A stretch of DNA of 64,000 nucleotides, from positions 2,257 to 66,256 of the forward strand of contig DAOVVV010000010.1 of NCBI GenBank assembly GCA_030637025.1, read 5' to 3'. The notes beneath the pieces were generated by a model, which did not search any database, was not told the DNA's origin, and saw only the letters and a list, made by a program, of their open reading frames with translations. Source of the DNA: Clostridia bacterium (lineage in GTDB: Bacteria > CBDUZB01 > JAGLHV01). The position numbers and the translations under genes were made by a program. Positions 1-64,000 of this stretch are shown here, in pieces; the stretch's first letter is position 1, and each line of letters opens with the position of its first letter.

Positions 1-1356
1 AGTCTGGAAACGGCTAATATTCTTTTTAATCAGCGGGAATACGAAAAAGCAATTACTTATTATGATACTTTTGTATCAAAATATCCTGATAATGTTAATG
101 TAAGCCAGGCCTTTTATCAACAGGGAGTGGCTTTGTACCGGTTGGAATTTTATGAAGAGGCGGTAGGAAAATGGAAAAAGATAGCCGGTAGATATCCGGA
201 AAGTGAATTTGCTCCTAAAGCCTTATTTCAAATAGGAAAGACTTATTTTGGAATGTGGAAATATAAAGAAGCAATACAAGCTTATCAGATTTTAGTAGAT
301 GCGTATACTTCTTCGGATTTGGTAAAAGAGAGTTTTTTACAGTTGGGACAGTGTTATTACAATGCAGGAAATATTAATGAGGCGGTTACGCTTTATAAGA
401 ATTTTATGAATTTGTTTCCTCAAGATGAAAAGATACCTTATGTTTTAGAACAATTACAAACTTGTTATTATCGGCAGGGTAAGAAAGGTAAAGAGTTAGG
501 TAAATTACTTAAAGAATTTCCCAAAAGTAAATTTGCAGTGGATTCTTATTGGGAAATGGGGGCAGAGGCTTTTAATAAAAAGAAATACACGATAGCAAAA
601 GAATATTTTAATAAAATTATTATTGATTTTCCGGAAACAGAAACCGCTAAAAAAGCAATGTTTTATTTATGTGAAATAAGTTTTCTGGAAGAAAAATATG
701 AAATTGCAATAAAATCTTATGAAAATTTTATTCAGAATTTTTCCGAAGACGATCTTTCTTTGCAAGTGAGGTTTCGTTTAGCAGTGTCGGCTTTTAAGGG
801 TAAGAATTATCTTCAGGCAGCTACTTATTTTATGAATTTTCTGGAAAAGTATCCTCTGGATCCTCTTGCTAAAGATGCACGCTTAAATATTCCTCTGTGT
901 TATAAAAAATCCCGTAGATTTAATGAGGCTATTGAGGGCTACAAAAGTTTTATCCAACATTATCCCGAGGATGCTTCCGTTGGTTTTTGTTATTTACAGG
1001 TGGGTGCTTTAAACGAAGAGTTAAGGAATTTTAAGCAGGCAATTGAATTTTATCAAAAAATACCGGAGCAGTTAAAAGAAAAATCCGAGGCAATATTTTA
1101 TACGGGTAGATGTTACGAAGAATTACAGCTTGCCGAAAAAGTGAAAGAGACTTATAAGCAATTTCTTAAGTTTAGGCCGGCAGCTGATAAATTCCGTCTG
1201 GCCGGTTTAGCTACCCTGGGTGAAATTTATGAAAAAGGAGGCAATAATAAAGCAGCTATTATCGTTTATCAGGATATTGTCCGGAATAGTCCGGATGCCG
1301 GTTGGAAAAGCACAGCAAGAGAAAAAATTAATTTATTGAAAGGAGGAAAGAAATAA
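1..1356 (+). CDS. TPR-repeat protein, 5'-partial. The listed ORF 127..1356 stays open in the same frame back to nt 1. YbgF/CpoB-like context upstream of the ExbB/ExbD/TonB genes.
   Basis: No stop codon in frame between nt 1 and 127. Repeated 34-aa TPR-like helical units (W/Y..A..Y pattern). Immediately followed by MotA/TolQ/ExbB. Confidence 0.7.
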   Translation, partial: SLETANILFNQREYEKAITYYDTFVSKYPDNVNVSQAFYQQGVALYRLEFYEEAVGKWKKIAGRYPESEFAPKALFQIGKTYFGMWKYKEAIQAYQILVDAYTSSDLVKESFLQLGQCYYNAGNINEAVTLYKNFMNLFPQDEKIPYVLEQLQTCYYRQGKKGKELGKLLKEFPKSKFAVDSYWEMGAEAFNKKKYTIAKEYFNKIIIDFPETETAKKAMFYLCEISFLEEKYEIAIKSYENFIQNFSEDDLSLQVRFRLAVSAFKGKNYLQAATYFMNFLEKYPLDPLAKDARLNIPLCYKKSRRFNEAIEGYKSFIQHYPEDASVGFCYLQVGALNEELRNFKQAIEFYQKIPEQLKEKSEAIFYTGRCYEELQLAEKVKETYKQFLKFRPAADKFRLAGLATLGEIYEKGGNNKAAIIVYQDIVRNSPDAGWKSTAREKINLLKGGKK

Positions 1357-2043
1357 ATGGATTATAGTTTTTTTAATATTATAAAAATCAGTCCTGTAGT
1401 TATGAGTGTTCTTTTATTTTGTTCTATTTTGATGATTACTTATGCCCTGGAGAGGTTTTTTTATTTTTCCCGGGCAGGAAAATTTAAAGAAACTTATTGG
1501 GTTAGGGTGAAAACACTGGTAGAACAGAATAAATTAAATGAAGCAATTATAGCCTCCAGGGAAGAAAAAGGATTGGTTCCCCAGGTTATCAAAGTCTTAC
1601 TGGAACAATCATCGCAGCTGAACCGCTTAGACCTTGAGGATACGGTGACTATTTACAAACAGAGAATCCGCGATCTTCTTTCCCGGAAATTAGGATTGTT
1701 TGGAACAATGAGTTTTATTTCTCCTCTTTTGGGATTGTTGGGAACCGTATTAGGAATTATTCGTGCCTTTCATGATTTAGCTTTGTCCGGTTCAGGAGGT
1801 CCTACTATCGTAGCGGCAGGTATTTCCGAGGCATTGATTACCACTGTAGCCGGGATAGTAGTAGCTATTCCTTCCGCTGTGGTTTATAATATTCTCACTT
1901 ATAAAATACGTGGTAAAATGACTAAAATAGATACTTGTACCCAGGAATTATTGATTCTTCTTTTTAGAAAAAAGAGAACGGCTAAAAAAGCAGAAATGGC
2001 GGCAGCCCGTTCTATAACACATAAAGATGATAGAATTATCTAA
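1357..2043 (+). CDS. exbB: MotA/TolQ/ExbB-family proton channel
   Basis: Three C-terminal TM helices with a conserved MotA_ExbB core (…LLGLLGTVLGIIRAF…GGPTIVAAGISEALITTVAGIVVAIPSAVVYN). ATG sits directly after the upstream stop. Followed by two ExbD genes and TonB. Confidence 0.85.
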   Translation: MDYSFFNIIKISPVVMSVLLFCSILMITYALERFFYFSRAGKFKETYWVRVKTLVEQNKLNEAIIASREEKGLVPQVIKVLLEQSSQLNRLDLEDTVTIYKQRIRDLLSRKLGLFGTMSFISPLLGLLGTVLGIIRAFHDLALSGSGGPTIVAAGISEALITTVAGIVVAIPSAVVYNILTYKIRGKMTKIDTCTQELLILLFRKKRTAKKAEMAAARSITHKDDRII

Positions 2044-2086
2044 AGACGGTTTTAAAAAACAAATTTAGCGGTCAGGAGAAATATAA

Positions 2087-2509
2087 ATGAGAAAAAGGTC
2101 TACGGAAAAAGGATTGTCAAGTGATATTGCGGATATAAATGTTACTCCTATGTGTGATCTTTCTTTAACCCTTTTAATTATTTTGATGGTTATTTCCCCG
2201 ATGATAATGCAGTCAATGATAAAAGTTATTTCTTCCCGGGCCGTAGCCAGTAAAATTGAGCAACTTAAGAAGGAAAAGCCACTCTTTGTTGATATCCGGG
2301 AAAAAGATATATATTTAAATAACAGGAAGGTTCCCTCTGAACTGTATTTCGCTGCTCATTTGTTAGCTGAGTTGTCCAGAAAAGCGGATAAAAAGGTAAT
2401 GGTAACGGTTCACCCGGCTGTTTTACACGGTAAAGTAGTACATATTTTAGATATTATAAAACAAAACGGTGCCAGAAGTATTTCTTTGTTAAAAAGACGG
2501 AAAAGATAA
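2087..2509 (+). CDS. exbD: ExbD/TolR-family biopolymer transport protein
   Basis: Single N-terminal TM (INVTPMCDLSLTLLIILMVISP) and the ExbD periplasmic domain. RBS aggaga upstream. Confidence 0.8.
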   Translation: MRKRSTEKGLSSDIADINVTPMCDLSLTLLIILMVISPMIMQSMIKVISSRAVASKIEQLKKEKPLFVDIREKDIYLNNRKVPSELYFAAHLLAELSRKADKKVMVTVHPAVLHGKVVHILDIIKQNGARSISLLKRRKR

Positions 2510-2521
2510 TAGGAGAAAAAA

Positions 2522-2941
2522 ATGAAAGTTACAAGGTCGGAAGAGGTCCCTATTGGCGGGGTATATATTGCGCCAATAATAAATGTGGCTTTTGTTCTGG
2601 TAATTGTATTGATGATTGTTGCTCCTATTGTTAATATTCCCAGTATCCCGGTAGATTTACCCGAGGCAATAACCAAAGAATCAAAAGAGCAAAATGTTAC
2701 GGTTAGTTATTCAAAGGACGGTAGGTTAGCTATAGACTCCGAAGAGGTATCATGGGATGAATTAGTTCCCGGCGTAAGAAAAAGAATCGGTAAAAGAAGG
2801 AACGTGTATGTTATTGTAAGAGCGGATAAAGATATTCCTTTTGGTAAGGTAGAAAAAATATTTGATATTTTGGTTAAAAAAGTAAGGGCAAGAAGAGTAG
2901 CAGTAGCAACTAAACAAAAAATTAAAAAGTATAAAAAATAG
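2522..2941 (+). CDS. exbD: ExbD/TolR-family protein, second paralog
   Basis: N-terminal TM (YIAPIINVAFVLVIVLMIVAPIV) plus ExbD-like periplasmic domain. RBS aggaga. Confidence 0.8.
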   Translation: MKVTRSEEVPIGGVYIAPIINVAFVLVIVLMIVAPIVNIPSIPVDLPEAITKESKEQNVTVSYSKDGRLAIDSEEVSWDELVPGVRKRIGKRRNVYVIVRADKDIPFGKVEKIFDILVKKVRARRVAVATKQKIKKYKK

Positions 2942-2965
2942 GTTCGTAATGAGGGGTAGTTTCCT

Positions 2966-4255
2966 ATGGTTATAACAATAAAACTAATAAATCCCCGGTT
3001 AACCGATGAAATAATTTGTTGGGTATTAGCGATACTGATGCATTCATTGCTGTTATTCTGGCAGGTAAGTCCTATAGGAGACCGGGAAATACGTAATCCT
3101 ATAATAAGTATAGATTATATAAGCGAAGAAATAGGTCCTCCTTTACCTGCTTATCGTGAGAAAAAAGGGCTTAGTTTAGCCGGTAAGATAAAAAGTTTTT
3201 TTAAGAAAGCAGAACCGCCGAAAAAAGAGGAAAGTGAACTGGCCGGTAAAATAGATACAAGTCTGAAGCCTATAAAAATTACCGAAAAAATTATTAAACC
3301 AAAAGGAAAACTGATAGCTAAAAACGGTTCAATATCTAACTTTAATTTTAAAGGAAAATCTGCTCAACAAGAGCTGGCAATGACTGAGGACCAAATTGCT
3401 TTTGCTACAAAGCATGCTGAAGAAATTACTGAAAAACAAGCAAGGAAATTGGAATCCAGAAGTTATTCTGTAGCTTCCGGGGATCTTCCTTTCCAGGTAA
3501 GTAAAGCAGAAGGAATCTCACAAGGCGGAGGGGATATTGCCCTGATTTCTACCGGTAAAACCAGTAAAAATATTGGAACGACCAAGAAAATGCTTGTTCC
3601 TAAAGTTAAATCGTCCAGGATGCAGGGAAAAACTTTCGGTACGGAAAAAATCGGAGGGGGATTTGGTACGGAAGGATTATCGTCGGACAGTATGGACAGC
3701 CGTTTTACCGGAGGAATTAGTGAAGGTGACCTATCCGGGGGAGACGGAGTCGGGGGTACCGGGGCCCAAACAGGGGGTTCGGGAAGCTCGGGAGGCAAAG
3801 ATGGTGGTGGAAAATACGGCGGAATTTTTAAAACCACCGGTGGAGGTACGGGAGGCGGTGGTTGGTCATCAATTAAAGAAGAAATTGAGGCAGAAGAGGT
3901 ACGTTCTAAAAAGCAGAGTGAAGAGAAAGTAATTCGGCGGACAGCAGCTAAAAAACGGACTTTATTTGAAATAGTCGGTCCCTTAGCCAATCGGGAAATA
4001 CTTGATAAAGTTGTTCCCAAATATCCGGAATGGGCTAAAAGGCAGGGTGTAGATGCGGCGGTTAGCCTGCATTTTGTGGTGCTTTCCAATGGTAAAGTAA
4101 AAAAGAATATTTATGTTCAGCGAACTTCCGGTTATTCCAGGCTGGACCAATTGGTTACCAATGCTTTGAGTCAATGGGTATTTGTTGCCCTGGAGAAGAA
4201 GTTTTACGGTAAAGAACAGTGGGGAGTTATAACTTTCTATTTTAATCTTAAATAA
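2966..4255 (+). CDS. TonB-family energy transducer. Has an N-terminal TM, a K/P-rich and very long Gly-rich linker, and a C-terminal TonB_C domain.
   Basis: C-terminal ~90 aa (…KYPEWAKRQGVDAAVSLHFVVLSNGKV…) fits the TonB C-terminal fold signature. Gly-rich low-complexity segment GGDGVGGTGAQTGGSGSSGGKDGGGKYGG. Operon context with ExbB/ExbD. Confidence 0.7.
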   Translation: MVITIKLINPRLTDEIICWVLAILMHSLLLFWQVSPIGDREIRNPIISIDYISEEIGPPLPAYREKKGLSLAGKIKSFFKKAEPPKKEESELAGKIDTSLKPIKITEKIIKPKGKLIAKNGSISNFNFKGKSAQQELAMTEDQIAFATKHAEEITEKQARKLESRSYSVASGDLPFQVSKAEGISQGGGDIALISTGKTSKNIGTTKKMLVPKVKSSRMQGKTFGTEKIGGGFGTEGLSSDSMDSRFTGGISEGDLSGGDGVGGTGAQTGGSGSSGGKDGGGKYGGIFKTTGGGTGGGGWSSIKEEIEAEEVRSKKQSEEKVIRRTAAKKRTLFEIVGPLANREILDKVVPKYPEWAKRQGVDAAVSLHFVVLSNGKVKKNIYVQRTSGYSRLDQLVTNALSQWVFVALEKKFYGKEQWGVITFYFNLK

Positions 4256-4290
4256 TTTATTTAGTATGTAGTATTTATTCTGTATTTTTA

Positions 4291-4334
4291 TCTATGGACT
4301 ATCGACTGTGGACTATGGACTGTCTTTATTTTTT
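4291..4334. repeat. 44-bp unit tctatggactatcgactgtggactatggactgtctttatttttt, copy 1 of the 'tccatag' family
   Basis: Exact direct repeat of 4414-4457. Reverse-complement copies of the 34-bp core are at 36779, 41667, 41719, 41805 and 52157. Confidence 0.85.
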
Positions 4335-4413
4335 GTTTTGAATTTTGGATTTTGAATTTAGAATTTGTTTAGGATTTCGGATTTAGTATTTAGAATTTAT
4401 TTTTTGTTTGTTG

Positions 4414-4457
4414 TCTATGGACTATCGACTGTGGACTATGGACTGTCTTTATTTTTT
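4414..4457. repeat. 44-bp 'tccatag'-family unit, copy 2
   Basis: Identical to 4291-4334. Confidence 0.85.
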
Positions 4458-4507
4458 TAGTATTTCGAATTTAGTATTTATTTTAGATTTTTGTAAAATA
4501 CAATATT

Positions 4508-4582
4508 CTGTCATTCCGCACTCGATGCGGAATCTATAATGTTTTTAAATATCAATAGATTCCTGCTTCCGCAGGAATGACA
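4508..4582. repeat. Composite REP-like element: two opposed hairpins (gtcattccgcactcgatgcggaatc … gattcctgcttccgcaggaatgaca) bounded by inverted tgtcattcc/ggaatgaca termini
   Basis: About 90% identical to 47755-47829. Each arm is a perfect 8-9 bp stem-loop. Confidence 0.85.
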
Positions 4583-4597
4583 AACCGGAGGATATAA

Positions 4598-5509
4598 ATG
4601 ATAAAAAGTAAGTTTTTGGGAATGGTAGTTGTTGTCTTTATAATTTTAAATTTATCTGTTTTGTTAGCTCAGGATTCTAATGAAAAAGCTTCAGATAGTG
4701 AAATGTCCGATATTATTATTAAAGGAGAAGCTAAGGATAAGATAGAGATAAAAAAAGAACCGGCTAAAATTGATGTAAAAATAGAAGAATTATTAGATTC
4801 TTCAACTGAAAAAACAGAAGAATTATTACAGAATGATATTGTTGTTCCCAGCAAGAGTGATTTCGCTCAATTTAATCTTTTAACCGGTGACCAGGTATTC
4901 AGGCCGTATTTGCCCGATATTCTTACTCCCCCGTTGGTTTCTTTTTATCCTCGTTTATCACAAGGAAGAATAAAAGCATGGCGGCTTGTGGTGACTGATG
5001 AAGAAGGTAGTTTAGTCAGAATTATGAAAGGAAAGGGGCTTCCCCGGAAAGTTATTCTCTGGGACGGTAAAGATAAAAGCGGAAAGATGATAGAGGTAGA
5101 TGTAATCTATTCTTTTAAGTTTATAACGGTTGATTTGGATAGCAGGGAACATACTACCCTGGGAAAATCTTTTCAGGTAGATTCTTTAATGTATGAAGAA
5201 AAAGGAAAACTGTTCATTAAAATTGCGAATAAGGCTTTATATACCAAAAGAAAAGCAGTCTTTTCAAAAACAGGAAAACAACTATTGGATAAAACAATCG
5301 ATGTATTACGTCAATATTCCCGGCATCCTTTTAGTATAGAAACATTATACAAAGGGGGGAAACAAGAATATGAATTAGCCCATGAAAGAACGCAGGAATT
5401 AGTGGATTATATAACGGATGAAATGATTATAGTTTTAAAAGATATGAGATTTAAAGTAAAAAAGGAAGAAGAAAAAAAGATAACTATTTTTACTGTTCAT
5501 TTAAAATAA
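4598..5509 (+). CDS. Secreted protein with an OmpA/MotB-like C-terminal peptidoglycan-binding-type domain
   Basis: Signal peptide (MIKSKFLGMVVVVFIILNLSVLLAQD). C-terminal motif …EYELAHERTQELVDYI… matches the OmpA-like L-x-x-RA-x-x-V-x-x-Y-L signature. Confidence 0.5.
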   Translation: MIKSKFLGMVVVVFIILNLSVLLAQDSNEKASDSEMSDIIIKGEAKDKIEIKKEPAKIDVKIEELLDSSTEKTEELLQNDIVVPSKSDFAQFNLLTGDQVFRPYLPDILTPPLVSFYPRLSQGRIKAWRLVVTDEEGSLVRIMKGKGLPRKVILWDGKDKSGKMIEVDVIYSFKFITVDLDSREHTTLGKSFQVDSLMYEEKGKLFIKIANKALYTKRKAVFSKTGKQLLDKTIDVLRQYSRHPFSIETLYKGGKQEYELAHERTQELVDYITDEMIIVLKDMRFKVKKEEEKKITIFTVHLK

Positions 5510-5668
5510 TTAATTTACTAAATCTCTTTCCCCTTTGTCCAAATTTGTCAACCGTCGTTATTATCCCCCTTCATAATTTTATCTTTTAATCAATCCAACC
5601 AATCTAATTGCTGTTAAACTGCTACATCATTCCCGCGAACAAACTATGTCACAATTCCCTTTTTAAAA

Positions 5669-5700
5669 CAATTGTAGGGGCGACATTTATGACGCCCGTT
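5669..5700. repeat. Family C hairpin repeat caattgtaggggcgacatttatgacgcccgt
   Basis: Second copy at 10029-10062. Stem ggcgacat/atgacgcc. Confidence 0.8.
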
Positions 5701-5730
5701 GAAAGCGACAGGAATAGACTCCTGCTTTCC

Positions 5731-5850
5731 AGACTGTGTCATAACTCATATTTTCATGTGGTAGCCGCAGGCTTTAGCCTGCGTTATCGTCGGAGCTTTT
5801 CCGCAGGCTAAAGCCTGCGACTACCAAAAAAGGGATTATGACACAGTCTG
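5731..5850. repeat. Nested palindrome: outer IR agactgtgtcataa/ttatgacacagtct enclosing a 23-bp-stem hairpin gtagccgcaggctttagcctgcg…cgcaggctaaagcctgcgactac
   Basis: Read directly. Each arm also contains the internal palindrome gcaggc-ttta-gcctgc (cruciform-capable). Confidence 0.8.
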
Positions 5851-6068
5851 TTCGCAGGAGTGACATTGATTTATTATTGTTGTCGTTCCCAATGTTGTTT
5901 CCCGCCTTTGAAAAAAGTGTAAACGATGTCCCCGGTTTAAAATGTAAACCATGTTTGTGTTGCACATTTGTTAGATACCCCACAGCAAGTTAATTTAAAT
6001 TTTGCCATGTAAAAAATCTTATCTCTTTATGTGTGTTTTTTTCATCCCCGGAAATTTATTATTTTTTT

Positions 6069-6097
6069 CTTGACAATATTTATCTGTTAAAGTATTA
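6069..6097 (+). promoter_or_regulatory. Canonical sigma70-type promoter (TTGACA-N17-TATTAT) upstream of 6156
   Basis: ttgaca 6069-6074, 17-nt spacer, tattat 6092-6097. Confidence 0.55.
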
Positions 6098-6155
6098 TTT
6101 AAATTAAGTAAAGCGACATTAAAACGATAGGGTTTAAGAAAAAGCAGGTAATTAT

Positions 6156-6977
6156 ATGAGATTAAAACGATTTTTTCTTTTTTTGTTGATTTTTATCAGT
6201 TATATATTTATGTATTACCTTTTTTCTTCGGAAAGATTGTCACCTATAAAAGGTAAAGATACGGAATTTTTTACCCGGTCGGAATTTGTTCATCTCTTAT
6301 GCAGGGTGAAAAAATTTGAATTATATTTGCCTGAGGAGTCCAATCTTGTTTCATCCGGAGAAATTTATAAAGCAGAAATAAGTTTTTTAGCCACTAAAGG
6401 CATTTCTGTTTTTTTAAATACCGATGGAAAGGTTAATTTAACCAGAGGAGAATTGGCAGAGACTTTATACTCATTAGTTGATGTTGAGCTTAAAGAAATA
6501 AGCACGGCGAAAAAAATATCTTTTTTAGCTAAAAAAGATATTATCGAAAAAGGAAAAATTAATAAGCCGGTTACTAAAAAAGAAATAATGGAGGCTCTTA
6601 ACACTTCTTATTTAGCGGATATGACTGCTGAAACATATATTTCACCAGATAGTTTTTCCAGCTCTAAAGTCATTAGTAATATAGGTACTTATCCTAATCC
6701 GGTCGATGTTAAAAGAGGTAATACGACTCTTACTTATAAACTTGATCAAAATGTGCCGGTGAGTATTACTATTTATGATTTGATGGGCTACGAAATAAAA
6801 CATTTTGAATTTAAACCGGGTGAGCAGGGTGGAAAGAAAGGGACAAATGAAATTCTCTGGGATTGTACGGATGGTTGGGGACAACCGGTAATGAAGGGCG
6901 GATATATATGCCGAATTGTAGTTCATTCCTTTAAAGGGAAAAAAGTAGTGATAAGAAAAATAGGCGTTATTCCCTGA
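6156..6977 (+). CDS. Secreted protein with an SLH-like N-terminal domain and a C-terminal FlgD-Ig/T9SS-type sorting-like domain
   Basis: N-terminal hydrophobic segment. The N-domain is paralogous to ORF 7150..7698. C-terminal ~80 aa (TYPNPVDVKRGNTTLTYKLDQNVPVSITIYDLMGYEI…) resembles a YPNP-x…IYD-x-x-G C-terminal sorting/Ig-like domain. Canonical sigma70 promoter upstream. Confidence 0.5.
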   Translation: MRLKRFFLFLLIFISYIFMYYLFSSERLSPIKGKDTEFFTRSEFVHLLCRVKKFELYLPEESNLVSSGEIYKAEISFLATKGISVFLNTDGKVNLTRGELAETLYSLVDVELKEISTAKKISFLAKKDIIEKGKINKPVTKKEIMEALNTSYLADMTAETYISPDSFSSSKVISNIGTYPNPVDVKRGNTTLTYKLDQNVPVSITIYDLMGYEIKHFEFKPGEQGGKKGTNEILWDCTDGWGQPVMKGGYICRIVVHSFKGKKVVIRKIGVIP

Positions 6978-7032
6978 TAAATATTAATTATTGCTAAAGA
7001 AAATTACAGTAAAACTAAAATAAATAAAAATC

Positions 7033-7061
7033 TTGACAGCTTTATTGAAATGTATTAGAAT
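7033..7061 (+). promoter_or_regulatory. Canonical sigma70-type promoter (TTGACA-N17-TAGAAT) upstream of 7150
   Basis: ttgaca 7033-7038, 17-nt spacer, tagaat 7056-7061. Confidence 0.55.
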
Positions 7062-7149
7062 ATATAAATGTTATTCTCTGAAAGAGTATTTTTTTGTTAA
7101 AAATATTATTCTAATATCTTAAAATTAAAAGAAGAGAAAGGAGTAAAAA

Positions 7150-7698
7150 ATGAAAAGTTTTAAAAAAGCAGTTGTTATTTTATTTGCAATGGTTATTTTA
7201 TTTACTGTTAGTGTTAATATTCCGGCAAGGAGTGCGCGTTATATGACCAATGCTAAATTTATAGACATGGTTATTCGCATAATGGATTTAGAAGAAAAGT
7301 TACCTGCGGATGCAGATTTAATGTCGGTAAGAGAATTGTATAAAGTGGAAATGGAAATTTTGGCTCGAAAAGGAATTTATATTTTTGTAGGTACTGACCC
7401 TGGTAAAATGGTAAGAAGAAGAAATGTAGTAAATTTTTTGTATTTTGCCCTGGTGCAAAATCCTCCCCCTAATATTACCGACGAAAGGAAATTTGTTTTT
7501 TTAATTAAAAGAGGATTTTTAAGTACCGGAGATCTGGATGGAATAATGTTAGAGAAAGAAATTATTAAAGCCCTTAATATTCCCAAAATAGTCACGGCTA
7601 TAACAGAAACTTATATTGCTCCGGGTTCGGCAGAGGGAATAAAGGAAATTGAAGTTACTCTTGAAGTATATGAAGAACCGGCAAGTCCGATATATTAA
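7150..7698 (+). CDS. Secreted hypothetical protein, paralog of the 6156..6977 N-terminal domain
   Basis: Signal peptide (MKSFKKAVVILFAMVILFTVSVNIPA). Alignable segment EF/KF-x-x-x-x-R…LP…YK-x-E-x-x-LA-x-KGI shared with the upstream paralog. Canonical sigma70 promoter upstream. Confidence 0.55.
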   Translation: MKSFKKAVVILFAMVILFTVSVNIPARSARYMTNAKFIDMVIRIMDLEEKLPADADLMSVRELYKVEMEILARKGIYIFVGTDPGKMVRRRNVVNFLYFALVQNPPPNITDERKFVFLIKRGFLSTGDLDGIMLEKEIIKALNIPKIVTAITETYIAPGSAEGIKEIEVTLEVYEEPASPIY

Positions 7699-7713
7699 TT
7701 AATGGGAGGAAGG

Positions 7714-8919
7714 ATGTTTAAAAAAATTTTAGGTAGAAAAGGGACTTTGGTTTTAATAACCCTGTTGTCTTTTTTATTAAACAGTGGAAGTCTTTATGCC
7801 CGTAAACTTTATGTTCGCAAGGTAAGAGGGATAAAATTGGGTGATTTTATACTGCATCCGGGGTTAACAATAGAAGGAATGCATGATGACAATGTTTTTC
7901 TTACTTCTTCTAATAAAAAAGATGATTTTCTTACTACCTTTACTCCATCTTTAAGTCTGGAAATACCTTTTAGGAACTATCATTTTGAAATGGATTATTC
8001 TCTGAATATTTTAAAATATTCCGAATACCCCAGTCAGGATGCGGACAATCATATTTTAAAAGGAGCATTGGATTTAAGTTTTAGAGATTTTGAAATAAAT
8101 ATAAAAAACGATTTTAAAGATACTTTTGACCGGGCCGATACGGAATTTATGGATAGGGTCAGGTATTCTCAAAATGATTTAAAAGGAGAGATTTCTTTTT
8201 CCTTTCCCCGGCTGGAAACAGTTTTTAAGATTCAAAATATACGCCATAATCATTATAAGAAAATATGGTCCGCCGAGGATAGAACCGAAAATATTTATAC
8301 TTTCCGTATGAACTACCGTTTTCTTCCCAAAACAGCTTTTTTAATGGAGTATAACCATGGTGAGATCAGGTACGATACTGCTTTGATTAATCCTGAATCG
8401 GATTACAGAGAAGGAATGGTGGGGGTAGTAGGAAAGTTAACCAGTAAGTGTGAAAGTACTATAAAAGTGGGGTATCAAAATCGTAAATATAAAGATATTT
8501 TAGATCCACCTGATTTTGATACTATAGTCACTGATATTAATATAAAAGAACGGTTTAATAGTAGAAATACACTTAACTTAAGTTTCTTACGTAAAGCAAT
8601 GGAATCTACTTTTACTCCTAATGCCTATTATCAGATGAATAAGGTCTGGTTGAAATACGAGTATAAGTTAAATAGAAAATTATTTTCTGAGGTAGTAGGT
8701 TCTTATCAGTTAAATCAATATCCCGAAGAAACTACGATAGGTACCCTGACAGAGGAAAGAGAGGATGTTCTAACTAGTGCCGGTATAAACCTGAAATATA
8801 AACTTTTAAGGTGGCTCTTTTTAAATATAGGTTATCAGCATGAGGAAAGAGATTCTAATTTTGATATTTTCAATTATAGAGATAATAAAACCAGTCTAAA
8901 TCTGACTGCCCTCTATTAA
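7714..8919 (+). CDS. Putative outer-membrane beta-barrel protein associated with the polysaccharide locus (BBP2-like)
   Basis: Start moved to the ATG at 7714 because of the GGAGG RBS (the track ORF begins at 7702). Signal peptide. Alternating hydrophobic beta-strand pattern. C-terminal …LNLTALY ends in an aromatic residue, typical of OM barrels. Confidence 0.5.
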   Translation: MFKKILGRKGTLVLITLLSFLLNSGSLYARKLYVRKVRGIKLGDFILHPGLTIEGMHDDNVFLTSSNKKDDFLTTFTPSLSLEIPFRNYHFEMDYSLNILKYSEYPSQDADNHILKGALDLSFRDFEINIKNDFKDTFDRADTEFMDRVRYSQNDLKGEISFSFPRLETVFKIQNIRHNHYKKIWSAEDRTENIYTFRMNYRFLPKTAFLMEYNHGEIRYDTALINPESDYREGMVGVVGKLTSKCESTIKVGYQNRKYKDILDPPDFDTIVTDINIKERFNSRNTLNLSFLRKAMESTFTPNAYYQMNKVWLKYEYKLNRKLFSEVVGSYQLNQYPEETTIGTLTEEREDVLTSAGINLKYKLLRWLFLNIGYQHEERDSNFDIFNYRDNKTSLNLTALY

Positions 8920-8997
8920 AAACCATTTGTAATTTTCTATCATTGCAGAATCAATTTTTTATGTGATTATGTAGTTATGTTGTTATGTAGCTATGTT

Positions 8998-9031
8998 GTA
9001 GCCGCAGGCTTTTAGCCTGCGTTATCATCGG
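8998..9031. repeat. gtagccgcaggcttttagcctgcgttatcatcgg repeat (family B)
   Basis: Matches 5761-5793 and 13376-13408. Preceded by a degenerate (atgt[ag]gttatgt) tract. Confidence 0.8.
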
Positions 9032-9090
9032 ATTTAAAATTTCGGATTTATTCTATATGTTTAGTATTTATTCTTTGTCTTTTTTATTTT

Positions 9091-9117
9091 GTCATTCCTG
9101 TGCAAACAGGAATCTAT
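9091..9117. repeat. REP-like hairpin gtcattcctgtgcaaacaggaatctat (family A)
   Basis: 9-bp stem attcctg(t/c)…caggaat. The same sequence is at 10096-10122. Confidence 0.85.
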
Positions 9118-9319
9118 AGTTGTTTTGCTGGAGCAAAGCGAAAGTCTCGCCAGTCAGTAAGGCGGATGGACTATGAACTTTTGTTTGTCTTTATCTATGG
9201 ATTGAATCTGTTTTATGTTTAGTCTTTTATTTTTTAACCAATTTAAACAAATTTAAACCAATGAAACTGTTTTTTAACTGTCTTTATGTTTGTGTCTTTT
9301 CATATTTCAAGGGGGAAAT

Positions 9320-9907
9320 ATGTCATTATTTAAAAGGTTGTTAATTTTAACCATAATAACAAGTTTTATTTCCGGGTTAGGTTTTACGGAAAATAAAAAT
9401 AGAAAAGAATATACTATCCATTCAGAAGATGTCCTTGAGATTAAAGTTTATGAGCATAAAGATTTAACCACTAAAGTAAGAGTAAGTGCCGCAGGTGATA
9501 TTACTTTTCCCTTAATTGGGCAGGTTCATGCCGCAGGTCTAACTGTAAATCAATTATGTGAAAAAATAAAAGCGCTTCTTAATGAGGGCTATTTAGTAGA
9601 TCCTCAGGTGAATATTTTTATTGAAAGTTACCATCCTGAGAAGTTTTTTGTAATGGGAGCAGTGAGAAAACCTGCCGCTTATGAATTATCCAGAGAAAAA
9701 CCAACTACAGTTTTAGAAGCAATTTCCCGGGCCGGAGGTTTTACTGAACAAGCAGCCCCTAATAGAACTAAAGTAATTAGGGTAGGCAGTGAAAAAGGGG
9801 AAACAATAAAAGTAAAGGTAACCGAAATAACTAAAACAGGTGACAAGAGTAAAGATATTCCTCTTCAGCCCAACGATATAGTTTTCGTCCCCGAAAGCAT
9901 CTTTTAA
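9320..9907 (+). CDS. Polysaccharide export protein, short periplasmic OPX (Wza-like family)
   Basis: Poly_export-domain signature (…VRVSAAGDITFPLIGQVHAAGLTVNQL…YLVDPQVNIFIESY…FFVMGAV…TVLEAISRAGG…). Start at 9320 preferred (agggggaaat-ATG); the track ORF begins at 9290. Confidence 0.75.
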   Translation: MSLFKRLLILTIITSFISGLGFTENKNRKEYTIHSEDVLEIKVYEHKDLTTKVRVSAAGDITFPLIGQVHAAGLTVNQLCEKIKALLNEGYLVDPQVNIFIESYHPEKFFVMGAVRKPAAYELSREKPTTVLEAISRAGGFTEQAAPNRTKVIRVGSEKGETIKVKVTEITKTGDKSKDIPLQPNDIVFVPESIF

Positions 9908-9935
9908 CCCTTGCTATCGGGTTCCCTTCTTGATT

Positions 9936-9970
9936 TCCCCCCTTTGGAAAAGGGGGCTAGGGGGATTTTA
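9936..9970. terminator. Repeated poly-C/G hairpin element (ttcccccctttggaaaagggggctagggggatttt) at the 3' end of the Wza-like gene; probably a transcription-terminator-type repeat
   Basis: Copies at 40983-41019 (reverse), 42098-42131 (reverse) and 50658-50694. Stem cccccttt/aaaggggg. Confidence 0.5.
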
Positions 9971-10028
9971 TAAATAATAAAGCAGGTCAGATAGAGAGAT
10001 AGTTCATTTAAATTTACAGATTTTCAAA

Positions 10029-10062
10029 GCAATTGTAGGGGCGACATTTATGACGCCCGTCC
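10029..10062. repeat. Family C repeat copy
   Basis: gcaattgtaggggcgacatttatgacgcccgtcc. Confidence 0.8.
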
Positions 10063-10095
10063 AAAACCTGTTGATGCGGAATCTGTAAAATATCT

Positions 10096-10122
10096 GTCAT
10101 TCCTGTGCAAACAGGAATCTAT
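10096..10122. repeat. Family A REP hairpin
   Basis: gtcattcctgtgcaaacaggaatctat. Confidence 0.85.
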
Positions 10123-10175
10123 TTTTTGTCTTTAGAATTTGCTGGAGCAGAGAGACGAAGCAATTTTAAACTGTT

Positions 10176-10202
10176 GTCATTCCTGCGAAAGCAGGAATCT
10201 AT
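10176..10202. repeat. Family A REP hairpin (gtcattcctgcgaaagcaggaatctat), preceded by the ttgctggagca…gcaattttaaa module
   Basis: Module+hairpin 10135-10202 recurs at 11307-11369. A related fragment is at 9123-9175. Confidence 0.85.
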
Positions 10203-10265
10203 TCTTTGCTGTTTTTAGTTTTTTAACTTATAATTCATAACTGTAGTTTGTAAATCGGGGTTCAT

Positions 10266-10982
10266 TTGATCGACCTACATTCACATATATTACCGGAACT
10301 AGACGACGGAGCAAAAACAGTAGAAGAAGCTCTTCAAATGTGCCGTATAGCAGAAGCAGACGGGATAACTACCATTGTTGCTACTCCGCACAGTATGAAT
10401 GGTATATATTTAAATAAAAAAGAAACTGTTTGCCGGAAGGTTGATGAATTTAACAATACATTAAAAAAAGAAGAAATAAATATAAATGTTTTACCGGGAT
10501 TGGATTTACACCTTTATCCGGAATTAATTCTTCATCTTAAAGAAGGAAAAATTTTAACTTTAAACAACCGGGGATGTTATTTAATTATAGAATTTCCGGA
10601 GGTGATTTCTTCTCATATTGAATCTGTTTGTTTTAATTTGCAGGTTTTGGGAGTAATTCCTGTTATTAGTCATCCGGAGCGAAATTATTTTTTTCGGAAA
10701 AATCCACAAGTTTTACAGGGTTTTGTAAATAGGGGAGCTTTGGTACAGGTAACTGCTATGAGTATAACCGGAGAATTTGGTAAAGAAGCGGAAAAAGCAG
10801 TGAAAAATTTTCTTAAAAAAAATTTAGTACATATTATTGCTACAGATGCGCATTCTATAGATAGGCGTCCGCCCCTTCTTTCTTCAGCAGTTAAAGTAGC
10901 AGCGAAAATTGTGGGTAAAGAACAAGCCTGGAGAATGGTTACTACTATTCCCGAAAAGATTATAAACCAAAAAAGGGCTTAA
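10266..10982 (+). CDS. PHP-family protein-tyrosine phosphatase (CpsB/CapC/YwqE-like), TTG start
   Basis: N-terminal HSHILPELDDGA metal-binding motif and the overall PHP-domain pattern (…ATPH…SHPER…DAHS). Sits next to the BY-kinase gene. Confidence 0.8.
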   Translation: MIDLHSHILPELDDGAKTVEEALQMCRIAEADGITTIVATPHSMNGIYLNKKETVCRKVDEFNNTLKKEEININVLPGLDLHLYPELILHLKEGKILTLNNRGCYLIIEFPEVISSHIESVCFNLQVLGVIPVISHPERNYFFRKNPQVLQGFVNRGALVQVTAMSITGEFGKEAEKAVKNFLKKNLVHIIATDAHSIDRRPPLLSSAVKVAAKIVGKEQAWRMVTTIPEKIINQKRA

Positions 10983-11112
10983 TCGGTATTCCTGCTTTTC
11001 CCCCTTGACAAAGGGAAATCGAAAAGGCCCTTTTTTGGCAAATATAAGTTTTTAATTGAAAGCCCTATTATTTTAATATTTTTTAAAGTATTTGTCCATT
11101 ATTTTTATTTCT

Positions 11113-11138
11113 GTCATTCCTGCGAAAGCAGGAATCTA
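11113..11138. repeat. Family A REP hairpin
   Basis: gtcattcctgcgaaagcaggaatcta. Followed at 11147-11200 by the variant gtcattccgctccgcctgaggcg…gataaggcgg. Confidence 0.85.
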
Positions 11139-11342
11139 AAACAGTTGTCATTCCGCTCCGCCTGAGGCGCTTGTCCGCCTCTGGAGGAGATAAGGCGGAT
11201 ATAGAATTTAGATATTAGTATTTATTCTTTGCATTTGTTTCTGTCTATGAACTGTCTTTTATATTTATCTGTTGTCTTTGTCTATGGACTATTTCATTTA
11301 GAATTTTGCTGGAGCAAAGAGACGGAGCAATTTTAAAGTGTT

Positions 11343-11369
11343 GTCATTCCTGCGAAAGCAGGAATCTAT
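11343..11369. repeat. Family A REP hairpin
   Basis: gtcattcctgcgaaagcaggaatctat. Confidence 0.85.
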
Positions 11370-11438
11370 TCTTTGTCGTCTTTAGTTTTTTAACTAATAA
11401 CTAATAACTAATAACTGTAGTTAAAAGGAGGAACCCAA

Positions 11439-13301
11439 ATGTTTAACCAAAACGAAGAAGTTCATTTAAAAGATTACCTGGAAATAATTATTCAAAGAAG
11501 ATGGATTATAATAACCTTTTTCTTAGTAATGCTTACCACCGTTACTATCGGCACATTTCGTCAGATTCCCATTTATCAAGCCACGGCAACAGTGCTTATC
11601 GATAAAGAAAGCCCCAATATCATTGCGGTTAAAGATGTAATGACGCTGGGTTCACCCGATTATTACGCCTATAAAGATTATCTGGAAACCCAGAAATTTG
11701 TTATTACCAGCAGGCCGGTTATCAAAAAAGTATACGAAGATTTAAATCTTTTTCTTCAGCCTGAATATAAAGAAACAAGTGATCCGCTCAATGTTCTGCA
11801 GAAAAAAGTAAAAGTAGAAAATATCAGAAATACCCGCCTGGTAAAAATCAATGTAGAAGATGCAGACCCTCAATATGCAGCAAAAATCGCCAATGGTATT
11901 GCTGATGTTTATATCTCTAAAAATTTAAATCGCCAAATGGTTGTTTCAGTTGAAGCTAATGAATGGCTTTCTCAAGAGCTGGACCGTCTTAAAAGCAAGG
12001 TAAAAGAATCAGAAGAGGCTCTTCAACAATATCGTGTGCAAAACAATATCATTTCTCTGAATGAAAAAGAAGAAGTAATTAATAAGGCGTTAAGTCTACT
12101 GACCAATGAACATTTAATGATGCAGGCAAAACTTGTTGAATACAAAAAGATTTATAAATATAAAAACCCTAAAATGATTCGACTTAATAAAGAACTTGAT
12201 GAATTAGGAAAAAGTTTAGCCCGGGAACGAAAAAGCGCCTTGGATTACGAACGAAAGGCTATAGAATATGGGGTGCTGGAAAGAGAAGTAAGAAGTAATA
12301 AAGAACTGTTTGAGTCTGTGTTAAAACGGGTTAAAGAAACTACTCTATCCGAAACAATAAAGGCAAACAACATCAGTATTCAGGAACGGGCAAAAGTTCC
12401 TTTAAGCCCAATAAAACCCCGGAAAAAATTAAATATCATTCTGGCCTGTCTGGTAGGTGCTGTAGGAGGAATAGGTTTAGCCTTTTTCTTTGATTATTTA
12501 GATAACAGTATTAAGACACCCGAGGATGTGGAAAAATATGTCCAATATCCTTTCTTAGGATATATCCCGGCAATAGAATCCGACAAAAAAGATACAATTG
12601 TTCAATTAGAGCCTAAATCAGGGGTAGCTGAAGCTTACCGTACTTTACGCACCAGTATTCTTTTTTCTTCCTCCGACCAGGTAGCTACCAAAAGTATTTT
12701 AGTTACCAGCCCGGGACCGGGAGAGGGAAAAACCATTACAGCATCTAATTTAAGTATAACTATGGCTGTAGGAGGAAGCAGGGTTCTTTTAGTTGATTCC
12801 GATATGCGTAAACCCAGGGTAAATAAAATATTTGACTTAAAAAATGATATTGGCTTGAGTAATTTTTTAGTAGGTCAGGCCGGACTGGATGAAATTGTTA
12901 AAGGAACAGGAATTCAAAATTTATCCGTAGTATCTTGCGGGCCTCGTCCGCCTAATCCGTCTGAGTTACTTACTTCCTTACAAATGATTGATTTTATCAA
13001 ACAGGCCACTGAAAAATTTGATAAGGTAATATTTGATTCACCGCCTTTAGGAGTAGTCACCGATGCTAATATTTTAGCCAAAATAGTAAGCGGGGTTATA
13101 CTGGTATTTCAGGGAGGTAAAACTTCCAGGAATATAATTCCCAGAATCAGACAGTTGTTAACAAATGCCCAGGCCCGGGTATTAGGAGTAACCATCAATA
13201 ATCTCCGCCAGGAAAGAAGCGGATATTATAATTATTATTACTACAACTATCAATATTACGGCAAAGAAGACGAAAAAAAAGAAACACCCGAACAAGTTTA
13301 A
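11439..13301 (+). CDS. Wzc-like chain-length determinant fused to a bacterial tyrosine (BY) kinase
   Basis: Two TM helices flank a Wzz-like periplasmic coiled-coil region. Walker A VTSPGPGEGKT, Walker A' VLLVDSDMRKPR, Walker B VIFDSPP. C-terminal tyrosine cluster YYNYYYYNYQYY. Confidence 0.85.
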   Translation: MFNQNEEVHLKDYLEIIIQRRWIIITFFLVMLTTVTIGTFRQIPIYQATATVLIDKESPNIIAVKDVMTLGSPDYYAYKDYLETQKFVITSRPVIKKVYEDLNLFLQPEYKETSDPLNVLQKKVKVENIRNTRLVKINVEDADPQYAAKIANGIADVYISKNLNRQMVVSVEANEWLSQELDRLKSKVKESEEALQQYRVQNNIISLNEKEEVINKALSLLTNEHLMMQAKLVEYKKIYKYKNPKMIRLNKELDELGKSLARERKSALDYERKAIEYGVLEREVRSNKELFESVLKRVKETTLSETIKANNISIQERAKVPLSPIKPRKKLNIILACLVGAVGGIGLAFFFDYLDNSIKTPEDVEKYVQYPFLGYIPAIESDKKDTIVQLEPKSGVAEAYRTLRTSILFSSSDQVATKSILVTSPGPGEGKTITASNLSITMAVGGSRVLLVDSDMRKPRVNKIFDLKNDIGLSNFLVGQAGLDEIVKGTGIQNLSVVSCGPRPPNPSELLTSLQMIDFIKQATEKFDKVIFDSPPLGVVTDANILAKIVSGVILVFQGGKTSRNIIPRIRQLLTNAQARVLGVTINNLRQERSGYYNYYYYNYQYYGKEDEKKETPEQV

Positions 13302-13329
13302 ATCGTCATTCCGCTTGTGTTTTTATATT

Positions 13330-13356
13330 GTCATTCCGCACTTGATGCGGAATCCA
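13330..13356. repeat. Family A REP hairpin (gtcattccgcacttgatgcggaatcca)
   Basis: Same arm type as 4510 and 47757. A half-copy cgtcattccgcttgtg lies just upstream at 13304. Confidence 0.8.
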
Positions 13357-13375
13357 TTTTTTATGTGGTTATGTG

Positions 13376-13408
13376 GTAGCCGCAGGCTTTAGCCTGCGTT
13401 ATTGTCGG
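13376..13408. repeat. Family B repeat gtagccgcaggctttagcctgcgttattgtcgg
   Basis: Matches 5761 and 8998. Confidence 0.8.
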
Positions 13409-13484
13409 AGCAGAGCTTTGCAAATCTGCCTCAGGCATGATATTCTGCTTGTTCTTTAGTTTTTTATCTGTTGTCTTTTTTTTT

Positions 13485-13511
13485 GTCTTTCCTGCGAAAG
13501 CAGGAATCTAT
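13485..13511. repeat. Family A REP hairpin (gtctttcctgcgaaagcaggaatctat)
   Basis: Followed by the hairpin cctctctccttgtgggagagg at 13523-13545. Confidence 0.8.
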
Positions 13512-13572
13512 TCTTTTATTTTTCCTCTCTCCTTGTGGGAGAGGATAGGGTGAGGGGAAATCAGAAAACCCA

Positions 13573-16113
13573 ATGAAAACAAAAATATTCGACCAAATAA
13601 TAGAAGCACTAATTATTTCCCTAATCATCATAACCCCGTTTATTTTTGTTCCTTTACGGGAATATGCATCAACCATAACCAACATTACAGCTATAATACT
13701 CCTTATGGTCTGGATGACCAAAATGATTTATGCCGGAAAAATAACCATTGTTAAAACCCCGTTAAACTGGATAATTTTATCTTTCCTTTTTTTAGGAATC
13801 TTACAGGTCATAGGTTTTAACAAAAATTTATTATGTATTCCCTCCACTGTTTATCAATATCCCACCATACTAAAAATCTTAGATATTTTAAGTCTGGCAA
13901 TAATTTTTTGGGTAATAATAAATAATTTTACTAAAAAATCCCAGATAAACCGCATTTTGACCGTAATAATTTTTATGGGTTTTTCCTTAAGTTTTCTATG
14001 TATTTTGCAGCATTTAAGCAAAGGTGGTAATACTTTTTTAGGCATAAAACCTATGTATGCAAGGTCTAAGTTTTTTGGTCCCTACATCAACGGTAACCAT
14101 TTTGCTGCTTATTTAGGAATGATTGTTCCCCTATCTATAGGGATGGGATTAGCTGAAATAAAAAAAAGTAAAAAACTATTATTCTGGTTTGTTGGAATAA
14201 TTATGGCCTTAGGGCTTTTATTTTCTCTTTCCAACGGGGGAATAGTTTCCTTTATAGGAGCAATGATTTTTCTTTTTATTTTTTTAAACAGCAGAAAATC
14301 TACTCAAAAAGGAAAATGGATTATTGCTACTGTTCTTTGTCTGGTTATTATGGGTGTTATTTGGTTGGGGGTTAGCCCGGTAAAAGAAGAGGCATCTCAG
14401 CTCTTTCAATTTAATCAATCAGAATCATTTCAATCCCGCTGGCCCGTATGGAAAGCAAGCATAAAAATGCTAAAGGGAAACTGGTTGTTGGGTACAGGAC
14501 TGGGTACCTTTCGTTATGTCTTTCCAAAATTCAGGCCTCCCGGAATAAACAGAGAATTCAGATATGTCCATAACGATTACTTAGAAGTTCTTCTAAATAC
14601 AGGTATTGTAGGATTTCTTATACTGTTTTTAGGTGGATTTTATTATTTTCGTAATATCCTTAAAAAATTTTATAAAAGACGAAATCCTTATATCATAGCA
14701 ATATCCTGTGGTCCCATCACTGCCTTATTTTCAATGTTACTGCATAGTTTTGTTGACTTCAACTTACAAATAGGTCCCAATGTTTTACTTTTTATTATTA
14801 TTACCGCTATTACTATTCAAATATTAAAACTTAGAAATGAAAATAAAGATACTAAATCCCCATTGGATAACTTAATAGTAATAAAAGAAAGAACGACCAA
14901 TATTTTCCTTACTGGATGGCAAAAGCCACTTGTCGTAGGAATTACCGGGATTATTTCAGTATTTCTAATATTAACATTAATAAAACCCGCCAGAGCCACC
15001 CATTATTACAATTGCTATGTCATTGAGAGGGGAGCAAACAAGGAATCAATCTCCAACAAAACTGTCATTGCGAGGAGGGTAACCAACGAATCAATCTCCA
15101 ATGAAACTGTCATTGCGAGGAGATCCAACGACGAAGCAATCTCAAAGAACAACAAAAACGTCATCTCAAGCTTAGAAAAAGCGATAGAGTTAAACCCTTT
15201 AAATGCACTTTATCACTATAAACTTTCCTTAGAATATTTAAAGAAAAAACCACAAAACAAAAACATTAAAAATTCTTTAAAAGAAATGAAACAGGCAATA
15301 TATCTTAATCCAACAAATGCAAAGTATCACCTGACTCTTGCCATGCTCTACAGCCAATTGGCAAATTGGCCCATTACCCATCAGCCATCAAAGGACGATT
15401 ACATAAAGTTAGCTCATCAGGAATTCCAGCAAGCAATTTATTTAGCACCTAATACCCCCTATGGACATAAAAACTATGCTGATTGGCTTTTTACCCAACC
15501 TATCAAGGAGAACATCGAAAAAGGAATTGTTGAGTATAAAACGGCGATTACTTTAAAGCCGGAGTTGACTGCTAATGCTCTTGGTTTTTGTTATAACTTA
15601 ACCCATAACTATAATTTATTATCAGAAATAATACCGGATACAACCGATGGTCATTTCACTTTAAGAAAATACCTTATTAAAAAAGGATTAAAAGAAAAAG
15701 CTTTAGAGGAAGAAAATATTATATTAGATAAAATAACAGAAGAGCTTTCTTTTGCGGAAAATAAAAAAGAAGTTTACCAAAAAGCAGGACAAATTTATCA
15801 TGACTTAGGAAGATTTAACGAAGCAATAAAAGTGTATCACGAAGCTATGGACCTTGGTTTACAAAACAGTTGGTCTTATTATCGTCTTGCAGATAGCTAT
15901 AGAAAATTAGGTAAGATGGATTTAGCTATAAAATATTTTAAACTTTCATTAGAATTAGATGAAGAGAACTGCTGGGCATACTTTAGTTTAGCACGAACAT
16001 ATCAAGGTTTAGGCAAAAAAGCTGAGGCAGAATCAATGTGGCAGGAAATTATTAATTTAAAAAATGCAGATTCTGATGCTAAACGGATAGCTAAAAGGGA
16101 ATTAAAAAAATAA
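13573..16113 (+). CDS. O-antigen ligase/Wzy-family polytopic membrane protein fused to a C-terminal TPR domain
   Basis: About 11 TM helices carrying a Wzy_C-like loop (…SFIGAMIFLF…HNDYLEVLLNTGIVGF…). C-terminal ~330 aa has TPR-like repeats (…NPLNALYHYKLSLEYL…, …AIKVYHEAMDLG…, …YFKLSLELDEENCWAYFSLA…). A 45-bp in-frame tandem repeat lies in the linker. Confidence 0.75.
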   Translation: MKTKIFDQIIEALIISLIIITPFIFVPLREYASTITNITAIILLMVWMTKMIYAGKITIVKTPLNWIILSFLFLGILQVIGFNKNLLCIPSTVYQYPTILKILDILSLAIIFWVIINNFTKKSQINRILTVIIFMGFSLSFLCILQHLSKGGNTFLGIKPMYARSKFFGPYINGNHFAAYLGMIVPLSIGMGLAEIKKSKKLLFWFVGIIMALGLLFSLSNGGIVSFIGAMIFLFIFLNSRKSTQKGKWIIATVLCLVIMGVIWLGVSPVKEEASQLFQFNQSESFQSRWPVWKASIKMLKGNWLLGTGLGTFRYVFPKFRPPGINREFRYVHNDYLEVLLNTGIVGFLILFLGGFYYFRNILKKFYKRRNPYIIAISCGPITALFSMLLHSFVDFNLQIGPNVLLFIIITAITIQILKLRNENKDTKSPLDNLIVIKERTTNIFLTGWQKPLVVGITGIISVFLILTLIKPARATHYYNCYVIERGANKESISNKTVIARRVTNESISNETVIARRSNDEAISKNNKNVISSLEKAIELNPLNALYHYKLSLEYLKKKPQNKNIKNSLKEMKQAIYLNPTNAKYHLTLAMLYSQLANWPITHQPSKDDYIKLAHQEFQQAIYLAPNTPYGHKNYADWLFTQPIKENIEKGIVEYKTAITLKPELTANALGFCYNLTHNYNLLSEIIPDTTDGHFTLRKYLIKKGLKEKALEEENIILDKITEELSFAENKKEVYQKAGQIYHDLGRFNEAIKVYHEAMDLGLQNSWSYYRLADSYRKLGKMDLAIKYFKLSLELDEENCWAYFSLARTYQGLGKKAEAESMWQEIINLKNADSDAKRIAKRELKK
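15040..15147 (+). repeat. In-frame 45-bp (15-aa) tandem repeat (2.4 copies) within the Wzy-TPR gene linker. Contains ctgtcattgcgagg, reminiscent of the REP family A arm.
   Basis: aaggaatcaatctccaacaaaactgtcattgcgaggagggtaacc / aacgaatcaatctccaatgaaactgtcattgcgaggagatccaac / gacgaagcaatctca. Encodes KESISNKTVIARRVTN-ESISNETVIARRSND-EAIS. Confidence 0.8.
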
Positions 16114-17621
16114 TGGAAAAATCAAGACCTCGTAGTCACATTCTTGTTCGTAATACTTTGTGGAATTTTCTCTCACAGGGTTGGTTTCTAATCTTGGCTT
16201 TTGTGACGACACCTTACATTATCCGCAAATTAGGAACAGATGCTTATGGGGTTCTATCTATAGTGGGTGTTGTTCTTGGCTATTTTGCTTTTTTAGATTT
16301 GGGTTTAGATCGAGCAGTTATAAAATATGTGGCAGAATATTATGCCAAAAAAGACTTTGATACAATAAGGGAAGTGATAGGTACTGCTTTAGTAATATAT
16401 TTTCTGATGGGTTTTATTGGTGGAACAGTTATTGCTTCTTTAACAGCTATTTTGATTACGAAGGTATTAAAAATTCCTTCCAATTTGATAAATATCTCTC
16501 AATTTATATTTTACATAAGTGCCCTTGGTTTTTTAATCAATATGCCGCTTAGTGTGTTTGGTTCCATTCCCAAAGCATTACAGAGATTCGATGTGGTTAA
16601 CAAAATTAAAATATGTTTTGGTACTTTACAATTACTACTTACAGTGCTACTTCTACATTTGGGATATTTCCTTAAACAGATAGTTATTATGAATTTTTTG
16701 GTAAGCATGTTAAGTATATTTATTTATATATTTATCTCAAAAAGACTTTTGCCACAAATACAATTTAGGCCTGTTTTTAATAAAGATATATTTATTAAGC
16801 TCTTTAAATTTGGAGGGACTATAACAATTGGAAAGATAACAGTTCCAATTGGTACCCAGTTAGGTAGATTTTTAATAGGAGTTTTTTATCCTATTTCTTT
16901 TGTAACTTATTTTACCGTTCCCTATATGTTAGCGTCAAAAATATGGCTAATTCCTAGCAATATTGTTTCAGTAATTTTTCCTGCAACAAGTGAACTATTT
17001 AGTCAAAATCAAACGAATATTCTTCATGAACTTCATTTGCGCAGCACAAAATATATAATGATGGTTGCAGTCCCTATAACTATTTTGCTTATTATTTTTG
17101 CTAAACAAATACTTGGTTTATGGATGGGACCTGATTTTGCAATCCAAGGTGCTTTTTCTCTTAGATTGTTGGCATTGGCGACGTTGATTAGTTCTTCTGC
17201 CTGGACTTGTGTTACAGCAGCTCAGGGAGCAGGAAGACCGGACATACCAGCAAAGGTTCAGGTTTTACAAGCAGTAATAAATGTAATATTATGTTTCTTG
17301 CTAATACCAAGATGGGGTATCAATGGTGTTGCTGTAGCTTGGCTCATTCATCATATGGTAGGAATACCAATAATTATTGGTGTAACAAATAAGCGGATCT
17401 TAAAAATGTCTAATCTACAGTTTATCAAAAACGGATTAGGATTTCCCCTTATTGTAGGGGTAGTAATTCCCTGTTTTTTTATTCCTTTGAGGTCAATTAT
17501 TTCTAGCTTACCAATCCTATTATGTGTGTTTATCCTTATTGGTATTATTTATGCAGTTGTGGCTTATTTTACTATATTGGATGATAAAGATAAAAGTTTG
17601 TTATTAAGTTGTTTTCGTTAA
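16113..17621 (+). CDS. Wzx-type polysaccharide flippase (MOP/PST family)
   Basis: ATG overlaps the upstream TAA (taATGg). About 12-14 TM helices with the polysacc_synt-family pattern. Locus context. Confidence 0.75.
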   Translation: MEKSRPRSHILVRNTLWNFLSQGWFLILAFVTTPYIIRKLGTDAYGVLSIVGVVLGYFAFLDLGLDRAVIKYVAEYYAKKDFDTIREVIGTALVIYFLMGFIGGTVIASLTAILITKVLKIPSNLINISQFIFYISALGFLINMPLSVFGSIPKALQRFDVVNKIKICFGTLQLLLTVLLLHLGYFLKQIVIMNFLVSMLSIFIYIFISKRLLPQIQFRPVFNKDIFIKLFKFGGTITIGKITVPIGTQLGRFLIGVFYPISFVTYFTVPYMLASKIWLIPSNIVSVIFPATSELFSQNQTNILHELHLRSTKYIMMVAVPITILLIIFAKQILGLWMGPDFAIQGAFSLRLLALATLISSSAWTCVTAAQGAGRPDIPAKVQVLQAVINVILCFLLIPRWGINGVAVAWLIHHMVGIPIIIGVTNKRILKMSNLQFIKNGLGFPLIVGVVIPCFFIPLRSIISSLPILLCVFILIGIIYAVVAYFTILDDKDKSLLLSCFR

Positions 17622-17743
17622 TTGTGCGATAAATTATGTTTATTTCTAATAGTTAATTTTAATTAGGTAGAGATAAAAGGTAACAGAGGGATTAGACGAA
17701 GTCATTTATTGACGACTTTTGAAAAGTAGAAAAGGATATAATA

Positions 17744-18706
17744 ATGGATTTATCGATAATAATTGTTAGTTATAATGTAAGGGATTTATTAAGGGATTGC
17801 TTAAAATCTATCTATACACAAACGAAAGATATTTCTTTTGAAGTTTTTGTGGTTGATAATGCGTCGTCTGATGGAAGTTCAGATATGGTTGAAAAAGAAT
17901 TTTCTAAAATAAACTTAATTAGAAATAAGAATAATTTGGGATTTGCTAAAGCAAATAATATTGCTTTTAAACTAAGCAATAGTAAATATATTTTACTACT
18001 TAATCCTGATACAATTATTTTGGATAATGCCATACAGAAAATGGTTGCTTTTATGAATGAACACTTTAAGGCAGGAGGAGTTACCCCTAAAATTTTAGGT
18101 CCTGAAGGAAACATTCAATACTTTCAACTTTCTAAAGATGCTTTTTCTTATTCGTACTTTTTTTATCTATTTTGTTCTTTTTTCCAAATTTTATTTTCCA
18201 AATATGTGAAAAAGAAAAAGAGTCGGATACATTTATATAATAGTTATAAGAAAATAAACGAAGTAGGTTTTATTGCAGGTACTTGCTTTATGCTTTCTAC
18301 AAAAGCCATAAATAGAAATGAAGACATTTTAGATGAAAGATTTTTTATGTTTGCAGAAGATAGAGATCTTTCTCTTAGAATAAGAAAAAAAGGTTACAAT
18401 CTTTATCTCCTTCCGGATATATCTATAATTCATTATTGGGGGAGAAGTTGTTCGGAAAATTCCTCTTTTTGTAGAGATGTTGTTTTTTGTGAGAATAGGT
18501 ATATTTTTTTAAAGAAGAATTTTAGTATATTTAAAGCTTTGCTGTATCGTCTTGTTATAGCTATAGGATATTTGAAATTTTTGCTATGGTCAAATATTAA
18601 GGTAGCTTTATTTATTCCGCTTGGTTCAAAAGACAGATTATACCATAGAAAAAGAAATGAGAAGGCAAAAGCTCTATTTTTTTGGGGGATGGGTTTATCC
18701 CATTGA
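17744..18706 (+). CDS. Glycosyltransferase family 2
   Basis: N-terminal IIIVSYN…VVDNASSDGS…LLLNPD (DxD region) signature of GT2. Confidence 0.8.
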   Translation: MDLSIIIVSYNVRDLLRDCLKSIYTQTKDISFEVFVVDNASSDGSSDMVEKEFSKINLIRNKNNLGFAKANNIAFKLSNSKYILLLNPDTIILDNAIQKMVAFMNEHFKAGGVTPKILGPEGNIQYFQLSKDAFSYSYFFYLFCSFFQILFSKYVKKKKSRIHLYNSYKKINEVGFIAGTCFMLSTKAINRNEDILDERFFMFAEDRDLSLRIRKKGYNLYLLPDISIIHYWGRSCSENSSFCRDVVFCENRYIFLKKNFSIFKALLYRLVIAIGYLKFLLWSNIKVALFIPLGSKDRLYHRKRNEKAKALFFWGMGLSH

Positions 18707-18760
18707 TTAAATATTTAATATGTTTATACTATGTATAAAAAGAAAGAATGAAGGTGCAAA

Positions 18761-19741
18761 ATGTATAATGAGATGGGACAAATAAAAGATGATTCAACTG
18801 TATGTGTAATTATTCCAACATATAATCGGGGCAATTTAATAAGTAAAAGTGTGAAAAGTGTTCTTAATCAAACTTATCAAGATTTTGAATTAATTGTAAT
18901 AGATGATGCTTCTATCGATAATACCCGAGAAATTGTGAATAGTTTTGCAGATAAGAGAATTAGATATATTAAACTTGAAAAAAACAAAGGTGCAGCTAAT
19001 GCTCGAAATGTGGGACTCAAAGTTGCTAGAGGAAAATACATTGCATTTCAAGATAGCGATGATGAATGGCTGCCGGAAAAATTGGAAAAACAAATGAAGG
19101 CATTTCAAATTTTACCTGCAAATGTAGGTGTTGTGTATACTGATATGTACCGGATTTCTAATGGAAATACAAAAATAAAACATTGGGAATCTCCACATTT
19201 GAATTCAGATGATGACATGATTCATCGAAAACTATTATCATCTGCTTTGATAAAAAATTATGGAATAGGCATTCAATCAACAATGATTAGAAAAAAATGT
19301 TTTGATAAAGTAGGTTTTTTTGATGAGCGTCTTCCTATGTTCATTGATTTTGAGATGTTTGTTAAACTGTCATATCATTTTCGTTTTTTTCATATACAAG
19401 AACCATTAGTAAATTTTTATAATACATCTGAGAGCATTACTTCTGCAAAAGGAGGGAATAGACACATTATAGCTAATAATTTGATTCTCCAAAAACACTT
19501 TTGCTATATTAAGAAAGATAAAAAACTTTTAACAAAATATTGTTCATGGCTCAGCGAGAGAATGATATGTTCTAAAGATACTTTTAATCAGGGAAGGAAG
19601 TATCTCCTTATGCAATTTTCTGTTGATTTTTTTAATATTAAACTTTTTTTAAAAACTTTAACGTCTTTTTTTGGTATAAAATTTTATTTAAAAATGAGTA
19701 ATATCGGTCACAGATTGTTAGAAAAAAACTTGGATAGATAA
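18761..19741 (+). CDS. Glycosyltransferase family 2
   Basis: VCVIIPTYNRGNLI…IVIDDASIDNT…FQDSDDEW motifs. Confidence 0.8.
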   Translation: MYNEMGQIKDDSTVCVIIPTYNRGNLISKSVKSVLNQTYQDFELIVIDDASIDNTREIVNSFADKRIRYIKLEKNKGAANARNVGLKVARGKYIAFQDSDDEWLPEKLEKQMKAFQILPANVGVVYTDMYRISNGNTKIKHWESPHLNSDDDMIHRKLLSSALIKNYGIGIQSTMIRKKCFDKVGFFDERLPMFIDFEMFVKLSYHFRFFHIQEPLVNFYNTSESITSAKGGNRHIIANNLILQKHFCYIKKDKKLLTKYCSWLSERMICSKDTFNQGRKYLLMQFSVDFFNIKLFLKTLTSFFGIKFYLKMSNIGHRLLEKNLDR

Positions 19742-19780
19742 TATGAAGGTTTAATATAAGCAATTGTTGGGAGGAAAGTA

Positions 19781-20503
19781 ATGTATAAAAAACTCAATGC
19801 TTCAGGTTATGTAACTGATAAGTCAACGCTATATTTAAAGAACTATGAAGAGTATTTTCAGCCTTTTATTGATAAAGATATCAAATTGCTGGAACTTGGT
19901 ATTCACAAAGGGGGGTCTTTACTTCTTTGGGCAGATTATTTCAGAAAGGGAGTTATTATCGGATTGGATGTTAAATTATGCCAAATCAATGATTCGTCGG
20001 ATAGAATTCACATGTATCAAGGTCTTCAAGAGGATTGTGCATTACTTGATCGTATTAGATCTGAGACTGCACCTGCTGGATTTGATGTAATTATTGATGA
20101 CGCTTCCCATATTGGAGAATTAACCAAAATAGCTTTTTGGCACTTATTTGACAACCATCTTAAACCCGGGGGGGTGTATATAATTGAAGATTGGAGGACT
20201 GGGTATTGGGGTAAGTGGCCGGATGGTAAACAATATAAACCCATGTTGTATCAAAATGGTTTTCTAAAAAAACTTAGCGATAGATTGTTTTTTCGAAAAA
20301 AAAGGTTTCTTAGTCACTGTTATGGAATGGTTGGTTTTATTAAGGAACTAATTGATGAGCTTGGTATGGACATGATAACGAATCCCGAACGTAATGGTAT
20401 TGTACCACAGAGATATCCAAAATTCAAGAAAATGGAAATTACTCCTGGTCAGGTCTTTATCGTTAAAGCAACTGCTAGGGACAATGAACTTATGATTAAA
20501 TAG
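19781..20503 (+). CDS. Class I SAM-dependent O-methyltransferase (TylF/MycF/CmcI-like family)
   Basis: LELGIHKGGSLLLWADYF…GLDV and IIDDASHIGE…KPGGVYIIEDW motifs. Confidence 0.6.
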   Translation: MYKKLNASGYVTDKSTLYLKNYEEYFQPFIDKDIKLLELGIHKGGSLLLWADYFRKGVIIGLDVKLCQINDSSDRIHMYQGLQEDCALLDRIRSETAPAGFDVIIDDASHIGELTKIAFWHLFDNHLKPGGVYIIEDWRTGYWGKWPDGKQYKPMLYQNGFLKKLSDRLFFRKKRFLSHCYGMVGFIKELIDELGMDMITNPERNGIVPQRYPKFKKMEITPGQVFIVKATARDNELMIK

Positions 20504-20584
20504 TTTAAGATAAAAAATGTTTTTTTAGTTCAAAAACTGCAAAAGGATAGCATAAAAAAAGATTAAATAAAAAGAGGAACAATA

Positions 20585-22663
20585 ATGAGTAGTGAAAAAT
20601 TTTTGCCTTTAGTTTATATTATAATTTTGAATTGGAATGGTAAGGAACATTTGGAATATTGTATTCCCACAGTCCTTACCACTGATTATCCAAATTTTCA
20701 TATTTTGTTAGTTGATAATGGTTCAACAGATGATTCGGTGTCTTTTGTAAAACAGAGATTCCCCGGAATTACGGTTATCTGCAATAAGAAAAATTTAGGG
20801 TATGCTAAGGGTAATAATATAGGGATAAAATATGCTTTAAAACAAGGTGCCGATTATATTGTTATTTTAAATAATGATATGAAAGTAGATTTAAGATGGA
20901 TTTCTGAAGCAGTAAAAGTGGCGGAATATGATGAGAAAATTGGGTTAATCGGTTTTAAGGTCTTTGGAGAATATGAGGAGGAGGATGAAAACAAATTCAA
21001 GAAAGCACAAAAACATTTTTCAACAGTATCAGTTGAACCAGCAATTTTTGTAACAGGATGTGCTTTATTTATAAAAAAGGAAGTTTTAAAAAAAATAGGA
21101 TTATTTGACGAAGGATACTTTCTTTATGCAGATGAAGAAGATCTTGAATTAAGATTGCAAAGAGCAGGGTTTAATATGAAAAGGTTAAATATCCCTTTGT
21201 GGCATAAAGGAAGCGGGTCAGTTAAGACTAAAAAGGCAAGAATAACAAGTACATATCATAGTTACAGGAGTTATTTAAGATTTCTTATTAAGAATTACAA
21301 ATTACAAGAAGGATTCAGAAAGTTGGGAATATTATTTTTCCGTATCTATTTTAGAAGAAAAAAAACAAGATATCGTCGTTATTATCAGCGACTCCGAAGT
21401 TCCAATTTTTTCCTGAGTACATTCTTATTTATTTGCGCAGCAGTATCAGTAGTCTTTTCCATTTATGAAATTCTAAAAGAAAGGAAGAAATGTACTAAAA
21501 TGCTTGATTTTCCAAAAATCAAAAAAAAGGGCTCTCTTGAAAAAAAAATTAAGGTAATGCATATTATACCTGGATTAGGTCTTGGTGGAGCAGAAACGTC
21601 AGTTGTAAATTTACTTAAAAATCTTCGAGGGCAAGATTGTGAAGTGGCACTCTGCTCTTTAGAGTCTAGAGGGCATACTTTTTTGGAAAAGGAATTAGAA
21701 CGGATAGGGATACGAATTTATTATCTGAATATGAAAAAACATTTAGATTGGCGTGTGGCAATTAGACTTTTTAAAATTATTGGTGATTTTAAACCACTTA
21801 TAGTCCATACTCATCTTCGCGTTATGCGTTATAGTCTAATAGTTGGTCTTTTAAGACGTGTGCCGTTGCAAATACATACTGTGCGGAATGTTGCAAAAAA
21901 CGAATTTGCCAATATGGGTAAATATTCTACTTTAATTCGTTTAATAGCTTTTCGTTGGTGCAAAGTTATTCCAGTGAGTATCTCAAAAATTGTAGCTAAA
22001 ACAGTAAAGGAAGTTTATAGGGTATCATCACCAATAATTCATAATGGGATTCCAATAGATAAATTTACAATGCCGATAGATTCAGAAAGATCACCCAAGA
22101 CAAACAGTAAGGAAAAAATAAGGTTTGTTAATATTTCTAATTTTAGACCTGAAAAAAATCATCAGTTAATAGTTGAAGCTTTTAAATTGGTTAATAAGGA
22201 GTACTTGTCTACTGAATTAGTTTTTGTTGGAGATGGGAATTTATTTTCAGATATTAAAAAATTGGTAAAAGAAAAGAATCTTGATAATTATGTAAGTTTT
22301 CTTGGCCATTGCAGTGATATTCCTCGAGTTCTCAAGAGTTGTGATATCTTTGTATTTCCTTCTGAATATGAAGGTTTTGGTTTAGTAACAATTGAAGCTA
22401 TGTTATCCGGAATACCAGTAATTGCTACACCAACAGGAATAATACCTGAATTAGTAAAAGAAGGTATAAATGGTTTTGTCGTGCCTTTTAATAATGTACA
22501 ATATTTAGCAAGCAAAATGTTAAAATTAGCAAAAGATGAAAATCTTAGAAAGAGAGTCGCTAATAGAGCTCGGGAAGAAGCTATTCGACGATTTGATATA
22601 ACCAATACAGCTAAAGGATATAAGAAATTATATGTTCATAACTTGCATGATAGGTTTATTTGA
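20585..22663 (+). CDS. Bifunctional glycosyltransferase: N-terminal GT2, central TM segment, C-terminal GT4 (Glycos_transf_1)
   Basis: N-term: LVYIIILNWNG…LLVDNGSTDDS…ILNNDM. C-term: KVMHIIPGLGLGGAETSVVNL…EGFGLVTIEAMLSGIPVIATPTG (the EX7E-type GT4 motif region). Confidence 0.75.
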   Translation: MSSEKFLPLVYIIILNWNGKEHLEYCIPTVLTTDYPNFHILLVDNGSTDDSVSFVKQRFPGITVICNKKNLGYAKGNNIGIKYALKQGADYIVILNNDMKVDLRWISEAVKVAEYDEKIGLIGFKVFGEYEEEDENKFKKAQKHFSTVSVEPAIFVTGCALFIKKEVLKKIGLFDEGYFLYADEEDLELRLQRAGFNMKRLNIPLWHKGSGSVKTKKARITSTYHSYRSYLRFLIKNYKLQEGFRKLGILFFRIYFRRKKTRYRRYYQRLRSSNFFLSTFLFICAAVSVVFSIYEILKERKKCTKMLDFPKIKKKGSLEKKIKVMHIIPGLGLGGAETSVVNLLKNLRGQDCEVALCSLESRGHTFLEKELERIGIRIYYLNMKKHLDWRVAIRLFKIIGDFKPLIVHTHLRVMRYSLIVGLLRRVPLQIHTVRNVAKNEFANMGKYSTLIRLIAFRWCKVIPVSISKIVAKTVKEVYRVSSPIIHNGIPIDKFTMPIDSERSPKTNSKEKIRFVNISNFRPEKNHQLIVEAFKLVNKEYLSTELVFVGDGNLFSDIKKLVKEKNLDNYVSFLGHCSDIPRVLKSCDIFVFPSEYEGFGLVTIEAMLSGIPVIATPTGIIPELVKEGINGFVVPFNNVQYLASKMLKLAKDENLRKRVANRAREEAIRRFDITNTAKGYKKLYVHNLHDRFI

Positions 22664-22684
22664 AAAAGTATAAAGGTTAATAAT

Positions 22685-24094
22685 ATGTATTTAAATGTTT
22701 TCAATAGAATAAGAAATACGAAACAAATCGTAGGTGTAGTTTTGTTTTCTATAGGGATAGGTATAACTTGTTTATCTATTGTTGAAAATTTAATTCCTAC
22801 CCTTGCTGTGGTGACAATACTTTTTAGCATTTGTCTGATTGTTATTTATCCAAGTATCCTTTTTGGAATTTATGCAAGTGGATTAATATTTATTATGATT
22901 ATGCAGGCAACTTATGAATTTAATATTTCACCAACAAACAAATGGGTTTTAATACCTTTTATGGGGATATTATTTTATTTATTAAAAGAAAAAAAAGTTT
23001 ATCTTTTCAGAGATGTAACTAAAATGGCAATATCACAAATAATTTTTGCAATATTATTATACATTGGGACTTTTTATGCCGTACACTCCTTTACAAGGAG
23101 CACCTATACGGTACTAATTGCCAGACGTTTTATTTATTTAAATCTTTTTCCTTTTCTGGGTTCTCTTTTTTTTTACAAGGATGATAAAAAGCTAAAGAAT
23201 ATATTTATGGCATTTGCAGTGAGTACAATAATTCTGGCATTAATTCCTTCTTTTTTTCTTGGTGAAAGCTTTTATGCAGATGAAATGCGTCTTACCACAC
23301 GATTGATGGGATTTGCGGGTTCTATTGGTGTGGGAAGAATAACTGGGTTTGCAGCTTTATTAATTGTTTGTTTTTTTGTTGTGATTAAGCGGAATTGGGG
23401 TTATAAACTTCTCCTTTCTCCATTGCTTGCAGTTTTTATTTTTCTTATGCTTCGATCGGGGACGAGAGGAGCACTTATAGCTTTTGTTGTTTCTTTGTCC
23501 ATATTGTTTACTATTGTTTTAAAAATAAAAAAAATATTTTTATTTAAACGAATATTTATACTATTTCTTGTCTTTTTGTTTTCTTTAGGAATTATATATG
23601 CTTTATGGAGCAATATTCCTGATGAACTTAGAGACCGATATCTAACTCTAAGTTCGGGTGGTACTTTTACAAATAATTATCGTATGATATTAATAAAGGA
23701 ATCCATTCAAATGTTCAAAAAATCTCCGATTATAGGATGTGGTACAGGTTCTTTTTATAATCTTGTTGGCACTTATCCACACAACATATTTTTAGAAATA
23801 GCGGGTTATTTAGGTCTTGCAGGGCTATCTATATTTATTTATTTTATTATTAGTACTTTTTTGCGTGCTTTTAAGAGTATTTCAATAAGTACTAATTCCA
23901 ATTCAGATCTTAAGTTTGCAATAACAGCAGCAACTATTGGATTTGTATTTTATCTTACTGAGGCGCAATTTAGTTTTAACTTAGACTTAAATGGAATAAT
24001 TTGGTTCTTTGCCGGATTCATCTGGGCTGCACATGCATGTATTATTTCCAAAGATTATACCTATAGAAAAGAAGAAAGATTTTATGTGGAATAA
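22685..24094 (+). CDS. Second O-antigen-ligase/Wzy-like polytopic membrane protein (putative polymerase)
   Basis: At least 10 TM helices. A periplasmic loop (…RSGTRGALIAFVVS…) is typical of the Wzy_C/O-antigen-ligase family. Confidence 0.6.
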   Translation: MYLNVFNRIRNTKQIVGVVLFSIGIGITCLSIVENLIPTLAVVTILFSICLIVIYPSILFGIYASGLIFIMIMQATYEFNISPTNKWVLIPFMGILFYLLKEKKVYLFRDVTKMAISQIIFAILLYIGTFYAVHSFTRSTYTVLIARRFIYLNLFPFLGSLFFYKDDKKLKNIFMAFAVSTIILALIPSFFLGESFYADEMRLTTRLMGFAGSIGVGRITGFAALLIVCFFVVIKRNWGYKLLLSPLLAVFIFLMLRSGTRGALIAFVVSLSILFTIVLKIKKIFLFKRIFILFLVFLFSLGIIYALWSNIPDELRDRYLTLSSGGTFTNNYRMILIKESIQMFKKSPIIGCGTGSFYNLVGTYPHNIFLEIAGYLGLAGLSIFIYFIISTFLRAFKSISISTNSNSDLKFAITAATIGFVFYLTEAQFSFNLDLNGIIWFFAGFIWAAHACIISKDYTYRKEERFYVE

Positions 24095-24173
24095 TATTGT
24101 TAAATTTAAATTAATTAAATGGACACTGCTCAGTGATTAATTGAAATATCGAAAAAATGTGAGGCTATAATAT

Positions 24174-25349
24174 ATGAAAATAGGATTTGTGCATTTAAAG
24201 GGACATTTCGCAGTAAATGTCCGGAATTCTGCTATATATAATTTTTTAGTCTCCAATGGATTGGATGTTAAAGATATCTTAATAGAGGAAAGCAAATATT
24301 TAGAGAGTTCATACAAAGGAAAGAGTATATTTCACTATGTGAATTTTGCAAATGCTCTTATATTAATAAAGGGGATTTTATTTAGACAAAGTGTGTTTTT
24401 TATAATGAATGAAATATCTTTCAATAATCTTGCTAAGAAGTACAAGATGATGCTAAAGGGAGAATATAAGAATTTATTAAAGGCGGCGGAAGAATGTGAG
24501 GTGCTTCATGCAGAAGACATGTGGTCTGGTTATTTGTGCCGAATGATTAAGAAAAAACTTAATAAACCATATATTTTAGACTTACATGATTCTAATGTAG
24601 CAGCTTTTAGTGCCTATGGTGCGTCTCCGCGAAAAATAGAGTATTATCGGTCAATAGAAAGCAAAGCGGTTTTAAATGCAAAATTTGTAACTGCTGTGAG
24701 TAAACCTGCCAGAAGTTATTTGTCTAATAGTTACGATAAACCGGAAAATGAAATATTTGTTGCACCTAATGGAGCACAGCCGTTGGAAGCTAAAGCACAT
24801 TTTAATCAACAGTTCAAAATAATTTATGCTGGGGGATTTGAACGCAAATATAATATACTTGCGTTTCTCAGAGCGGCTGAAATTCTTAATAATGGAAATT
24901 ACGAGTTTTATATTTTAGGGGATGGTTCTCTTAGAAATGAAATAATTGATTATATTAATAAAAAACATGTAAATGTTTCCTACTTAGGATTTAAAAACAG
25001 AAAAGAAACTCTAAAAGTACTAAGTACAATGCAGGTAGGAATTTGTCCACTATGCGATAATATTGGCAACCAAATTTCGTCTCCTATAAAACCTTTAGAT
25101 TATGCCGCGTGTGGTTTGCCTATAATCATAACCGATGTGAGTGAAATTAGTTTATTGATTAAAAAATATGATTGTGGGATTGTTGTTAAAAGAAATGACC
25201 CAACGGAATTTGCAAATGCAATAAAAAAGTTGAATAATAAGGACATCTGGGAGAAGAAATCAATTAATGCTAAAAAAATGATTAAAGAAGAACTTACATG
25301 GAAACACACTTTAAAACCGTTGTTGATGATTTATAAAAATTTGCTATGA
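24174..25349 (+). CDS. Glycosyltransferase family 4
   Basis: C-terminal GT4 fold with …CPLCDNIGNQISSPIKPLDYAACGLPIIITD… Locus context. Confidence 0.65.
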   Translation: MKIGFVHLKGHFAVNVRNSAIYNFLVSNGLDVKDILIEESKYLESSYKGKSIFHYVNFANALILIKGILFRQSVFFIMNEISFNNLAKKYKMMLKGEYKNLLKAAEECEVLHAEDMWSGYLCRMIKKKLNKPYILDLHDSNVAAFSAYGASPRKIEYYRSIESKAVLNAKFVTAVSKPARSYLSNSYDKPENEIFVAPNGAQPLEAKAHFNQQFKIIYAGGFERKYNILAFLRAAEILNNGNYEFYILGDGSLRNEIIDYINKKHVNVSYLGFKNRKETLKVLSTMQVGICPLCDNIGNQISSPIKPLDYAACGLPIIITDVSEISLLIKKYDCGIVVKRNDPTEFANAIKKLNNKDIWEKKSINAKKMIKEELTWKHTLKPLLMIYKNLL

Positions 25350-26587
25350 AAAACAAATTAAATATGTTGATAAAAACAATTCCTATTTTTTTTGTACGAT
25401 TTTTCTTTATTAGATATTATTGGGTAATAAGGAAAAAAGCACTAAAATTATTTGGGTTGAAAGGAATTAATGAAGCTATAAGAAATGGTACAATAAAAAG
25501 AATTTTGGTTACTCGTTCTCAATGTATGGGAGATATGATAGTATTTATTCCGTTTTTAAGGGAACTAAGAAGAAATTTGCCGGATTCTTATATATGCGTA
25601 TTGGCTGAGGAAAAATTAGGAATAGAAACATTAGATGGTTGTTCTTATATAAATAAAATTATAAAATTTAAATCTGAAAAATTCTTGTTAAAGAGACTGA
25701 AGCAAATAGTTAGTTTAAGAAAGGAACACTTTGATTTATTTATTGTTTCCTCTGCAGAAACAGGATTTGCTTATGCCGGTGCTTTTATGGGAGTGAAATA
25801 TATCATCGGTTTTGATAAAAAAATTAGATTTGGTGAACTTCGGGCAAAAGAGGATACACACTTACTAGATGTATGCGTAAAATTTGATTATTGTCAAAAT
25901 GAAATTTTGCAAAACTTGAAATTATTGAAATTTTTAAATTTTAAAAATGTAAGGAGCAATCCTGAATATTGGATTTACGAATCGGATAAAGCATATATGC
26001 AGAGGTTGCTTTATAATGATCTTCGAATTTCACCGGATAAAATTTTTGTTGGTTTACATCCGGGTTCTAAACAATCGACAAAATGTTGGGCACCATTAAA
26101 ATTTGCTCGGGTGGCTGATTTTTTAATTAAAGACTTTGGAGTGGAAGTTGTACTAATCGGGTCGTATAATGAAATGGATTTGTCTCTTCAAGTAAGTAAT
26201 TTGATGAAGTATAAACCAATTATTTTAAATGGTAAAACAACAATACGCCAATTGGCAGCATTGATGTCAGAGTTGAAATTATTTATATGTAATGATTCTG
26301 GTCCAATGCATATGGCTGCAGCTATTGGTCTACCTGTTGTGGCTTTGTTTGGTCCGGGTCAGATTGCTCATTGGAATTGTTATCAGGATTCAGAAAATGT
26401 GGCCATAATTAGGCATAATGTTTCTTGTTCACCATGCCAAAAAATGTCTTGTCAAAGTAATGAATGTATGAAATTAATTACAGTAAATGAGGTTTATGGA
26501 ACAGCAAAAAAAATATTAGAAAAGAAACTTGAAAAAAAAGATGCGGTTTTTAATAATAAGATTATGGGAAAAGGAGTAGTAGCATGA
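25346..26587 (+). CDS. Glycosyltransferase family 9 (heptosyltransferase-like)
   Basis: GDMIVFIPFLRELR…GSKQSTKCWAPLKF…LIGSYNE…GKTTIRQLAALMSELKLFICNDSGPMHMAAAIGLPVVALFGP matches the GT9 C-terminal signature. Confidence 0.75.
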   Translation: MKNKLNMLIKTIPIFFVRFFFIRYYWVIRKKALKLFGLKGINEAIRNGTIKRILVTRSQCMGDMIVFIPFLRELRRNLPDSYICVLAEEKLGIETLDGCSYINKIIKFKSEKFLLKRLKQIVSLRKEHFDLFIVSSAETGFAYAGAFMGVKYIIGFDKKIRFGELRAKEDTHLLDVCVKFDYCQNEILQNLKLLKFLNFKNVRSNPEYWIYESDKAYMQRLLYNDLRISPDKIFVGLHPGSKQSTKCWAPLKFARVADFLIKDFGVEVVLIGSYNEMDLSLQVSNLMKYKPIILNGKTTIRQLAALMSELKLFICNDSGPMHMAAAIGLPVVALFGPGQIAHWNCYQDSENVAIIRHNVSCSPCQKMSCQSNECMKLITVNEVYGTAKKILEKKLEKKDAVFNNKIMGKGVVA

Positions 26588-26648
26588 GAGTTACGTTTGT
26601 TATTATAAGCCGAGTTATTAAGTTAGTCCTTATTTTGGAGATCAGGAT

Positions 26649-27320
26649 ATGAAAGAAATCATTAAGAGAATACCAATTGTTAGAACTATCGCCAGAAAGG
26701 TTTATGGTGTGTTATTTAATAACCTAAAGCCGTTTCCAGGTTCTGAGGATTATTGGATACAGAGATACAATTCAGGTAGAAATTCCGGAGCAGGTTCATA
26801 CAACCGTCTTGCAAAATTCAAGGCTGAGATAATCAACCATTTTGTGAAAGATAACAATGTTACCACAATCATAGAATATGGTTGTGGCGATGGTAATCAA
26901 TTGAAACTTGCAGAATATCCATCATGTATCGGTTTTGATGTAAGTTCAAAAGCAATAGCATTTTGTCAGGATATTTTTCAGTCCGACAAAACCAAAAGCT
27001 TCAAGTTAATGACTGAATATAAAGGTGAAATGGCCCAATTGACGCTTTCCCTGGATGTGATTTATCACTTGATTGAAGATGACGTTTATTATTTTTATAT
27101 GAAAAGGTTATTTAACTCTTCGGAACGATTTGTGATTATATATTCATCAAATTACGATAAAGAACAACAATACCATGAGAAGCGTAGGCAGTTCACTAGG
27201 TGGGTTGAAACAAACAAATCTGACTGGAACTTGATACATCATATACCAAATAGACTACCGTACAATGGCAATAATGAAGAAAGTTCGCTTTCTGATTTTT
27301 ACATATACGAGAAAGCCTAA
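26649..27320 (+). CDS. Class I SAM-dependent methyltransferase
   Basis: Motif I IIEYGCGDGNQL and a post-I acidic residue (IGFDVS). Confidence 0.6.
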   Translation: MKEIIKRIPIVRTIARKVYGVLFNNLKPFPGSEDYWIQRYNSGRNSGAGSYNRLAKFKAEIINHFVKDNNVTTIIEYGCGDGNQLKLAEYPSCIGFDVSSKAIAFCQDIFQSDKTKSFKLMTEYKGEMAQLTLSLDVIYHLIEDDVYYFYMKRLFNSSERFVIIYSSNYDKEQQYHEKRRQFTRWVETNKSDWNLIHHIPNRLPYNGNNEESSLSDFYIYEKA

Positions 27321-27511
27321 CAAGATATTGTACTTGAGCGCTATGTTCCATAGCGGCAGGTGAGTTTGGTCGTTAGCTATTTCCGGCTTTTTTTTTATAA
27401 GATATAATTTTTTGTTGTTGAAAGAGACATTCAGGTACTTATAGTAGAAGGTTTTTTTAATAAGATGAAAAAATCTTTTTATGGAATAGATTAGTTTAAT
27501 GAAGGTGTATA

Positions 27512-28678
27512 ATGAAGGTTTTTCTGCTAACAAATTCATATTTACCACAATTAGGAGGATTGGAAATAGCAGTTTATAATATTGCACATCAATTAGCTAA
27601 AAAGGGACATAGAGTGACAGTGGTAACAGGTACATCGAATATTAATTATTCTAAAAAAATAGAAAAAGGTGGAATTTGTGTTTATCGTATGCCGTTTATC
27701 CTTCCTCGAATTGTTGTTAGGTGTGGATATAAAAGAGCAATATTAAGTTTATTCAAATGTATTATTGCCCCGTTAATAATTCCCTTAACTTTAATTAAAT
27801 TAGGGTTAATTATAAAATTAACAAAACCTGATATTGTTAATTTACATTATATTGCCGAAAACGCTTTTTTTTGTTTAGCGATAAAAAAGTTTTTGAAATT
27901 CAAATTTATAGTAAATATTCATGGTTCAGATATAGATAGATGTTCACATCGTTCTGTTTTTGCCCGTTGGTTAACGAGGAAAACATTGAAAGAGGCGGAC
28001 TGTGTACTGTCTAATTCTGATTATTTGTTATGCCAAGCAAAAAAAATATGTCCAGAAATAGCAGTAAAATCAAGGACAATTGCAAATGGGATTGATTTAA
28101 AGCGTTTTGAAATTACTGATGAATATGTGAATAATTCAAAATATATTTTAAGTATAGGTAATTTTTCATTCAATAAAGGTTTTGATGTCCTCATTAAGGC
28201 ATTTAATATGGTACACTGTAAATATCAGGATTTAAAGTTATTAATTATAGGTGAAGGTTCAGGAAAGACAGAATGTGAAAAAATTGCCTCCGAATTTGGT
28301 ATTAGTGATTCAGTTAAGTTTTTAGGTAGAAAAGAATTTTTAAAAATTCCGATGTTTTTAAGTGGTTGTGAAATTTTTGTTTTGCCGTCTAGAAAGGAGG
28401 CTTTTGGCATGGTTTTATTAGAAGCTATGGCGGTGGGTAAACCAATTGTGGCAACCAGTGTGGGTGGAGTGCCTGAAGTGGTTAAAGAAAGAGAAAATGC
28501 TATTTTAGTTGAACCTGATTCTCCTGGTAATTTAGCAGAAGGAATTATCAAGTTGATAGACAATCCTGATTTAATAAAGCAATTCGGAAATAAAAGTAAA
28601 GAGATAGTTAAAGATTTCACCTGGGATAAAATTGTGGATAAATATATTGATGTCTATAAGTCATTAATTGAGGTTTAA
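27512..28678 (+). CDS. Glycosyltransferase family 4
   Basis: N-terminal GT4 motif (LPQLGGLEIAVYNIAHQLAKKGHRVTVVT). C-terminal …EAFGMVLLEAMAVGKPIVATSVGGVPEVV…. Confidence 0.8.
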   Translation: MKVFLLTNSYLPQLGGLEIAVYNIAHQLAKKGHRVTVVTGTSNINYSKKIEKGGICVYRMPFILPRIVVRCGYKRAILSLFKCIIAPLIIPLTLIKLGLIIKLTKPDIVNLHYIAENAFFCLAIKKFLKFKFIVNIHGSDIDRCSHRSVFARWLTRKTLKEADCVLSNSDYLLCQAKKICPEIAVKSRTIANGIDLKRFEITDEYVNNSKYILSIGNFSFNKGFDVLIKAFNMVHCKYQDLKLLIIGEGSGKTECEKIASEFGISDSVKFLGRKEFLKIPMFLSGCEIFVLPSRKEAFGMVLLEAMAVGKPIVATSVGGVPEVVKERENAILVEPDSPGNLAEGIIKLIDNPDLIKQFGNKSKEIVKDFTWDKIVDKYIDVYKSLIEV

Positions 28679-28682
28679 ATAA

Positions 28683-29768
28683 ATGGAAAAATATAACATT
28701 TTGCTAATAACCCCTTGTTTAAATATTGGAGGAGAGGAATTATCTACCATTGCTGTAGCAGAAGAATTAATAAAAAGAGGGCATAATGTTTATTATATGT
28801 CTAGTGATGGCCCGTTATTGAAAGAATTAGTGAATAAAAGAATTAATTTTTCAAATGGTAGAATGAATGCAAAGAACATATTCGGATTTAAGAAGGGGAT
28901 AGAAGATATTAAAAATATAGTGAAGAAATGTAAAATTGATATTATTCATTGTTCTGATCCGCATACAACTACTATGAGTTATTTTGCTGTCAAATTTTAT
29001 AGATTAAAGAATAAAATAATTTGGCATGATAGAAGGACTCGTTTTTATCCTATTACAACTAGAATAATGAATATTGTTGCTGATTTTGTAATTGCCAATT
29101 CAAATTTTGAAAAACAAAAGTTAATTAAAAATGGGTTAAATTGTAAAAAAATTAAAACTATTCATAATTCTTTAAATATTCCTTTTCCTAAAAAAAAATC
29201 ACTTAGCACACACAACACACATAGACCACAGATATGTACGGTGGGTAGGTTAGTGCCTATAAAAGGGCATAAGTATTTTGTAAAAGCAGCTGCAGAAATA
29301 AGAAAGGAGAAGTATAAAGTAAAATTTTTGATTGTTGGCGATGGTTTTTTAAGAACAAAATTGCAAGATTTTGTAGTTAAAAAAAACATGGAAAAAGATG
29401 TAATATTTACTGGATTTAAAAGAAATTTAGAAGAGTTATATTCTTCGATAGATATTTTGGTTAATCCATCTTTATATGAATCATTTGGTAATACATGTTT
29501 GGAAGCAATGGCTTATGGAAAACCTGTAATAGCAACTAAGACGGGTGGTGTGCCGGAGGTTATAGAAGATGGCGTTACCGGTATACTTGTACCTCCTCGA
29601 AATTTTAAAAAAATGGCTGAGGCAGTTATCTATTTGTTAAAAAATCCTAATATTACTCAAAAAATGGGTAAAGCAGGAAGGGAAAAAGCAAAGAAATATT
29701 TTACTATTAATAGGGTTGGAAATGAGATAGAAGGAGTTTATAAGAATGTAATGGAGAATACACAATGA
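28683..29768 (+). CDS. Glycosyltransferase family 4
   Basis: …ESFGNTCLEAMAYGKPVIATKTGGVPEVIEDGVTG… GT4 signature. Confidence 0.8.
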   Translation: MEKYNILLITPCLNIGGEELSTIAVAEELIKRGHNVYYMSSDGPLLKELVNKRINFSNGRMNAKNIFGFKKGIEDIKNIVKKCKIDIIHCSDPHTTTMSYFAVKFYRLKNKIIWHDRRTRFYPITTRIMNIVADFVIANSNFEKQKLIKNGLNCKKIKTIHNSLNIPFPKKKSLSTHNTHRPQICTVGRLVPIKGHKYFVKAAAEIRKEKYKVKFLIVGDGFLRTKLQDFVVKKNMEKDVIFTGFKRNLEELYSSIDILVNPSLYESFGNTCLEAMAYGKPVIATKTGGVPEVIEDGVTGILVPPRNFKKMAEAVIYLLKNPNITQKMGKAGREKAKKYFTINRVGNEIEGVYKNVMENTQ

Positions 29769-30226
29769 AACAACAATGGACATATCCCGAATATGTAAAA
29801 AAAACAAATCCTAATTCGATTAAAAAGTTTTATAGGAAAATTTTAAATACTATTGCAAGATTAACCGTTTTTCCACAGATAAGAATGCTTACATATAAAT
29901 TAATGGGCATGAAGATTGGTAAAAAGGTATTTATTGGTCCGGATTGTTATTTGGATGATACATTTCCAGAGCTTATTTATATTGAAGATGAAGCTACTAT
30001 TTCTTTCCGTGTTACAATAGCTGTACATGGAGAGTGTGCAGGTAGAGTTTCAAGTAAAGTATGTCCTGTAATTATTAGAAAGAAGGCATTTATAGGAACA
30101 GGAGCTATTATTTTACCAGGCGTTGAAGTTGGAGAAAATGCTGTTGTGGGGGCAGGGGCCGTTGTTACAAAGGATGTTGTTCCGGGTATAACTGTAATTG
30201 GTATTCCAGCAAAGGTATTAAAATGA
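29765..30226 (+). CDS. Left-handed beta-helix (hexapeptide-repeat) acetyltransferase, WcaF-like
   Basis: C-terminal hexapeptide repeats (IGTGAIILPGVEVGENAVVGAGAVV). N-terminal region resembles WcaF/colanic-acid O-acetyltransferases. 4-bp overlap with the upstream gene. Confidence 0.7.
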   Translation: MKQQWTYPEYVKKTNPNSIKKFYRKILNTIARLTVFPQIRMLTYKLMGMKIGKKVFIGPDCYLDDTFPELIYIEDEATISFRVTIAVHGECAGRVSSKVCPVIIRKKAFIGTGAIILPGVEVGENAVVGAGAVVTKDVVPGITVIGIPAKVLK

Positions 30227-31356
30227 AGATAATGTTTTGGATATTTATAACAATTGTTTTTTATGTTTATTTTGGTTATCCATTGTTATTGATAGTTATT
30301 TCAAAATTCATTAAAAAACCTGTAAAAAGTGAAAAGATAGAACCTTTAGTCTCAATAATTATTACTGCTTACAACGAAGAAAAAAATATCCAAGAAAAAC
30401 TTGATAATACTTTGGCCATTGATTATCCAAAAGATAAATTGGAAATCATTATTGCTTCCGACGGTTCTACAGATAGGACTAATGAAATAGTAAGAGAATT
30501 TGAGGATAAGAGAGTAAAATTAGTTTATGAGCTTACGCACAAAGGTAAATCTTCAATTCAGAATAAAGCAGTGGAAAAAGCTAAAGGTGAAATATTAGTT
30601 TTTTCAGATGCTACATCTATGTATAAAGAAGATGCATTAAAGAAATTAATTTCTAATTTTAATGATGAAAAAGTAGGATGTGTTACAGGAAAAGCTTGTT
30701 ATGTAAATACTGAACAAAGCTCTACTGCAGAGGGAGAAAGTATTTATTGGCGATATGAATTATTTTTAAGGAAAAAAGAAAGTGATATCGGAATATTAGC
30801 TATGGCTAGTGGATGTTTTTTTGCAGTGAGAAAAAATTGTTTTATTCTTATTGATTCTAATACCAGTGATGATTTTATTCTTCCTATGAATGTGGTAAAG
30901 AAAGGGTTTAGAGTGATTTATGATACAAATGCAATTGCTTATGATAAAGTAGTTGTTCCAGCATCAGGATTGCTCAAAACAAAAGCAAGAACTATTGGAA
31001 TGGATGTAAAAGGACTTTTTTTGAATAGGAATCTTTTAAACCCATTTTCTCATTTTGCTGTTGCCTGGTCTTTAATATCTCATAAGCTTTTGCGATGGTT
31101 GATTCCTTTTTTCTTAATGGGGTTTTTTATATGTAATTTGTTTTTATTAGATTATCATTTCTATCAAATATTCTTTGTTTTACAAATATTGTTTTATCTT
31201 CTAGCTGGTTTGGGTTATTTATTCCAGAAATTTGGTAAAAAAACTAAATTATTGGGAATACCCTTTAGTTTTTGTGTGGTTAATACTGCTGCTTTGATAG
31301 GGACATTGAAGTTTTTATTGGGCAAAGCTTCAGGAAAGTGGGAGCCAATTAGGTAA
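30223..31356 (+). CDS. Membrane-anchored glycosyltransferase family 2
   Basis: N-terminal TM, then SIIITAYNEE…IIASDGSTDRT…FSDAT GT2 motifs, then C-terminal TM helices. Confidence 0.75.
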   Translation: MKIMFWIFITIVFYVYFGYPLLLIVISKFIKKPVKSEKIEPLVSIIITAYNEEKNIQEKLDNTLAIDYPKDKLEIIIASDGSTDRTNEIVREFEDKRVKLVYELTHKGKSSIQNKAVEKAKGEILVFSDATSMYKEDALKKLISNFNDEKVGCVTGKACYVNTEQSSTAEGESIYWRYELFLRKKESDIGILAMASGCFFAVRKNCFILIDSNTSDDFILPMNVVKKGFRVIYDTNAIAYDKVVVPASGLLKTKARTIGMDVKGLFLNRNLLNPFSHFAVAWSLISHKLLRWLIPFFLMGFFICNLFLLDYHFYQIFFVLQILFYLLAGLGYLFQKFGKKTKLLGIPFSFCVVNTAALIGTLKFLLGKASGKWEPIR

Positions 31357-31409
31357 ATCCAATCCCAAGTTTCTATTTGAATAGATAGGAAGGAAAGATA
31401 AGAAGATTT

Positions 31410-32179
31410 ATGAAATATATCAAAATGGCAGTAAAGAATGTGATTCCAAAGAAATATTATACTTTAGTGAGGAGTATTTATTCTTCCATTAAATATTTTG
31501 GTTTGCGTTTTAAATGTCCCTGTTGTGGAGGAAATTTTCGTAAATTTCTATCTTGTGGTATTAAATTACGAAGAAATGCTTTATGTCCTAGGTGTGGATC
31601 TTTAGAACGACATCGTCTTTTGTACTTATACCTCAAAGATAAAACCAATTTTTTTAGTGAACAGTTAAGAGTTTTTGATATTGCTCCCATGTATTTTTTT
31701 GCAAAAAAATGTAAGAAGTTGAAAAAACTTAATTATATTAGTGTTGATATTTTATCTCCAATAGCAATGGTTAAAATGGACATTAGAAATATTAGTTTCT
31801 CTAATAATCAATTTGATTGTATAATTTGTTACCATGTTCTTGAACATATTCTTGATGATGAAAAAGCAATGAGAGAATTGTATAGAATCTTAAAGCCGGG
31901 TGGTTGGGCAATATTGCAATCACCTATAGATTACAATCGCGAGAAGACTTTAGAGGATTCTAATATCGTGTCACCTACGAGCGAGAGCGTTTTTTTGGAC
32001 AAAAAAGCCATGTTAGGATATATGGGCAAGACTATAAAGATAGACTTGAAAAGGCAGGGTTTATTGTGAAACTTGATAACTATGTTAGAGAACTAGGAAA
32101 TAATATCATCAAAAAATATGGTTTGGATAAGAATGAGAGTATATATTATTGTACCAAATCAAAATCAAAAGGGAATTAG
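31410..32179 (+). pseudogene. Class I SAM-dependent methyltransferase (Methyltransf_11-like) with an N-terminal Zn-ribbon. Interrupted by a -1/+2 frameshift near 31995-32010 (a T7/A6 homopolymer tract).
   Basis: The ORF 31410..32069 ends prematurely. The alternative frame continues …VRIYGQDYKDRLEKAGFIVKL…SKSKGN* to the TAG at 32177-32179, which is the typical methyltransferase C-terminus. The shift maps to gtttttttggacaaaaaagcc. Confidence 0.5.
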
Positions 32180-32260
32180 GGGACGTAGTTTAAAGGTTAA
32201 AAGTATTGATATATGATTGAAAAAAGGATAAACGAAACGTATGCCAAGAGAAGCCAGAAT
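32174..32260 (+). repeat. Left copy of an ~87-bp direct repeat (RAYT promoter region plus the first 7 codons ATGCCAAGAGAAGCCAGAAT) lying upstream of the Fic gene
   Basis: About 90% identical to 33640-33726. Overlaps the 3' end of the frameshifted methyltransferase. Confidence 0.8.
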
Positions 32261-32432
32261 TTTGAGGGACGTTGTCAATTTGTCAAGTTGTGATAAAAAA
32301 AGAAGAGATTAATAAAAAAGAGAAGATGTAAAGGAGAGGGGAAGAAGTAACTAAAAATAAAGCAAAAGTAATAGAAAAGATAATTAGTTAATAAAGGATG
32401 CAACGTTCCCTATATTGCTTGGAGGTATTGAG

Positions 32433-33566
32433 ATGAATCTTAAAGATTTTAAAGCTGGTGTTTATAGACAACAATATCAATATAAAAGTTTTCTACCTGA
32501 AAAAATAAATCATCCATGGATTTGGGATGATCCTAAAATCAATGTCCTATTAGAAAAAGCCACTCAATCATTAGGTGAACTTAATGCATTTTCACTTATT
32601 GTTCCAGATGTAGATGTTTTTATTCAAATGCATATTGTCAAAGAAGCACAAGCGTCAAGCAAAATAGAAGGTACAAAAACCAACATAGATGAAGCAATAA
32701 TGGATAAGAATGTTATAGTTCCTGAAAAAAGGGATGACTGGCAAGAAGTAAAAAACTATATAGCGGCAATGAAATATGCTATTAGGAAACTTGAGAAGTT
32801 ACCATTAAGCAACAGATTATTAAAAGGGATGCATAAAATTTTATTGATGGGGGCTCGTGGCAAACACAAATTACCAGGAGAGTTTCGTAGAACCCAAAAC
32901 TGGTTTGGAGGTTCAAGCCCATCAGATGCTGTTTTTGTACCACCAACCCATGATGAAGTACCGGAGCTTATGGGCGACATTGAAAAGTTTTTGCACAACG
33001 AAGAGATAGAAGTTCCTCATCTTATCAAAATAGCAATTGGGCATTATCAATTCGAGACTGTTCATCCATTTAATGATGGAAATGGCCGTTGTGGCAGATT
33101 GATGATAACATTTTATTTAGTTGCAAATAAATTGCTTATTAAACCTTCATTATATTTATCTGATTTCTTTGAAAAAAACAGAATATCTTATTATGACGCG
33201 CTTTCTCGTGTACGAGAAAGTAACGATTTATCACACTGGATAAAATTTTTCTTAAATGGAATTACAGTGACTGCAGAAAAAGGGAAGAAAACATTTCAAG
33301 GAATATTGAAACTTAAAAATGATATCGACGCAAAAATAGTAAAACTCAACAGAAAAGCTGAAAGAGGAAGAGAATTTGTTCATTACCTTTATAGTAAACC
33401 AATAGTAAGTATTAATGATGTAGTTAATTTTTTTAAGATAACTAAAAAGTCTGCCATTTCTTTGGTTAGTGATTTTGAGAAATTAGGAATATTAAAGGAG
33501 TTAACTGGATATAAAAGAAATAAACTATTTGCTTTTAGTGATTATTTGGAATTGTTCTTAAAGTAA
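32433..33566 (+). CDS. Fic/DOC-family protein (class II Fic with an N-terminal inhibitory SxxxEG helix), predicted AMPylator
   Basis: Canonical active-site motif HPFNDGNGRCGRL (HxFx[D/E]GNGRxxR). N-terminal ASSKIEGT carries the [S/T]xxxE[G/N] inhibitory motif. C-terminal wHTH-like tail. Start chosen at 32433 (ggaggtattgag-ATG). Confidence 0.8.
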   Translation: MNLKDFKAGVYRQQYQYKSFLPEKINHPWIWDDPKINVLLEKATQSLGELNAFSLIVPDVDVFIQMHIVKEAQASSKIEGTKTNIDEAIMDKNVIVPEKRDDWQEVKNYIAAMKYAIRKLEKLPLSNRLLKGMHKILLMGARGKHKLPGEFRRTQNWFGGSSPSDAVFVPPTHDEVPELMGDIEKFLHNEEIEVPHLIKIAIGHYQFETVHPFNDGNGRCGRLMITFYLVANKLLIKPSLYLSDFFEKNRISYYDALSRVRESNDLSHWIKFFLNGITVTAEKGKKTFQGILKLKNDIDAKIVKLNRKAERGREFVHYLYSKPIVSINDVVNFFKITKKSAISLVSDFEKLGILKELTGYKRNKLFAFSDYLELFLK

Positions 33567-33634
33567 ACTATAAAAATCCATAGTTTACTTTAAGGCATCA
33601 AAGTAAACTATAAAAATCCATAGTTTACTTTGAT
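33567..33634. repeat. Two tandem copies of the hairpin aagtaaactataaaaatccatagtttactt (11-bp stem), between Fic and RAYT
   Basis: Read directly. Perfect palindromic arms. No U-tail. Confidence 0.8.
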
Positions 33635-33639
33635 AAAGG

Positions 33640-33726
33640 ATTAAGGGACGTAGTTTAAAAGTTTAAAGTATTGACATATGATTGAAAAAAGGATAAACTA
33701 AGCCTATGCCAAGAGAAGCCAGAATA
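33640..33726 (+). repeat. Right copy of the ~87-bp direct repeat: the authentic RAYT promoter and 5' coding end
   Basis: See 32174-32260. Confidence 0.8.
33671..33699 (+). promoter_or_regulatory. Putative RAYT promoter TTGACA-N17-TAAACT inside the right direct repeat
   Basis: ttgaca 33671-33676, taaact 33694-33699. The left-repeat copy is degenerate (ttgata…taaacg). Confidence 0.45.
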
Positions 33727-34695
33727 GATTATCCAGGAGCTCTGCACCATGTAATTGGAAGAGGGATAGAAAGAAGTAAAATATTTGAAGAGGATACGGA
33801 TAAGGAAAAGTTTTTACTTCGATTAAAGTTACTATTAGATAAGAGTGGTATGCAATGTTATGCATGGTGTATTATGGATAATCATTTTCATTTGTTACTT
33901 CTTACCGGGAAAACCCCGTTATCAGAATTCATGAGAAAATTACTAACGGGATATGCTGTTAATTATAATAAAGAGCACAAGAGAATTGGTCATTTATTTC
34001 AAAATAGATATAAATCAATATTATGTGATAGGGATGAATATTTGTTGCCGCTAATAAGATATATACATTTAAATCCGGTAAGAGTGAAAAAAGTGGAGAT
34101 AAATAAATTGCCTGGATATAAATGGACAAGTCATAAAGAAATGATAAATAAGCAGAAGAAAGAAGATAAATTAATAGAAGCAGAAGAAGTCTTGGGATAT
34201 TTTGGGAAGAGGAGAAAGGAATCAATAGCAGGATATGTAGAATATGTTAGAGAAGGAAAAGAATTAAGAGAAGATTATGGGGGAGGGGGATTAATAAGGA
34301 GGGCAGGAGGAATAAAAGAAATATTGAAGAGAAAAGCTGAGGAGCGAGAGCTGTATGATGAGCGGATATTAGGGTCGGGAGGATTTGTAGAAGAAACCTT
34401 GAGGAGGATGGAGCAAGAAGAAGATAAATATCCAAAGATCAGGAATATAGAGGAGCTAATAGGGAGAATCAGCAGGTATTATGGTATAGAAGTAGAAGAG
34501 ATAATAGAAACGAGGAAAAAGAAAGTAAGAGAAGCGAGGAGTGTATTAGTATATTTGGCGAGTAAATATTTAAAGGAAACAGGGGTAAAAATAGGAAAGT
34601 TGTTGGGAGTAGGAAAAGGAGCGATAAGTATAGCAAAAGAAAAAGGTAGAAATTTTTGTAAAGAGAAAGGGATTGAGGGGCACATATTACAATAA
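33706..34695 (+). mobile_element. REP-associated tyrosine transposase (RAYT; IS200-like Y1 HuH family) with a C-terminal DnaA-C-like HTH extension. Intact.
   Basis: HuH motif (DNHFHLLL), catalytic-Tyr region (FQNRYKS), and the RAYT-specific Y-I-H-L-N-P-V-R motif. No IS terminal inverted repeats. Surrounded by REP-like hairpins. Its own TTGACA-N17-TAAACT promoter is at 33671-33699. Confidence 0.75.
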
Positions 34696-34950
34696 ATTAA
34701 ACAATTGAGCAGCGTCCTTAAAATGATATGATAGGTTTTATTGAAAGCAAAAAATATTTTATGCAATAGTAAATGTTGTTTTGTACATAAAATATTGTTG
34801 TTTTGTGCATAATTGTATGGTATAGGATTTTGAAGCACAACGGAGTTTACTTGGTTGACTTAAAGGGAAAATTAGTAAACGGTCTTAGAATAAAAGAATT
34901 GGAGTTAGATTTTTACATTTTACATTAAAGATAAAAATAATGCTAAATGG

Positions 34951-34977
34951 ATAGATTCCTGCTTTTGCAGGAATGAC
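34951..34977. repeat. Family A REP hairpin in reverse orientation (atagattcctgcttttgcaggaatgac), directly downstream of the RAYT
   Basis: Read directly. Followed by the ccgcctcaggcgg module. Confidence 0.85.
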
Positions 34978-35007
34978 CCGACTAATCCTCCGCCTCAGGC
35001 GGATAAG

Positions 35008-35056
35008 GCGGAGCGGGCAGGCAACAAGGGAAGAAGGCTATTTTGCAGAAGGCTAA
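35008..35056. repeat. About 50-bp gene-proximal module …agcgggcaggcaacaagggaagaaggctattttgcagaaggctaa
   Basis: Also at 47845-47890 and 48604-48650. Each copy ends 30-100 bp upstream of a start codon (35153, 47919, 48674). Confidence 0.75.
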
Positions 35057-35152
35057 ATGCTCATTAAAATAAGGAGGGGACAGTTGGTTGTATGTTTTTC
35101 CATATGGTAAAATTATAAAAATTAAACGAGAAGGGTTAAGGAGAGATTTATT

Positions 35153-35524
35153 ATGGGCAAGGATATCAAATTAAAAGATATTGAATTAAGATTTAGATTT
35201 ATGAAAGATGAAAACTATTTATTAGATGGGTATCATATGTCTACGGAAATTAAAAAACAAGTGGAAGTTAATTTAAGAGATTATGTTAAGGAAAACAAAA
35301 ATACAATATTGTCCAGGTTAAATGCGTTGAGAAATAAACTGGAAAAGTATCCTCAATTTGCAGTAAGTGTATATTTAGATGCAGAAGTGAACGGATATTC
35401 TAATGGAAGTATCGATTTTACGTTACTTGTTTGTGCAACAATAGGTGGACGGTCTATTGTAGACAAAATTAAAGTTAAGGATAATAGATTAAACGAAATG
35501 TTTACTATTGCGACAGGAAAATAG
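35153..35524 (+). CDS. Hypothetical protein (123 aa)
   Basis: ORF with an RBS (aaggagag) and no recognisable motif. Has an extended -10 promoter-like sequence and a repeat module upstream. Confidence 0.45.
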   Translation: MGKDIKLKDIELRFRFMKDENYLLDGYHMSTEIKKQVEVNLRDYVKENKNTILSRLNALRNKLEKYPQFAVSVYLDAEVNGYSNGSIDFTLLVCATIGGRSIVDKIKVKDNRLNEMFTIATGK

Positions 35525-35620
35525 AAAGGCAGTAAAGACGAAAAAGAAGGTTTAAAGTGGTTGGGAAAGATATAAAGATAGTTGCTAAAGACGGTTACAT
35601 TGATTTCAAGAGGAGTAAAG

Positions 35621-36529
35621 ATGGAAATTTTGATTGTTTTTTTGGGTAGTTTGTTGGTTTCTTTGTTGATGATACCTTTGATAATGAAAATAGCAATAAA
35701 GAAAAGTTTTTTTGACCGGCCGGAAAATGTTTTAAAAATCCACAAAGAGCCCATCCCGCATTTGGGAGGGGTGGCTATTTTTATTAGTTTGGTGGTGGGG
35801 TTAATTACTGCCGGTTTTTTATTGGAATCATTTAAGTTTGCCGGAATTATAAGTATGGTTGTTGCTGCGGGTATAGTTTTTTTTATGGGTTTATGGGATG
35901 ATTTTAAAGAAGTTAAACCTGTTTATCGGTTTATAGCCCAGATAAGTGCAGGAATTATTCTGGTTTTGTCCGGATATAAAATAGGTTTTGTCAATTGTCC
36001 GGGTTTGAGCGGGATTTTGATTGTTCTTTATGTTTTAGGTTCGATAAACAGTATGAATTTACTGGATGGGATAGATGGATTAGCTGCCGGGGTGACCTTA
36101 ATTATTGGCTTGGGATTTTTAACGGCTTTTATTATGCAGGCTAATTTTTTTGGAATAGTTGTATCACTTATCTTTATTGGGGCGGTATGGGGTTTTTTAC
36201 CTTATAATTTTCCTAAAGCGTTTATATTTATGGGAGATAACGGAAGTACGCTTCTGGGGTTTATCTTAGCTTTTTTAGCCATAAATCTTGCTCAGTCCTC
36301 TGAGTTTAGCTGGTTTATTGCCTCGGTTGTGATTATGGGAGTGCCTATCATTGACACAGCGGTAGCAATTGCAAGGAGAATAATAAAGAAACGGCCGATT
36401 TTCCAGGGGGATCGCAGTCATATTTATGATTGGTTAATGGATAAAGGGATGAGTTCGAAAGAAACGGTATTTATTTTTTGCATAGCGGGGTTTGTTTTTC
36501 TTGTTATAGGATTGGTGGTGGGGGTATAA
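35621..36529 (+). CDS. Polyprenyl-phosphate HexNAc-1-phosphate transferase (WecA/MraY family, GT4-PNPT), the initiating phosphoglycosyl transferase
   Basis: Polytopic. Conserved PNPT motifs: …FMGLWDDFKEVKP…, NSMNLLDGIDGLAAG, FMGDNGSTLLGF. Start at 35621 (aggagtaaag-ATG) preferred over the track start at 35582. Confidence 0.8.
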   Translation: MEILIVFLGSLLVSLLMIPLIMKIAIKKSFFDRPENVLKIHKEPIPHLGGVAIFISLVVGLITAGFLLESFKFAGIISMVVAAGIVFFMGLWDDFKEVKPVYRFIAQISAGIILVLSGYKIGFVNCPGLSGILIVLYVLGSINSMNLLDGIDGLAAGVTLIIGLGFLTAFIMQANFFGIVVSLIFIGAVWGFLPYNFPKAFIFMGDNGSTLLGFILAFLAINLAQSSEFSWFIASVVIMGVPIIDTAVAIARRIIKKRPIFQGDRSHIYDWLMDKGMSSKETVFIFCIAGFVFLVIGLVVGV

Positions 36530-36778
36530 AGACGGTTAAAAGGCGGTTGAATTGGTTTAGATTGGTTTTATTGGTTAGAAAAGAAAAGATAAAAGACAGT
36601 TAAAGACAGTTAAAGACAGTTGGAAAAGACGGTTAAAAGGCGGTTGAATTGGTTTAGATTGGTTTAATCGGTTAGAAAAGAAAAGATAAAAGACAGTTAA
36701 AGACAGTTGGAAAAGACGGTTAAAAGACGGTTGAATTGGTTTAGATTGGTTTTATTGGTTGAAAAGATAAAAGAGACC
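36527..36778. repeat. About 87-bp tandem repeat, ~2.9 copies (aaagacggttaaaaggcggttgaattggtttagattggttttattggttagaaaagaaaagataaaagacagttaaagacagtt…)
   Basis: Read directly. Partial related copies at 50549-50622 and 52228-52268. Confidence 0.85.
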
Positions 36779-36896
36779 TAAAGACAGTCGATAGTCCATA
36801 GACTACAGATAAAGACAAAAGACAAAGACAAAGACAAAGACAAAGACAAAAGACAAAAGACAGAGACAGAGACAGAGACAACGACTAAAGACAAAG
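36779..36896. repeat. 'tccatag' unit (reverse orientation) followed by an (AAAGAC)n/(AGAGAC)n hexanucleotide tract of ~85 bp
   Basis: taaagacagtcgatagtccatagactacag, then aaagacaaaagacaaagacaaagacaaagacaaagacaaaagacaaaagacagagacagagacagagac. Confidence 0.85.
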
Positions 36897-36897
36897 A

Positions 36898-36924
36898 ATA
36901 GATTCCTGTTTGCACGGGAATGAC
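36898..36924. repeat. Family A REP hairpin in reverse orientation (atagattcctgtttgcacgggaatgac)
   Basis: Reverse complement of the 9091 type. Confidence 0.8.
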
Positions 36925-37000
36925 AAGATAAAAAAGACAAAGAATAAAGAGACAGTTCATAGACAGAAACTACGATTATAAATTAGGGGGGAGAAGCAAG

Positions 37001-38140
37001 ATGAGAAAAGATGAGATAATTCCGATAAACAAGCCGAATATGCCGGGTTTAAAATCTCTTTTGCCGGAATATTCAGAGGTTTTTGATAATGGAATGCTCA
37101 CTAATCATAAGTATGTGGGAATCTTTGAGGAAAGGTTAAGGGAATATCTAAGAACAGAGAATGTAGTTTGTGTTTCTTGTTGTACTTCAGGGTTGATGTT
37201 GGTAGCGAAGTGTTTAGTTTTAACCGGGGAAGTGATTGTTCCCAGTTTTACTTTTCCGGCTACGGTGCATTCTTTAATCTGGAATAATTTAACCCCTGTA
37301 TTTGTTGATTGTGATCCGGAAACTTTTAATCTGGATGTTGCCCAGGTAGAGAAAAAAATTACTGAAAAAACATCGGCTATTCTGGGGGTGTATATATTCG
37401 GTAATCCTCCGGAAATGGAGAAGTTAGAGAATTTAGCAAGTAAATATCATCTTAAATTGATATTTGATTCTGCCCATGCTTTAGGGGCCCGGTTTGGAGG
37501 AAAATTTGCCGGCAACTTCGGTGATGCAGAGGTGTTTAGTTTAGCACCTACTAAAATAATTACTTCCGGTGAAGGAGGGATAATTACTACTAAAGAGAAG
37601 ACTTTAGCGGAAAAATTAAGATTAGCCCGTAATTATGGAAATCCCGGTGATTATGATTGTTCTTTGCTGGGGTTGAATGCCAGAATGAATGAGTTGAGTG
37701 CAATATTGGGTTTAAAGAGTATGAATTTATTAGAGGGTAGTATTGCTAAAAGAGAAGTCCTTGTAGATTTATATAAAAGAGAATTGAGTAAAATTGAGGG
37801 AATAGATTTTCAGAAGATTAAAGAGGGGAATCGGACTACTTTTAATTATTTTGCTATCTTAATTAATCCCCGGAAGTTTGGTATGAACAATAAAAAGTTA
37901 CTTTTAGCTTTGAAAGAAAAGGGAATAATGACCCGTATTTATTTTTATCCTCCGGTACACAGGCAAAAGGTTTATAAACAATATTATGCTACATATATAA
38001 ATAGTCTTCCCTGTACGGATAAAATAGCCGATTCAATTATTTGTTTGCCTCTTTATTCGGATATGGGGGAAGAGAGGGTTTTGAGGGTATGTGAGGCAAT
38101 AAAGGATTTGGGCGGGAATACAAGGCATGAAAGAGGTTGA
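37001..38140 (+). CDS. DegT/DnrJ/EryC1/StrS-family PLP-dependent sugar aminotransferase
   Basis: …FDSAHALGARFGGKFAGNFGDAEVFSLAPTKIITSGEGGIITT… (PLP-lysine in APTK). Typical length and N-terminal pattern. Confidence 0.85.
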   Translation: MRKDEIIPINKPNMPGLKSLLPEYSEVFDNGMLTNHKYVGIFEERLREYLRTENVVCVSCCTSGLMLVAKCLVLTGEVIVPSFTFPATVHSLIWNNLTPVFVDCDPETFNLDVAQVEKKITEKTSAILGVYIFGNPPEMEKLENLASKYHLKLIFDSAHALGARFGGKFAGNFGDAEVFSLAPTKIITSGEGGIITTKEKTLAEKLRLARNYGNPGDYDCSLLGLNARMNELSAILGLKSMNLLEGSIAKREVLVDLYKRELSKIEGIDFQKIKEGNRTTFNYFAILINPRKFGMNNKKLLLALKEKGIMTRIYFYPPVHRQKVYKQYYATYINSLPCTDKIADSIICLPLYSDMGEERVLRVCEAIKDLGGNTRHERG

Positions 38141-38198
38141 CAAAGAAAAGTTCATAGTTTAGGGAAAGAAATTGCTGGTTAAATAAGGGGAAGAAAGA

Positions 38199-40028
38199 AT
38201 GAAACATTTAAGGATTAGAATTTTATTAATAATAACTGATTTAATATTTATTAATGTTGCTTTGATATTTAGTTTCTTTTTAAGATTTGATACTCACTTT
38301 CCACCTCTTTATTGGGCTTTATATACGCGTAGTTTTTGGTTTTATTCGGGTATGACTATCGGTGTGTTTTATTTCTTTGAGTTTTATCATCATGATTGGC
38401 GTTATATGACGGTGCGTAATGTTTTTCGTATTTTTATGTCGGTAAATATAAGCATTGCTATATATATTGTCTCTCTTTATTTTATCAACAATCTTTCTTT
38501 GCCGCGGACAGTAGCAATAATGACTTCTATTATTACTACCGGTTTGGTTGGCGGGAGTAGATTGTTAATTTATTTAGGTTTTTCTTATTGGAAGAAATTT
38601 AATAATATGAGAAATCATCGCTGTAAAAAAGTAATTATTATAGGTGCCGGGAGTTGTGGGGAATTGTTAGTTCGGGATATGGAAAAAAACGGTTATGTTC
38701 CTTACCGGCCGGTAGGTTTTCTCGATGATAATTCGGCCAAAAAGGGAATGATTATCCGGGATATTCCTATTTTAGGCAAGATTGAAGAAGCGGAAAAATG
38801 GGTTAAAGAGAAAAAAGCAGTCATGCTTATTATTGCTATTCCCTCAATAGCCGTTGAGCGAACAAAAGAAATTATTTCTTTATGTGAAAAGGCAGGGGTA
38901 GAATTAAAGAGGGTTCCTTCTCTTTTTAATATCCTGGATGGTTCTTTGCAGGTTAGTCAAATAGGGGAGGTTAAAGCGGAAAATGTTTTAGAGAGGGAGG
39001 TGCATTTTAAAAAAAATGCTACAACAGCTAAATTTCTAAAAGGGAAAATAGTGATGGTAACCGGGGCTGGGGGTTCTATCGGAGCAGAATTGTGTAGGCA
39101 GATTGTTAATTTTAATCCGCGCCAGTTAGTCTTGTTAGATAATTCCGAGCATTCACTTTATGCAATATATATGGAATTATTAAATAAATCTTCTCAGTCT
39201 ATTCTTAAACCGGTGATTGCCGATATTCAACATAAAACAAAGATGAAGAGTGTTTTTAAAAATTGTGTTCCCCAGATTATTTTTCATGCAGCAGCTTATA
39301 AACATGTGCCTTTAATGGAAGAAAGTATAGATGTAGCTATTAAAAACAATATCGGAGGAACCAAAAATATAGCTGCTTTGGCAGTTGAACATAAGGTAGA
39401 AAAATTTGTAATGATATCTACAGATAAGGCTGTTAATCCTACCAGTATTATGGGGGCTACTAAACGGGTTGCGGAAAAAGTAGTACAGTCTTTACATAAT
39501 GTGGAGCAGACGAGTTTTTGTGCAGTCCGATTCGGCAATGTTTTAGATAGTAGCGGGAGTGTTTTACCTTTATTTAGAAAACAGATAGCACAGGGAGGCC
39601 CTTTGACTGTGACTCATCCTGAAGTAATCAGGTACTTTATGACGATTTCCGAAGCGGTACATTTAGTTTTGACGGCGGGTAGTATGAGTCAGGGCGGAGA
39701 GCTTTTTGTGCTTAATATGGGAAAACCGGTGAAAATTCTTAATATGGCGGAATCGTTGATCAGGTTATCAGGTTTATGTCCGTATACAGATATCGATATA
39801 GAATTTACCGGGTTAAGGCCGGGTGAAAAATTATATGAAGAACTTTTAACTAAAAAAGAAAATGTATTAAAGACGGAGAATGATAAAATATTTACGACTT
39901 TTTCAGGTAAGGTAGAAAAAGAGCCGTTATTTGAGGAAGTTGAGAAACTTTGGCATTTAGCTGATAAGCAAGACTTGGATATGGCTATGCTTAAATTGAA
40001 ACAACTTGTTCCGGAATATAAAAATTAA
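38199..40028 (+). CDS. Membrane-anchored UDP-GlcNAc 4,6-dehydratase (CapD/WbpM/PglF family)
   Basis: Four N-terminal TM helices, then a CoA-binding-like region, then an SDR Rossmann fold (VTGAGGSIGAEL) with the YxxxK dehydratase core. Confidence 0.85.
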   Translation: MKHLRIRILLIITDLIFINVALIFSFFLRFDTHFPPLYWALYTRSFWFYSGMTIGVFYFFEFYHHDWRYMTVRNVFRIFMSVNISIAIYIVSLYFINNLSLPRTVAIMTSIITTGLVGGSRLLIYLGFSYWKKFNNMRNHRCKKVIIIGAGSCGELLVRDMEKNGYVPYRPVGFLDDNSAKKGMIIRDIPILGKIEEAEKWVKEKKAVMLIIAIPSIAVERTKEIISLCEKAGVELKRVPSLFNILDGSLQVSQIGEVKAENVLEREVHFKKNATTAKFLKGKIVMVTGAGGSIGAELCRQIVNFNPRQLVLLDNSEHSLYAIYMELLNKSSQSILKPVIADIQHKTKMKSVFKNCVPQIIFHAAAYKHVPLMEESIDVAIKNNIGGTKNIAALAVEHKVEKFVMISTDKAVNPTSIMGATKRVAEKVVQSLHNVEQTSFCAVRFGNVLDSSGSVLPLFRKQIAQGGPLTVTHPEVIRYFMTISEAVHLVLTAGSMSQGGELFVLNMGKPVKILNMAESLIRLSGLCPYTDIDIEFTGLRPGEKLYEELLTKKENVLKTENDKIFTTFSGKVEKEPLFEEVEKLWHLADKQDLDMAMLKLKQLVPEYKN

Positions 40029-40042
40029 ATATAAAAGATAAA

Positions 40043-40103
40043 AAAAAGGGGGGGAGACTACACTTTGAGTAGTTGAAAGTGTACAGGTCTGACCCCTTTT
40101 ATA
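40043..40103 (+). terminator. Long imperfect GC-capped hairpin followed by TTTT, after the CapD-like dehydratase
   Basis: aaaaggggggg…(tacacttt/aaagtgta inner stem)…ccccttttat. Confidence 0.5.
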
Positions 40104-40116
40104 ATAAGGAGGTAAA

Positions 40117-40983
40117 ATGTTAAAAATAAAAATACTTTTTAGTTTTTCGGTTATTATTTTGTTAATAACTTCCAGTTATTTATTGATTGATATGTTCGGG
40201 GGGAAAGGGGGGTATCCTTCCCAAATCGGGAAGGAAGATGTTTTAGTAGAGGTAAATAATTACTGGATGACAGCAGAGGAATTTAAAGGTGAAGTAATGA
40301 ATTTATCCTCTACCGAGAAAAGAAAACTCGCTACTTATCAGGGGAAGAAACAGTTTTTAGAAACTATAATAGAGAGAGAGATCTTATTACAGGAGGCCCA
40401 GAAACAAAATCTGGATAAAGATAAAGATTTTATGAGAACTATAGAAAAATATTGGGAACAGGCTTTACTGCAGACGCTTTTAAAGAAAAAAAGCAAAGAA
40501 ATTAAGGAAACGGTTGGGGTTAGTGATAAGGAAATAAATGGTTATCGTTTGAAAATGCAGGAAGAAGTCTGGGCAAAAGTGGTGTTATTAAGCAGTAATC
40601 GAGCTACTAAACAGTTAATTAAAGAAAAGGATATGCAGGAAGGGATTGAAAAGCTAAAAGAATTTGTTTTAGACAGTGAAGAATGGCAATGGTATGGCAT
40701 AGGAGATTTAGAGTGGAAGATAGAAAAGGTTTTATTTTCGTTATCGGAAGGAGAAATAAGTAAACCGATAAAGATATATTCTGATTGGGCGGTAATGAAG
40801 GCCGGGAAACGAAGAAAGAAAATAAAAGTAAAGAAATTATCGGATGATGAGATTGCTGTGATTATTAAAAGACGGAAAGAAACCGAAGAAATGGAAAACT
40901 GGTTAAATCAATTGGATGAGCAGGCGAGAATTATTCAGAATAAAAAGGTATTGGAAGATTTAGATTTAAATATAGAATTATAA
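40117..40983 (+). CDS. Hypothetical periplasmic protein with an N-terminal anchor and a SurA/PrsA N-domain-like coiled-coil; no PPIase core
   Basis: Signal/anchor (ILFSFSVIILLITSSYLL). K/E-rich helical protein. Only weak resemblance to the SurA_N chaperone domain. Confidence 0.4.
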   Translation: MLKIKILFSFSVIILLITSSYLLIDMFGGKGGYPSQIGKEDVLVEVNNYWMTAEEFKGEVMNLSSTEKRKLATYQGKKQFLETIIEREILLQEAQKQNLDKDKDFMRTIEKYWEQALLQTLLKKKSKEIKETVGVSDKEINGYRLKMQEEVWAKVVLLSSNRATKQLIKEKDMQEGIEKLKEFVLDSEEWQWYGIGDLEWKIEKVLFSLSEGEISKPIKIYSDWAVMKAGKRRKKIKVKKLSDDEIAVIIKRRKETEEMENWLNQLDEQARIIQNKKVLEDLDLNIEL

Positions 40984-41019
40984 AATCCCCCTAACCCCCT
41001 TTTTCAAAGGGGGAAAAAC
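40983..41019. terminator. Poly-C/G hairpin element copy (aaatccccctaaccccctttttcaaagggggaaaaac) after gene 40117-40983
   Basis: See 9936. This orientation has a T-run after the C-stem. Confidence 0.5.
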
Positions 41020-41054
41020 ATAGGGGGGAGAAAACAGAGGAAGGAGATTAAACG

Positions 41055-41693
41055 ATGAATCAAAAAAATGTTTTCGCAGGGAAGAGAAAGTATTATTTCA
41101 TTAATGAGTATTTTCAGATAAAAGACATATTGAAAGTTTGTTTTTTGGTAGTTGTCGGATGTGTTATTTTTGCTGCAATTATATATCTTTTTTCAAAGCA
41201 GACGATGACTACTTCTTTTGAAAATTCCCGTTTAGTGTTGAAAAGTACGGCGGATTTTATTTTTCCTGCTCTTGTTTCCAGTATGATTGTGGTAATTACG
41301 GTGTTAAGTATTATTTGCCTTATAGTAGTTTTATTTGCTTCTCAAAATATAATAAGGCCGATGTGTATTTTAGCCGGGAAGGTCAAGGATATGGGTGAAG
41401 GGGACCTTACTTTAACTATTAATTCAACGGCTCAGGTTGAAATGGGAGAAGTGGTTGGAAATTTTAATGAAATGCTTGAAAAACTTAAAAGCCGTATATT
41501 GCAAATAAAAGGAATAAACGGTGAATTAGGAGAAAACATTGAAAAATTAAGGAAAATACGCGGAACCTGTTCACAAGAAGAAGCTAAATTAATAGAAGAG
41601 TTATTGAAAAAACAAGAAGAAATAAGTGAGAGGCTTGCTTATTTTAAAACGGAGAGTAAAGACAAAAGACAGTCCATAGTCCACAGTCAATAG
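41055..41693 (+). CDS. Small membrane protein with two TM helices and a HAMP domain; no output domain
   Basis: TM1 (VCFLVVVGCVIFAAIIYLF) and TM2 (FIFPALVSSMIVVITVLSIICLIVVLFA), followed by a HAMP-like IIRPMCILAGKVKDMGEGDLTLTI…FNEMLEKLK. The last 12 codons and the stop lie inside the intergenic repeat mosaic. Confidence 0.55.
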   Translation: MNQKNVFAGKRKYYFINEYFQIKDILKVCFLVVVGCVIFAAIIYLFSKQTMTTSFENSRLVLKSTADFIFPALVSSMIVVITVLSIICLIVVLFASQNIIRPMCILAGKVKDMGEGDLTLTINSTAQVEMGEVVGNFNEMLEKLKSRILQIKGINGELGENIEKLRKIRGTCSQEEAKLIEELLKKQEEISERLAYFKTESKDKRQSIVHSQ

Positions 41694-42200
41694 TCCATAG
41701 TCCATAGATAAAGAATAAAGACAGTCCATAGTCCACAGTCAATAGTCCATAGACAAAGACAAAGACAAAGACAAAGAATAAAGAATAAAGAATAAAGAAT
41801 AAAGACAGTCTATAGTCGATAGTCGATAGTCCATAGACAAAGAATAAAGATAGTCCATAGATAAAGACTAAAGAATAAATACTAAATTCAAAATACAAAA
41901 TTCTAAACAAAGACAAAGAATAAAAATAAATACTAAATAACAACTTTAAACAAAGCAAGCTTTGCAACTACTGGATTCCGCATCATCCGCCTCAGGCGGA
42001 GCGGAATGACAACATAAAAACATAAATTCAAAACAAAGACAAAGACAAAAGATAAAGAGTAAAAACAGTCCATAGAACAGAAACAAATGCAAAGAATAAA
42101 TCCCCCTAACCCCCTTTTCCAAAGGGGGAAACTCAATGAGGGCTGTTGCTTTGCTCCAGCAAAATAAAGAGAAGACGGTAAAGATAGTCCATAGACAGAA
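41660..42200. repeat. About 540-bp mosaic repeat block: 3 'tccatag' units, (AAAGAC)4, (ATAAAGA)4, an aaatactaaattc module, a ccgcctcaggcgg/ggaatgac hairpin, the poly-C/G hairpin (42098-42131) and a ttgctccagcaa module
   Basis: All sub-modules have copies elsewhere in the window. The block overlaps the last codons of the HAMP gene. Confidence 0.85.
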
Positions 42201-42425
42201 GATGCAGTTATAAGTTATTAGTTATGAGTTTTTAGTTAAAAAAGTTTGAAGTTTGAAGTTGGGATTTGGGAATTTGAAAGAAGAGTCAAACATAGTTTAT
42301 GACAATGTATGACGCGAACGAAGTGAGTATATGACTATTTGTGACAGTGATTGTAAAGCAAGCAAAATACTAATCTGTAATGAGGAATAACAAATTGGTT
42401 AGGGTGAATAGCAATTGGGGAGATT

Positions 42426-42989
42426 ATGCTTAAGCTGAGGATAGGTATATTAAGTAGTTGTTTATTATTGTGCTGGTGCGGTTCTTTTGGCTGGGCAGCA
42501 CAAAAATGGAAAAAGATAAATAGTGAATATTGTGAAATATATTTTTTAAGCTATAGTGAACTTAAAAAAATAAACTCTAATGTCGATGTATCCTCTATTT
42601 CTTTGGATTTCAAGAAAAAGATTATAAATTCTAAAATAAAAACTAAAAGCATTAGTGAAAAAGTAAAGCGAAAGTTTGATATTATTTTCAGGAAAGCGGA
42701 AGAAATTTTAAATATGTATCCCAGGGGGATAAATGTCAAAATAAGGATTTATTTAAACCAGAAACAGCTGAACAGGGTATATCGTAAAATGTTTAAGGGA
42801 GAAAATAAAGCCCTCTCTTTTTATATTTATAAAACCAATACTATTTATATCAGCACTGAACATATTTCAGAAGGAGTATTAGCTCATGAAATGGGGCATT
42901 GTATTATCGACCACTATTTTGTGATTCTCCCACCCCGTAATGTACAGGAAATATTAGCTATTTATGTGGATACTCATTTAAAAGATTAA
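42426..42989 (+). CDS. Hypothetical secreted protein
   Basis: Signal peptide (LLLCWCGSFGWAAQ). Possible HExxH-like motif (AHEMGHCIIDH) hinting at a small metallopeptidase-like fold. Confidence 0.45.
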   Translation: MLKLRIGILSSCLLLCWCGSFGWAAQKWKKINSEYCEIYFLSYSELKKINSNVDVSSISLDFKKKIINSKIKTKSISEKVKRKFDIIFRKAEEILNMYPRGINVKIRIYLNQKQLNRVYRKMFKGENKALSFYIYKTNTIYISTEHISEGVLAHEMGHCIIDHYFVILPPRNVQEILAIYVDTHLKD

Positions 42990-43035
42990 AGGAATAAAAG
43001 TGAGATTGGTTATATCATGATATTTATGATTTATA

Positions 43036-45276
43036 TCATGAAGAAGATTTTTTTTCCAATACATCTAATGATTCGGTAGCAATTTGTTGGACTAGTTTGC
43101 TTTTATCTTTTTGTACTGTTTCCGAAAGAACTTTTTTTGTGTCGTCTCCGGGAACGTTTCGTAAAGACCAGGCTATGCGCAGGCGGAGGCGCTCATCGGT
43201 TCCTTTTTGTAATCCAAAGAATTTTTTCCTTCTTTTTAGTAATTTTGTTAAGAAAGGAAAAGTTTTTTCACTTTCCATTTGTCCTAAAGCTATACAAATT
43301 TCTTCCTGAAAGGAAGTATCCTTTGATTTTTTAAACAGTTGGATTAATTCGTCAACTGCTTCAGTGTCTTTTAATTTTCCCAGGCCTTTTATTGCTTCTT
43401 TCCTGATAGATAAATCGCTGTCGCTCAGGAATTTGATTAAGATAGTGCTTATTTGGCTGCTGTTCGTTTTAGTAAGAACAGAGATAATATCTTTTTTTAT
43501 TGAAGGGTCGGGGAAAGTACTAAGTGTCTCTAATTGAATGAGAAAGGGTTCAATTTTAAATTCGTCAAGAATTTCTATTATTTTTTTCAAAGAGGAAACG
43601 GATAAACCAAGATTTAATTCATTACGCAAAGAAATTATTCCTTCGTTTCCGACACTTTTTAATATCTTTGCCAGATTTTTTCGTATGCGTAAATCGTCTA
43701 CTTCTTTAATAGCTTCTATAAGAAATTTTGTGCATGAATTCCCTAATGCGGAAGTTATTTGCAGGGAGGTTTCATGCTTTTTTTGATTTACAGATTTAAA
43801 ATCGGTTAAAAGAAGTTCTTTTGATTCGTAAGCTATTTTTTCTAAGGAAATATTAATAATTCTGGTTTTTTCTTTTTCTTGCGAAGAAAACAGGGCTTGT
43901 TTAAATGTTTTAATTATCAGCAGTAAATTGTCAGTATCTTTTTTTAGCAGGAAATCGTGTGCTCGTTTGATTAAAAGTTTAGTAATTTGTTTATGTGCTT
44001 CGGTGCTTGTTTCTTTTTCTAAAGATTCGAATATTTTCTCTTGCATAATAGTTAATAGTTTTTCATCGTCAATAGAGGAAAGATTTTCATAAATTTTAGC
44101 AATTAATTGTATCGCGCTTAACCGGATCATCGGAGAGGTGTTGTCCATGTTTTCCAGTACTTTTTTGGTTAAATCCTGGGCATAATCATCTAAATTTAAT
44201 TGGGAAAGTTGTTTAATCATTAACGGTATTTCCTGGTAGACAGGACTCTCTAATAAAGAAGCGCTTTCTTTTTCTAATAATTTGTCAGTACTGAATAGGA
44301 GTTCTTTTTTTTCGTCTTTGGTTTCGGTTATCCCTTCAGGAATTTTCTCTATTAATTCGTTTTTTAATAATTGTTCAAAAACTTTGAAAGACACTTTTTT
44401 ACTGGTTGGGGAGGTTAAGATTTGACTAATAAATGTTTTTAAGCTGTTGAGCTGGTCAATACTTTTAAAATTAGGGTTATTTTGATCGCTTAAATCCTTA
44501 TACCAGCAAGAAATTTCACTAAAGATTTCGGTTATTTTGTCTTTGGAAAGAGTGGAAAGAAGTGAATCTTTTAATCCGGACTGTTCAATTTTTTGTGGTA
44601 ATTGTCTTCCAAAAATTTCCTTTAAGACCATAGGATTTAAATCAGCTAATTTTGTAGCTAAGTGCTTTTGTACATTATCTTTTACATTTTGTTCGGGAAT
44701 TTGTTCCATCATCCCATAAGCTTGCGAAAGAGTTTTTAGGACACTTTCTATTTCTTCCCCTTTTTTTATATTGTTTAATGAGTTGGAAACTTTTTGAATA
44801 ATAATTTCCCCTTTTACTATAGGTACATATACCGTTTGGTCTAAGCTTATATGAGAATTTTCTTTTTCATTGAATAATTCGATAAGTTCGGTTTTGTGTT
44901 CTTTTTTAGAGAGAAGATGTTCTATTAATAGTAGTAATTCTTGTTGTTCTATTCCTGCTTTAAAGGTAATACTTTGTATGTTATGTTCGGCTAAGATTTT
45001 CCAGAAACTATCAATAGCTGCTTTGGATAAGTCTGCTGATAAAGGTAATTCTTTACCCTGGAAAAGTAATTTTTCATTTGCCTGGGAAATATTCAGCTCT
45101 GGATAAGAATGTAAACCGTTTTTAAGAAGGAGAAGGAGACTGTTTATGGAATTATCTAGTATATTGCTGCCCAACGGATAAATCTTAAAATTAGCAATAG
45201 TCATTCGGAAGGTTTTAAGTATTTCTGCACCCAGGTGTTGGACGTCTTCATTGTTAATTGTTTTTTCGTCTGTCAT
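43036..45276 (-). CDS. HEAT/PBS-lyase-type repeat protein (746 aa)
   Basis: Only sizeable minus-strand ORF. Multiple HEAT-like repeats (…DLSIRKEAIKGLGKLKDTEAVDELIQLF…, …DDLRIRKNLAKILKSVGNEG…). Confidence 0.65.
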   Translation of the reverse strand: MTDEKTINNEDVQHLGAEILKTFRMTIANFKIYPLGSNILDNSINSLLLLLKNGLHSYPELNISQANEKLLFQGKELPLSADLSKAAIDSFWKILAEHNIQSITFKAGIEQQELLLLIEHLLSKKEHKTELIELFNEKENSHISLDQTVYVPIVKGEIIIQKVSNSLNNIKKGEEIESVLKTLSQAYGMMEQIPEQNVKDNVQKHLATKLADLNPMVLKEIFGRQLPQKIEQSGLKDSLLSTLSKDKITEIFSEISCWYKDLSDQNNPNFKSIDQLNSLKTFISQILTSPTSKKVSFKVFEQLLKNELIEKIPEGITETKDEKKELLFSTDKLLEKESASLLESPVYQEIPLMIKQLSQLNLDDYAQDLTKKVLENMDNTSPMIRLSAIQLIAKIYENLSSIDDEKLLTIMQEKIFESLEKETSTEAHKQITKLLIKRAHDFLLKKDTDNLLLIIKTFKQALFSSQEKEKTRIINISLEKIAYESKELLLTDFKSVNQKKHETSLQITSALGNSCTKFLIEAIKEVDDLRIRKNLAKILKSVGNEGIISLRNELNLGLSVSSLKKIIEILDEFKIEPFLIQLETLSTFPDPSIKKDIISVLTKTNSSQISTILIKFLSDSDLSIRKEAIKGLGKLKDTEAVDELIQLFKKSKDTSFQEEICIALGQMESEKTFPFLTKLLKRRKKFFGLQKGTDERLRLRIAWSLRNVPGDDTKKVLSETVQKDKSKLVQQIATESLDVLEKKSSS

Positions 45277-45504
45277 ACTTGCTTCTCCCCCTTTTTAAAG
45301 CTATTAGATTCCGGAATATAAGTAACCGGAAATAAAATCTTAAATTTTTAAGAAATCTAAAAGCATTTTAGCATAAATTTAATTGAGAGGTCAACAAGTT
45401 TTTAAGCTATATTTTGTTTATTTTTCATTTGCAAAGAATAAATATTTATGCTAAATTTACAAAAAAAGTAATTACCGAAAAAAACCACCTAAAAGGAATT
45501 AATA

Positions 45505-46260
45505 ATGCAGGAAAATATTTTTATCGGGACAAGTGGTTATAGCTATTCCCATTGGGGAAAGGGTGTTTTTTATCCGGGAAATCTTTCCCGGAGCAAGTGG
45601 TTTGAATATTATACGAAATTTTTTAATACGGTAGAAATAAATGCGTCTTTTTATAGATTATTTAAAAGGGAAATATTTGAAGAATGGTATAGGCGAACAC
45701 CGGAAGATTTTATTTTTGCCCTTAAAGGTAACCGGTTTATTACCCATATTAAAAAAATTGAGAATTGTGAGGACTCTTTAAAGTTGTTTTTTGAAAACGT
45801 TTTTGGTCTGAAAGAGAAACTGAAAATTGTTTTGTGGCAGTTTCCGCCGGGATTAGTTTTTAATGTAAAAAAAATTAGAGATTTTTGTGAAATGATTGAT
45901 AGGTGTAGTGTTGGTCACGGTGATGTCCGGCAGGTTTTTGAATTTCGTCATCAGAGCTGGTTTTCCCGGAAAGTTTACCAAATATTAAAAGAGCATAAAT
46001 TTTCTTTGTGTTTTGCTCATTCCGGTCGTTGGCCTTATCAGGAAGAAATAACAAGTGATTTAATATATTTACGCTTTCATGGAGCGGGAGAGGTATACAA
46101 TTCTAATTATTCTATTAGTGAGTTAAAAAGAATTGCTTCTAAGATAAAGAAGTGGTTAAAGCATAGGAAAAAAGTGTATGTCTATTTTAACAATGACCTG
46201 CATGGTTTTGCTGTAAAAAACAGTCTTAAATTAAAAAAAATAATGTCGGATTTATTTTAA
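45505..46260 (+). CDS. DUF72 (UPF0759) family protein
   Basis: N-terminal IGTSGYSYSHW and the overall DUF72 pattern (…WQFPP…FRH.SW…). Confidence 0.75.
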   Translation: MQENIFIGTSGYSYSHWGKGVFYPGNLSRSKWFEYYTKFFNTVEINASFYRLFKREIFEEWYRRTPEDFIFALKGNRFITHIKKIENCEDSLKLFFENVFGLKEKLKIVLWQFPPGLVFNVKKIRDFCEMIDRCSVGHGDVRQVFEFRHQSWFSRKVYQILKEHKFSLCFAHSGRWPYQEEITSDLIYLRFHGAGEVYNSNYSISELKRIASKIKKWLKHRKKVYVYFNNDLHGFAVKNSLKLKKIMSDLF

Positions 46261-46274
46261 AGGAGAATTAACTA

Positions 46275-46556
46275 ATGGAAGAAAATCTTGTGTTTTGCCG
46301 TATAGTTTTTAAAGGAAAGGTACAGGGGGTTGGATTTCGCTTTACTACTCAGCGACTGGCGGAAAAGTATAATCTTTGCGGATTTGTACGAAATATGTTT
46401 AGTGGGGATGTAGAAGTAGAGATAGAGGGGGGGCAAAGTGTTATTGAAAACTTCTTAAAAGAACTTACCCAACGGATGAAGTTTTATGTCACTGATTCTG
46501 AGATTTTATGGGACAAAGGCAGGGGGAAATTTGGGAAGTTTGAGATTAAAATGTAA
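46275..46556 (+). CDS. acyP: Acylphosphatase
   Basis: VQGVGFRFTTQRLAEKYNLCGFVRN…G.VEVEIEG signature. 93 aa. Confidence 0.8.
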   Translation: MEENLVFCRIVFKGKVQGVGFRFTTQRLAEKYNLCGFVRNMFSGDVEVEIEGGQSVIENFLKELTQRMKFYVTDSEILWDKGRGKFGKFEIKM

Positions 46557-46607
46557 AGGTATACAATATTTTATGCATTTTGGCGTTATATATAATAGAA
46601 GGGGCTT

Positions 46608-47198
46608 ATGCAAAATTTATCCGATATGCAATTAATAGACAGTTATAAGGAAGGAAATTCAGACGCCCTTAATTCCTTAATTGAAAGATATTCTCAACCT
46701 GTATTCACCTTTATTTATCAAATGGTTGGGGACCGGGTCCTGGCAGAAGATGTTTTTGGGGAGGTATTTTTGAAAATGATAAAAAATATCAGTCGCTATA
46801 GAAATGAAGGTAAGTTTAAAAGCTGGTTGTATAAAATAGCCAGGAATCAGGTGATAGATATTTTAAGAAAAGAAGGGAAAATGAAAATATTTTCTCTGGA
46901 TAAAGTAGTTAATCCCGACACTGAAAGACCGTTAACCCTCGAAGATAAACTTTCCTGCCGGTCACCGCTACCGGAAAATATACTTCAGAATAAAACTATT
47001 CAGGAGGATTTAGAAGAAGCAATATCTTCTTTATCTTTCGAGCAAAGAGAAGTTTTTCTCTTGCGGGAATACTCAAATCTTTCATTTAAGGAAATTGCTT
47101 CAACGTTGAAATGTCCGCTTAATACTGTGCTGGGAAGAATGCATTATGCTTTAAAGAAATTGCGGGTTAAATTATCTGCAAAGTATGGGGGAAATTAA
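46608..47198 (+). CDS. ECF-type RNA polymerase sigma-70 factor (sigma-24 family)
   Basis: Region 2 (…FTFIYQMVGDRVLAEDVFGEVFLKM…WLYKIARNQVID) and region 4 HTH (…SFKEIASTLKCPLNTVLGRMHYALKKLR). Confidence 0.8.
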   Translation: MQNLSDMQLIDSYKEGNSDALNSLIERYSQPVFTFIYQMVGDRVLAEDVFGEVFLKMIKNISRYRNEGKFKSWLYKIARNQVIDILRKEGKMKIFSLDKVVNPDTERPLTLEDKLSCRSPLPENILQNKTIQEDLEEAISSLSFEQREVFLLREYSNLSFKEIASTLKCPLNTVLGRMHYALKKLRVKLSAKYGGN

Positions 47199-47720
47199 AT
47201 GAATTGCTATTTTTTTAAAGAAAAAGGTATTCTTTATTTATACGGGGAATTAAATGAACAGGAGATGAAAAGATTCAGGCAGCATTTAGAATCTTGCCCT
47301 TTTTGCAGGGAAGAAGTACTAAAGTTAAAGGAAACAATAAATATTTTTAAAGAAAAAAGAATGAATAAGCCGGATTCGGGAGTGGTAGAAAACATTCTTT
47401 TAACAACTAAGGAAAAAGGTTTTTTAAAACCGGGTATCTTCTCTTTTAATTATAAATCGCCGATTTTTACTTTTTGCTCGGTAGCAGCGGTAGTAGTAAT
47501 TGGGTTTTTGTTTTTTTATCAAAAAGATTTTGGTCTCTTAAGCGAGAAGATGTCATGGCAATTTGAAGATGAAATTGAGATAGTCAGGAAAGAAGTAGAT
47601 GAAGAGATAGGTTTTTTCGATGAGGAAATAAATGATTATTCTGCATCTTTTTTTAATAGGGAAATGGAAGAGATTAAAACAGAAGTAGATGAATTAGGGC
47701 TTGAGATGAATGAGGTTTGA
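47199..47720 (+). CDS. Zinc-finger (HxxxCxxC) anti-sigma factor with a single-pass TM
   Basis: Start abuts the sigma-factor stop. H-x3-C-x2-C motif (HLESCPFC). TM (IFTFCSVAAVVVIGFLFFY). Confidence 0.65.
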   Translation: MNCYFFKEKGILYLYGELNEQEMKRFRQHLESCPFCREEVLKLKETINIFKEKRMNKPDSGVVENILLTTKEKGFLKPGIFSFNYKSPIFTFCSVAAVVVIGFLFFYQKDFGLLSEKMSWQFEDEIEIVRKEVDEEIGFFDEEINDYSASFFNREMEEIKTEVDELGLEMNEV

Positions 47721-47754
47721 AAAATATTTTAAGTCTTCTGCGAAATAACACATT

Positions 47755-47829
47755 CTGTCATTCCGCACTTGATATGGAATCTATAATGTGCTTGAAATAT
47801 CAATAGATTCCTGCTTTCGCAGGAATGAC
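47755..47829. repeat. Second copy of the 75-bp composite REP-pair element
   Basis: ctgtcattccgcacttgatatggaatctataatgtgcttgaaatatcaatagattcctgctttcgcaggaatgacc versus the copy at 4508. Confidence 0.85.
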
Positions 47830-47844
47830 CCTCTTTAAGGACTG

Positions 47845-47890
47845 GCGGGCAGGCAATAAAGATAAAAAGACTATTTTGCAAAAGTCTAAA
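47845..47890. repeat. 50-bp gene-proximal module copy (ggcgggcaggcaataaagataaaaagactattttgcaaaagtctaa)
   Basis: See 35008. Confidence 0.7.
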
Positions 47891-47918
47891 AATATTTAAA
47901 AAAAGGAGGTAATATAAA

Positions 47919-48512
47919 ATGAGAAAGAAGTTTTTGATAGCAGCAGCAGTCTTAGTTTTTTCCGCAACTTTTATTTCTTTGGTGAAGACAGGGGTTACGG
48001 CTAAACCAGTGCCGGAACATCGTATGCGAACAAAAGTTATTTTGGAAGGAGAGGAAAGGATGTTTATGGAGTATTTGCGGGAAAAAAATCCTGAAAAGTT
48101 TGAAAAAATGAGGGAATTAAAAACAGAAAGGCCTCATTTGTATTTAGAGATACTCCAACGGGGAATAAAGGAAAAGCATCTTATGAAAAGGCTTAAAAAG
48201 GAAGATCCCGCCCGGTATGAGAGAAAAAAGGAGATATTACAACTTAGAGCTAAAAATTGGCGGTTGGGAAGAGAATATAGAGAATGTGAATCTGATAAAA
48301 GAAAAGAAGAAATAAGAAAAGAGATTAAAGAGTCGTTGGACAGACTTTTTGATTTAAAGCAAGAGGAAAATTATTGTAGAATAACTGAGGTTGAAAAGAA
48401 ATTAAAAAAACTAAAAAAGAGAGGTGAAACCCGAAAGAAAAATAAGGGGAAAATAATTAATCAGCGGTTTAATCGGATAATTAATAAAGCGGAAGATCTG
48501 GGTTGGGAATAA
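47919..48512 (+). CDS. Hypothetical secreted K/E/R-rich coiled-coil protein
   Basis: Signal peptide. Highly charged helical sequence. Lies downstream of the ECF operon and directly after a 50-bp repeat module. Confidence 0.45.
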   Translation: MRKKFLIAAAVLVFSATFISLVKTGVTAKPVPEHRMRTKVILEGEERMFMEYLREKNPEKFEKMRELKTERPHLYLEILQRGIKEKHLMKRLKKEDPARYERKKEILQLRAKNWRLGREYRECESDKRKEEIRKEIKESLDRLFDLKQEENYCRITEVEKKLKKLKKRGETRKKNKGKIINQRFNRIINKAEDLGWE

Positions 48513-48587
48513 GATTGTATGGCCTTGCATAGTTGATTTCATTTGTTAATTTTGTATAATTAAAAGGGTAGGAATGACCCGTCTTAT

Positions 48588-48650
48588 CCGCCTGAGGCGG
48601 AGCGGGCAGGCAAAAAAGGTAAAAAGGCTATTTTGCAGAAGTCTAATTAT
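48588..48650. repeat. ccgcctgaggcgg hairpin plus a 50-bp gene-proximal module copy
   Basis: ccgcctgaggcggagcgggcaggcaaaaaaggtaaaaaggctattttgcagaagtctaa. Confidence 0.75.
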
Positions 48651-48673
48651 TTTATAGGAAAGGAGGGGTTTTT

Positions 48674-48910
48674 ATGAATAAAAACGTTGGATTAAGAAAG
48701 ATTTTTGGTTGGTGGAGCGTAATAATTTGTATTGCAGGATTTATAAGCGGGTGTACTTATTATGTTAAGGCTCCCCCTGCTCCTGCGGTAAAGACAGAAA
48801 TAAGAACGATTAGACCTTATCCCCGGGCTGTATGGGTGCCGGGACGCTGGAAATGGCGGCGGAGAAGAGGAAGGCATGTTTGGATTCCGGGACATTGGAG
48901 AAGAAGATAA
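48674..48910 (+). CDS. Small lipoprotein with WxxGxW-type repeats
   Basis: Lipobox (IAGFISGC). C-terminal repeats WVPGRWKW and WIPGHWRR. Lies directly after a 50-bp repeat module. Confidence 0.5.
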   Translation: MNKNVGLRKIFGWWSVIICIAGFISGCTYYVKAPPAPAVKTEIRTIRPYPRAVWVPGRWKWRRRRGRHVWIPGHWRRR

Positions 48911-48925
48911 ATAAGAGGTAATAAA

Positions 48926-49327
48926 ATGAAAATAAATATAGAAAAAATACAAATAGACGAATTAATCAAACAGGCAAAGCAAGCCAAAAAAAACTCTTAT
49001 TGTCCCTATTCTAAGTTTCCGGTTGGGGCATCGGTATTAACCGCTAAGGGTAAAATTTACCAGGGGTGTAATGTTGAAAATAGTTCTTACGGGTTGACTA
49101 TTTGTGCAGAACGGGCAGCTGTTTTTAATGCCGTAGCCTGTGGCGATAGAGAAATAGTAGTTCTTTGTGTGGTTAGTGATGATTCTAAATGGATAACCCC
49201 TTGCGGTGCTTGTCGCCAGGTAATTTATGAATTTGGAAAGAATGTTTTAGTGATTATGGTTAGAAAAGATGGAAAAATTAAAAAGAAACAAATTTCTTTT
49301 TTATTGCCCGATGCCTTTTCCTTATAA
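48926..49327 (+). CDS. cdd: Cytidine deaminase
   Basis: Zinc-ligand motifs C-AE (…TICAERAAV…) and PCGACRQ. 133 aa, the homotetrameric-class size. Confidence 0.85.
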   Translation: MKINIEKIQIDELIKQAKQAKKNSYCPYSKFPVGASVLTAKGKIYQGCNVENSSYGLTICAERAAVFNAVACGDREIVVLCVVSDDSKWITPCGACRQVIYEFGKNVLVIMVRKDGKIKKKQISFLLPDAFSL

Positions 49328-49338
49328 GTTTGTAAATG

Positions 49339-49386
49339 GAGGGTTGATTATGAAATGATTTTTCATAGGCAGCCCTCTTTTTAATT
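49339..49386 (+). terminator. Rho-independent terminator-like compound hairpin after cdd
   Basis: gaggg…tatgaaa-tgatt-tttcata…ccctc followed by tttttaattt. Confidence 0.5.
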
Positions 49387-49477
49387 TATTAAAATGATTG
49401 ACATTTTTATATGATTTGGATATAATACAGCTATCGAAAGAAGGTAAGATAAATAGGTGTAGAAAGGAGAGAAATTA

Positions 49478-49999
49478 ATGGTAAAAAAGAAAGAGAAAAA
49501 CACGGAAAAAAAGGATAAATCAAAGAAAATAAAAAAAATAAATAAAGGTATAAATAAAGGTATAAATAAAGAAAATAAGGGTAAAAAAGAAAAAGCAAGT
49601 ATAAAAGAAGATATAAAAGAACAAATAAAAGTTGTGGAAAAGAAGCTGAAAGATCCGAAAATGAAAGAAGAATTTAAAAAAATTGTGCAAAGAACCGAAA
49701 AAGGTTTGAAGACTTTCGGATCTAAAATTTTAGAGTTGGCCGAGATAGTAAAAGAAGACACTGTTTATGGTGCGAAGATCGGGAAATTAAAATTAAAAGT
49801 AATGGATCTTGAATCGAAAAGAATGAAGAAATTAAGAATGCTGGGAGAAACTGTATATAAACTTGTACAGGAAGAAAATTTGGATGATCCTAAGGTGACG
49901 GAGTTGTATAATCAAATATTAGTAATAGAGAAAGATATTCGCGGATATCAGGCAGAAATAAAAAAGACAAGCGGAAAATTTAAAAAAGTAAATTTTTAA
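49478..49999 (+). CDS. Hypothetical K-rich protein with an N-terminal low-complexity KKINKGINKGINKENKGKK tract
   Basis: ORF with an RBS (aaaggagag). No motif recognised. Confidence 0.4.
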   Translation: MVKKKEKNTEKKDKSKKIKKINKGINKGINKENKGKKEKASIKEDIKEQIKVVEKKLKDPKMKEEFKKIVQRTEKGLKTFGSKILELAEIVKEDTVYGAKIGKLKLKVMDLESKRMKKLRMLGETVYKLVQEENLDDPKVTELYNQILVIEKDIRGYQAEIKKTSGKFKKVNF

Positions 50000-50028
50000 T
50001 TTTTTTTAAAAATATCTAATATTTTTTG

Positions 50029-50104
50029 GGGGGCGTAGTTCAGCTGGGAGAACGCATCCTCGGCAGGGATGAGGTCACCGGTTCGAGCCCGGTCGCCTCC
50101 ACCA
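50029..50104 (+). tRNA. tRNA-Ala (anticodon GGC), CCA encoded
   Basis: Manually folded cloverleaf: 7-bp acceptor stem with the G3:U70 alanine identity pair, D-arm GTTC/AGCTGGGA/GAAC, anticodon stem CATCC/GGATG with loop TCGGCAG, T-arm ACCGG/TTCGAGC/CCGGT, discriminator A plus CCA. Position 33 appears to be C rather than U. Confidence 0.85.
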
Positions 50105-50128
50105 TAAATATAATACGGATAAACATTA

Positions 50129-50548
50129 ATGAGTGTAATTACCAGGGAATTGTCTTATAATTCAAGAGGAAATACCGATATAATAGAACTTACCGGTGAT
50201 CTGGAAAAATTATTAAGCAAGCAAGAGATAAAGAATGGATTAGTGACTGTTTTTGTGGTTGGCTCTACTGTTGGGATAACCACTATAGAATATGAAAGCG
50301 GGTTAGTGGCAGATTTTCAAAAAATGTTTGAACGAATTATACCGCAAAATATGAGATATGCACATAACGATAAATGGCAGGATGGTAATGGACATGCTCA
50401 TATCCGTGCTTCCTTATTAGGTTCTTCTTGTCTAATTCCTTTAGTTAATAATAAACTTTGTTTGGGTACCTGGCAGCAGGTAATTTTGGTTGATTTTGAT
50501 AACCGTACACGGAGAAGAAAAGTAATTGTTCAGATAATGGGAGAATGA
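50129..50548 (+). CDS. yjbQ: YjbQ/UPF0047-family protein (secondary thiamine-phosphate synthase-like)
   Basis: …TGLVTVFVVGSTVGITTIEYE…HAHIRASLLGSS… matches the YjbQ fold signature. 139 aa. Confidence 0.7.
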   Translation: MSVITRELSYNSRGNTDIIELTGDLEKLLSKQEIKNGLVTVFVVGSTVGITTIEYESGLVADFQKMFERIIPQNMRYAHNDKWQDGNGHAHIRASLLGSSCLIPLVNNKLCLGTWQQVILVDFDNRTRRRKVIVQIMGE

Positions 50549-50694
50549 AAAAAGACAGTTGGAAAAGACAGTTAAAAGACAGTTAAATTGGTTGAATTGG
50601 TTTTATTAGTTTAGATTGGTTCAAAGACAAAAGACAAAAGACAAAGATAAAGACAATCTTTTCCCTCTTTGAAAAAGGGGGTTAGGGGGATTTA
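50549..50694. repeat. Mosaic: a partial 87-bp-family copy, an (AAAGAC)n tract (50623-50656), and the poly-C/G terminator-like hairpin (50658-50694)
   Basis: Read directly. Lies after yjbQ. Confidence 0.8.
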
Positions 50695-50752
50695 TGATTA
50701 TTTATGATACTGCTTGTGAGACAGGCAAATTAAAATGTTTTTGAGTTTATAG

Positions 50753-51319
50753 ATGGATATACGTATAATCGGTGGTATTGCCAGGGGGAGAAAATTAAAA
50801 TCTCCTTCAAGTTTTTCTACAAGGCCTCTTTTAGGAAGGGTTAAAAAATCATTATTTGATATACTTTCTCCGTATATAAAGGATTCTTATTTTTTGGATC
50901 TTTATGGCGGGGTGGGAAGTGTAGGTGTTGAAGCTCTTTCCAGAGGGGCAAGAAAAGCGGTTTTTGTAGAAAACGATTCTGATTGTATAAGCCTGATTAA
51001 GGAAAATTTAGCCAAGTGTGGTTTTGAAGATAAAGCAGAAATTTATCAGGGAGATGTATTAGGGGGATTAGCTTTTCTTTTATCGGAAGAAAAGTTTGAT
51101 TTGGTTTTTGTGGGCCCGCCTTATAATTTAAATCTTTTGGAAAAAACTATAAAAATTATTGATGAAACTAAAATCTTAAAAGGAAAAGGATTAGTAATCG
51201 GACAACATCATTTTAAAGAAGTAATACCTCAAAAAATAGGAAATCTAGGAATGTTTCGCCAGAAAAAATACGGAGACATGAGATTGAGTTTTTTTAAAAT
51301 AGGGGGTAAGCTTGAGTGA
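50753..51319 (+). CDS. rsmD: 16S rRNA (guanine966-N2)-methyltransferase
   Basis: RIIGGIARGRKLKSP…RPLLGRVKKSLFDIL…LDLYGGVGSVGVEALSRGA…VGPPY motifs. Confidence 0.8.
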   Translation: MDIRIIGGIARGRKLKSPSSFSTRPLLGRVKKSLFDILSPYIKDSYFLDLYGGVGSVGVEALSRGARKAVFVENDSDCISLIKENLAKCGFEDKAEIYQGDVLGGLAFLLSEEKFDLVFVGPPYNLNLLEKTIKIIDETKILKGKGLVIGQHHFKEVIPQKIGNLGMFRQKKYGDMRLSFFKIGGKLE

Positions 51320-52152
51320 AAAAAATAATCGTGTTGACTAATCCCCAAAAAAAAGAAGTTAAGAGTATTTTCCCTTCCCTGGTAAATTGGTTGGAAAAGA
51401 AAAAAATAGAGGTTTCAGTAAACCAGACCGGTAAAGAGAATTTTAAAAAAACGGATTTGGTGGTTGTTTTAGGTGGGGATGGAACAATATTAAAAGCAGC
51501 AAGATTGGTGGTGCCTTTTGGGATTCCCGTTCTGGGAATTAATTTGGGAGAATTTGGGTTTTTATCCGGAATAAATGTTAAAAGTCTGTATTCTACCCTG
51601 GAGCGGATTTTAAAGAAGGATTATTATATAGAGGAAAGGATTCTTCTCACTGCTAAGGTAATAGGTCCATTATCCTCTAATAAAAAGAATAACTCGAAGT
51701 TTTTTTTCTTATCTTTAAATGATATAGTCGTTAAAAATGCGAGTTCAGCAAGAGTAATTAAGTTAAAAGTAAAACTGGGAAGTAAACAAATTACCCAATG
51801 GGTGGGAGATGGGTTAATTGTGGCTACTCCCACGGGTTCAACGGCATATTCATTAGCCGCCTTTGGACCCATTGTTTATCCAACTCTGCCGGTGTTAATT
51901 ATTACTCCGATTTGTCCTCATCTTTTATCGTTCAGGTCTTTAGTATTACCGGCCGGTGAATTAATTTCTATTCAAGTGGATTCTGGAAAGAATGTGATGC
52001 TTTCTGTAGATGGCCAGGAAGAAATGAATTTGGGATATAATGATATTATTGAGATAAAACAGGCGAAGAAAAAACTTAAATTGGTTTGTTTATCTGGGAA
52101 TGCGGATTATTTTCAGATTTTAAATAAAAAACTTAAATGGGGAAAAAGGTAA
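51316..52152 (+). CDS. nadK: NAD+ kinase, GTG start overlapping the rsmD stop
   Basis: GGDGT motif (VVLGGDGTILKAA), NDIVV, and DGLIVATPTGSTAYSLAAFGPIV signatures. Confidence 0.85.
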   Translation: MKKIIVLTNPQKKEVKSIFPSLVNWLEKKKIEVSVNQTGKENFKKTDLVVVLGGDGTILKAARLVVPFGIPVLGINLGEFGFLSGINVKSLYSTLERILKKDYYIEERILLTAKVIGPLSSNKKNNSKFFFLSLNDIVVKNASSARVIKLKVKLGSKQITQWVGDGLIVATPTGSTAYSLAAFGPIVYPTLPVLIITPICPHLLSFRSLVLPAGELISIQVDSGKNVMLSVDGQEEMNLGYNDIIEIKQAKKKLKLVCLSGNADYFQILNKKLKWGKR

Positions 52153-52156
52153 AAAA

Positions 52157-52275
52157 ACAGTCCATAGTCCACAGTCGATAGTCCATAGACAAAGACAAAG
52201 AATAAATACTAAATTCGAAAGTCAAATAAAAGACAGTTTAATTGGTTGAATTGGTTTAGATTGGTTCAAAGACAA
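52157..52275. repeat. Mosaic: 'tccatag' unit, (AAAGAC)2, an aaatactaaattc module, and a partial 87-bp-family copy
   Basis: Begins 5 bp after the nadK stop. Confidence 0.8.
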
Positions 52276-52327
52276 AAGATAAAGGTAAAGATAAAAAATT
52301 TAAGATTTAAAATTTGGGAGTTAAAAA

Positions 52328-54001
52328 ATGTTGTTGGAATTGTCAATAAATAATTTTGCTATTATTTCTGATTTACAAATCTCTTTTGACCATGGGTTAA
52401 ATATTCTTACCGGTGAAACCGGTGTGGGTAAATCAATTATTATCGATGCTTTAAATTTAATTCTGGGTGAGAGGGCTTCTTCGGATTTAATTAGAAAGGG
52501 AAGTCAGACCTGTGAAGTGCGTGCGATTTTTAATCTTAAAGAAAACAAAGATTTGAGAGATTTATTAAGAGGTATAATCGGCTCTGATTTCGATGAAAAA
52601 GAAGTTCTTATAAGTAGACAATTAAGCAGGGAAGGAAGGAATCGTTGTTTTGTTAATAGTTATCTTACCAGCTTGTCTGTCTTACAGTTGATAGGAGAAA
52701 AACTGGTCGATGTTCACGGACAACATGAACATCAGATTTTATTAAAGAACAGAGAACAGCTAAATGTTTTAGATAGTTTTGCTAACCTTTTTTCTTTGCG
52801 GGAAAATGTTTCATTTTTGTGTAAACAATATAAAGGGCAAAAAGAAGAAAGAGATAAACTTATAACATCTGAGGAAGAAAGAAAGCGCAAAATTGATTTG
52901 TATCAATATGAGATAGAAGAAATCAATCAGGCAGAACTTGTTTCGGGGGAAGAAAAAGAAATAGAAGAAGAATATCAGGTATTAACTAATGCACAGGAGT
53001 TATCTTCTCTTTACTCGGGTGTTTATGAAAAGTTGTATGAAAAGGAAGAATCTGTTCTTGATATGCTTAAATCTATTCAAAAAAATTTAAAAGTAATTAC
53101 GAGCATTGATGGTGAAGTAGAAGATGTTTTAGAAAACATAAATAATGTTTTTTTTGAATTGGAGGAGATAGGAGAAGATGTTCTTGGATTTAAGGAAAAA
53201 ATCAGGTTTAATTCTCCGCGATTGGAACAAATCTTAGAAAGAAAGGATTTAATTCTTAAATTAAAAAGAAAATACGGAGGTAGCATTGAGAAGATATTGG
53301 AATATAAAGAAAAAATGGAAAAAAGATTAAAACAAGTACTTTCCTATGAAGAGAGTAAAGAAGAAATAGAGAAAGAAATAAAAAAAACAGAACAAGAACT
53401 GGGTAAGTTAGCTAATAATTTGTCCGGGGAAAGACGGAAAACAGCAAAAATTTTGGAAAAAAGAATAAATAATCAGTTGCATTCTTTATCTATGGATAAA
53501 GTAAAATTCGTAATAGGGTGTAAAGACATTGAATTGAATTTTAGTGGTTTAGACCGGATAGAATTTTTAATTTCTTCCAATGTCGGAGAGGATTTAAAGC
53601 CGATTAGTTCAATTGCTTCCGGAGGAGAAATGTCCCGGATTATGCTTGCCTTAAAAACTGTTTTAGCTAAAGCAGATGCTGTTCCCTGTCTTGTATTTGA
53701 TGAAATAGATGCGGGTATTAGCGGGGGAGTGGCAAAAACCATAGGGGAAAAATTAATCGAACTGGCTGATATTCATCAGCTAATTTGTATTACGCACTTG
53801 CCTCAGATAGCCGGTTTTGCCTCTGCACATTTTTATGTAACCAAACAAGTAGAGAAAGGCAGGACTATAACGCTGGTTAAAAAATTAACCGATGAAGAAA
53901 GAATTAATGAGATTGCCCGTATGCTGGGAGGAGACGAAGTTAGTGCTCTTACTTTAAAACATGCTCAGGAAATGGTGAAACAATCAAAAAAATCAAAATA
54001 G
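52328..54001 (+). CDS. recN: DNA repair protein RecN
   Basis: N-terminal Walker A (LTGETGVGKSIIIDAL), long coiled coil, and C-terminal ABC signature/Walker B (…SGGEMSRIMLALK…LVFDEIDAGISG). 557 aa. Confidence 0.85.
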   Translation: MLLELSINNFAIISDLQISFDHGLNILTGETGVGKSIIIDALNLILGERASSDLIRKGSQTCEVRAIFNLKENKDLRDLLRGIIGSDFDEKEVLISRQLSREGRNRCFVNSYLTSLSVLQLIGEKLVDVHGQHEHQILLKNREQLNVLDSFANLFSLRENVSFLCKQYKGQKEERDKLITSEEERKRKIDLYQYEIEEINQAELVSGEEKEIEEEYQVLTNAQELSSLYSGVYEKLYEKEESVLDMLKSIQKNLKVITSIDGEVEDVLENINNVFFELEEIGEDVLGFKEKIRFNSPRLEQILERKDLILKLKRKYGGSIEKILEYKEKMEKRLKQVLSYEESKEEIEKEIKKTEQELGKLANNLSGERRKTAKILEKRINNQLHSLSMDKVKFVIGCKDIELNFSGLDRIEFLISSNVGEDLKPISSIASGGEMSRIMLALKTVLAKADAVPCLVFDEIDAGISGGVAKTIGEKLIELADIHQLICITHLPQIAGFASAHFYVTKQVEKGRTITLVKKLTDEERINEIARMLGGDEVSALTLKHAQEMVKQSKKSK

Positions 54002-54087
54002 TTTCCTGTCACCCTTTCGATGGAAATGTTGGTAAGGGGATTGAAAAGCAGTAATTAAAAAAAATAAAAAGTGAGGTGGGAGCAGTA

Positions 54088-55032
54088 GTGATTGAAATAA
54101 ATAACTTAACTAAGAAGTACGGAGAACAAGCAGCAGTAGATAATATTTCTCTTAAAGTAAACCAGGGAGAGATATTAGGGTTTTTAGGTCCTAACGGTGC
54201 CGGTAAGACGACTACTTTAAGGGTCGTTGCCTGTTATATGCCGGCGACTATGGGTACGGTTTCTGTGATGGGGTATGATGTTTATCAATCTCCTTTGCAA
54301 GTAAGGGAAAAAATCGGTTATTTACCGGAAACCAATCCGCTTTATCCGGAAATGGGAGTAGTGGAATACTTATGTTTTATTGCTAAATTGAGAAATATTC
54401 CTTCGGGTAAAATAAAAGCGAGTGTAAGGGAAGTAATACAACTTTGTGGTTTAGCCGGGGTAATAGGGAAAAACATCGGAGAACTTTCCCGAGGGTTTAA
54501 ACAACGGGTAGGCCTCGCCCAGGCAATTATTCATAATCCTTCCGTGCTTATTCTTGATGAGCCGACTTTAGGGTTAGACCCCAATCAAATCGTTGAAATC
54601 AGGGAATTAATTAAAAAACTGGGAAAAGAAAAAACAGTTATTCTGAGCAGTCATATTTTATCCGAGGTACAGGCAACCTGTGACCGGGTAGTAATTATTA
54701 ATAAAGGAAAAATTGTTGCCGACGGAAAAAAAGAAGAGCTTCAATCGATGGTTCGCGGCGGAGAAAGAATTTATTTGAAATTGAAAGGTAAAGATAAGCA
54801 GGCGGTAACGGATTTTTTTAGCAGCCAGAAAGATATTTTTAATGTATCAATAAAAGAAGAAGAACCGGACAGCATCGAGTATGAACTGGATATTCAGAAA
54901 GGAGTGGATTTAAGGGAAAAAGTTTTTCGTTGGACAGTAAAAAATAAATGGGTAATTCTGGAGATGATACCCGAAAAAGTAAGCCTGGAGGATGTTTTCC
55001 GCAAGTTAACGATAGAGGAGGATAAAGTATAG
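54088..55032 (+). CDS. ABC transporter ATP-binding protein (GldA-like)
   Basis: Walker A GPNGAGKTT, signature LSRGFKQRVGLA, Walker B LILDEPT. GTG at 54088 preferred (gaggtgggagcagta-GTG); the track start is 54076. Confidence 0.85.
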   Translation: MIEINNLTKKYGEQAAVDNISLKVNQGEILGFLGPNGAGKTTTLRVVACYMPATMGTVSVMGYDVYQSPLQVREKIGYLPETNPLYPEMGVVEYLCFIAKLRNIPSGKIKASVREVIQLCGLAGVIGKNIGELSRGFKQRVGLAQAIIHNPSVLILDEPTLGLDPNQIVEIRELIKKLGKEKTVILSSHILSEVQATCDRVVIINKGKIVADGKKEELQSMVRGGERIYLKLKGKDKQAVTDFFSSQKDIFNVSIKEEEPDSIEYELDIQKGVDLREKVFRWTVKNKWVILEMIPEKVSLEDVFRKLTIEEDKV

Positions 55033-55743
55033 ATGAAGAATATAATTACAATTTTCAGCAAGGAGTTTAAAGAATATTTTAATTCTCCTGTTGCTTATAT
55101 AGTAATAATTGTTTTTTTACTTGTTTCCGGATGGTTTTTTCAGGCAACTATGTTTTTGGTTAATCAGGCGACAATAGGGTCTTTTTTGGGTAATGTGCCA
55201 TTGCTTTTTGTTTTTTTTATTCCGGCAATTACTATGCGGCTTTTTAGTGAAGAGATGAAGAGCGGAACAATGGAAATATTAACTACTCTGCCGTTGGAAG
55301 ATTATCAAATCATTTTAGGGAAATATTTAGCTGCCCTGGGTTTGGTTACGGTAGCTATTGGTTTGACTTTAATTCACCCTTTTATTTTAATGTTTTTGGG
55401 TAAGTTGGATTATGGAGAAATAATCGGTTCTTATCTGGGATTATTTCTTATGGGGGCAGCTTTTGTGGCGATAGGGGTTTTTGCTTCTTCCATTACTAAG
55501 AATCAGATAATTTCTTTTATTGTTGCTTTTATTGTTTGTTTTGTTTTTTTTATGTTTAATAAAATATTAAGTCTGGTTCCTTCTTATCTTGTATCTTTAT
55601 TTGAATATTTAAGTATAGAGTACCATTTCAATAATCTTGCCCGGGGGGTCATTGATTCCCGGGATATTATCTATTTTTTTAGTATATGTCTGTTTTTTTA
55701 TAGTATGACGTTGTATTTTGTAGGAAGCAGGAGGTGGAGATAA
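55033..55743 (+). CDS. ABC-2 family permease (GldF-like)
   Basis: Six TM helices. Follows the ATPase immediately. Confidence 0.75.
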   Translation: MKNIITIFSKEFKEYFNSPVAYIVIIVFLLVSGWFFQATMFLVNQATIGSFLGNVPLLFVFFIPAITMRLFSEEMKSGTMEILTTLPLEDYQIILGKYLAALGLVTVAIGLTLIHPFILMFLGKLDYGEIIGSYLGLFLMGAAFVAIGVFASSITKNQIISFIVAFIVCFVFFMFNKILSLVPSYLVSLFEYLSIEYHFNNLARGVIDSRDIIYFFSICLFFYSMTLYFVGSRRWR

Positions 55744-55746
55744 AAA

Positions 55747-57375
55747 ATGAAAAAAGAAAATATTTTTAAATTTAAACAGGGAATTAATTCTGTAATTTCG
55801 GTTTTAATTATTTTAGGCATATTAGTAGTTTTTAATTTTATGATGTACCGGGTTTTTATAAGAATAGATTTGACCGGAGGAAATATTTATTCTCTTTCTA
55901 AATCTACTAAAAAAATGATTAGCAACTTAGATGATCCGGTGATAATTAAGGCTTATTTTAGTCGGAATCTTCCCCCTCCTTATAGTACTAACCGCCAATA
56001 TATAAAGGATATACTTTCGGAATATAAAACTTATTCCAGAGGGAAAATAGATATTCAGTTTATTGACCCGTCGGAAGATGAACAAACACGGACCCAGGCC
56101 CGGATGGCCGGTATAGCTCCGGTAAGAATTACCCAGGTAGAAAGTGATAAATACGAAATGAAAGAAGGGTATATGGGATTAATTTTTCTTTATGAAGACA
56201 AAAAAGAAATAATTCCTTTTATCGGTCAAACCGGAACTCTGGAGTATGATATAACCAGCCGCATTAAAAAAATTACTAAAAGCAGTATGAAATCGGTAGG
56301 TTTTTTTACAGGTGACGGGGGAGCTGATATTTTCGAGCAACTACCCCAAATAAAACAGTTTTTATCCGAGCAATACAGGTTAAGAAGTATTTCTTTTAAG
56401 GAAGATAAAAAAAATCCGCACATAGATGCTTTAATTATACTTTTACCTCAGCAAAAACTGAGTGATTGGGAAAAGTACAAAATTGACCAGCATTTAATGA
56501 TGGGAAAACCGGTTGCTTTTCTTTTAGGTAGAAATGATGTAAACCTGGAAACTTTTCAGGTTAAAACAATAGATGATAATTTAGATGACTTACTTAAACA
56601 TTATGGTGTGGAAATAAGGCCGGGAATGATTTTAGATGCTCAATGTCAGATGATTACTTTGCAGACAAGAAGAGGGCTTTTTACTGTTAATAATATGGTA
56701 AAGTACCCTTTTTTCCCTTTAGTTAGTTCTTTTAAAAAAGATAATTTTATAGTAAAAGGATTGGAAAGAGTTACTTTTCCTTTTATAAACCCAATTAAAA
56801 TAGAAGCAATTTCAGCTGAAAAAGAAAAGGGGACAAAAGGAGAAGATTTAAAAGTAGAGGTTCTTGCTCAATCATCGGAAAAGAGCTGGTATAGAGAAAA
56901 TGTCAGGGATTTGAATCCGTTAAGGCAATATTCTCCATCGCCTGATGACGAAAAAGGCCCTTTTAATTTAGCGGTAACAATAAAGGGTAGTTTTAAAAGT
57001 TTTTATGCGGATAAAGAAATTCCTTCCGGTCCGTCGGAGAATATTTCTGAAAAGAAAGAGGAATTAATAAAACAAAGTCCCTCTACCCGGATTTTAGTAA
57101 TGGGTAATTCAAGATTTATTAGTATAGGTGACCGGGCGGGATTGAATTTCTTTTTGAATATAGTTGATTGGCTGGCTCAGGATGAGGCTTTGATTTCCAT
57201 TCGTTCCAAAGAGGTTGTTTATAGGCCGCTTAAAGAGCTTTCTAAAGGGTGGAGAAGAGTCGTTAAATATGTTGATATATTTCTTGTGCCGGTGATGCTT
57301 ATTATTTTTGGATTGACCTTGTGGCGAATTCGTCGTTTTCGCCGAAAAGGGTTAACTCTGGAAAAAATAGGCTAA
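55747..57375 (+). CDS. GldG-like ABC-transporter auxiliary protein (ABC_transp_aux)
   Basis: N-terminal TM, large periplasmic domain, C-terminal TM (VDIFLVPVMLIIFGLTLW). Conserved position after GldA/GldF homologs. Confidence 0.7.
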   Translation: MKKENIFKFKQGINSVISVLIILGILVVFNFMMYRVFIRIDLTGGNIYSLSKSTKKMISNLDDPVIIKAYFSRNLPPPYSTNRQYIKDILSEYKTYSRGKIDIQFIDPSEDEQTRTQARMAGIAPVRITQVESDKYEMKEGYMGLIFLYEDKKEIIPFIGQTGTLEYDITSRIKKITKSSMKSVGFFTGDGGADIFEQLPQIKQFLSEQYRLRSISFKEDKKNPHIDALIILLPQQKLSDWEKYKIDQHLMMGKPVAFLLGRNDVNLETFQVKTIDDNLDDLLKHYGVEIRPGMILDAQCQMITLQTRRGLFTVNNMVKYPFFPLVSSFKKDNFIVKGLERVTFPFINPIKIEAISAEKEKGTKGEDLKVEVLAQSSEKSWYRENVRDLNPLRQYSPSPDDEKGPFNLAVTIKGSFKSFYADKEIPSGPSENISEKKEELIKQSPSTRILVMGNSRFISIGDRAGLNFFLNIVDWLAQDEALISIRSKEVVYRPLKELSKGWRRVVKYVDIFLVPVMLIIFGLTLWRIRRFRRKGLTLEKIG

Positions 57376-57433
57376 ATAATAGTTGAATTTACAAATTAAA
57401 TTATAAATTTTTAAAAAACGAGGATAAAAAAAG

Positions 57434-58381
57434 ATGAAGTCAAAAAAGGTGATTATATTGTTAGCTGTTTTTTTAGGATTGTGTTTAATAACCGGTCTTA
57501 ATCATTATTGGTCTGATAAACAGGGAATATCCCAGTGTTTTATTAGTGTAAATGAACAGGAAATTTCTAAGATTGAAATAATTAGAAAAGAAGAACTTTT
57601 TGTTTTTGAAAAAAAAGAAGATTTATGGCAAATTATGCAGACAATCCAATATCCGGCGAATCAGTCTTTGATGATTGGTTTAATCGATTATGTAAGAAAG
57701 CTTACTTTAGATGGAATTATTTCTACCAATCCTCAAAAACACAGGAAGTTTCAGGTTGATCAAAAAGAAGGGGTACAGGTAAGTTTTTATAACCGGGAGG
57801 GGAAAAAACTTGTTAATTTTATTTTAGGTAAAATGGGAACGGATTATATGCATTATTATTTTCGCTTTCCTGATGAGCAAAAGGTTTATTTAAGTAAAGG
57901 GGTATCCAGGAATTTCGTTGATAAAGAAATAGAAAAATGGCGGGATAGAACGATTCTTGCTTTAAATAAAGATGCTTTGGAAGAAGTAAGCCTTATTTAT
58001 TTTCACTCAGATAAAAAAAAGCAAAAAAGAGAAGAAATTAAATTAATAAAAAAAGACGATAAATGGTTATTGGAAAAGGAAGAAGTAGATTCTAATATAT
58101 GGGATAGATTTTTAAACAATTTAACTAAATTGGATATGGATGATTTAGTTGAAGGTATATCCTCAGCAGAAGAGAAGACAAAATTCGGTCTGCAGAAACC
58201 TTCTTTTCAAATAATAATTAAATTAAAAGATAATCAGGAAGAGGAGATAGTTGTAGGGGATAAAAACGAAAAAAACCAATATTATGTACAGCGAAAAGGA
58301 GTAGAAACCATATTTTTAGTAAGTTCTCACAAAATAGACAACCTAAGAAAGATAGAAAAAAAGGAGGACATTGTTAAATAG
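57434..58381 (+). CDS. DUF4340-like periplasmic protein
   Basis: Signal/anchor. This protein typically follows GldG-like genes. Confidence 0.5.
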   Translation: MKSKKVIILLAVFLGLCLITGLNHYWSDKQGISQCFISVNEQEISKIEIIRKEELFVFEKKEDLWQIMQTIQYPANQSLMIGLIDYVRKLTLDGIISTNPQKHRKFQVDQKEGVQVSFYNREGKKLVNFILGKMGTDYMHYYFRFPDEQKVYLSKGVSRNFVDKEIEKWRDRTILALNKDALEEVSLIYFHSDKKKQKREEIKLIKKDDKWLLEKEEVDSNIWDRFLNNLTKLDMDDLVEGISSAEEKTKFGLQKPSFQIIIKLKDNQEEEIVVGDKNEKNQYYVQRKGVETIFLVSSHKIDNLRKIEKKEDIVK

Positions 58382-58430
58382 TCCTTCTAACCTAATCGCC
58401 CCGGTGAATTCACAGAAGTTGGAAGTAGAA

Positions 58431-59495
58431 ATGCAAATTAAATTTCGAATATTACTTTTACCACTCTTAATTATTTTATTAAATAGCAGTTGTATAATTG
58501 GGGAAAATCAAAAAAAAATTATACCTTCTTTTTATTATTGGAAAACTACATTAGATATAAGCGAAAAAAATATCGATTATTTAAAAGAAATTGGTATTAA
58601 AAAATTATATATTAGATTTTTTGATATTACCTGGGACAAGCAAAAACAAATTCCAATTCCATGTGATAAATTGATTGTAAAGCGAGGAAAAGAATTACCT
58701 TTTGGCTTAATTCCTGTAGTATTTATAACGCAAGATGTACTTTACAAAATTAGAACACAAGATATAAATAATTTATCTAAAAATATAATTAATGAAATTA
58801 TAATATATTTGGATAGATTTGAGATAAAAGATGGTAACATTGATGAAATTCAAATTGATACCGACTGGACAAAAACTACAAGAGAAAAATATTTTTTATT
58901 AATAAAAAATATAAATAACTATTGTAAGATAAAATATCCTAATATAAAAATTTCTGTTACTCTGAGATTACATCAAATTCATAATTATGAAAGTAATATA
59001 CCCCCGGTGAAAAGTGTTACATTAATGGTTTATCAGACATCAAATCCATATACTTTTAAAAATAAAAATTCAATTTTAAATAGAGAAACAGCTCAATATT
59101 ATTTGAGGGATATTGGTAAATATCCAATAAAAATAAATATTGCCTTGCCAATTTTTTCCTGGTTAGTACATTTTGACGAGGATAAAAACTTTGTTAGAAT
59201 TATTAATAATTATGACAGAGATGTATTTGTGAAAAATAAAAATTTAAAAAAAATAGACGATAAAATATTCGTTGCGAAAGAAAATTTCTATTTTAATAAT
59301 AAAAAAATATATAAAAATGATATATTAAAAATTGAAGAAAGTCATTTTAATGAAAACATAAAATTGTTAAAATTTATTAAAAATAAACTGAATAATGATA
59401 ATTTTAACTTAATATTATATCATTTTGATTACGAAGATATAAAGAGAATTACAAATGGAAAAACTAAAAAAATCATTAAAATATTTGATATTTAG
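58431..59495 (+). CDS. Hypothetical N/K/I-rich lipoprotein, part of the AT-rich island
   Basis: Start taken at the ATG 58431 (MQIKFRILLLPLLIILLNSSC, lipobox LNSSC) rather than the overlapping 58371. Very low GC coding. Confidence 0.45.
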   Translation: MQIKFRILLLPLLIILLNSSCIIGENQKKIIPSFYYWKTTLDISEKNIDYLKEIGIKKLYIRFFDITWDKQKQIPIPCDKLIVKRGKELPFGLIPVVFITQDVLYKIRTQDINNLSKNIINEIIIYLDRFEIKDGNIDEIQIDTDWTKTTREKYFLLIKNINNYCKIKYPNIKISVTLRLHQIHNYESNIPPVKSVTLMVYQTSNPYTFKNKNSILNRETAQYYLRDIGKYPIKINIALPIFSWLVHFDEDKNFVRIINNYDRDVFVKNKNLKKIDDKIFVAKENFYFNNKKIYKNDILKIEESHFNENIKLLKFIKNKLNNDNFNLILYHFDYEDIKRITNGKTKKIIKIFDI

Positions 59496-61833
59496 TTCCT
59501 TATGGTTATTTATAATCATGGATAATAATATTTTTTCATGCGGCCCTTATTTTGGCTGGGAAGAGGATACTTTATCATTTTTTGAACATACGGTTGCCGA
59601 TGATAAACTGTTTTATCGGTACCATTTAAAATATTCTAAGCCGTTGGAAATTGAGATAGATAATAATCAACAAACACCAACAATTCGAGATGCTAATATT
59701 GAAGAATGGCAGATGTATTTTAAGGACTTTTTTAATGTGGAATTAAGTTCTCATGAAATATACGAGAGTATTTATAGGGCATCTAAAAAGGAACTTATAA
59801 CAGCTTTGAATATTGTAACAGATAAAAACAGACAAAATGAAAGCAATATAGATAATATCGGTATAAAAAAATTTATTGAAATAAGAGATAAAAATAACAT
59901 TGAATATTTATTATATATAAAGGAATTAAATCCAGCTTTAGAATTTTTAAAAGATAGATATGGGTGGAGTGAACCAGATAAAGATAATAGTAATCGGATG
60001 AAAGTTCTTGAATTCTATTACAATAAGGCAGTAGAAATTATTCATAATAAAAACTTAAATAGTTTTTTGAGTGCAAAATATGCTTTCCAATCTATTAGGT
60101 TAGCAGTTTTTTTGAAAAAATATGACGAGGCTATTGATTTATATAATAAAAATTTAGGTAATACAAAAATAAATTCATTGATTAGATATAGAGCATTAGG
60201 TTATAAAGCAAGAGCTTTGTTAAAAAAAGGAGATAAAATTGATGCATTAAAATATTACTTAATGATTTTTGATCAATGTTCTCCATTAATGGAAATGGCA
60301 AGGTTGTCAATTTCATTTATTGGTGTAAAAAGTGGTGATTGGGGACAATATATTGAAAAACAAAAAAGTGACCATAGAAAAACTGTGGCATATTTTGTAC
60401 AGGGTCTTAACAAGGATTATAGAGATATCGGTATAGATATAATAGACAAGATATTAATATCGGGGGCAGAGCAAATAAAACCTGAGATTTTATTAGTTAG
60501 AGCTATTCATAAAATAGAAAAATATCACCTGGAAAATAATAATTACGTTGAATTAATTGGATTATGCGAGAAAGCAGGGAGACTGGAACAAATTAGGCAA
60601 CCGGCACTATGGTATATAGCAGGAGCATATTTGTCATATTTACAAAATGATATTAAAAAAGCTGAGGTTTTATATAAAAAAGCTATTCAAAAAAAATCAA
60701 AAAATTTACAATTAAACAATCAGATTCATTTAATTAAAACATTGATAGAAATAAAAAAAGCGGATACTATAAATACTAATCTATGGAAAAGAATCCATAA
60801 AGATATTAATTGGGCATCTATTTTAAAAAAGAGACAAAATAATAATGGAATAAAACATTCTCTATGGGTGAAACTGGGAGAAAAATTTCTTGGTAAAGGA
60901 GATATCGCTCGTACTGTATTATGTTTTGTAAAAGCTGGAGGACAATATGGTGGAAAAACTACGGATTGGACATATAATAGATATTATGTAAAGGTATCGG
61001 ATGTACAGTATTTAATGGATGTTGTATGTAATGATAAAGAGTTATTAAACTTAGAAAATATATTTAATAGTAAAAATAAATATGATAAATTTCTAGTAAA
61101 AAATCTATATTTTAATAAGGAGGATGTATTATCTCTAAGAGGAATAAAAGAATTTCGGAATGATAATTTAAGTAAAGCAATGGGCCACTTTAATCAACTT
61201 CCACTTAATTATCCTTCTTTAATAGAATATTCAGAATCCAATCCGGATTTATCTAAAAACATTAAATACAACGAATTGCCAATGAAAGATTTTGTTAGAT
61301 TATTAAACGATATTAATGAAAATATTGAAAAATTGAAAGGGGATCCAAAAGAATTAGCCAAACAATGGTTTATGTTAGGTAATATCTATTACTCTATTAG
61401 ATCCGGGTTTCCTCAAATTAGTAGAATAAAGAAAAGAAAGTGGGGAGTAGGTGAATGGGGATTTAACAAATATCATTCTTATAAATTAAGAATATATAAG
61501 GAATTTCCATTATCAGAAGAGAAACAGAAAGAACGATATGAAAACTTTATTATATCAACAGATAATTTTAAAAAAGCAGAAAAATATTATAAAAAAATAA
61601 TTGAATTAAATAGTGATAAAGAATTAGCAGCAAAATGTTGTATTTTGATGAATACTGCAAAAAATAATTTTTTATTCCATAAATCTTTATACGGAAAAGG
61701 GAAATCTACAGATATTAATAAGTTAGAAGATTGGCAAAAAAAATATTTTTTGTTATTTATTAATGAATATAATGACACACAATATTATTCTGATTATATA
61801 AAGCAATGTCCGATTTTAAAAAGGTTTAAGTAA
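59455..61833 (+). CDS. Large hypothetical N/K/Y-rich protein (792 aa) with TPR-like helical repeats, part of the AT-rich island
   Basis: N-terminal hydrophobic segment (LKYLIFSSLWLFIIM). Scattered TPR-like motifs. No catalytic motif recognised. Confidence 0.45.
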   Translation: MEKLKKSLKYLIFSSLWLFIIMDNNIFSCGPYFGWEEDTLSFFEHTVADDKLFYRYHLKYSKPLEIEIDNNQQTPTIRDANIEEWQMYFKDFFNVELSSHEIYESIYRASKKELITALNIVTDKNRQNESNIDNIGIKKFIEIRDKNNIEYLLYIKELNPALEFLKDRYGWSEPDKDNSNRMKVLEFYYNKAVEIIHNKNLNSFLSAKYAFQSIRLAVFLKKYDEAIDLYNKNLGNTKINSLIRYRALGYKARALLKKGDKIDALKYYLMIFDQCSPLMEMARLSISFIGVKSGDWGQYIEKQKSDHRKTVAYFVQGLNKDYRDIGIDIIDKILISGAEQIKPEILLVRAIHKIEKYHLENNNYVELIGLCEKAGRLEQIRQPALWYIAGAYLSYLQNDIKKAEVLYKKAIQKKSKNLQLNNQIHLIKTLIEIKKADTINTNLWKRIHKDINWASILKKRQNNNGIKHSLWVKLGEKFLGKGDIARTVLCFVKAGGQYGGKTTDWTYNRYYVKVSDVQYLMDVVCNDKELLNLENIFNSKNKYDKFLVKNLYFNKEDVLSLRGIKEFRNDNLSKAMGHFNQLPLNYPSLIEYSESNPDLSKNIKYNELPMKDFVRLLNDINENIEKLKGDPKELAKQWFMLGNIYYSIRSGFPQISRIKKRKWGVGEWGFNKYHSYKLRIYKEFPLSEEKQKERYENFIISTDNFKKAEKYYKKIIELNSDKELAAKCCILMNTAKNNFLFHKSLYGKGKSTDINKLEDWQKKYFLLFINEYNDTQYYSDYIKQCPILKRFK

Positions 61834-61932
61834 TACACCCAGGGGTAAATGAGGTAGTTGTTAATTTGGTATGTAGTATAATTATTGACATAAGCGTAGA
61901 GGACATCTATTTTAAAATCGCTATAAATCCAC

Positions 61933-62200
61933 GTTTAATGACTTAATCAATCTAATAGCCGAAAAATTAGTAGTTGAGGCAGCAGAATTAAAAGGAAACA
62001 AAAGGGATGAAAAAATAGCCAAAGCCAGAGCTTTGATATCATACATTGGGCAAAGGTATTTTGGGGAGCAGGGTGCTGCAATAGGCTTAGAATTAAATAA
62101 GAGCAATGCCAGTATAAGTATAGCATATAATCGAGGGAAGAAAATAATAGAGAAGGATGTGGGGGCAAAAAATATTCTTAATGACATATTAACTTTTTAA
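61933..62200 (+). pseudogene. 5'-truncated remnant of a RAYT-like gene: DnaA-C-like HTH C-terminal domain only
   Basis: Translation …LINLIAEKLVVEAAELKGNKRDEKIAKARALISYIGQRYFGEQGAAIGLELNKSNASISIAYNRGKKI… aligns with the RAYT 33706..34695 C-terminus (ELIGRISRYYGIEVEEI…REARSVLVYLASKYL…GVKIGKLLGVGKGAISIA…KG). No start codon; a stop lies upstream in frame. Confidence 0.55.
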
Positions 62201-62246
62201 CTACTTAACAATGTCCCCTAAAGTCCCACTAAAGTCTAAATGGGGT

Positions 62247-64000
62247 AAGTTTTATAATGGGAGAAACAGCAGTGAATACATTAATTAATCAGAATAAAGG
62301 ACAAATCTATACGGTTTTACGGCAATTCTGGGGGTATAATTCTTTTTTGCCATTTCAGGAAGATTCAATTTTGTCTATGTTGGAAAATGAAGACAGCTTA
62401 ACGGTGTTACCTACAGGAGGCGGTAAGTCCTTATGTTTTCAACTACCGGCTTTATTGAAGGAAGGCATGGTCGTAGTTATTTCTCCGTTAATTTCTCTGA
62501 TGAATGACCAGGTGAACAATCTTAAAGATATGGGAATAGCTTCTTGTTATTTAAATTCTACCCTGTCTTCTAAACAGCAAAGATTAGCAATTGAGCGAAT
62601 TCGGGAAGGAAAGATAAAATTATTATACATATCTCCCGAAAGGTTACAGAATAGGGATACAATAGCTTTATTAACTTCTGTCAGGCCTTCTTTTTTTGTG
62701 ATTGATGAGGCACATTGTATAAGCCATTGGGGGCATGATTTCAGAGCGAATTATCGTAATCTTCATATGATTAAAGAAAGGTTTAAGTCTGTAAGTGTCC
62801 ATGCCTTTACTGCTACTGCCACCAAAGAAGTGCAACTGGATATAATAAAGCAATTAAAGCTAAGCAATCCTAAAATTCATGTTGGCGGGATAGACCGTCC
62901 TAACTTAACCTACCGGGTAATAGCGCGCAATCAGATTTTAAAGCAGATCGTGGGGGTTTTAGCCAAGCATACCAATGAAGCGGGTATTATATATTGTTTA
63001 CGCCGTAAAGATGTGGACGTTATTTCGGAGGGTTTAAAAAGCCTGGGTATTGATAATGTCGGCTATCATGCCGGTATGTTAGACAAAGAACGACATATAG
63101 CACAAGAAAGATTTGCTCGTGAAGAAGTAAATATAATTGTTGCTACAGTAGCCTTTGGTATGGGGATCGACCGTTCTAACATCCGTTTTATAGTTCATGC
63201 AGGTATGCCCGGAAGTGTCGAACATTATCAACAGGAAACAGGTCGTGCCGGAAGGGATGGGCTTCCTGCTTTTTGTTATATGTTTTATGGTGGTGCAGAT
63301 TTTCGGTTATGGAGTTTTTTCGCAGAAAAGTCCTATGAGCGGGAAATACTGATGAAAAAAATAAAAATTATGTACAATTTTTGTACTCAGCCTCAATGCA
63401 GGCATAAACTGCTGGTAAATTATTTCGGGCAGGATTATGAAAGACGCTCTTGCGATGCCTGCGATTATTGTTTAAACGAGCTTGAAATGGTTGATGATGC
63501 GCTTACTGTCGGAAAAAATATATTATCCTGTGTAGTTAAGGTAAGGCAAACCCATTATGGATTTGGAACAGGACATGTGGTAAATGTATTAAAAGGCAAA
63601 CTAACAGATAAAATAAAACATATGGGACATCACACCCTGTCAACTTTCGGTATAATGCAGAAGGAATCAGAGGTGTTTATAAGGCATATGATTGAACAAT
63701 TAACCGGACAGGGTTTTTTATTTAAAGAGAGAGAATTTTTAACGCTTTCAGTAACGGATACCGGAAAACAATTGTTGTACGGGGAAGTATCTCCCATATT
63801 AGCTATGCCTTTGCTTGCTGCCAAGAAAAAAGAGATTAGAAAAAAAACCACTGAAAGAAGAGATAAAGAATGGGCGGAAATAGATCAGGGATTGTTTCAA
63901 ATATTACGCGAAGAGCGGACAAAACTTGCACACCAAAAAGATGTTCCGGCATATATTATATTCAGTGATAAAACCCTGAAAGATATAGCTGCAAAAAAGC
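62247..64000 (+). CDS. recQ: ATP-dependent DNA helicase RecQ, 3'-partial (runs off the window)
   Basis: Helicase motifs: I PTGGGKSLCFQLPAL, DEAH-box FVIDEAHCISHWGHDFR, III TATAT, RecQ-Ct zinc motif CRHKLLVNYFG…CDACDYC. Not in the ORF track because there is no stop within the window. Confidence 0.85.

Follow-up and report, generated by a model that had tools for sequence, protein, structure and literature searches.

A gene predicted to encode a REP-associated transposase is probably the TIRYT gene of a TIRtron

Results

A gene at positions 33706-34695 (+ strand) of a 64,000-nucleotide stretch of DNA (hereafter, the window) had been predicted, from the sequence alone, to encode a REP-associated tyrosine transposase (RAYT). 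We find instead that 33644-34722 is probably a "TIRtron" of about 1.08 kb, which would comprise a left terminal inverted repeat (TIR), a promoter, one TIRYT gene, and a right TIR that lies over the stop codon. TIRYTs correspond to subclass 2.1.2 of the TnpA_REP-like class-2 Y1 HUH enzymes. We place the gene there with good confidence because its conserved flanks are TIRs and are accompanied by a Bac_DnaA_C tail, without REPs. This kind of enzyme has already been described computationally and is experimentally uncharacterised; the gene adds a member.

Protein domains and catalytic residues

The open reading frame is intact and encodes 329 amino acids from an ATG. The motifs named in the original prediction are all present: the HUH motif (H60-F-H62; the codons for H60 and H62 are at 33883-33891, + strand), QNRYKS, and YIHLNPVR. 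Given the start codon, the domain matches, and the conserved motifs, we annotated 33706-34695 as an intact TIRYT-type class-2 Y1 HUH gene. An HMM search with two Pfam models had been suggested as a check, and both models matched above their cut-offs: Y1_Tnp (PF01797) at amino acids 15-121 (44.8 bits, cut-off 23) and Bac_DnaA_C (PF08299) at amino acids 248-301 (34.9 bits, cut-off 31.5). NCBIfam's equivalog model for RAYT (NF047646) matched amino acids 5-131 with 57.2 bits, which is under its cut-off of 80. We also aligned 47 relatives of the protein. All 47 match Y1_Tnp and 40 of them match Bac_DnaA_C. H60, H62, R101, Y102, S104, Y119, N123, P124, and R278 are invariant in this alignment.

The protein has the hallmarks of class-2 TnpA_Y1 (an HUH motif with Y---NP, a Y1_Tnp core, and a RAYT-like fold), and its C-terminal helix-turn-helix (HTH) is of the Bac_DnaA_C/HTH_23/HTH_28 type that distinguishes subclass 2.1.2. 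The catalytic tyrosine had been sought in QNRYKS. Most likely, it is Y119 of YIHLNP, because the class-2 signature "Y---NP" (PMC6006769) falls at Y119-IHL-N-P (codons at 34060-34077, + strand) and because Y119 is invariant in the 47 relatives. The tyrosine in QNRYKS probably does not fill this role.

A structure prediction, which had been suggested as well, gave a RAYT-like HUH fold and a DnaA-like C-terminus. The AlphaFold model, which was built from the alignment, has a pLDDT of 87.4 and agrees with our reading of the protein as Y1/HUH plus a DnaA-like domain. According to Foldseek, the model's top match in PDB is E. coli RAYT with a REP hairpin (4er8_A; E = 8e-6, target-normalised TM-score of 0.70, 150 columns), and the next matches are the transposases of ISDra2, IS608, and IS200. 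The similarity to E. coli RAYT (TnpA_REP) covers the N-terminal 150 residues, and both proteins have the HUH motif and the helix with Tyr-x3-N-P. However, E. coli RAYT is a single domain of about 165 amino acids, and it is flanked by REP/BIME hairpins that it binds and cleaves. The protein from the window has two further regions, is not flanked by REPs, and is 13% identical to E. coli RAYT in the structural alignment. Its layout is a RAYT-like HUH/Y1 domain, a conserved middle region, and an HTH that resembles domain IV of DnaA.

The original prediction noted that the C-terminal extension resembles the HTH of DnaA, and this held up. The DnaA-like part (amino acids 246-321, encoded by 34441-34668, + strand) was identified by Pfam, by a profile search of PDB, and by Foldseek. 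A profile of the family matched DnaA chains (2hcb/1l8q) at amino acids 237-321 (E = 1e-7); a PDB search with the single 329-residue sequence had found nothing relevant. Foldseek aligned the C-terminus to DNA-binding domains of DnaA with TM-scores of 0.71 (3pvp_B) and 0.69 (1j1v_A, rmsd 1.8). The fold is the same as in domain IV of DnaA (1j1v, 3pvp, 2hcb), and the arginine of the basic loop is retained (R278). Unlike DnaA, the protein has no AAA+ domain (domain III), with a match to the domain IV region alone, and the "DHTTV" signature of DnaA has been lost. The sub-repeats of the TIRs (GTTTAAA, described below) are also unlike the DnaA box (TTATCCACA). Given the lost signature and the different sub-repeats, we do not expect the protein to bind the origin. 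We also do not consider the tail to be a notable feature in itself, as it was already described for subclass 2.1.2, in the account of that subclass in PMC6006769.

Relative to a homolog with 80% amino acid identity (L082), dN/dS is 0.20, and all three regions of the protein are constrained. The gene is under purifying selection.

Relatives

At least 7,900 database proteins match the 329-residue query. Among the matches listed, most have the two-domain architecture, and those with named sources are chiefly from metagenome-assembled genomes (MAGs) of Omnitrophota, with others from Chlamydiota, Desantisbacteria, and Thermodesulfobacteriota. When 1.84 billion cluster representatives were searched exhaustively, 1,152 clusters (50% identity level) had E <= 1e-30 and 15,088 had E <= 1e-10, and the best of these are mostly full-length. 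When we scanned genome and metagenome contigs, the best match was 57% identical and most of the matches were short IS200-like proteins. An identical protein is found in three MAGs, all with the same synteny. We considered whether synteny with a neighboring methyltransferase was conserved between the window and L164 and rejected this, as the two methyltransferases are not orthologous. There is no anomaly in G+C across the gene region, and an Rfam scan of 31000-37000 gave no match.

Terminal inverted repeats and promoter

We compared the flanks of the gene in the window to those in L082 (which has another genomic context and adjoins an IS110-family gene), in MAG loci L001-L006 (41-57% identity), and in L163-L174 (obtained via look-ups of identical proteins). 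The gene is accompanied by a TIR of 25-30 bp, with the tip GGGGACGT(T/A)G upstream of the ATG and an inverted copy over the stop codon. Upstream of every gene that we compared, there is the motif (G)GGGACGT(T/A)G and then two sub-repeats of 8-9 nt, which are GTTTAAA-like and vary by lineage. The tip is 62 nt from the ATG in the window and 63-67 nt from it in 10 relatives' loci. At the other end, the inverted copy overlaps the stop codon or the last codons of the relatives' genes. We aligned the upstream region to the reverse complement of the 3' end: in 8 relatives' loci, the scores were 32-64, and each exceeded all 200 shuffles. In most relatives the pair is perfect or nearly so, with matches at 32/32 positions in L164, 26/26 in L006, 24/24 in L001, and 24/26 in L167. 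In other words, the TIRs are at fixed positions across relatives that have 41-80% amino acid identity, belong to several phyla, and lie in differing contexts.

Eight relatives' loci have clear flanks at constant distance; the window has a clear left flank and a decayed right one. The left TIR (33644-33668, + strand) has the tip AGGGACGTAG and then two GTTTAAA sub-repeats, and it is the window's best match to the TIR profile. The right TIR (34683-34722, - strand; profile match at 34717-34696) overlaps the last codons and the stop codon, and it is recognisable solely by its position and by its homology with the clear right TIR of L082 (GGGGGACGTTGTTTAATAGTTTAAT). The pair in the window has 25/36 matches and a score of 20, compared to a maximum of 26 for the shuffles, so it is not significant alone, which counts against a TIRtron. 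The right TIR has also decayed in L003. With its right TIR decayed, the copy in the window has probably lost its mobility. When the window is compared to L082, DNA similarity starts and stops at the TIR tips. We found neither an empty site nor a target duplication, which also counts against a TIRtron; a search for an empty site via ORF123 found no clean one and led to a differently organised locus instead. Folding of the two element ends gave no hairpins (z = +0.46 and +1.37).

A promoter-like site lies just downstream of the left TIR, at 33671-33699 on the + strand (TTGACA, 17 nt, and TAAACT; 10/12 matches). Six nt separate the end of the -10 box from the ATG, and no Shine-Dalgarno sequence is present. 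The same arrangement (-35, 17 nt, -10, 6 nt, ATG) is found in L082, L002, L003, and L004. From the short spacing, the missing Shine-Dalgarno sequence, and the recurrence of this layout in relatives, we infer that the mRNA is leaderless.

Short patterns are not enriched in the window: GGGGWSRY occurs 12 times (11.6 expected), and GGGACGT alone occurs 3 times (1.6 expected, not significant). The credibility of the TIRs comes only from their position and from the longer profile. Matches that lie inside coding regions, whether to the profile or with mismatches (for example, at 10570, 17177, and 44202), were treated as chance.

Other copies and deletion derivatives

The gene had been described as single-copy in the window. 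There is indeed one intact copy, but a fragment, a mini-element, and a pseudogene are present as well. The fragment is an orphan left end (32178-32260, + strand) that includes the TIR, the promoter, and the first 20 nt of the open reading frame. It is 92% identical to 33640-33725 (86 nt) and is the window's second-best match to the TIR profile. The mini-element (32264-32411, + strand) is 148 bp long and has TIR-like ends (GAGGGACGTTGTCAATTTGTCAAG ... GCAACGTTCCCT), with profile matches at 32264 on the + strand and at 32411 on the - strand. Its right part is conserved in L002 (2053-2230), L169, L171, and L172. As for the pseudogene, a 5'-truncated second copy had been reported at 61933-62200. 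The copy is degenerate and lacks its 5' part, as stated, but it starts at about 61877 and is also internally deleted. This divergent pseudogene of the same family (61877-62219, + strand) has 2 in-frame stops. It reads "...YNY*HKRRGHLF*NRYKS" fused directly to the DnaA-like tail, with the tail being 29% identical, and has a right TIR at 62197-62219 (- strand; GGGGACATTGTTAAG). There is also a possible solo tip of a right TIR at 5885-5933 (- strand), with repeated tips (GTCGTTCCC, GTTGTTTCCC, and GATGTCCCC); this is a weak call from a 3-mismatch match only.

Deletion derivatives that retain both ends are found in the window (32264-32411 and 61877-62219), in L168 (3574-3830), and in L002 (2053-2230). 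L168 and L169 represent the same locus in variant strains and diverge exactly at a TIR-bounded deletion derivative. The breaks in homology at the tips, the derivatives that keep both ends, and the differences between strains at TIR sites argue that these units did move as TIR-to-TIR elements. The gene and its TIRs are inherited together across unrelated contexts, and derivatives that keep both ends exist.

The Fic module and other features at TIR tips

A Fic module (32413-33635, + strand; Pfam Fic_N and Fic) lies between TIR elements. Its open reading frame is at 32433-33566 (+ strand), and the stop codon is overlapped by a twin hairpin at 33557-33634, which has two identical 15-bp stems (z = -11.4) and is unique in the window. 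The nearest homologs of this Fic protein (85-90% amino acid identity) are encoded in type I restriction-modification operons, in the order hsdM-fic-hsdS. At the nucleotide level, 32413-33635 is 87.5% identical to 3982-5203 of L175, which contains a fic gene and the fic-hsdS spacer, including the twin hairpin. The homology to L175 begins 2 nt past the right end of the mini-element and ends 9 nt short of the left TIR. Judging from these alignments, the Fic module is derived from a type I restriction-modification operon, and the twin hairpin is part of the module.

L181, from a related genome, shares synteny with the window at ORF123, GT4, and an aminotransferase (79-93% nucleotide identity). At the orthologous place, L181 has a solo left end, 88% identical to 33642-33699, before a different Fic gene (28% identical). 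A second left-end-like site, weaker than the first, precedes ORF123 in L181 by 66 nt. Separately, L082 and L004 each have an IS110-family element directly next to a TIR tip (of the left TIR in L082 and of the right TIR in L004), and in both cases the junction falls at the same nucleotide with the element in the same orientation. The observations about the borders of the Fic module, about L181, and about IS110 come from few cases. Also, at L179, which is the locus of another subclass-2.1-like protein, an HsdS of half size is next to the TIRtron, and no second half was found beyond the element (an insertion into hsdS was considered).

The left end might serve as a promoter and recombination site that can be carried from place to place, and the TIRYT enzyme might join or exchange gene modules at the TIR tips. 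If so, this would be a cassette-like or composite-transposon-like system that is driven by a Y1 HUH enzyme. There are several hints: TIR elements border the Fic module at distances of 2-9 nt; the ends that lie farthest out (32178 or 32264, and 34722) are oriented as in a composite element; L181 has the solo left end before another Fic gene, as well as the site before ORF123; and L168 and L169 diverge exactly at TIR elements. Still, we consider module exchange to be improbable.

Alternative explanations

The original prediction held that REP hairpins flank the gene and suggested that the enzyme recognises or disperses the hairpin repeats of this genome. The hairpins are real. Besides the twin hairpin, there is a downstream hairpin of family A at 34955-34974 (8-bp stem, z = -4.1). 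But the downstream hairpin is on one side only, beyond the right TIR and 256 nt past the stop codon, and the twin hairpin belongs to the Fic module. That the protein is a genuine RAYT, which recognises and disperses the hairpin family ATTCCTGC-N4-GCAGGAAT, is very unlikely. The closest fold is that of E. coli RAYT bound to a REP hairpin, some relatives are annotated as "RayT" (COG-style), and a copy of hairpin A does lie in the downstream intergenic region. Hairpin A (ATTCC-N10-GGAAT) is abundant in the window, with 9 copies (0.21 expected). These are spread across seven different intergenic regions, so finding one in a spacer of 457 nt is unremarkable. Hairpin A is also within a longer composite repeat that is intergenic: 34951-35077 resembles 47803-47909, which is upstream of unrelated genes. 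Across the relatives' loci, including L082 with its 80% identity, we found no hairpin A; it was seen only in the window and in L081, a contig of the same locus. Finally, the score from the RAYT model is 57 bits (versus the cut-off of 80), which, with hairpin A on just one side and outside the element, does not fit a strict RAYT, and the treatment of subclass 2.1 in PMC6006769 reports no REPs near these genes. We found nothing that ties the gene to this genome's hairpin repeats, and the claim that it is REP-associated is not supported. An ordinary insertion sequence of the IS200/IS605 family can be dismissed with even more assurance. Besides the match to Y1_Tnp, the protein has the same HUH/Y1 fold as the transposases of IS608, ISDra2, and IS200 (and presumably shares the chemistry of single-strand cleavage). 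But IS200/IS605 elements have subterminal hairpins, no TIRs, short proteins, many identical copies, and often tnpB. The element in the window has TIRs, no subterminal hairpins, and no tnpB; its protein has 329 amino acids and two extra regions; its tyrosine motif is Y---NP, which is not of the IS200 type; and the window contains no identical multiple copies, as the others are fragments or are 29% identical. The missing end hairpins and the tyrosine motif are what refute this explanation. The original prediction was correct that this is not an ordinary IS200-type element, with neither end hairpins nor multiple identical copies in the window. It was also correct that IS200-type ends are absent, although the element does have terminal structures, namely the TIRs.

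A serious rival, albeit a partial one that overlaps with a TIRtron origin, is that the gene is stationary and domesticated. It would encode a host factor that binds or nicks DNA in a sequence-specific way, such as an autoregulated regulator, and there would be no transposition now. The "TIRs" would then be operators, and the solo left ends before other genes would be its regulon. We think that this is possible but that it is probably not the correct explanation. Consistent with domestication, purifying selection acts on all three regions of the protein, the right TIR has decayed in both the window and L003, and the left TIR is directly upstream of the -35 box. Left-end-like sites are also found 66 nt before genes that do not encode transposases (Fic-270 and ORF123 in L181, and the window's fragment LE1 before Fic). 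The low copy number and the unchanged gene order around the identical protein in three MAGs are as compatible with a stationary or domesticated gene as with a mobile one. On the other hand, several lineages have perfect inverted copies of 24-32 bp at both ends. An operator role does not readily account for these, given that the right copy falls within the 3' end of the gene. The deletion derivatives retain both ends, and the elements are in unrelated contexts with homology that stops at the tips, which also argues against domestication.

Discussion

We compared the probable TIRtron at 33644-34722 to the published descriptions. In the account of TIRYTs and "TIRtrons" by Di Nocera, De Gregorio & Rocco (2013, PMC3733652), the TIRs share GGGGWSAS and are at a nearly constant distance from the gene. 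Quentin, Siguier, Chandler & Fichant (2018, PMC6006769), in their description of subclass 2.1.2, report long proteins with a C-terminus like Bac_DnaA_C, HTH_23, or HTH_28 and no REP-like sequences nearby, and they equate this subclass with the TIRYT/TIRtron. The gene in the window resembles these systems in its RAYT-like HUH/Y1 core with Y---NP, in its long protein with an HTH of the Bac_DnaA_C type, and in having no REPs nearby. The element resembles them in its inverted-repeat flanks that start with GGGG and lie at a constant distance, in its low copy number, and in its occasional dispersed TIRs and TIR dimers. Unlike the published TIRYTs, its right TIR has decayed, and its tip GGGGACGT(T/A)G fits 6 of the 8 positions of GGGGWSAS, a motif that is published as holding for "the majority" of TIRs only. 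The end of the pseudogene, GGGGACAT (62211-62218), fits 7 of the 8 positions. At L179, the tip GGGGTCAG fits all 8, and the canonical GGGGTCAGGGCTACACA is present at both ends. The leaderless promoter layout, the deletion derivatives, and the solo left ends before other genes were not found in the portions of the TIRYT papers that we compared. The host lineage here is probably Omnitrophota and relatives, which fall outside of the complete genomes surveyed in 2013 and 2018 (PMC3733652, PMC6006769).

The anatomy of the TIRtron suggests how the enzyme might work, although the details below could just as well be wrong as right. The HTH domain would bind the two lineage-variable sub-repeats of 8-9 nt within each TIR, and the HUH domain would nick and rejoin a single strand, either at the invariant GGGGACGT tip or next to it. 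The ends might be brought together by the protein or else by TIR-TIR pairing in single-stranded DNA. Binding to the left TIR, which adjoins the -35 box on its upstream side, might also autoregulate the gene.

In practice, the gene should not be taken for the genome's "REP-dispersing enzyme". Subclass 2.1 is large (the 1,152 clusters at 50% identity and E <= 1e-30), and the TIRs offer a precise substrate for experiments in vitro: an invariant tip with variable sub-repeats. Should these sub-repeats indeed be read by the DnaA-like domain, this would be a Y1 HUH enzyme that is guided by recognition of double-stranded DNA, not by hairpins.

Sequences at the tips of the terminal inverted repeats

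At two unrelated loci that encode relatives of the TIRYT protein (L082:4930-4950 and L004:3975-4000), an IS110-family element adjoins the tip of a terminal inverted repeat (TIR). The junction is at the identical nucleotide and in the identical relative orientation at both loci (...AAACAATATACA joined to ACGTTGTT...), and the two copies have homologous 5' regions, which suggests that the IS110-family element targets the TIR tip. The side of the insertion differs: the left TIR at one locus, and the right TIR at the other. (The inverted repeats of transposons are targets of some IS1111/IS110 members.)

Directly outside many TIRs, we also noticed short partial duplications of the tip, or "stutters" (L164:2385-2420 and 3480-3510; L167:3990-4020; L003:2907-2965; L168:3575-3610; and window 5885-5933). 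For example, two copies of GGGGAACGGTA lie ahead of GGGGACGT, the left end at L003 has a 31-nt tandem duplication, and the site in the window has three tip-like motifs. End processing may have left these stutters as footprints, or they may be due to slippage.

Fic genes and solo left ends

The segment of the window that comprises the Fic gene and the twin-hairpin spacer (32413-33635) matches, at 87.5% DNA identity, the fic part of type I restriction-modification (R-M) operons with the order hsdM-fic-hsdS from other organisms. TIR elements form the exact borders of this segment, which is located within a polysaccharide-synthesis gene cluster, and no remnant of hsdM or hsdS was found in the window.

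The element at L179:5820-6860, which encodes a different subclass-2.1-like protein (312 amino acids; 43% identity across the N-terminal 180 amino acids), likewise neighbours a Fic gene, with 85% identity to the one in the window. BLAST did not find a DnaA-like tail in this protein. The canonical TIR (GGGGTCAGGGCTACACA) marks each end of the element, which directly follows a half-size hsdS, whose reading frame stops inside the left TIR.

In a related genome (L181), a region that is syntenic with window 35138-38772 contains a solo TIRYT left end, with the TIR, the promoter, and the ATG (L181:1963-2060; 88% identical to window 33642-33699). Three codons after it begins a Fic gene that differs from the window's and encodes 270 amino acids. 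A weaker left-end-like site (L181:2949-3015) lies 66 nt upstream of the orthologue of ORF123. These left ends resemble portable promoters or junctions before non-transposase genes.

Intergenic repeats of the window

Hairpin A (TGTCATTCCTGCGAAAGCAGGAATCTAT) falls within a longer, composite repeat of the intergenic regions, which also holds GCGGGCAGGCAA...GGCTATTTTGCAGAAGGCT and a terminal AAGGAGG ribosome-binding site before genes (34951-35077, 47803-47909, and 48602-48666; also 4555, 9090, 10095, 10175, 11112, 11342, 13484, and 36898). Two other hairpin families recur: ATTCCGCACTYGATRYGGAAT (at 4513, 13333, and 47760) and GTAGCCGCAGGCTTTAGCCTGCG (at 5760, 8998, and 13375). No cognate enzyme for the recurrent hairpin families was evident within the window. 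Low-complexity direct repeats, such as runs of AAAGACAAAGAC and units of GTCCATAGTCCACAGTC, fill intergenic regions (4259-4500, 36528-36900, 41650-42220, 50573-50656, and 52141-52300), including three tandem repeats of an 84-97 nt unit at 36528-36795.

Genomic context of the relatives

Relatives of the TIRYT gene often adjoin defence-type genes (such as L167:1-2930 and L168:1108-1458 and 2708-2944). These neighbours include SMODS/DncV-like and ThiF genes (CBASS-like), a 23S_rRNA_IVP four-helix protein, a DpnI_C fragment, and Fic and type I R-M genes. Because defence-type genes are so often alongside, there are hints that relatives of the TIRYT gene prefer variable "island" regions.

Follow-up and report, generated by a model that had tools for sequence, protein, structure and literature searches.

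A short module that recurs upstream of three genes in a 64,000-nt stretch of Clostridia bacterium DNA (contig DAOVVV010000010.1, positions 2,257–66,256; hereafter the window) is, with a probability that we put at about 0.85, the right subterminal block and right terminal inverted repeat (TIR) of a ∼160-bp non-autonomous, MITE-like transposable element. It represents a new family of a familiar type of element, from an uncultured lineage; it is an ordinary selfish repeat and not a shared promoter or operator. The original prediction had proposed a portable promoter or operator. Portability is borne out by an empty site in five relatives, by TIRs and by a target-site duplication (TSD), while the promoter or operator function is unsupported; the module recurs ahead of three genes as a footprint of transposition, not as a regulatory signal common to them.

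The window contains three module copies, all on the + strand (copy 1, 35013–35056; copy 2, 47845–47889; copy 3, 48602–48646), with the consensus GCGGGCAGGCAA-N13/14-CTATTTTGCA(G/A)AAG(G/T)CTAA. The core GCGGGCAGGCAA is found exactly three times (at 35013, 47845 and 48602; 0.07 expected) and the block CTATTTTGCARAAGKCT likewise three times (at 35038, 47871 and 48628; 0.09 expected), and a search of both strands of the window gave no further copy of either. The distance between the two is 25 or 26 nt, reflecting a 1-nt indel in the A/G-rich spacer. The predicted three-copy repeat is thereby confirmed, with about none expected by chance; the coordinates first assigned to it marked real copies but were off by 2–5 nt on the 5′ side. 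Also as predicted, a start codon with a good ribosome-binding site lies 25–100 bp beyond each copy: the distances are 96 nt (ATG 35153, 123-aa protein), 29 nt (ATG 47919, 197-aa protein) and 27 nt (ATG 48674, a WXXGXW lipoprotein of 78 aa according to Pfam), and all three ATGs are preceded by an AGGAGG-type Shine-Dalgarno sequence (SD). Copies 2 and 3 do follow an ECF sigma/anti-sigma operon, the Pfam domains agreeing with that assignment (ECF sigma, 46608–47198; zf-HC2 anti-sigma, 47199–47720). Two features had been overlooked. Similarity among the copies reaches further 5′ than the module as first drawn, taking in a hairpin, ATAGATTCCTGCTTTYGCAGGAATGACCC, and a CCGCC...GGCGG hairpin, and a Hamming scan with the last 19 nt of the module revealed inverted copies, one of which (47730–47748) lies 141 nt, start to start, upstream of the right end of copy 2.

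The exact boundaries of the element are given by comparison of the filled site with empty ones. The orthologous gene cluster was located through homologues of the 197-aa protein (62–73% identity) in five related genome lineages, represented by seven fetched loci (L040, L043, L045, L047, L049, L050 and L051); an exact-protein look-up of the 197-aa protein gave no match. In the relatives the anti-sigma stop codon and the ATG of the 197-aa gene are joined by an uninterrupted 30 nt (...gaggtttgaAAAATATTTTAAAAAAGGAGGTAATATAAAATG) containing one AAATATTT, and the gene is the third cistron of the sigma/anti-sigma operon, without the module. In the window, 160 bp separate the same two flanks, and AAATATTT stands at either edge of the insert. 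With the site empty in five relatives, copy 2 is an insertion into the operon, placed in the 30-nt stop-to-SD spacer. The SD and ATG of the 197-aa gene, already present in the empty sites, are older than the insertion, which rules out the SD as part of the repeat. Between the right flank of copy 2 and the empty site there is a one-base difference in an A-run, so the TSD can be counted as 8 or 9 bp. The features of the complete copy are as follows.

47722..47729, unstranded: left TSD AAATATTT, 8 bp (9 bp counting the preceding A)
47730..47889, + strand: copy 2, complete 160-bp MITE-like element, delimited by empty orthologous junctions and a full-length nhmmer profile match
47730..47748, − strand: left TIR, reverse complement TTATTTCGCAGAAGACTTA, matching the right TIR at 15/19 positions
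47756..47784, + strand: hairpin A TGTCATTCCGCACTTGATATGGAATCTAT, REP-like; repeat family D17, also at 4509 and 13329
47803..47831, + strand: hairpin B ATAGATTCCTGCTTTCGCAGGAATGACCC, the frame of hairpin A inverted; repeat families D4, D9 and D12
47845..47889, + strand: C block (GCGGGCAGGCAA and A-rich spacer) plus right TIR, together module copy 2
47871..47889, + strand: right TIR CTATTTTGCAAAAGTCTAA
47890..47897, unstranded: right TSD AAATATTT, single in the relatives' empty sites and double in the window

The order is thus left TIR, hairpin A (arms TGTCATTCC...GGAATCTAT), hairpin B, C block and right TIR. The hairpin B unit also stands alone at 4555, 34951 and 36898, and inverted at 9090–13519. 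As a single strand, copy 2 has a predicted fold closed by pairing of its TIRs (−44.9 kcal/mol, z −4.2). Known full-length copies measure 157–177 bp, leaving no space for a transposase open reading frame.

A look-up of the ECF sigma factor matched only near-identical strains, in all of which copies 2 and 3 are kept. Four metagenome contigs of near-identical strains (L036, L037, L038 and L039) stop at the margin of copy 2, inside the anti-sigma gene or shortly past it, as would be expected if repeats interrupt assembly; such repeats would explain intergenic assembly breaks in this organism.

Partial copies, together with one native promoter needed to place copy 3, are these.

4483..4583, + strand: left-half copy (left TIR, hairpin A, hairpin B), nhmmer profile positions 2–100, E 1.5e-27
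34945..35056, + strand: copy 1, partial, nhmmer profile positions 67–156
48533..48560, + strand: putative native promoter of the 78-aa lipoprotein gene, TTGATT-16-TATAAT, sigma-70-type, in the same orthologous place in L050 and L051
48570..48646, + strand: copy 3, 5′-truncated, nhmmer profile positions 89–157

In copy 1, hairpin B (34951–34979) is followed by an extra CCGCCTCAGGCGG hairpin and then by C block and right TIR (35038–35056), with no clear left TIR or TSD; copy 3 retains the 3′ half of hairpin B ahead of a CCGCCTGAGGCGG hairpin, C block and right TIR (48628–48646), with no TSD seen. Both alignment and the repeat finder place hairpin ATAGATTCCTGCTTTYGCAGGAATGACCC ahead of copies 1 and 2, only its 3′ half being retained in copy 3, and the extra CCGCCTSAGGCGG hairpin is common to copies 1 and 3. 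Since neither has a TSD, the transposition origin of these two copies rests on their homology to the full-length element. Truncation and nested insertion of other repeats would have been the course of decay, leaving SD-proximal ends such as copies 1 and 3. The left-half copy, lacking C block and right TIR, abuts the SD and ATG of the next gene directly. Upstream of the orthologue of the 123-aa gene in L054 the DNA is different and the module is missing. Just past copy 1, at 35069–35110, the TIR is followed at its usual distance of 14 nt by an SD (AAGGAGG), then by TTG and eight codons only; this is apparently what is left of a gene start next to which the element formerly lay.

Copy 3 begins 9 nt after the −10 of the native lipoprotein promoter, which is conserved in three lineages (in L051 and L047/L050 it reads TTGATT-16/17-TATAAT and is followed by a short leader). 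Lying between this promoter and the ribosome-binding site, copy 3 falls in the 5′ UTR. At this site L051, L047/L050 and L040 lack the module, L040 having different repeats there. In L043 the native promoter is missing from the region before the lipoprotein gene, and in its place is an independent full-length element (10660–10817) with its own duplication. The region is a repeat hot spot: across the five lineages compared (window 48513–48673 and the orthologous sites in L040, L043, L047/L050 and L051) its content differs and its length runs from 113 to 448 nt. In the relatives an intact hairpin (atgaagggc...gcccttcat) follows the 197-aa gene; in the window it is eroded.

The distribution of the element was examined by scanning 185,579 species genomes, one genome per species, for the pattern GGGCAGGCAA-N10-17-CTATTTTGCA. 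The 11 hits are about the number estimated from chance, and only three loci (L005, L006 and L011) are true relatives, all from the metagenome-assembled genome 'Clostridia bacterium CSMAG_496'; the other eight, which share no flanking similarity, are chance matches. The same pattern gave 18 hits in metagenome contigs, all in coding or unrelated DNA, and a scan of viral contigs with the TIR gave three hits in coding sequence; these too were set aside as chance. A blastn search of plasmids found no match to the whole element. Judged by these scans, the family appears restricted to one lineage. The CSMAG_496 loci carry the window's whole repertoire of intergenic repeats beside different genes.

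Across 168 kb from related genomes, nhmmer detected three full and about seven partial copies, and a recognisable TSD together with full length is found in only three of these about ten. The two full-length copies outside the window lie at 6821–6997 in L006, with TTTATAAT on both sides, and at 10660–10817 in L043, with (G)ATTTATTTA on both sides; they are 81–89% identical to copy 2 (88.5% for L043). The left and right TIRs show the same inverted match in L006 and L011 as in copy 2, and the predicted fold of the L006 copy likewise has its TIRs paired (z −5.5). Copies are 81–89% identical to one another, against 77–85% DNA identity for host genes; being about as diverged as the host genes, they give no sign of a very recent burst.

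The element inserts into AT-rich targets of 8–9 bp, which become duplicated in the process. TIRs combined with a TSD of 8–9 bp indicate staggered-cut transposition, and from these we infer that the element would be moved in trans by the DDE-type transposase of an insertion sequence (IS). Duplications of 8–9 bp are typical of, among others, the families IS1, IS256, ISL3, IS66, IS6 and IS1595 and the IS903 group. No autonomous IS with matching ends, and no TIR pair around a transposase, was present in the sequences examined; the exact boundaries now available would allow a search for this partner.

The insertion points lie 3–7 nt upstream of SD sequences, and the TIR end is 11–16 nt from the SD at 7 of 11 element ends, in either orientation. 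The SD-facing end is the right one in copy 2 and L043 and the left one in L006 and L011, where it faces divergent genes (a hypothetical protein in L006, valS in L011). These left ends keep the same SD distance without the GCGGGCAGGCAA block, so the orientation of the element does not matter. Other ends have no start codon close by: one points at the 3′ end of the anti-sigma gene, one in L006 at a convergent hairpin read by eye as a terminator, and one in L011 at a gene 246 nt away, with that gene's own TTGACA-17-TATAGT promoter between. The SD-proximal placement could reflect an AT-rich target preference, or survival only of insertions that spare the gene and its SD; the tight 11–16 nt spacing finds no explanation in simple random insertion. 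It is conceivable, if rather unlikely, that the element or its transposase specifically targets AT-rich bases just 5′ of the SD and that its ends have perhaps been co-opted as a leader cassette. Were that so, the cassette could supply, for example, a weak internal promoter or a processing site, such as one for RNase III; it would uncouple the downstream gene from its operon, and the family would be no neutral parasite but would create new 5′ UTRs throughout the lineage. Either way, the placement raises a testable question about target choice and about the tolerance of operons for 160-nt hairpins between cistrons.

A portable outward promoter, in which either the −35 of the TIR (TTTGCA/TTGCAR) or a −10-like TATTTT with AT-rich flank drives the downstream gene, seems improbable to us. 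Sigma-70-like outward promoters are documented in MITEs, among them Correia and MITEAba12 (PMC10969869), and a promoter scan does find TTTGCA-17-TAAAAT in copy 1. In L043, too, the loss of the native promoter leaves room for one contributed by the element, which there has TTTGCA-16-TATAAA. The hexamer TTGCAG/TTGCAA, originally put in a plausible −35 position, is indeed present, but a matching −10 would coincide with the SD: in copies 2 and 3, L005, L043 and the left ends of L006 and L011 the predicted −10 ends 13–16 nt after the TIR, on the SD itself, so that transcription would start past the SD and yield a transcript without it. This overlap occurs at 7 of the 11 ends, and the −10 has A2 and T6 at only 3 of them. 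The promoter scan matched copy 1 alone, with no match in copies 2, 3 or L043, and the spacing of the conserved blocks varies by 2 nt among copies. Nor does the genomic context call for such a promoter, since the copy 2 operon needs none at this place in the relatives, copy 3 is downstream of the conserved native promoter, and the L011 gene has its own between module and gene. Two variants were rejected. With TATTTT as the −10, the −35 falls on GCAGGC/CAGGCA (0–3 of 6 matches) and the spacer varies by 2 nt; for sigma-54 (GG-N10-GC), inspection puts the GG of AAGGCT only 8 nt from the GC of TTGCA, the wrong spacing. Individual copies may nevertheless have weak outward promoter activity, and regulatory side effects through a hybrid promoter or an RNA hairpin are conceivable.

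Hairpins A and B, REP-like and in inverted orientation inside the element, bring to mind a REP/REPIN-type element moved by a RAYT-like Y1 (HUH) transposase, and such a gene (33706–34695) lies ∼320 nt upstream of copy 1. It encodes Y1_Tnp and DnaA_C HTH domains and has a sub-threshold match to REP-associated tyrosine transposases (NF047646, 57 bits, cut-off 80), and GTAG-type REPs do occur in the genome (repeat family D15). Transposition of the IS200/IS605 Y1/HUH type, however, is not known to leave duplications of the kind that flank the full-length copies, which moreover have TIRs. In addition the module has no GTAG hairpin, and the orthologous Y1 gene in L052 has no adjoining module. The Y1 gene is therefore an unlikely mobiliser of the element, and we consider this origin very doubtful.

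The GTAG-headed REP-like hairpins GTAGCCGCAGGCTTTAGCCTGCG (window 5756–5796, 8994–9034 and 13371–13411; L005 7596–7675, where two stand in inverted, REPIN-like orientation) are better candidates than the module for the Y1/RAYT-like gene. That gene (+ strand) shares its 86-nt upstream segment and first 20 coding bases, at 92% identity, with a duplicate before a Fic gene (32415–33566), the two segments lying at 32175–32260 and 33640–33725. The region, between polysaccharide genes, is a variable island in which relatives have KilA-N/AbiEi/AbiEii or an AAA_14 gene.

An operator or ECF-sigma promoter that defines an envelope-gene regulon is hardly credible, despite the two copies that follow the ECF sigma/anti-sigma pair, the secreted or lipoprotein products encoded downstream and the quasi-palindromic right TIR of copy 2 (AGACT-ATTTTGCAAA-AGTCT). 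The palindrome is broken in copy 1 and L006, the module shows no conserved ECF motif of the GGAAC/CGT type, and the same operon lacks the module at the copy 2 site in five relatives and at the copy 3 site in three of them. Other copies adjoin valS, a FGGY (sugar) kinase or no gene; the genes beside the copies (valS, FGGY kinase, lipoprotein, hypotheticals) are unrelated in function and do not make up a coherent group, and the suggested regulon of downstream genes is unsupported. Equally far-fetched is a conserved cis-regulatory RNA leader (riboswitch, attenuator or sRNA) common to the three genes: copies 2 and 3 do belong to an operon transcript and a 5′ UTR, respectively, and sub-hairpins are present, but these vary in register and content among copies, orthologous leaders of all three genes lack the module in relatives, the right arm shows no significant structure by itself (z −0.2 to −2.2; in four of six copies no better than shuffles), and Rfam gives no match (best E 0.61 for 47650–48720 at E ≤ 1, 22 bits against a gathering score of 66, no family; in the whole window only a tRNA reaches gathering score). 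Also rejected was a 5-bp stem with the arms AGGCT/AGTCT and a TTTTGCA loop, which is broken in copy 1 and L006 and part of folds not better than shuffles.

Transposition, the reading that we prefer, leaves room for effects at the RNA level. Copy 2 would be co-transcribed in the ECF sigma operon and copy 3 transcribed within its 5′ UTR, and stable RNA hairpins from both may affect processing or stability.

The element has the defining features of bacterial MITEs as reviewed in PMC10969869. Like MITEAba12 of Acinetobacter, QMITE of Coxiella, Chunjie and Nezha, which measure 100–200 bp, it lacks open reading frames, has TIRs and 7–9 bp direct duplications, is multi-copy and intergenic, can fold into a hairpin over its whole length and is present or absent among related genomes. 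Unlike them, it has no partner IS found so far, its sequence is unrelated to the described families open to search, and its interior is made up of REP-like hairpin units that also stand alone across the genome. In how it works it seems to be most like Correia of Neisseria, which also lies mostly directly upstream of genes, may stand between promoter and gene, and is co-transcribed, its TIRs pairing in the RNA (PMC10969869). Correia, by contrast, has a TA duplication, different 26-bp TIRs, documented internal promoters and an IHF site and is confined to Neisseria; the present element shows none of these, its promoter geometry is unfavourable, and its 8–9 bp TSD and TIR sequence set it apart (Correia features partly from PMC10969869). 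With BOX of Streptococcus pneumoniae and with BIMEs and NIMEs it shares end and internal hairpin modules in varied combinations, nesting and intergenic clusters; those repeats, of which BIMEs are REPs linked to RAYT, are not known to have clear target-site duplications, whereas full-length copies here have them. An outward TTGCA-type hexamer near the outer end of an inverted repeat recalls the hybrid promoters formed by IS elements, but here insertion is so close to the SD that transcription would start past it.

For annotation, short repeats upstream of genes in this lineage are better treated as mobile mosaic repeats than as regulon motifs. Repeats of all families make up 32% of the non-coding DNA of the window against 0.6% of the coding DNA. 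Low-complexity or tandem intergenic repeats (36528–36900, 41650–41890, 4330–4500, 50573–50656 and 52141–52301) include AGACAA hexamers, AGTCCAT heptamers and units of 87 nt and 52/84 nt, and their lengths vary among near-identical strains. The spacer after the GT4 gene measures 201 nt in L060 and 471 nt in the window, and that after the HAMP gene 579, 732 and 887 nt in L030, L031 and L035, respectively. At 15018–15143 there are three tandem, hairpin-like 45-nt units (TGTCATTGCGAGGAG...CGAATCAATCTC, TRF score 168).

Several other features came to light in the related loci. In L006, positions 7030–7542 hold more than 500 nt without an open reading frame of at least 50 aa, beginning with a long hairpin and a minus-strand T-run (cgggctgcc...ggtagcccg); no Rfam family matches it at gathering score, and it could represent a non-coding RNA that lacks annotation or the terminus of a minus-strand unit. 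L011 contains, at 6160–6430, a second inverted-repeat element (ends ...TTGTGTCACAA / TTGTGACACAG...) that lies inside hairpin B and splits it. The junction of ATTGTGAYACAG with the 3′ half of hairpin B is also seen at L005 7688–7712 and in L040, which suggests that the family of this second element may target these hairpins. On the minus strand of L011, 708–1242, a group I intron match (Rfam RF00028, 53 bits) separates two tRNA matches; together these are probably one intron-containing tRNA gene in CSMAG_496.
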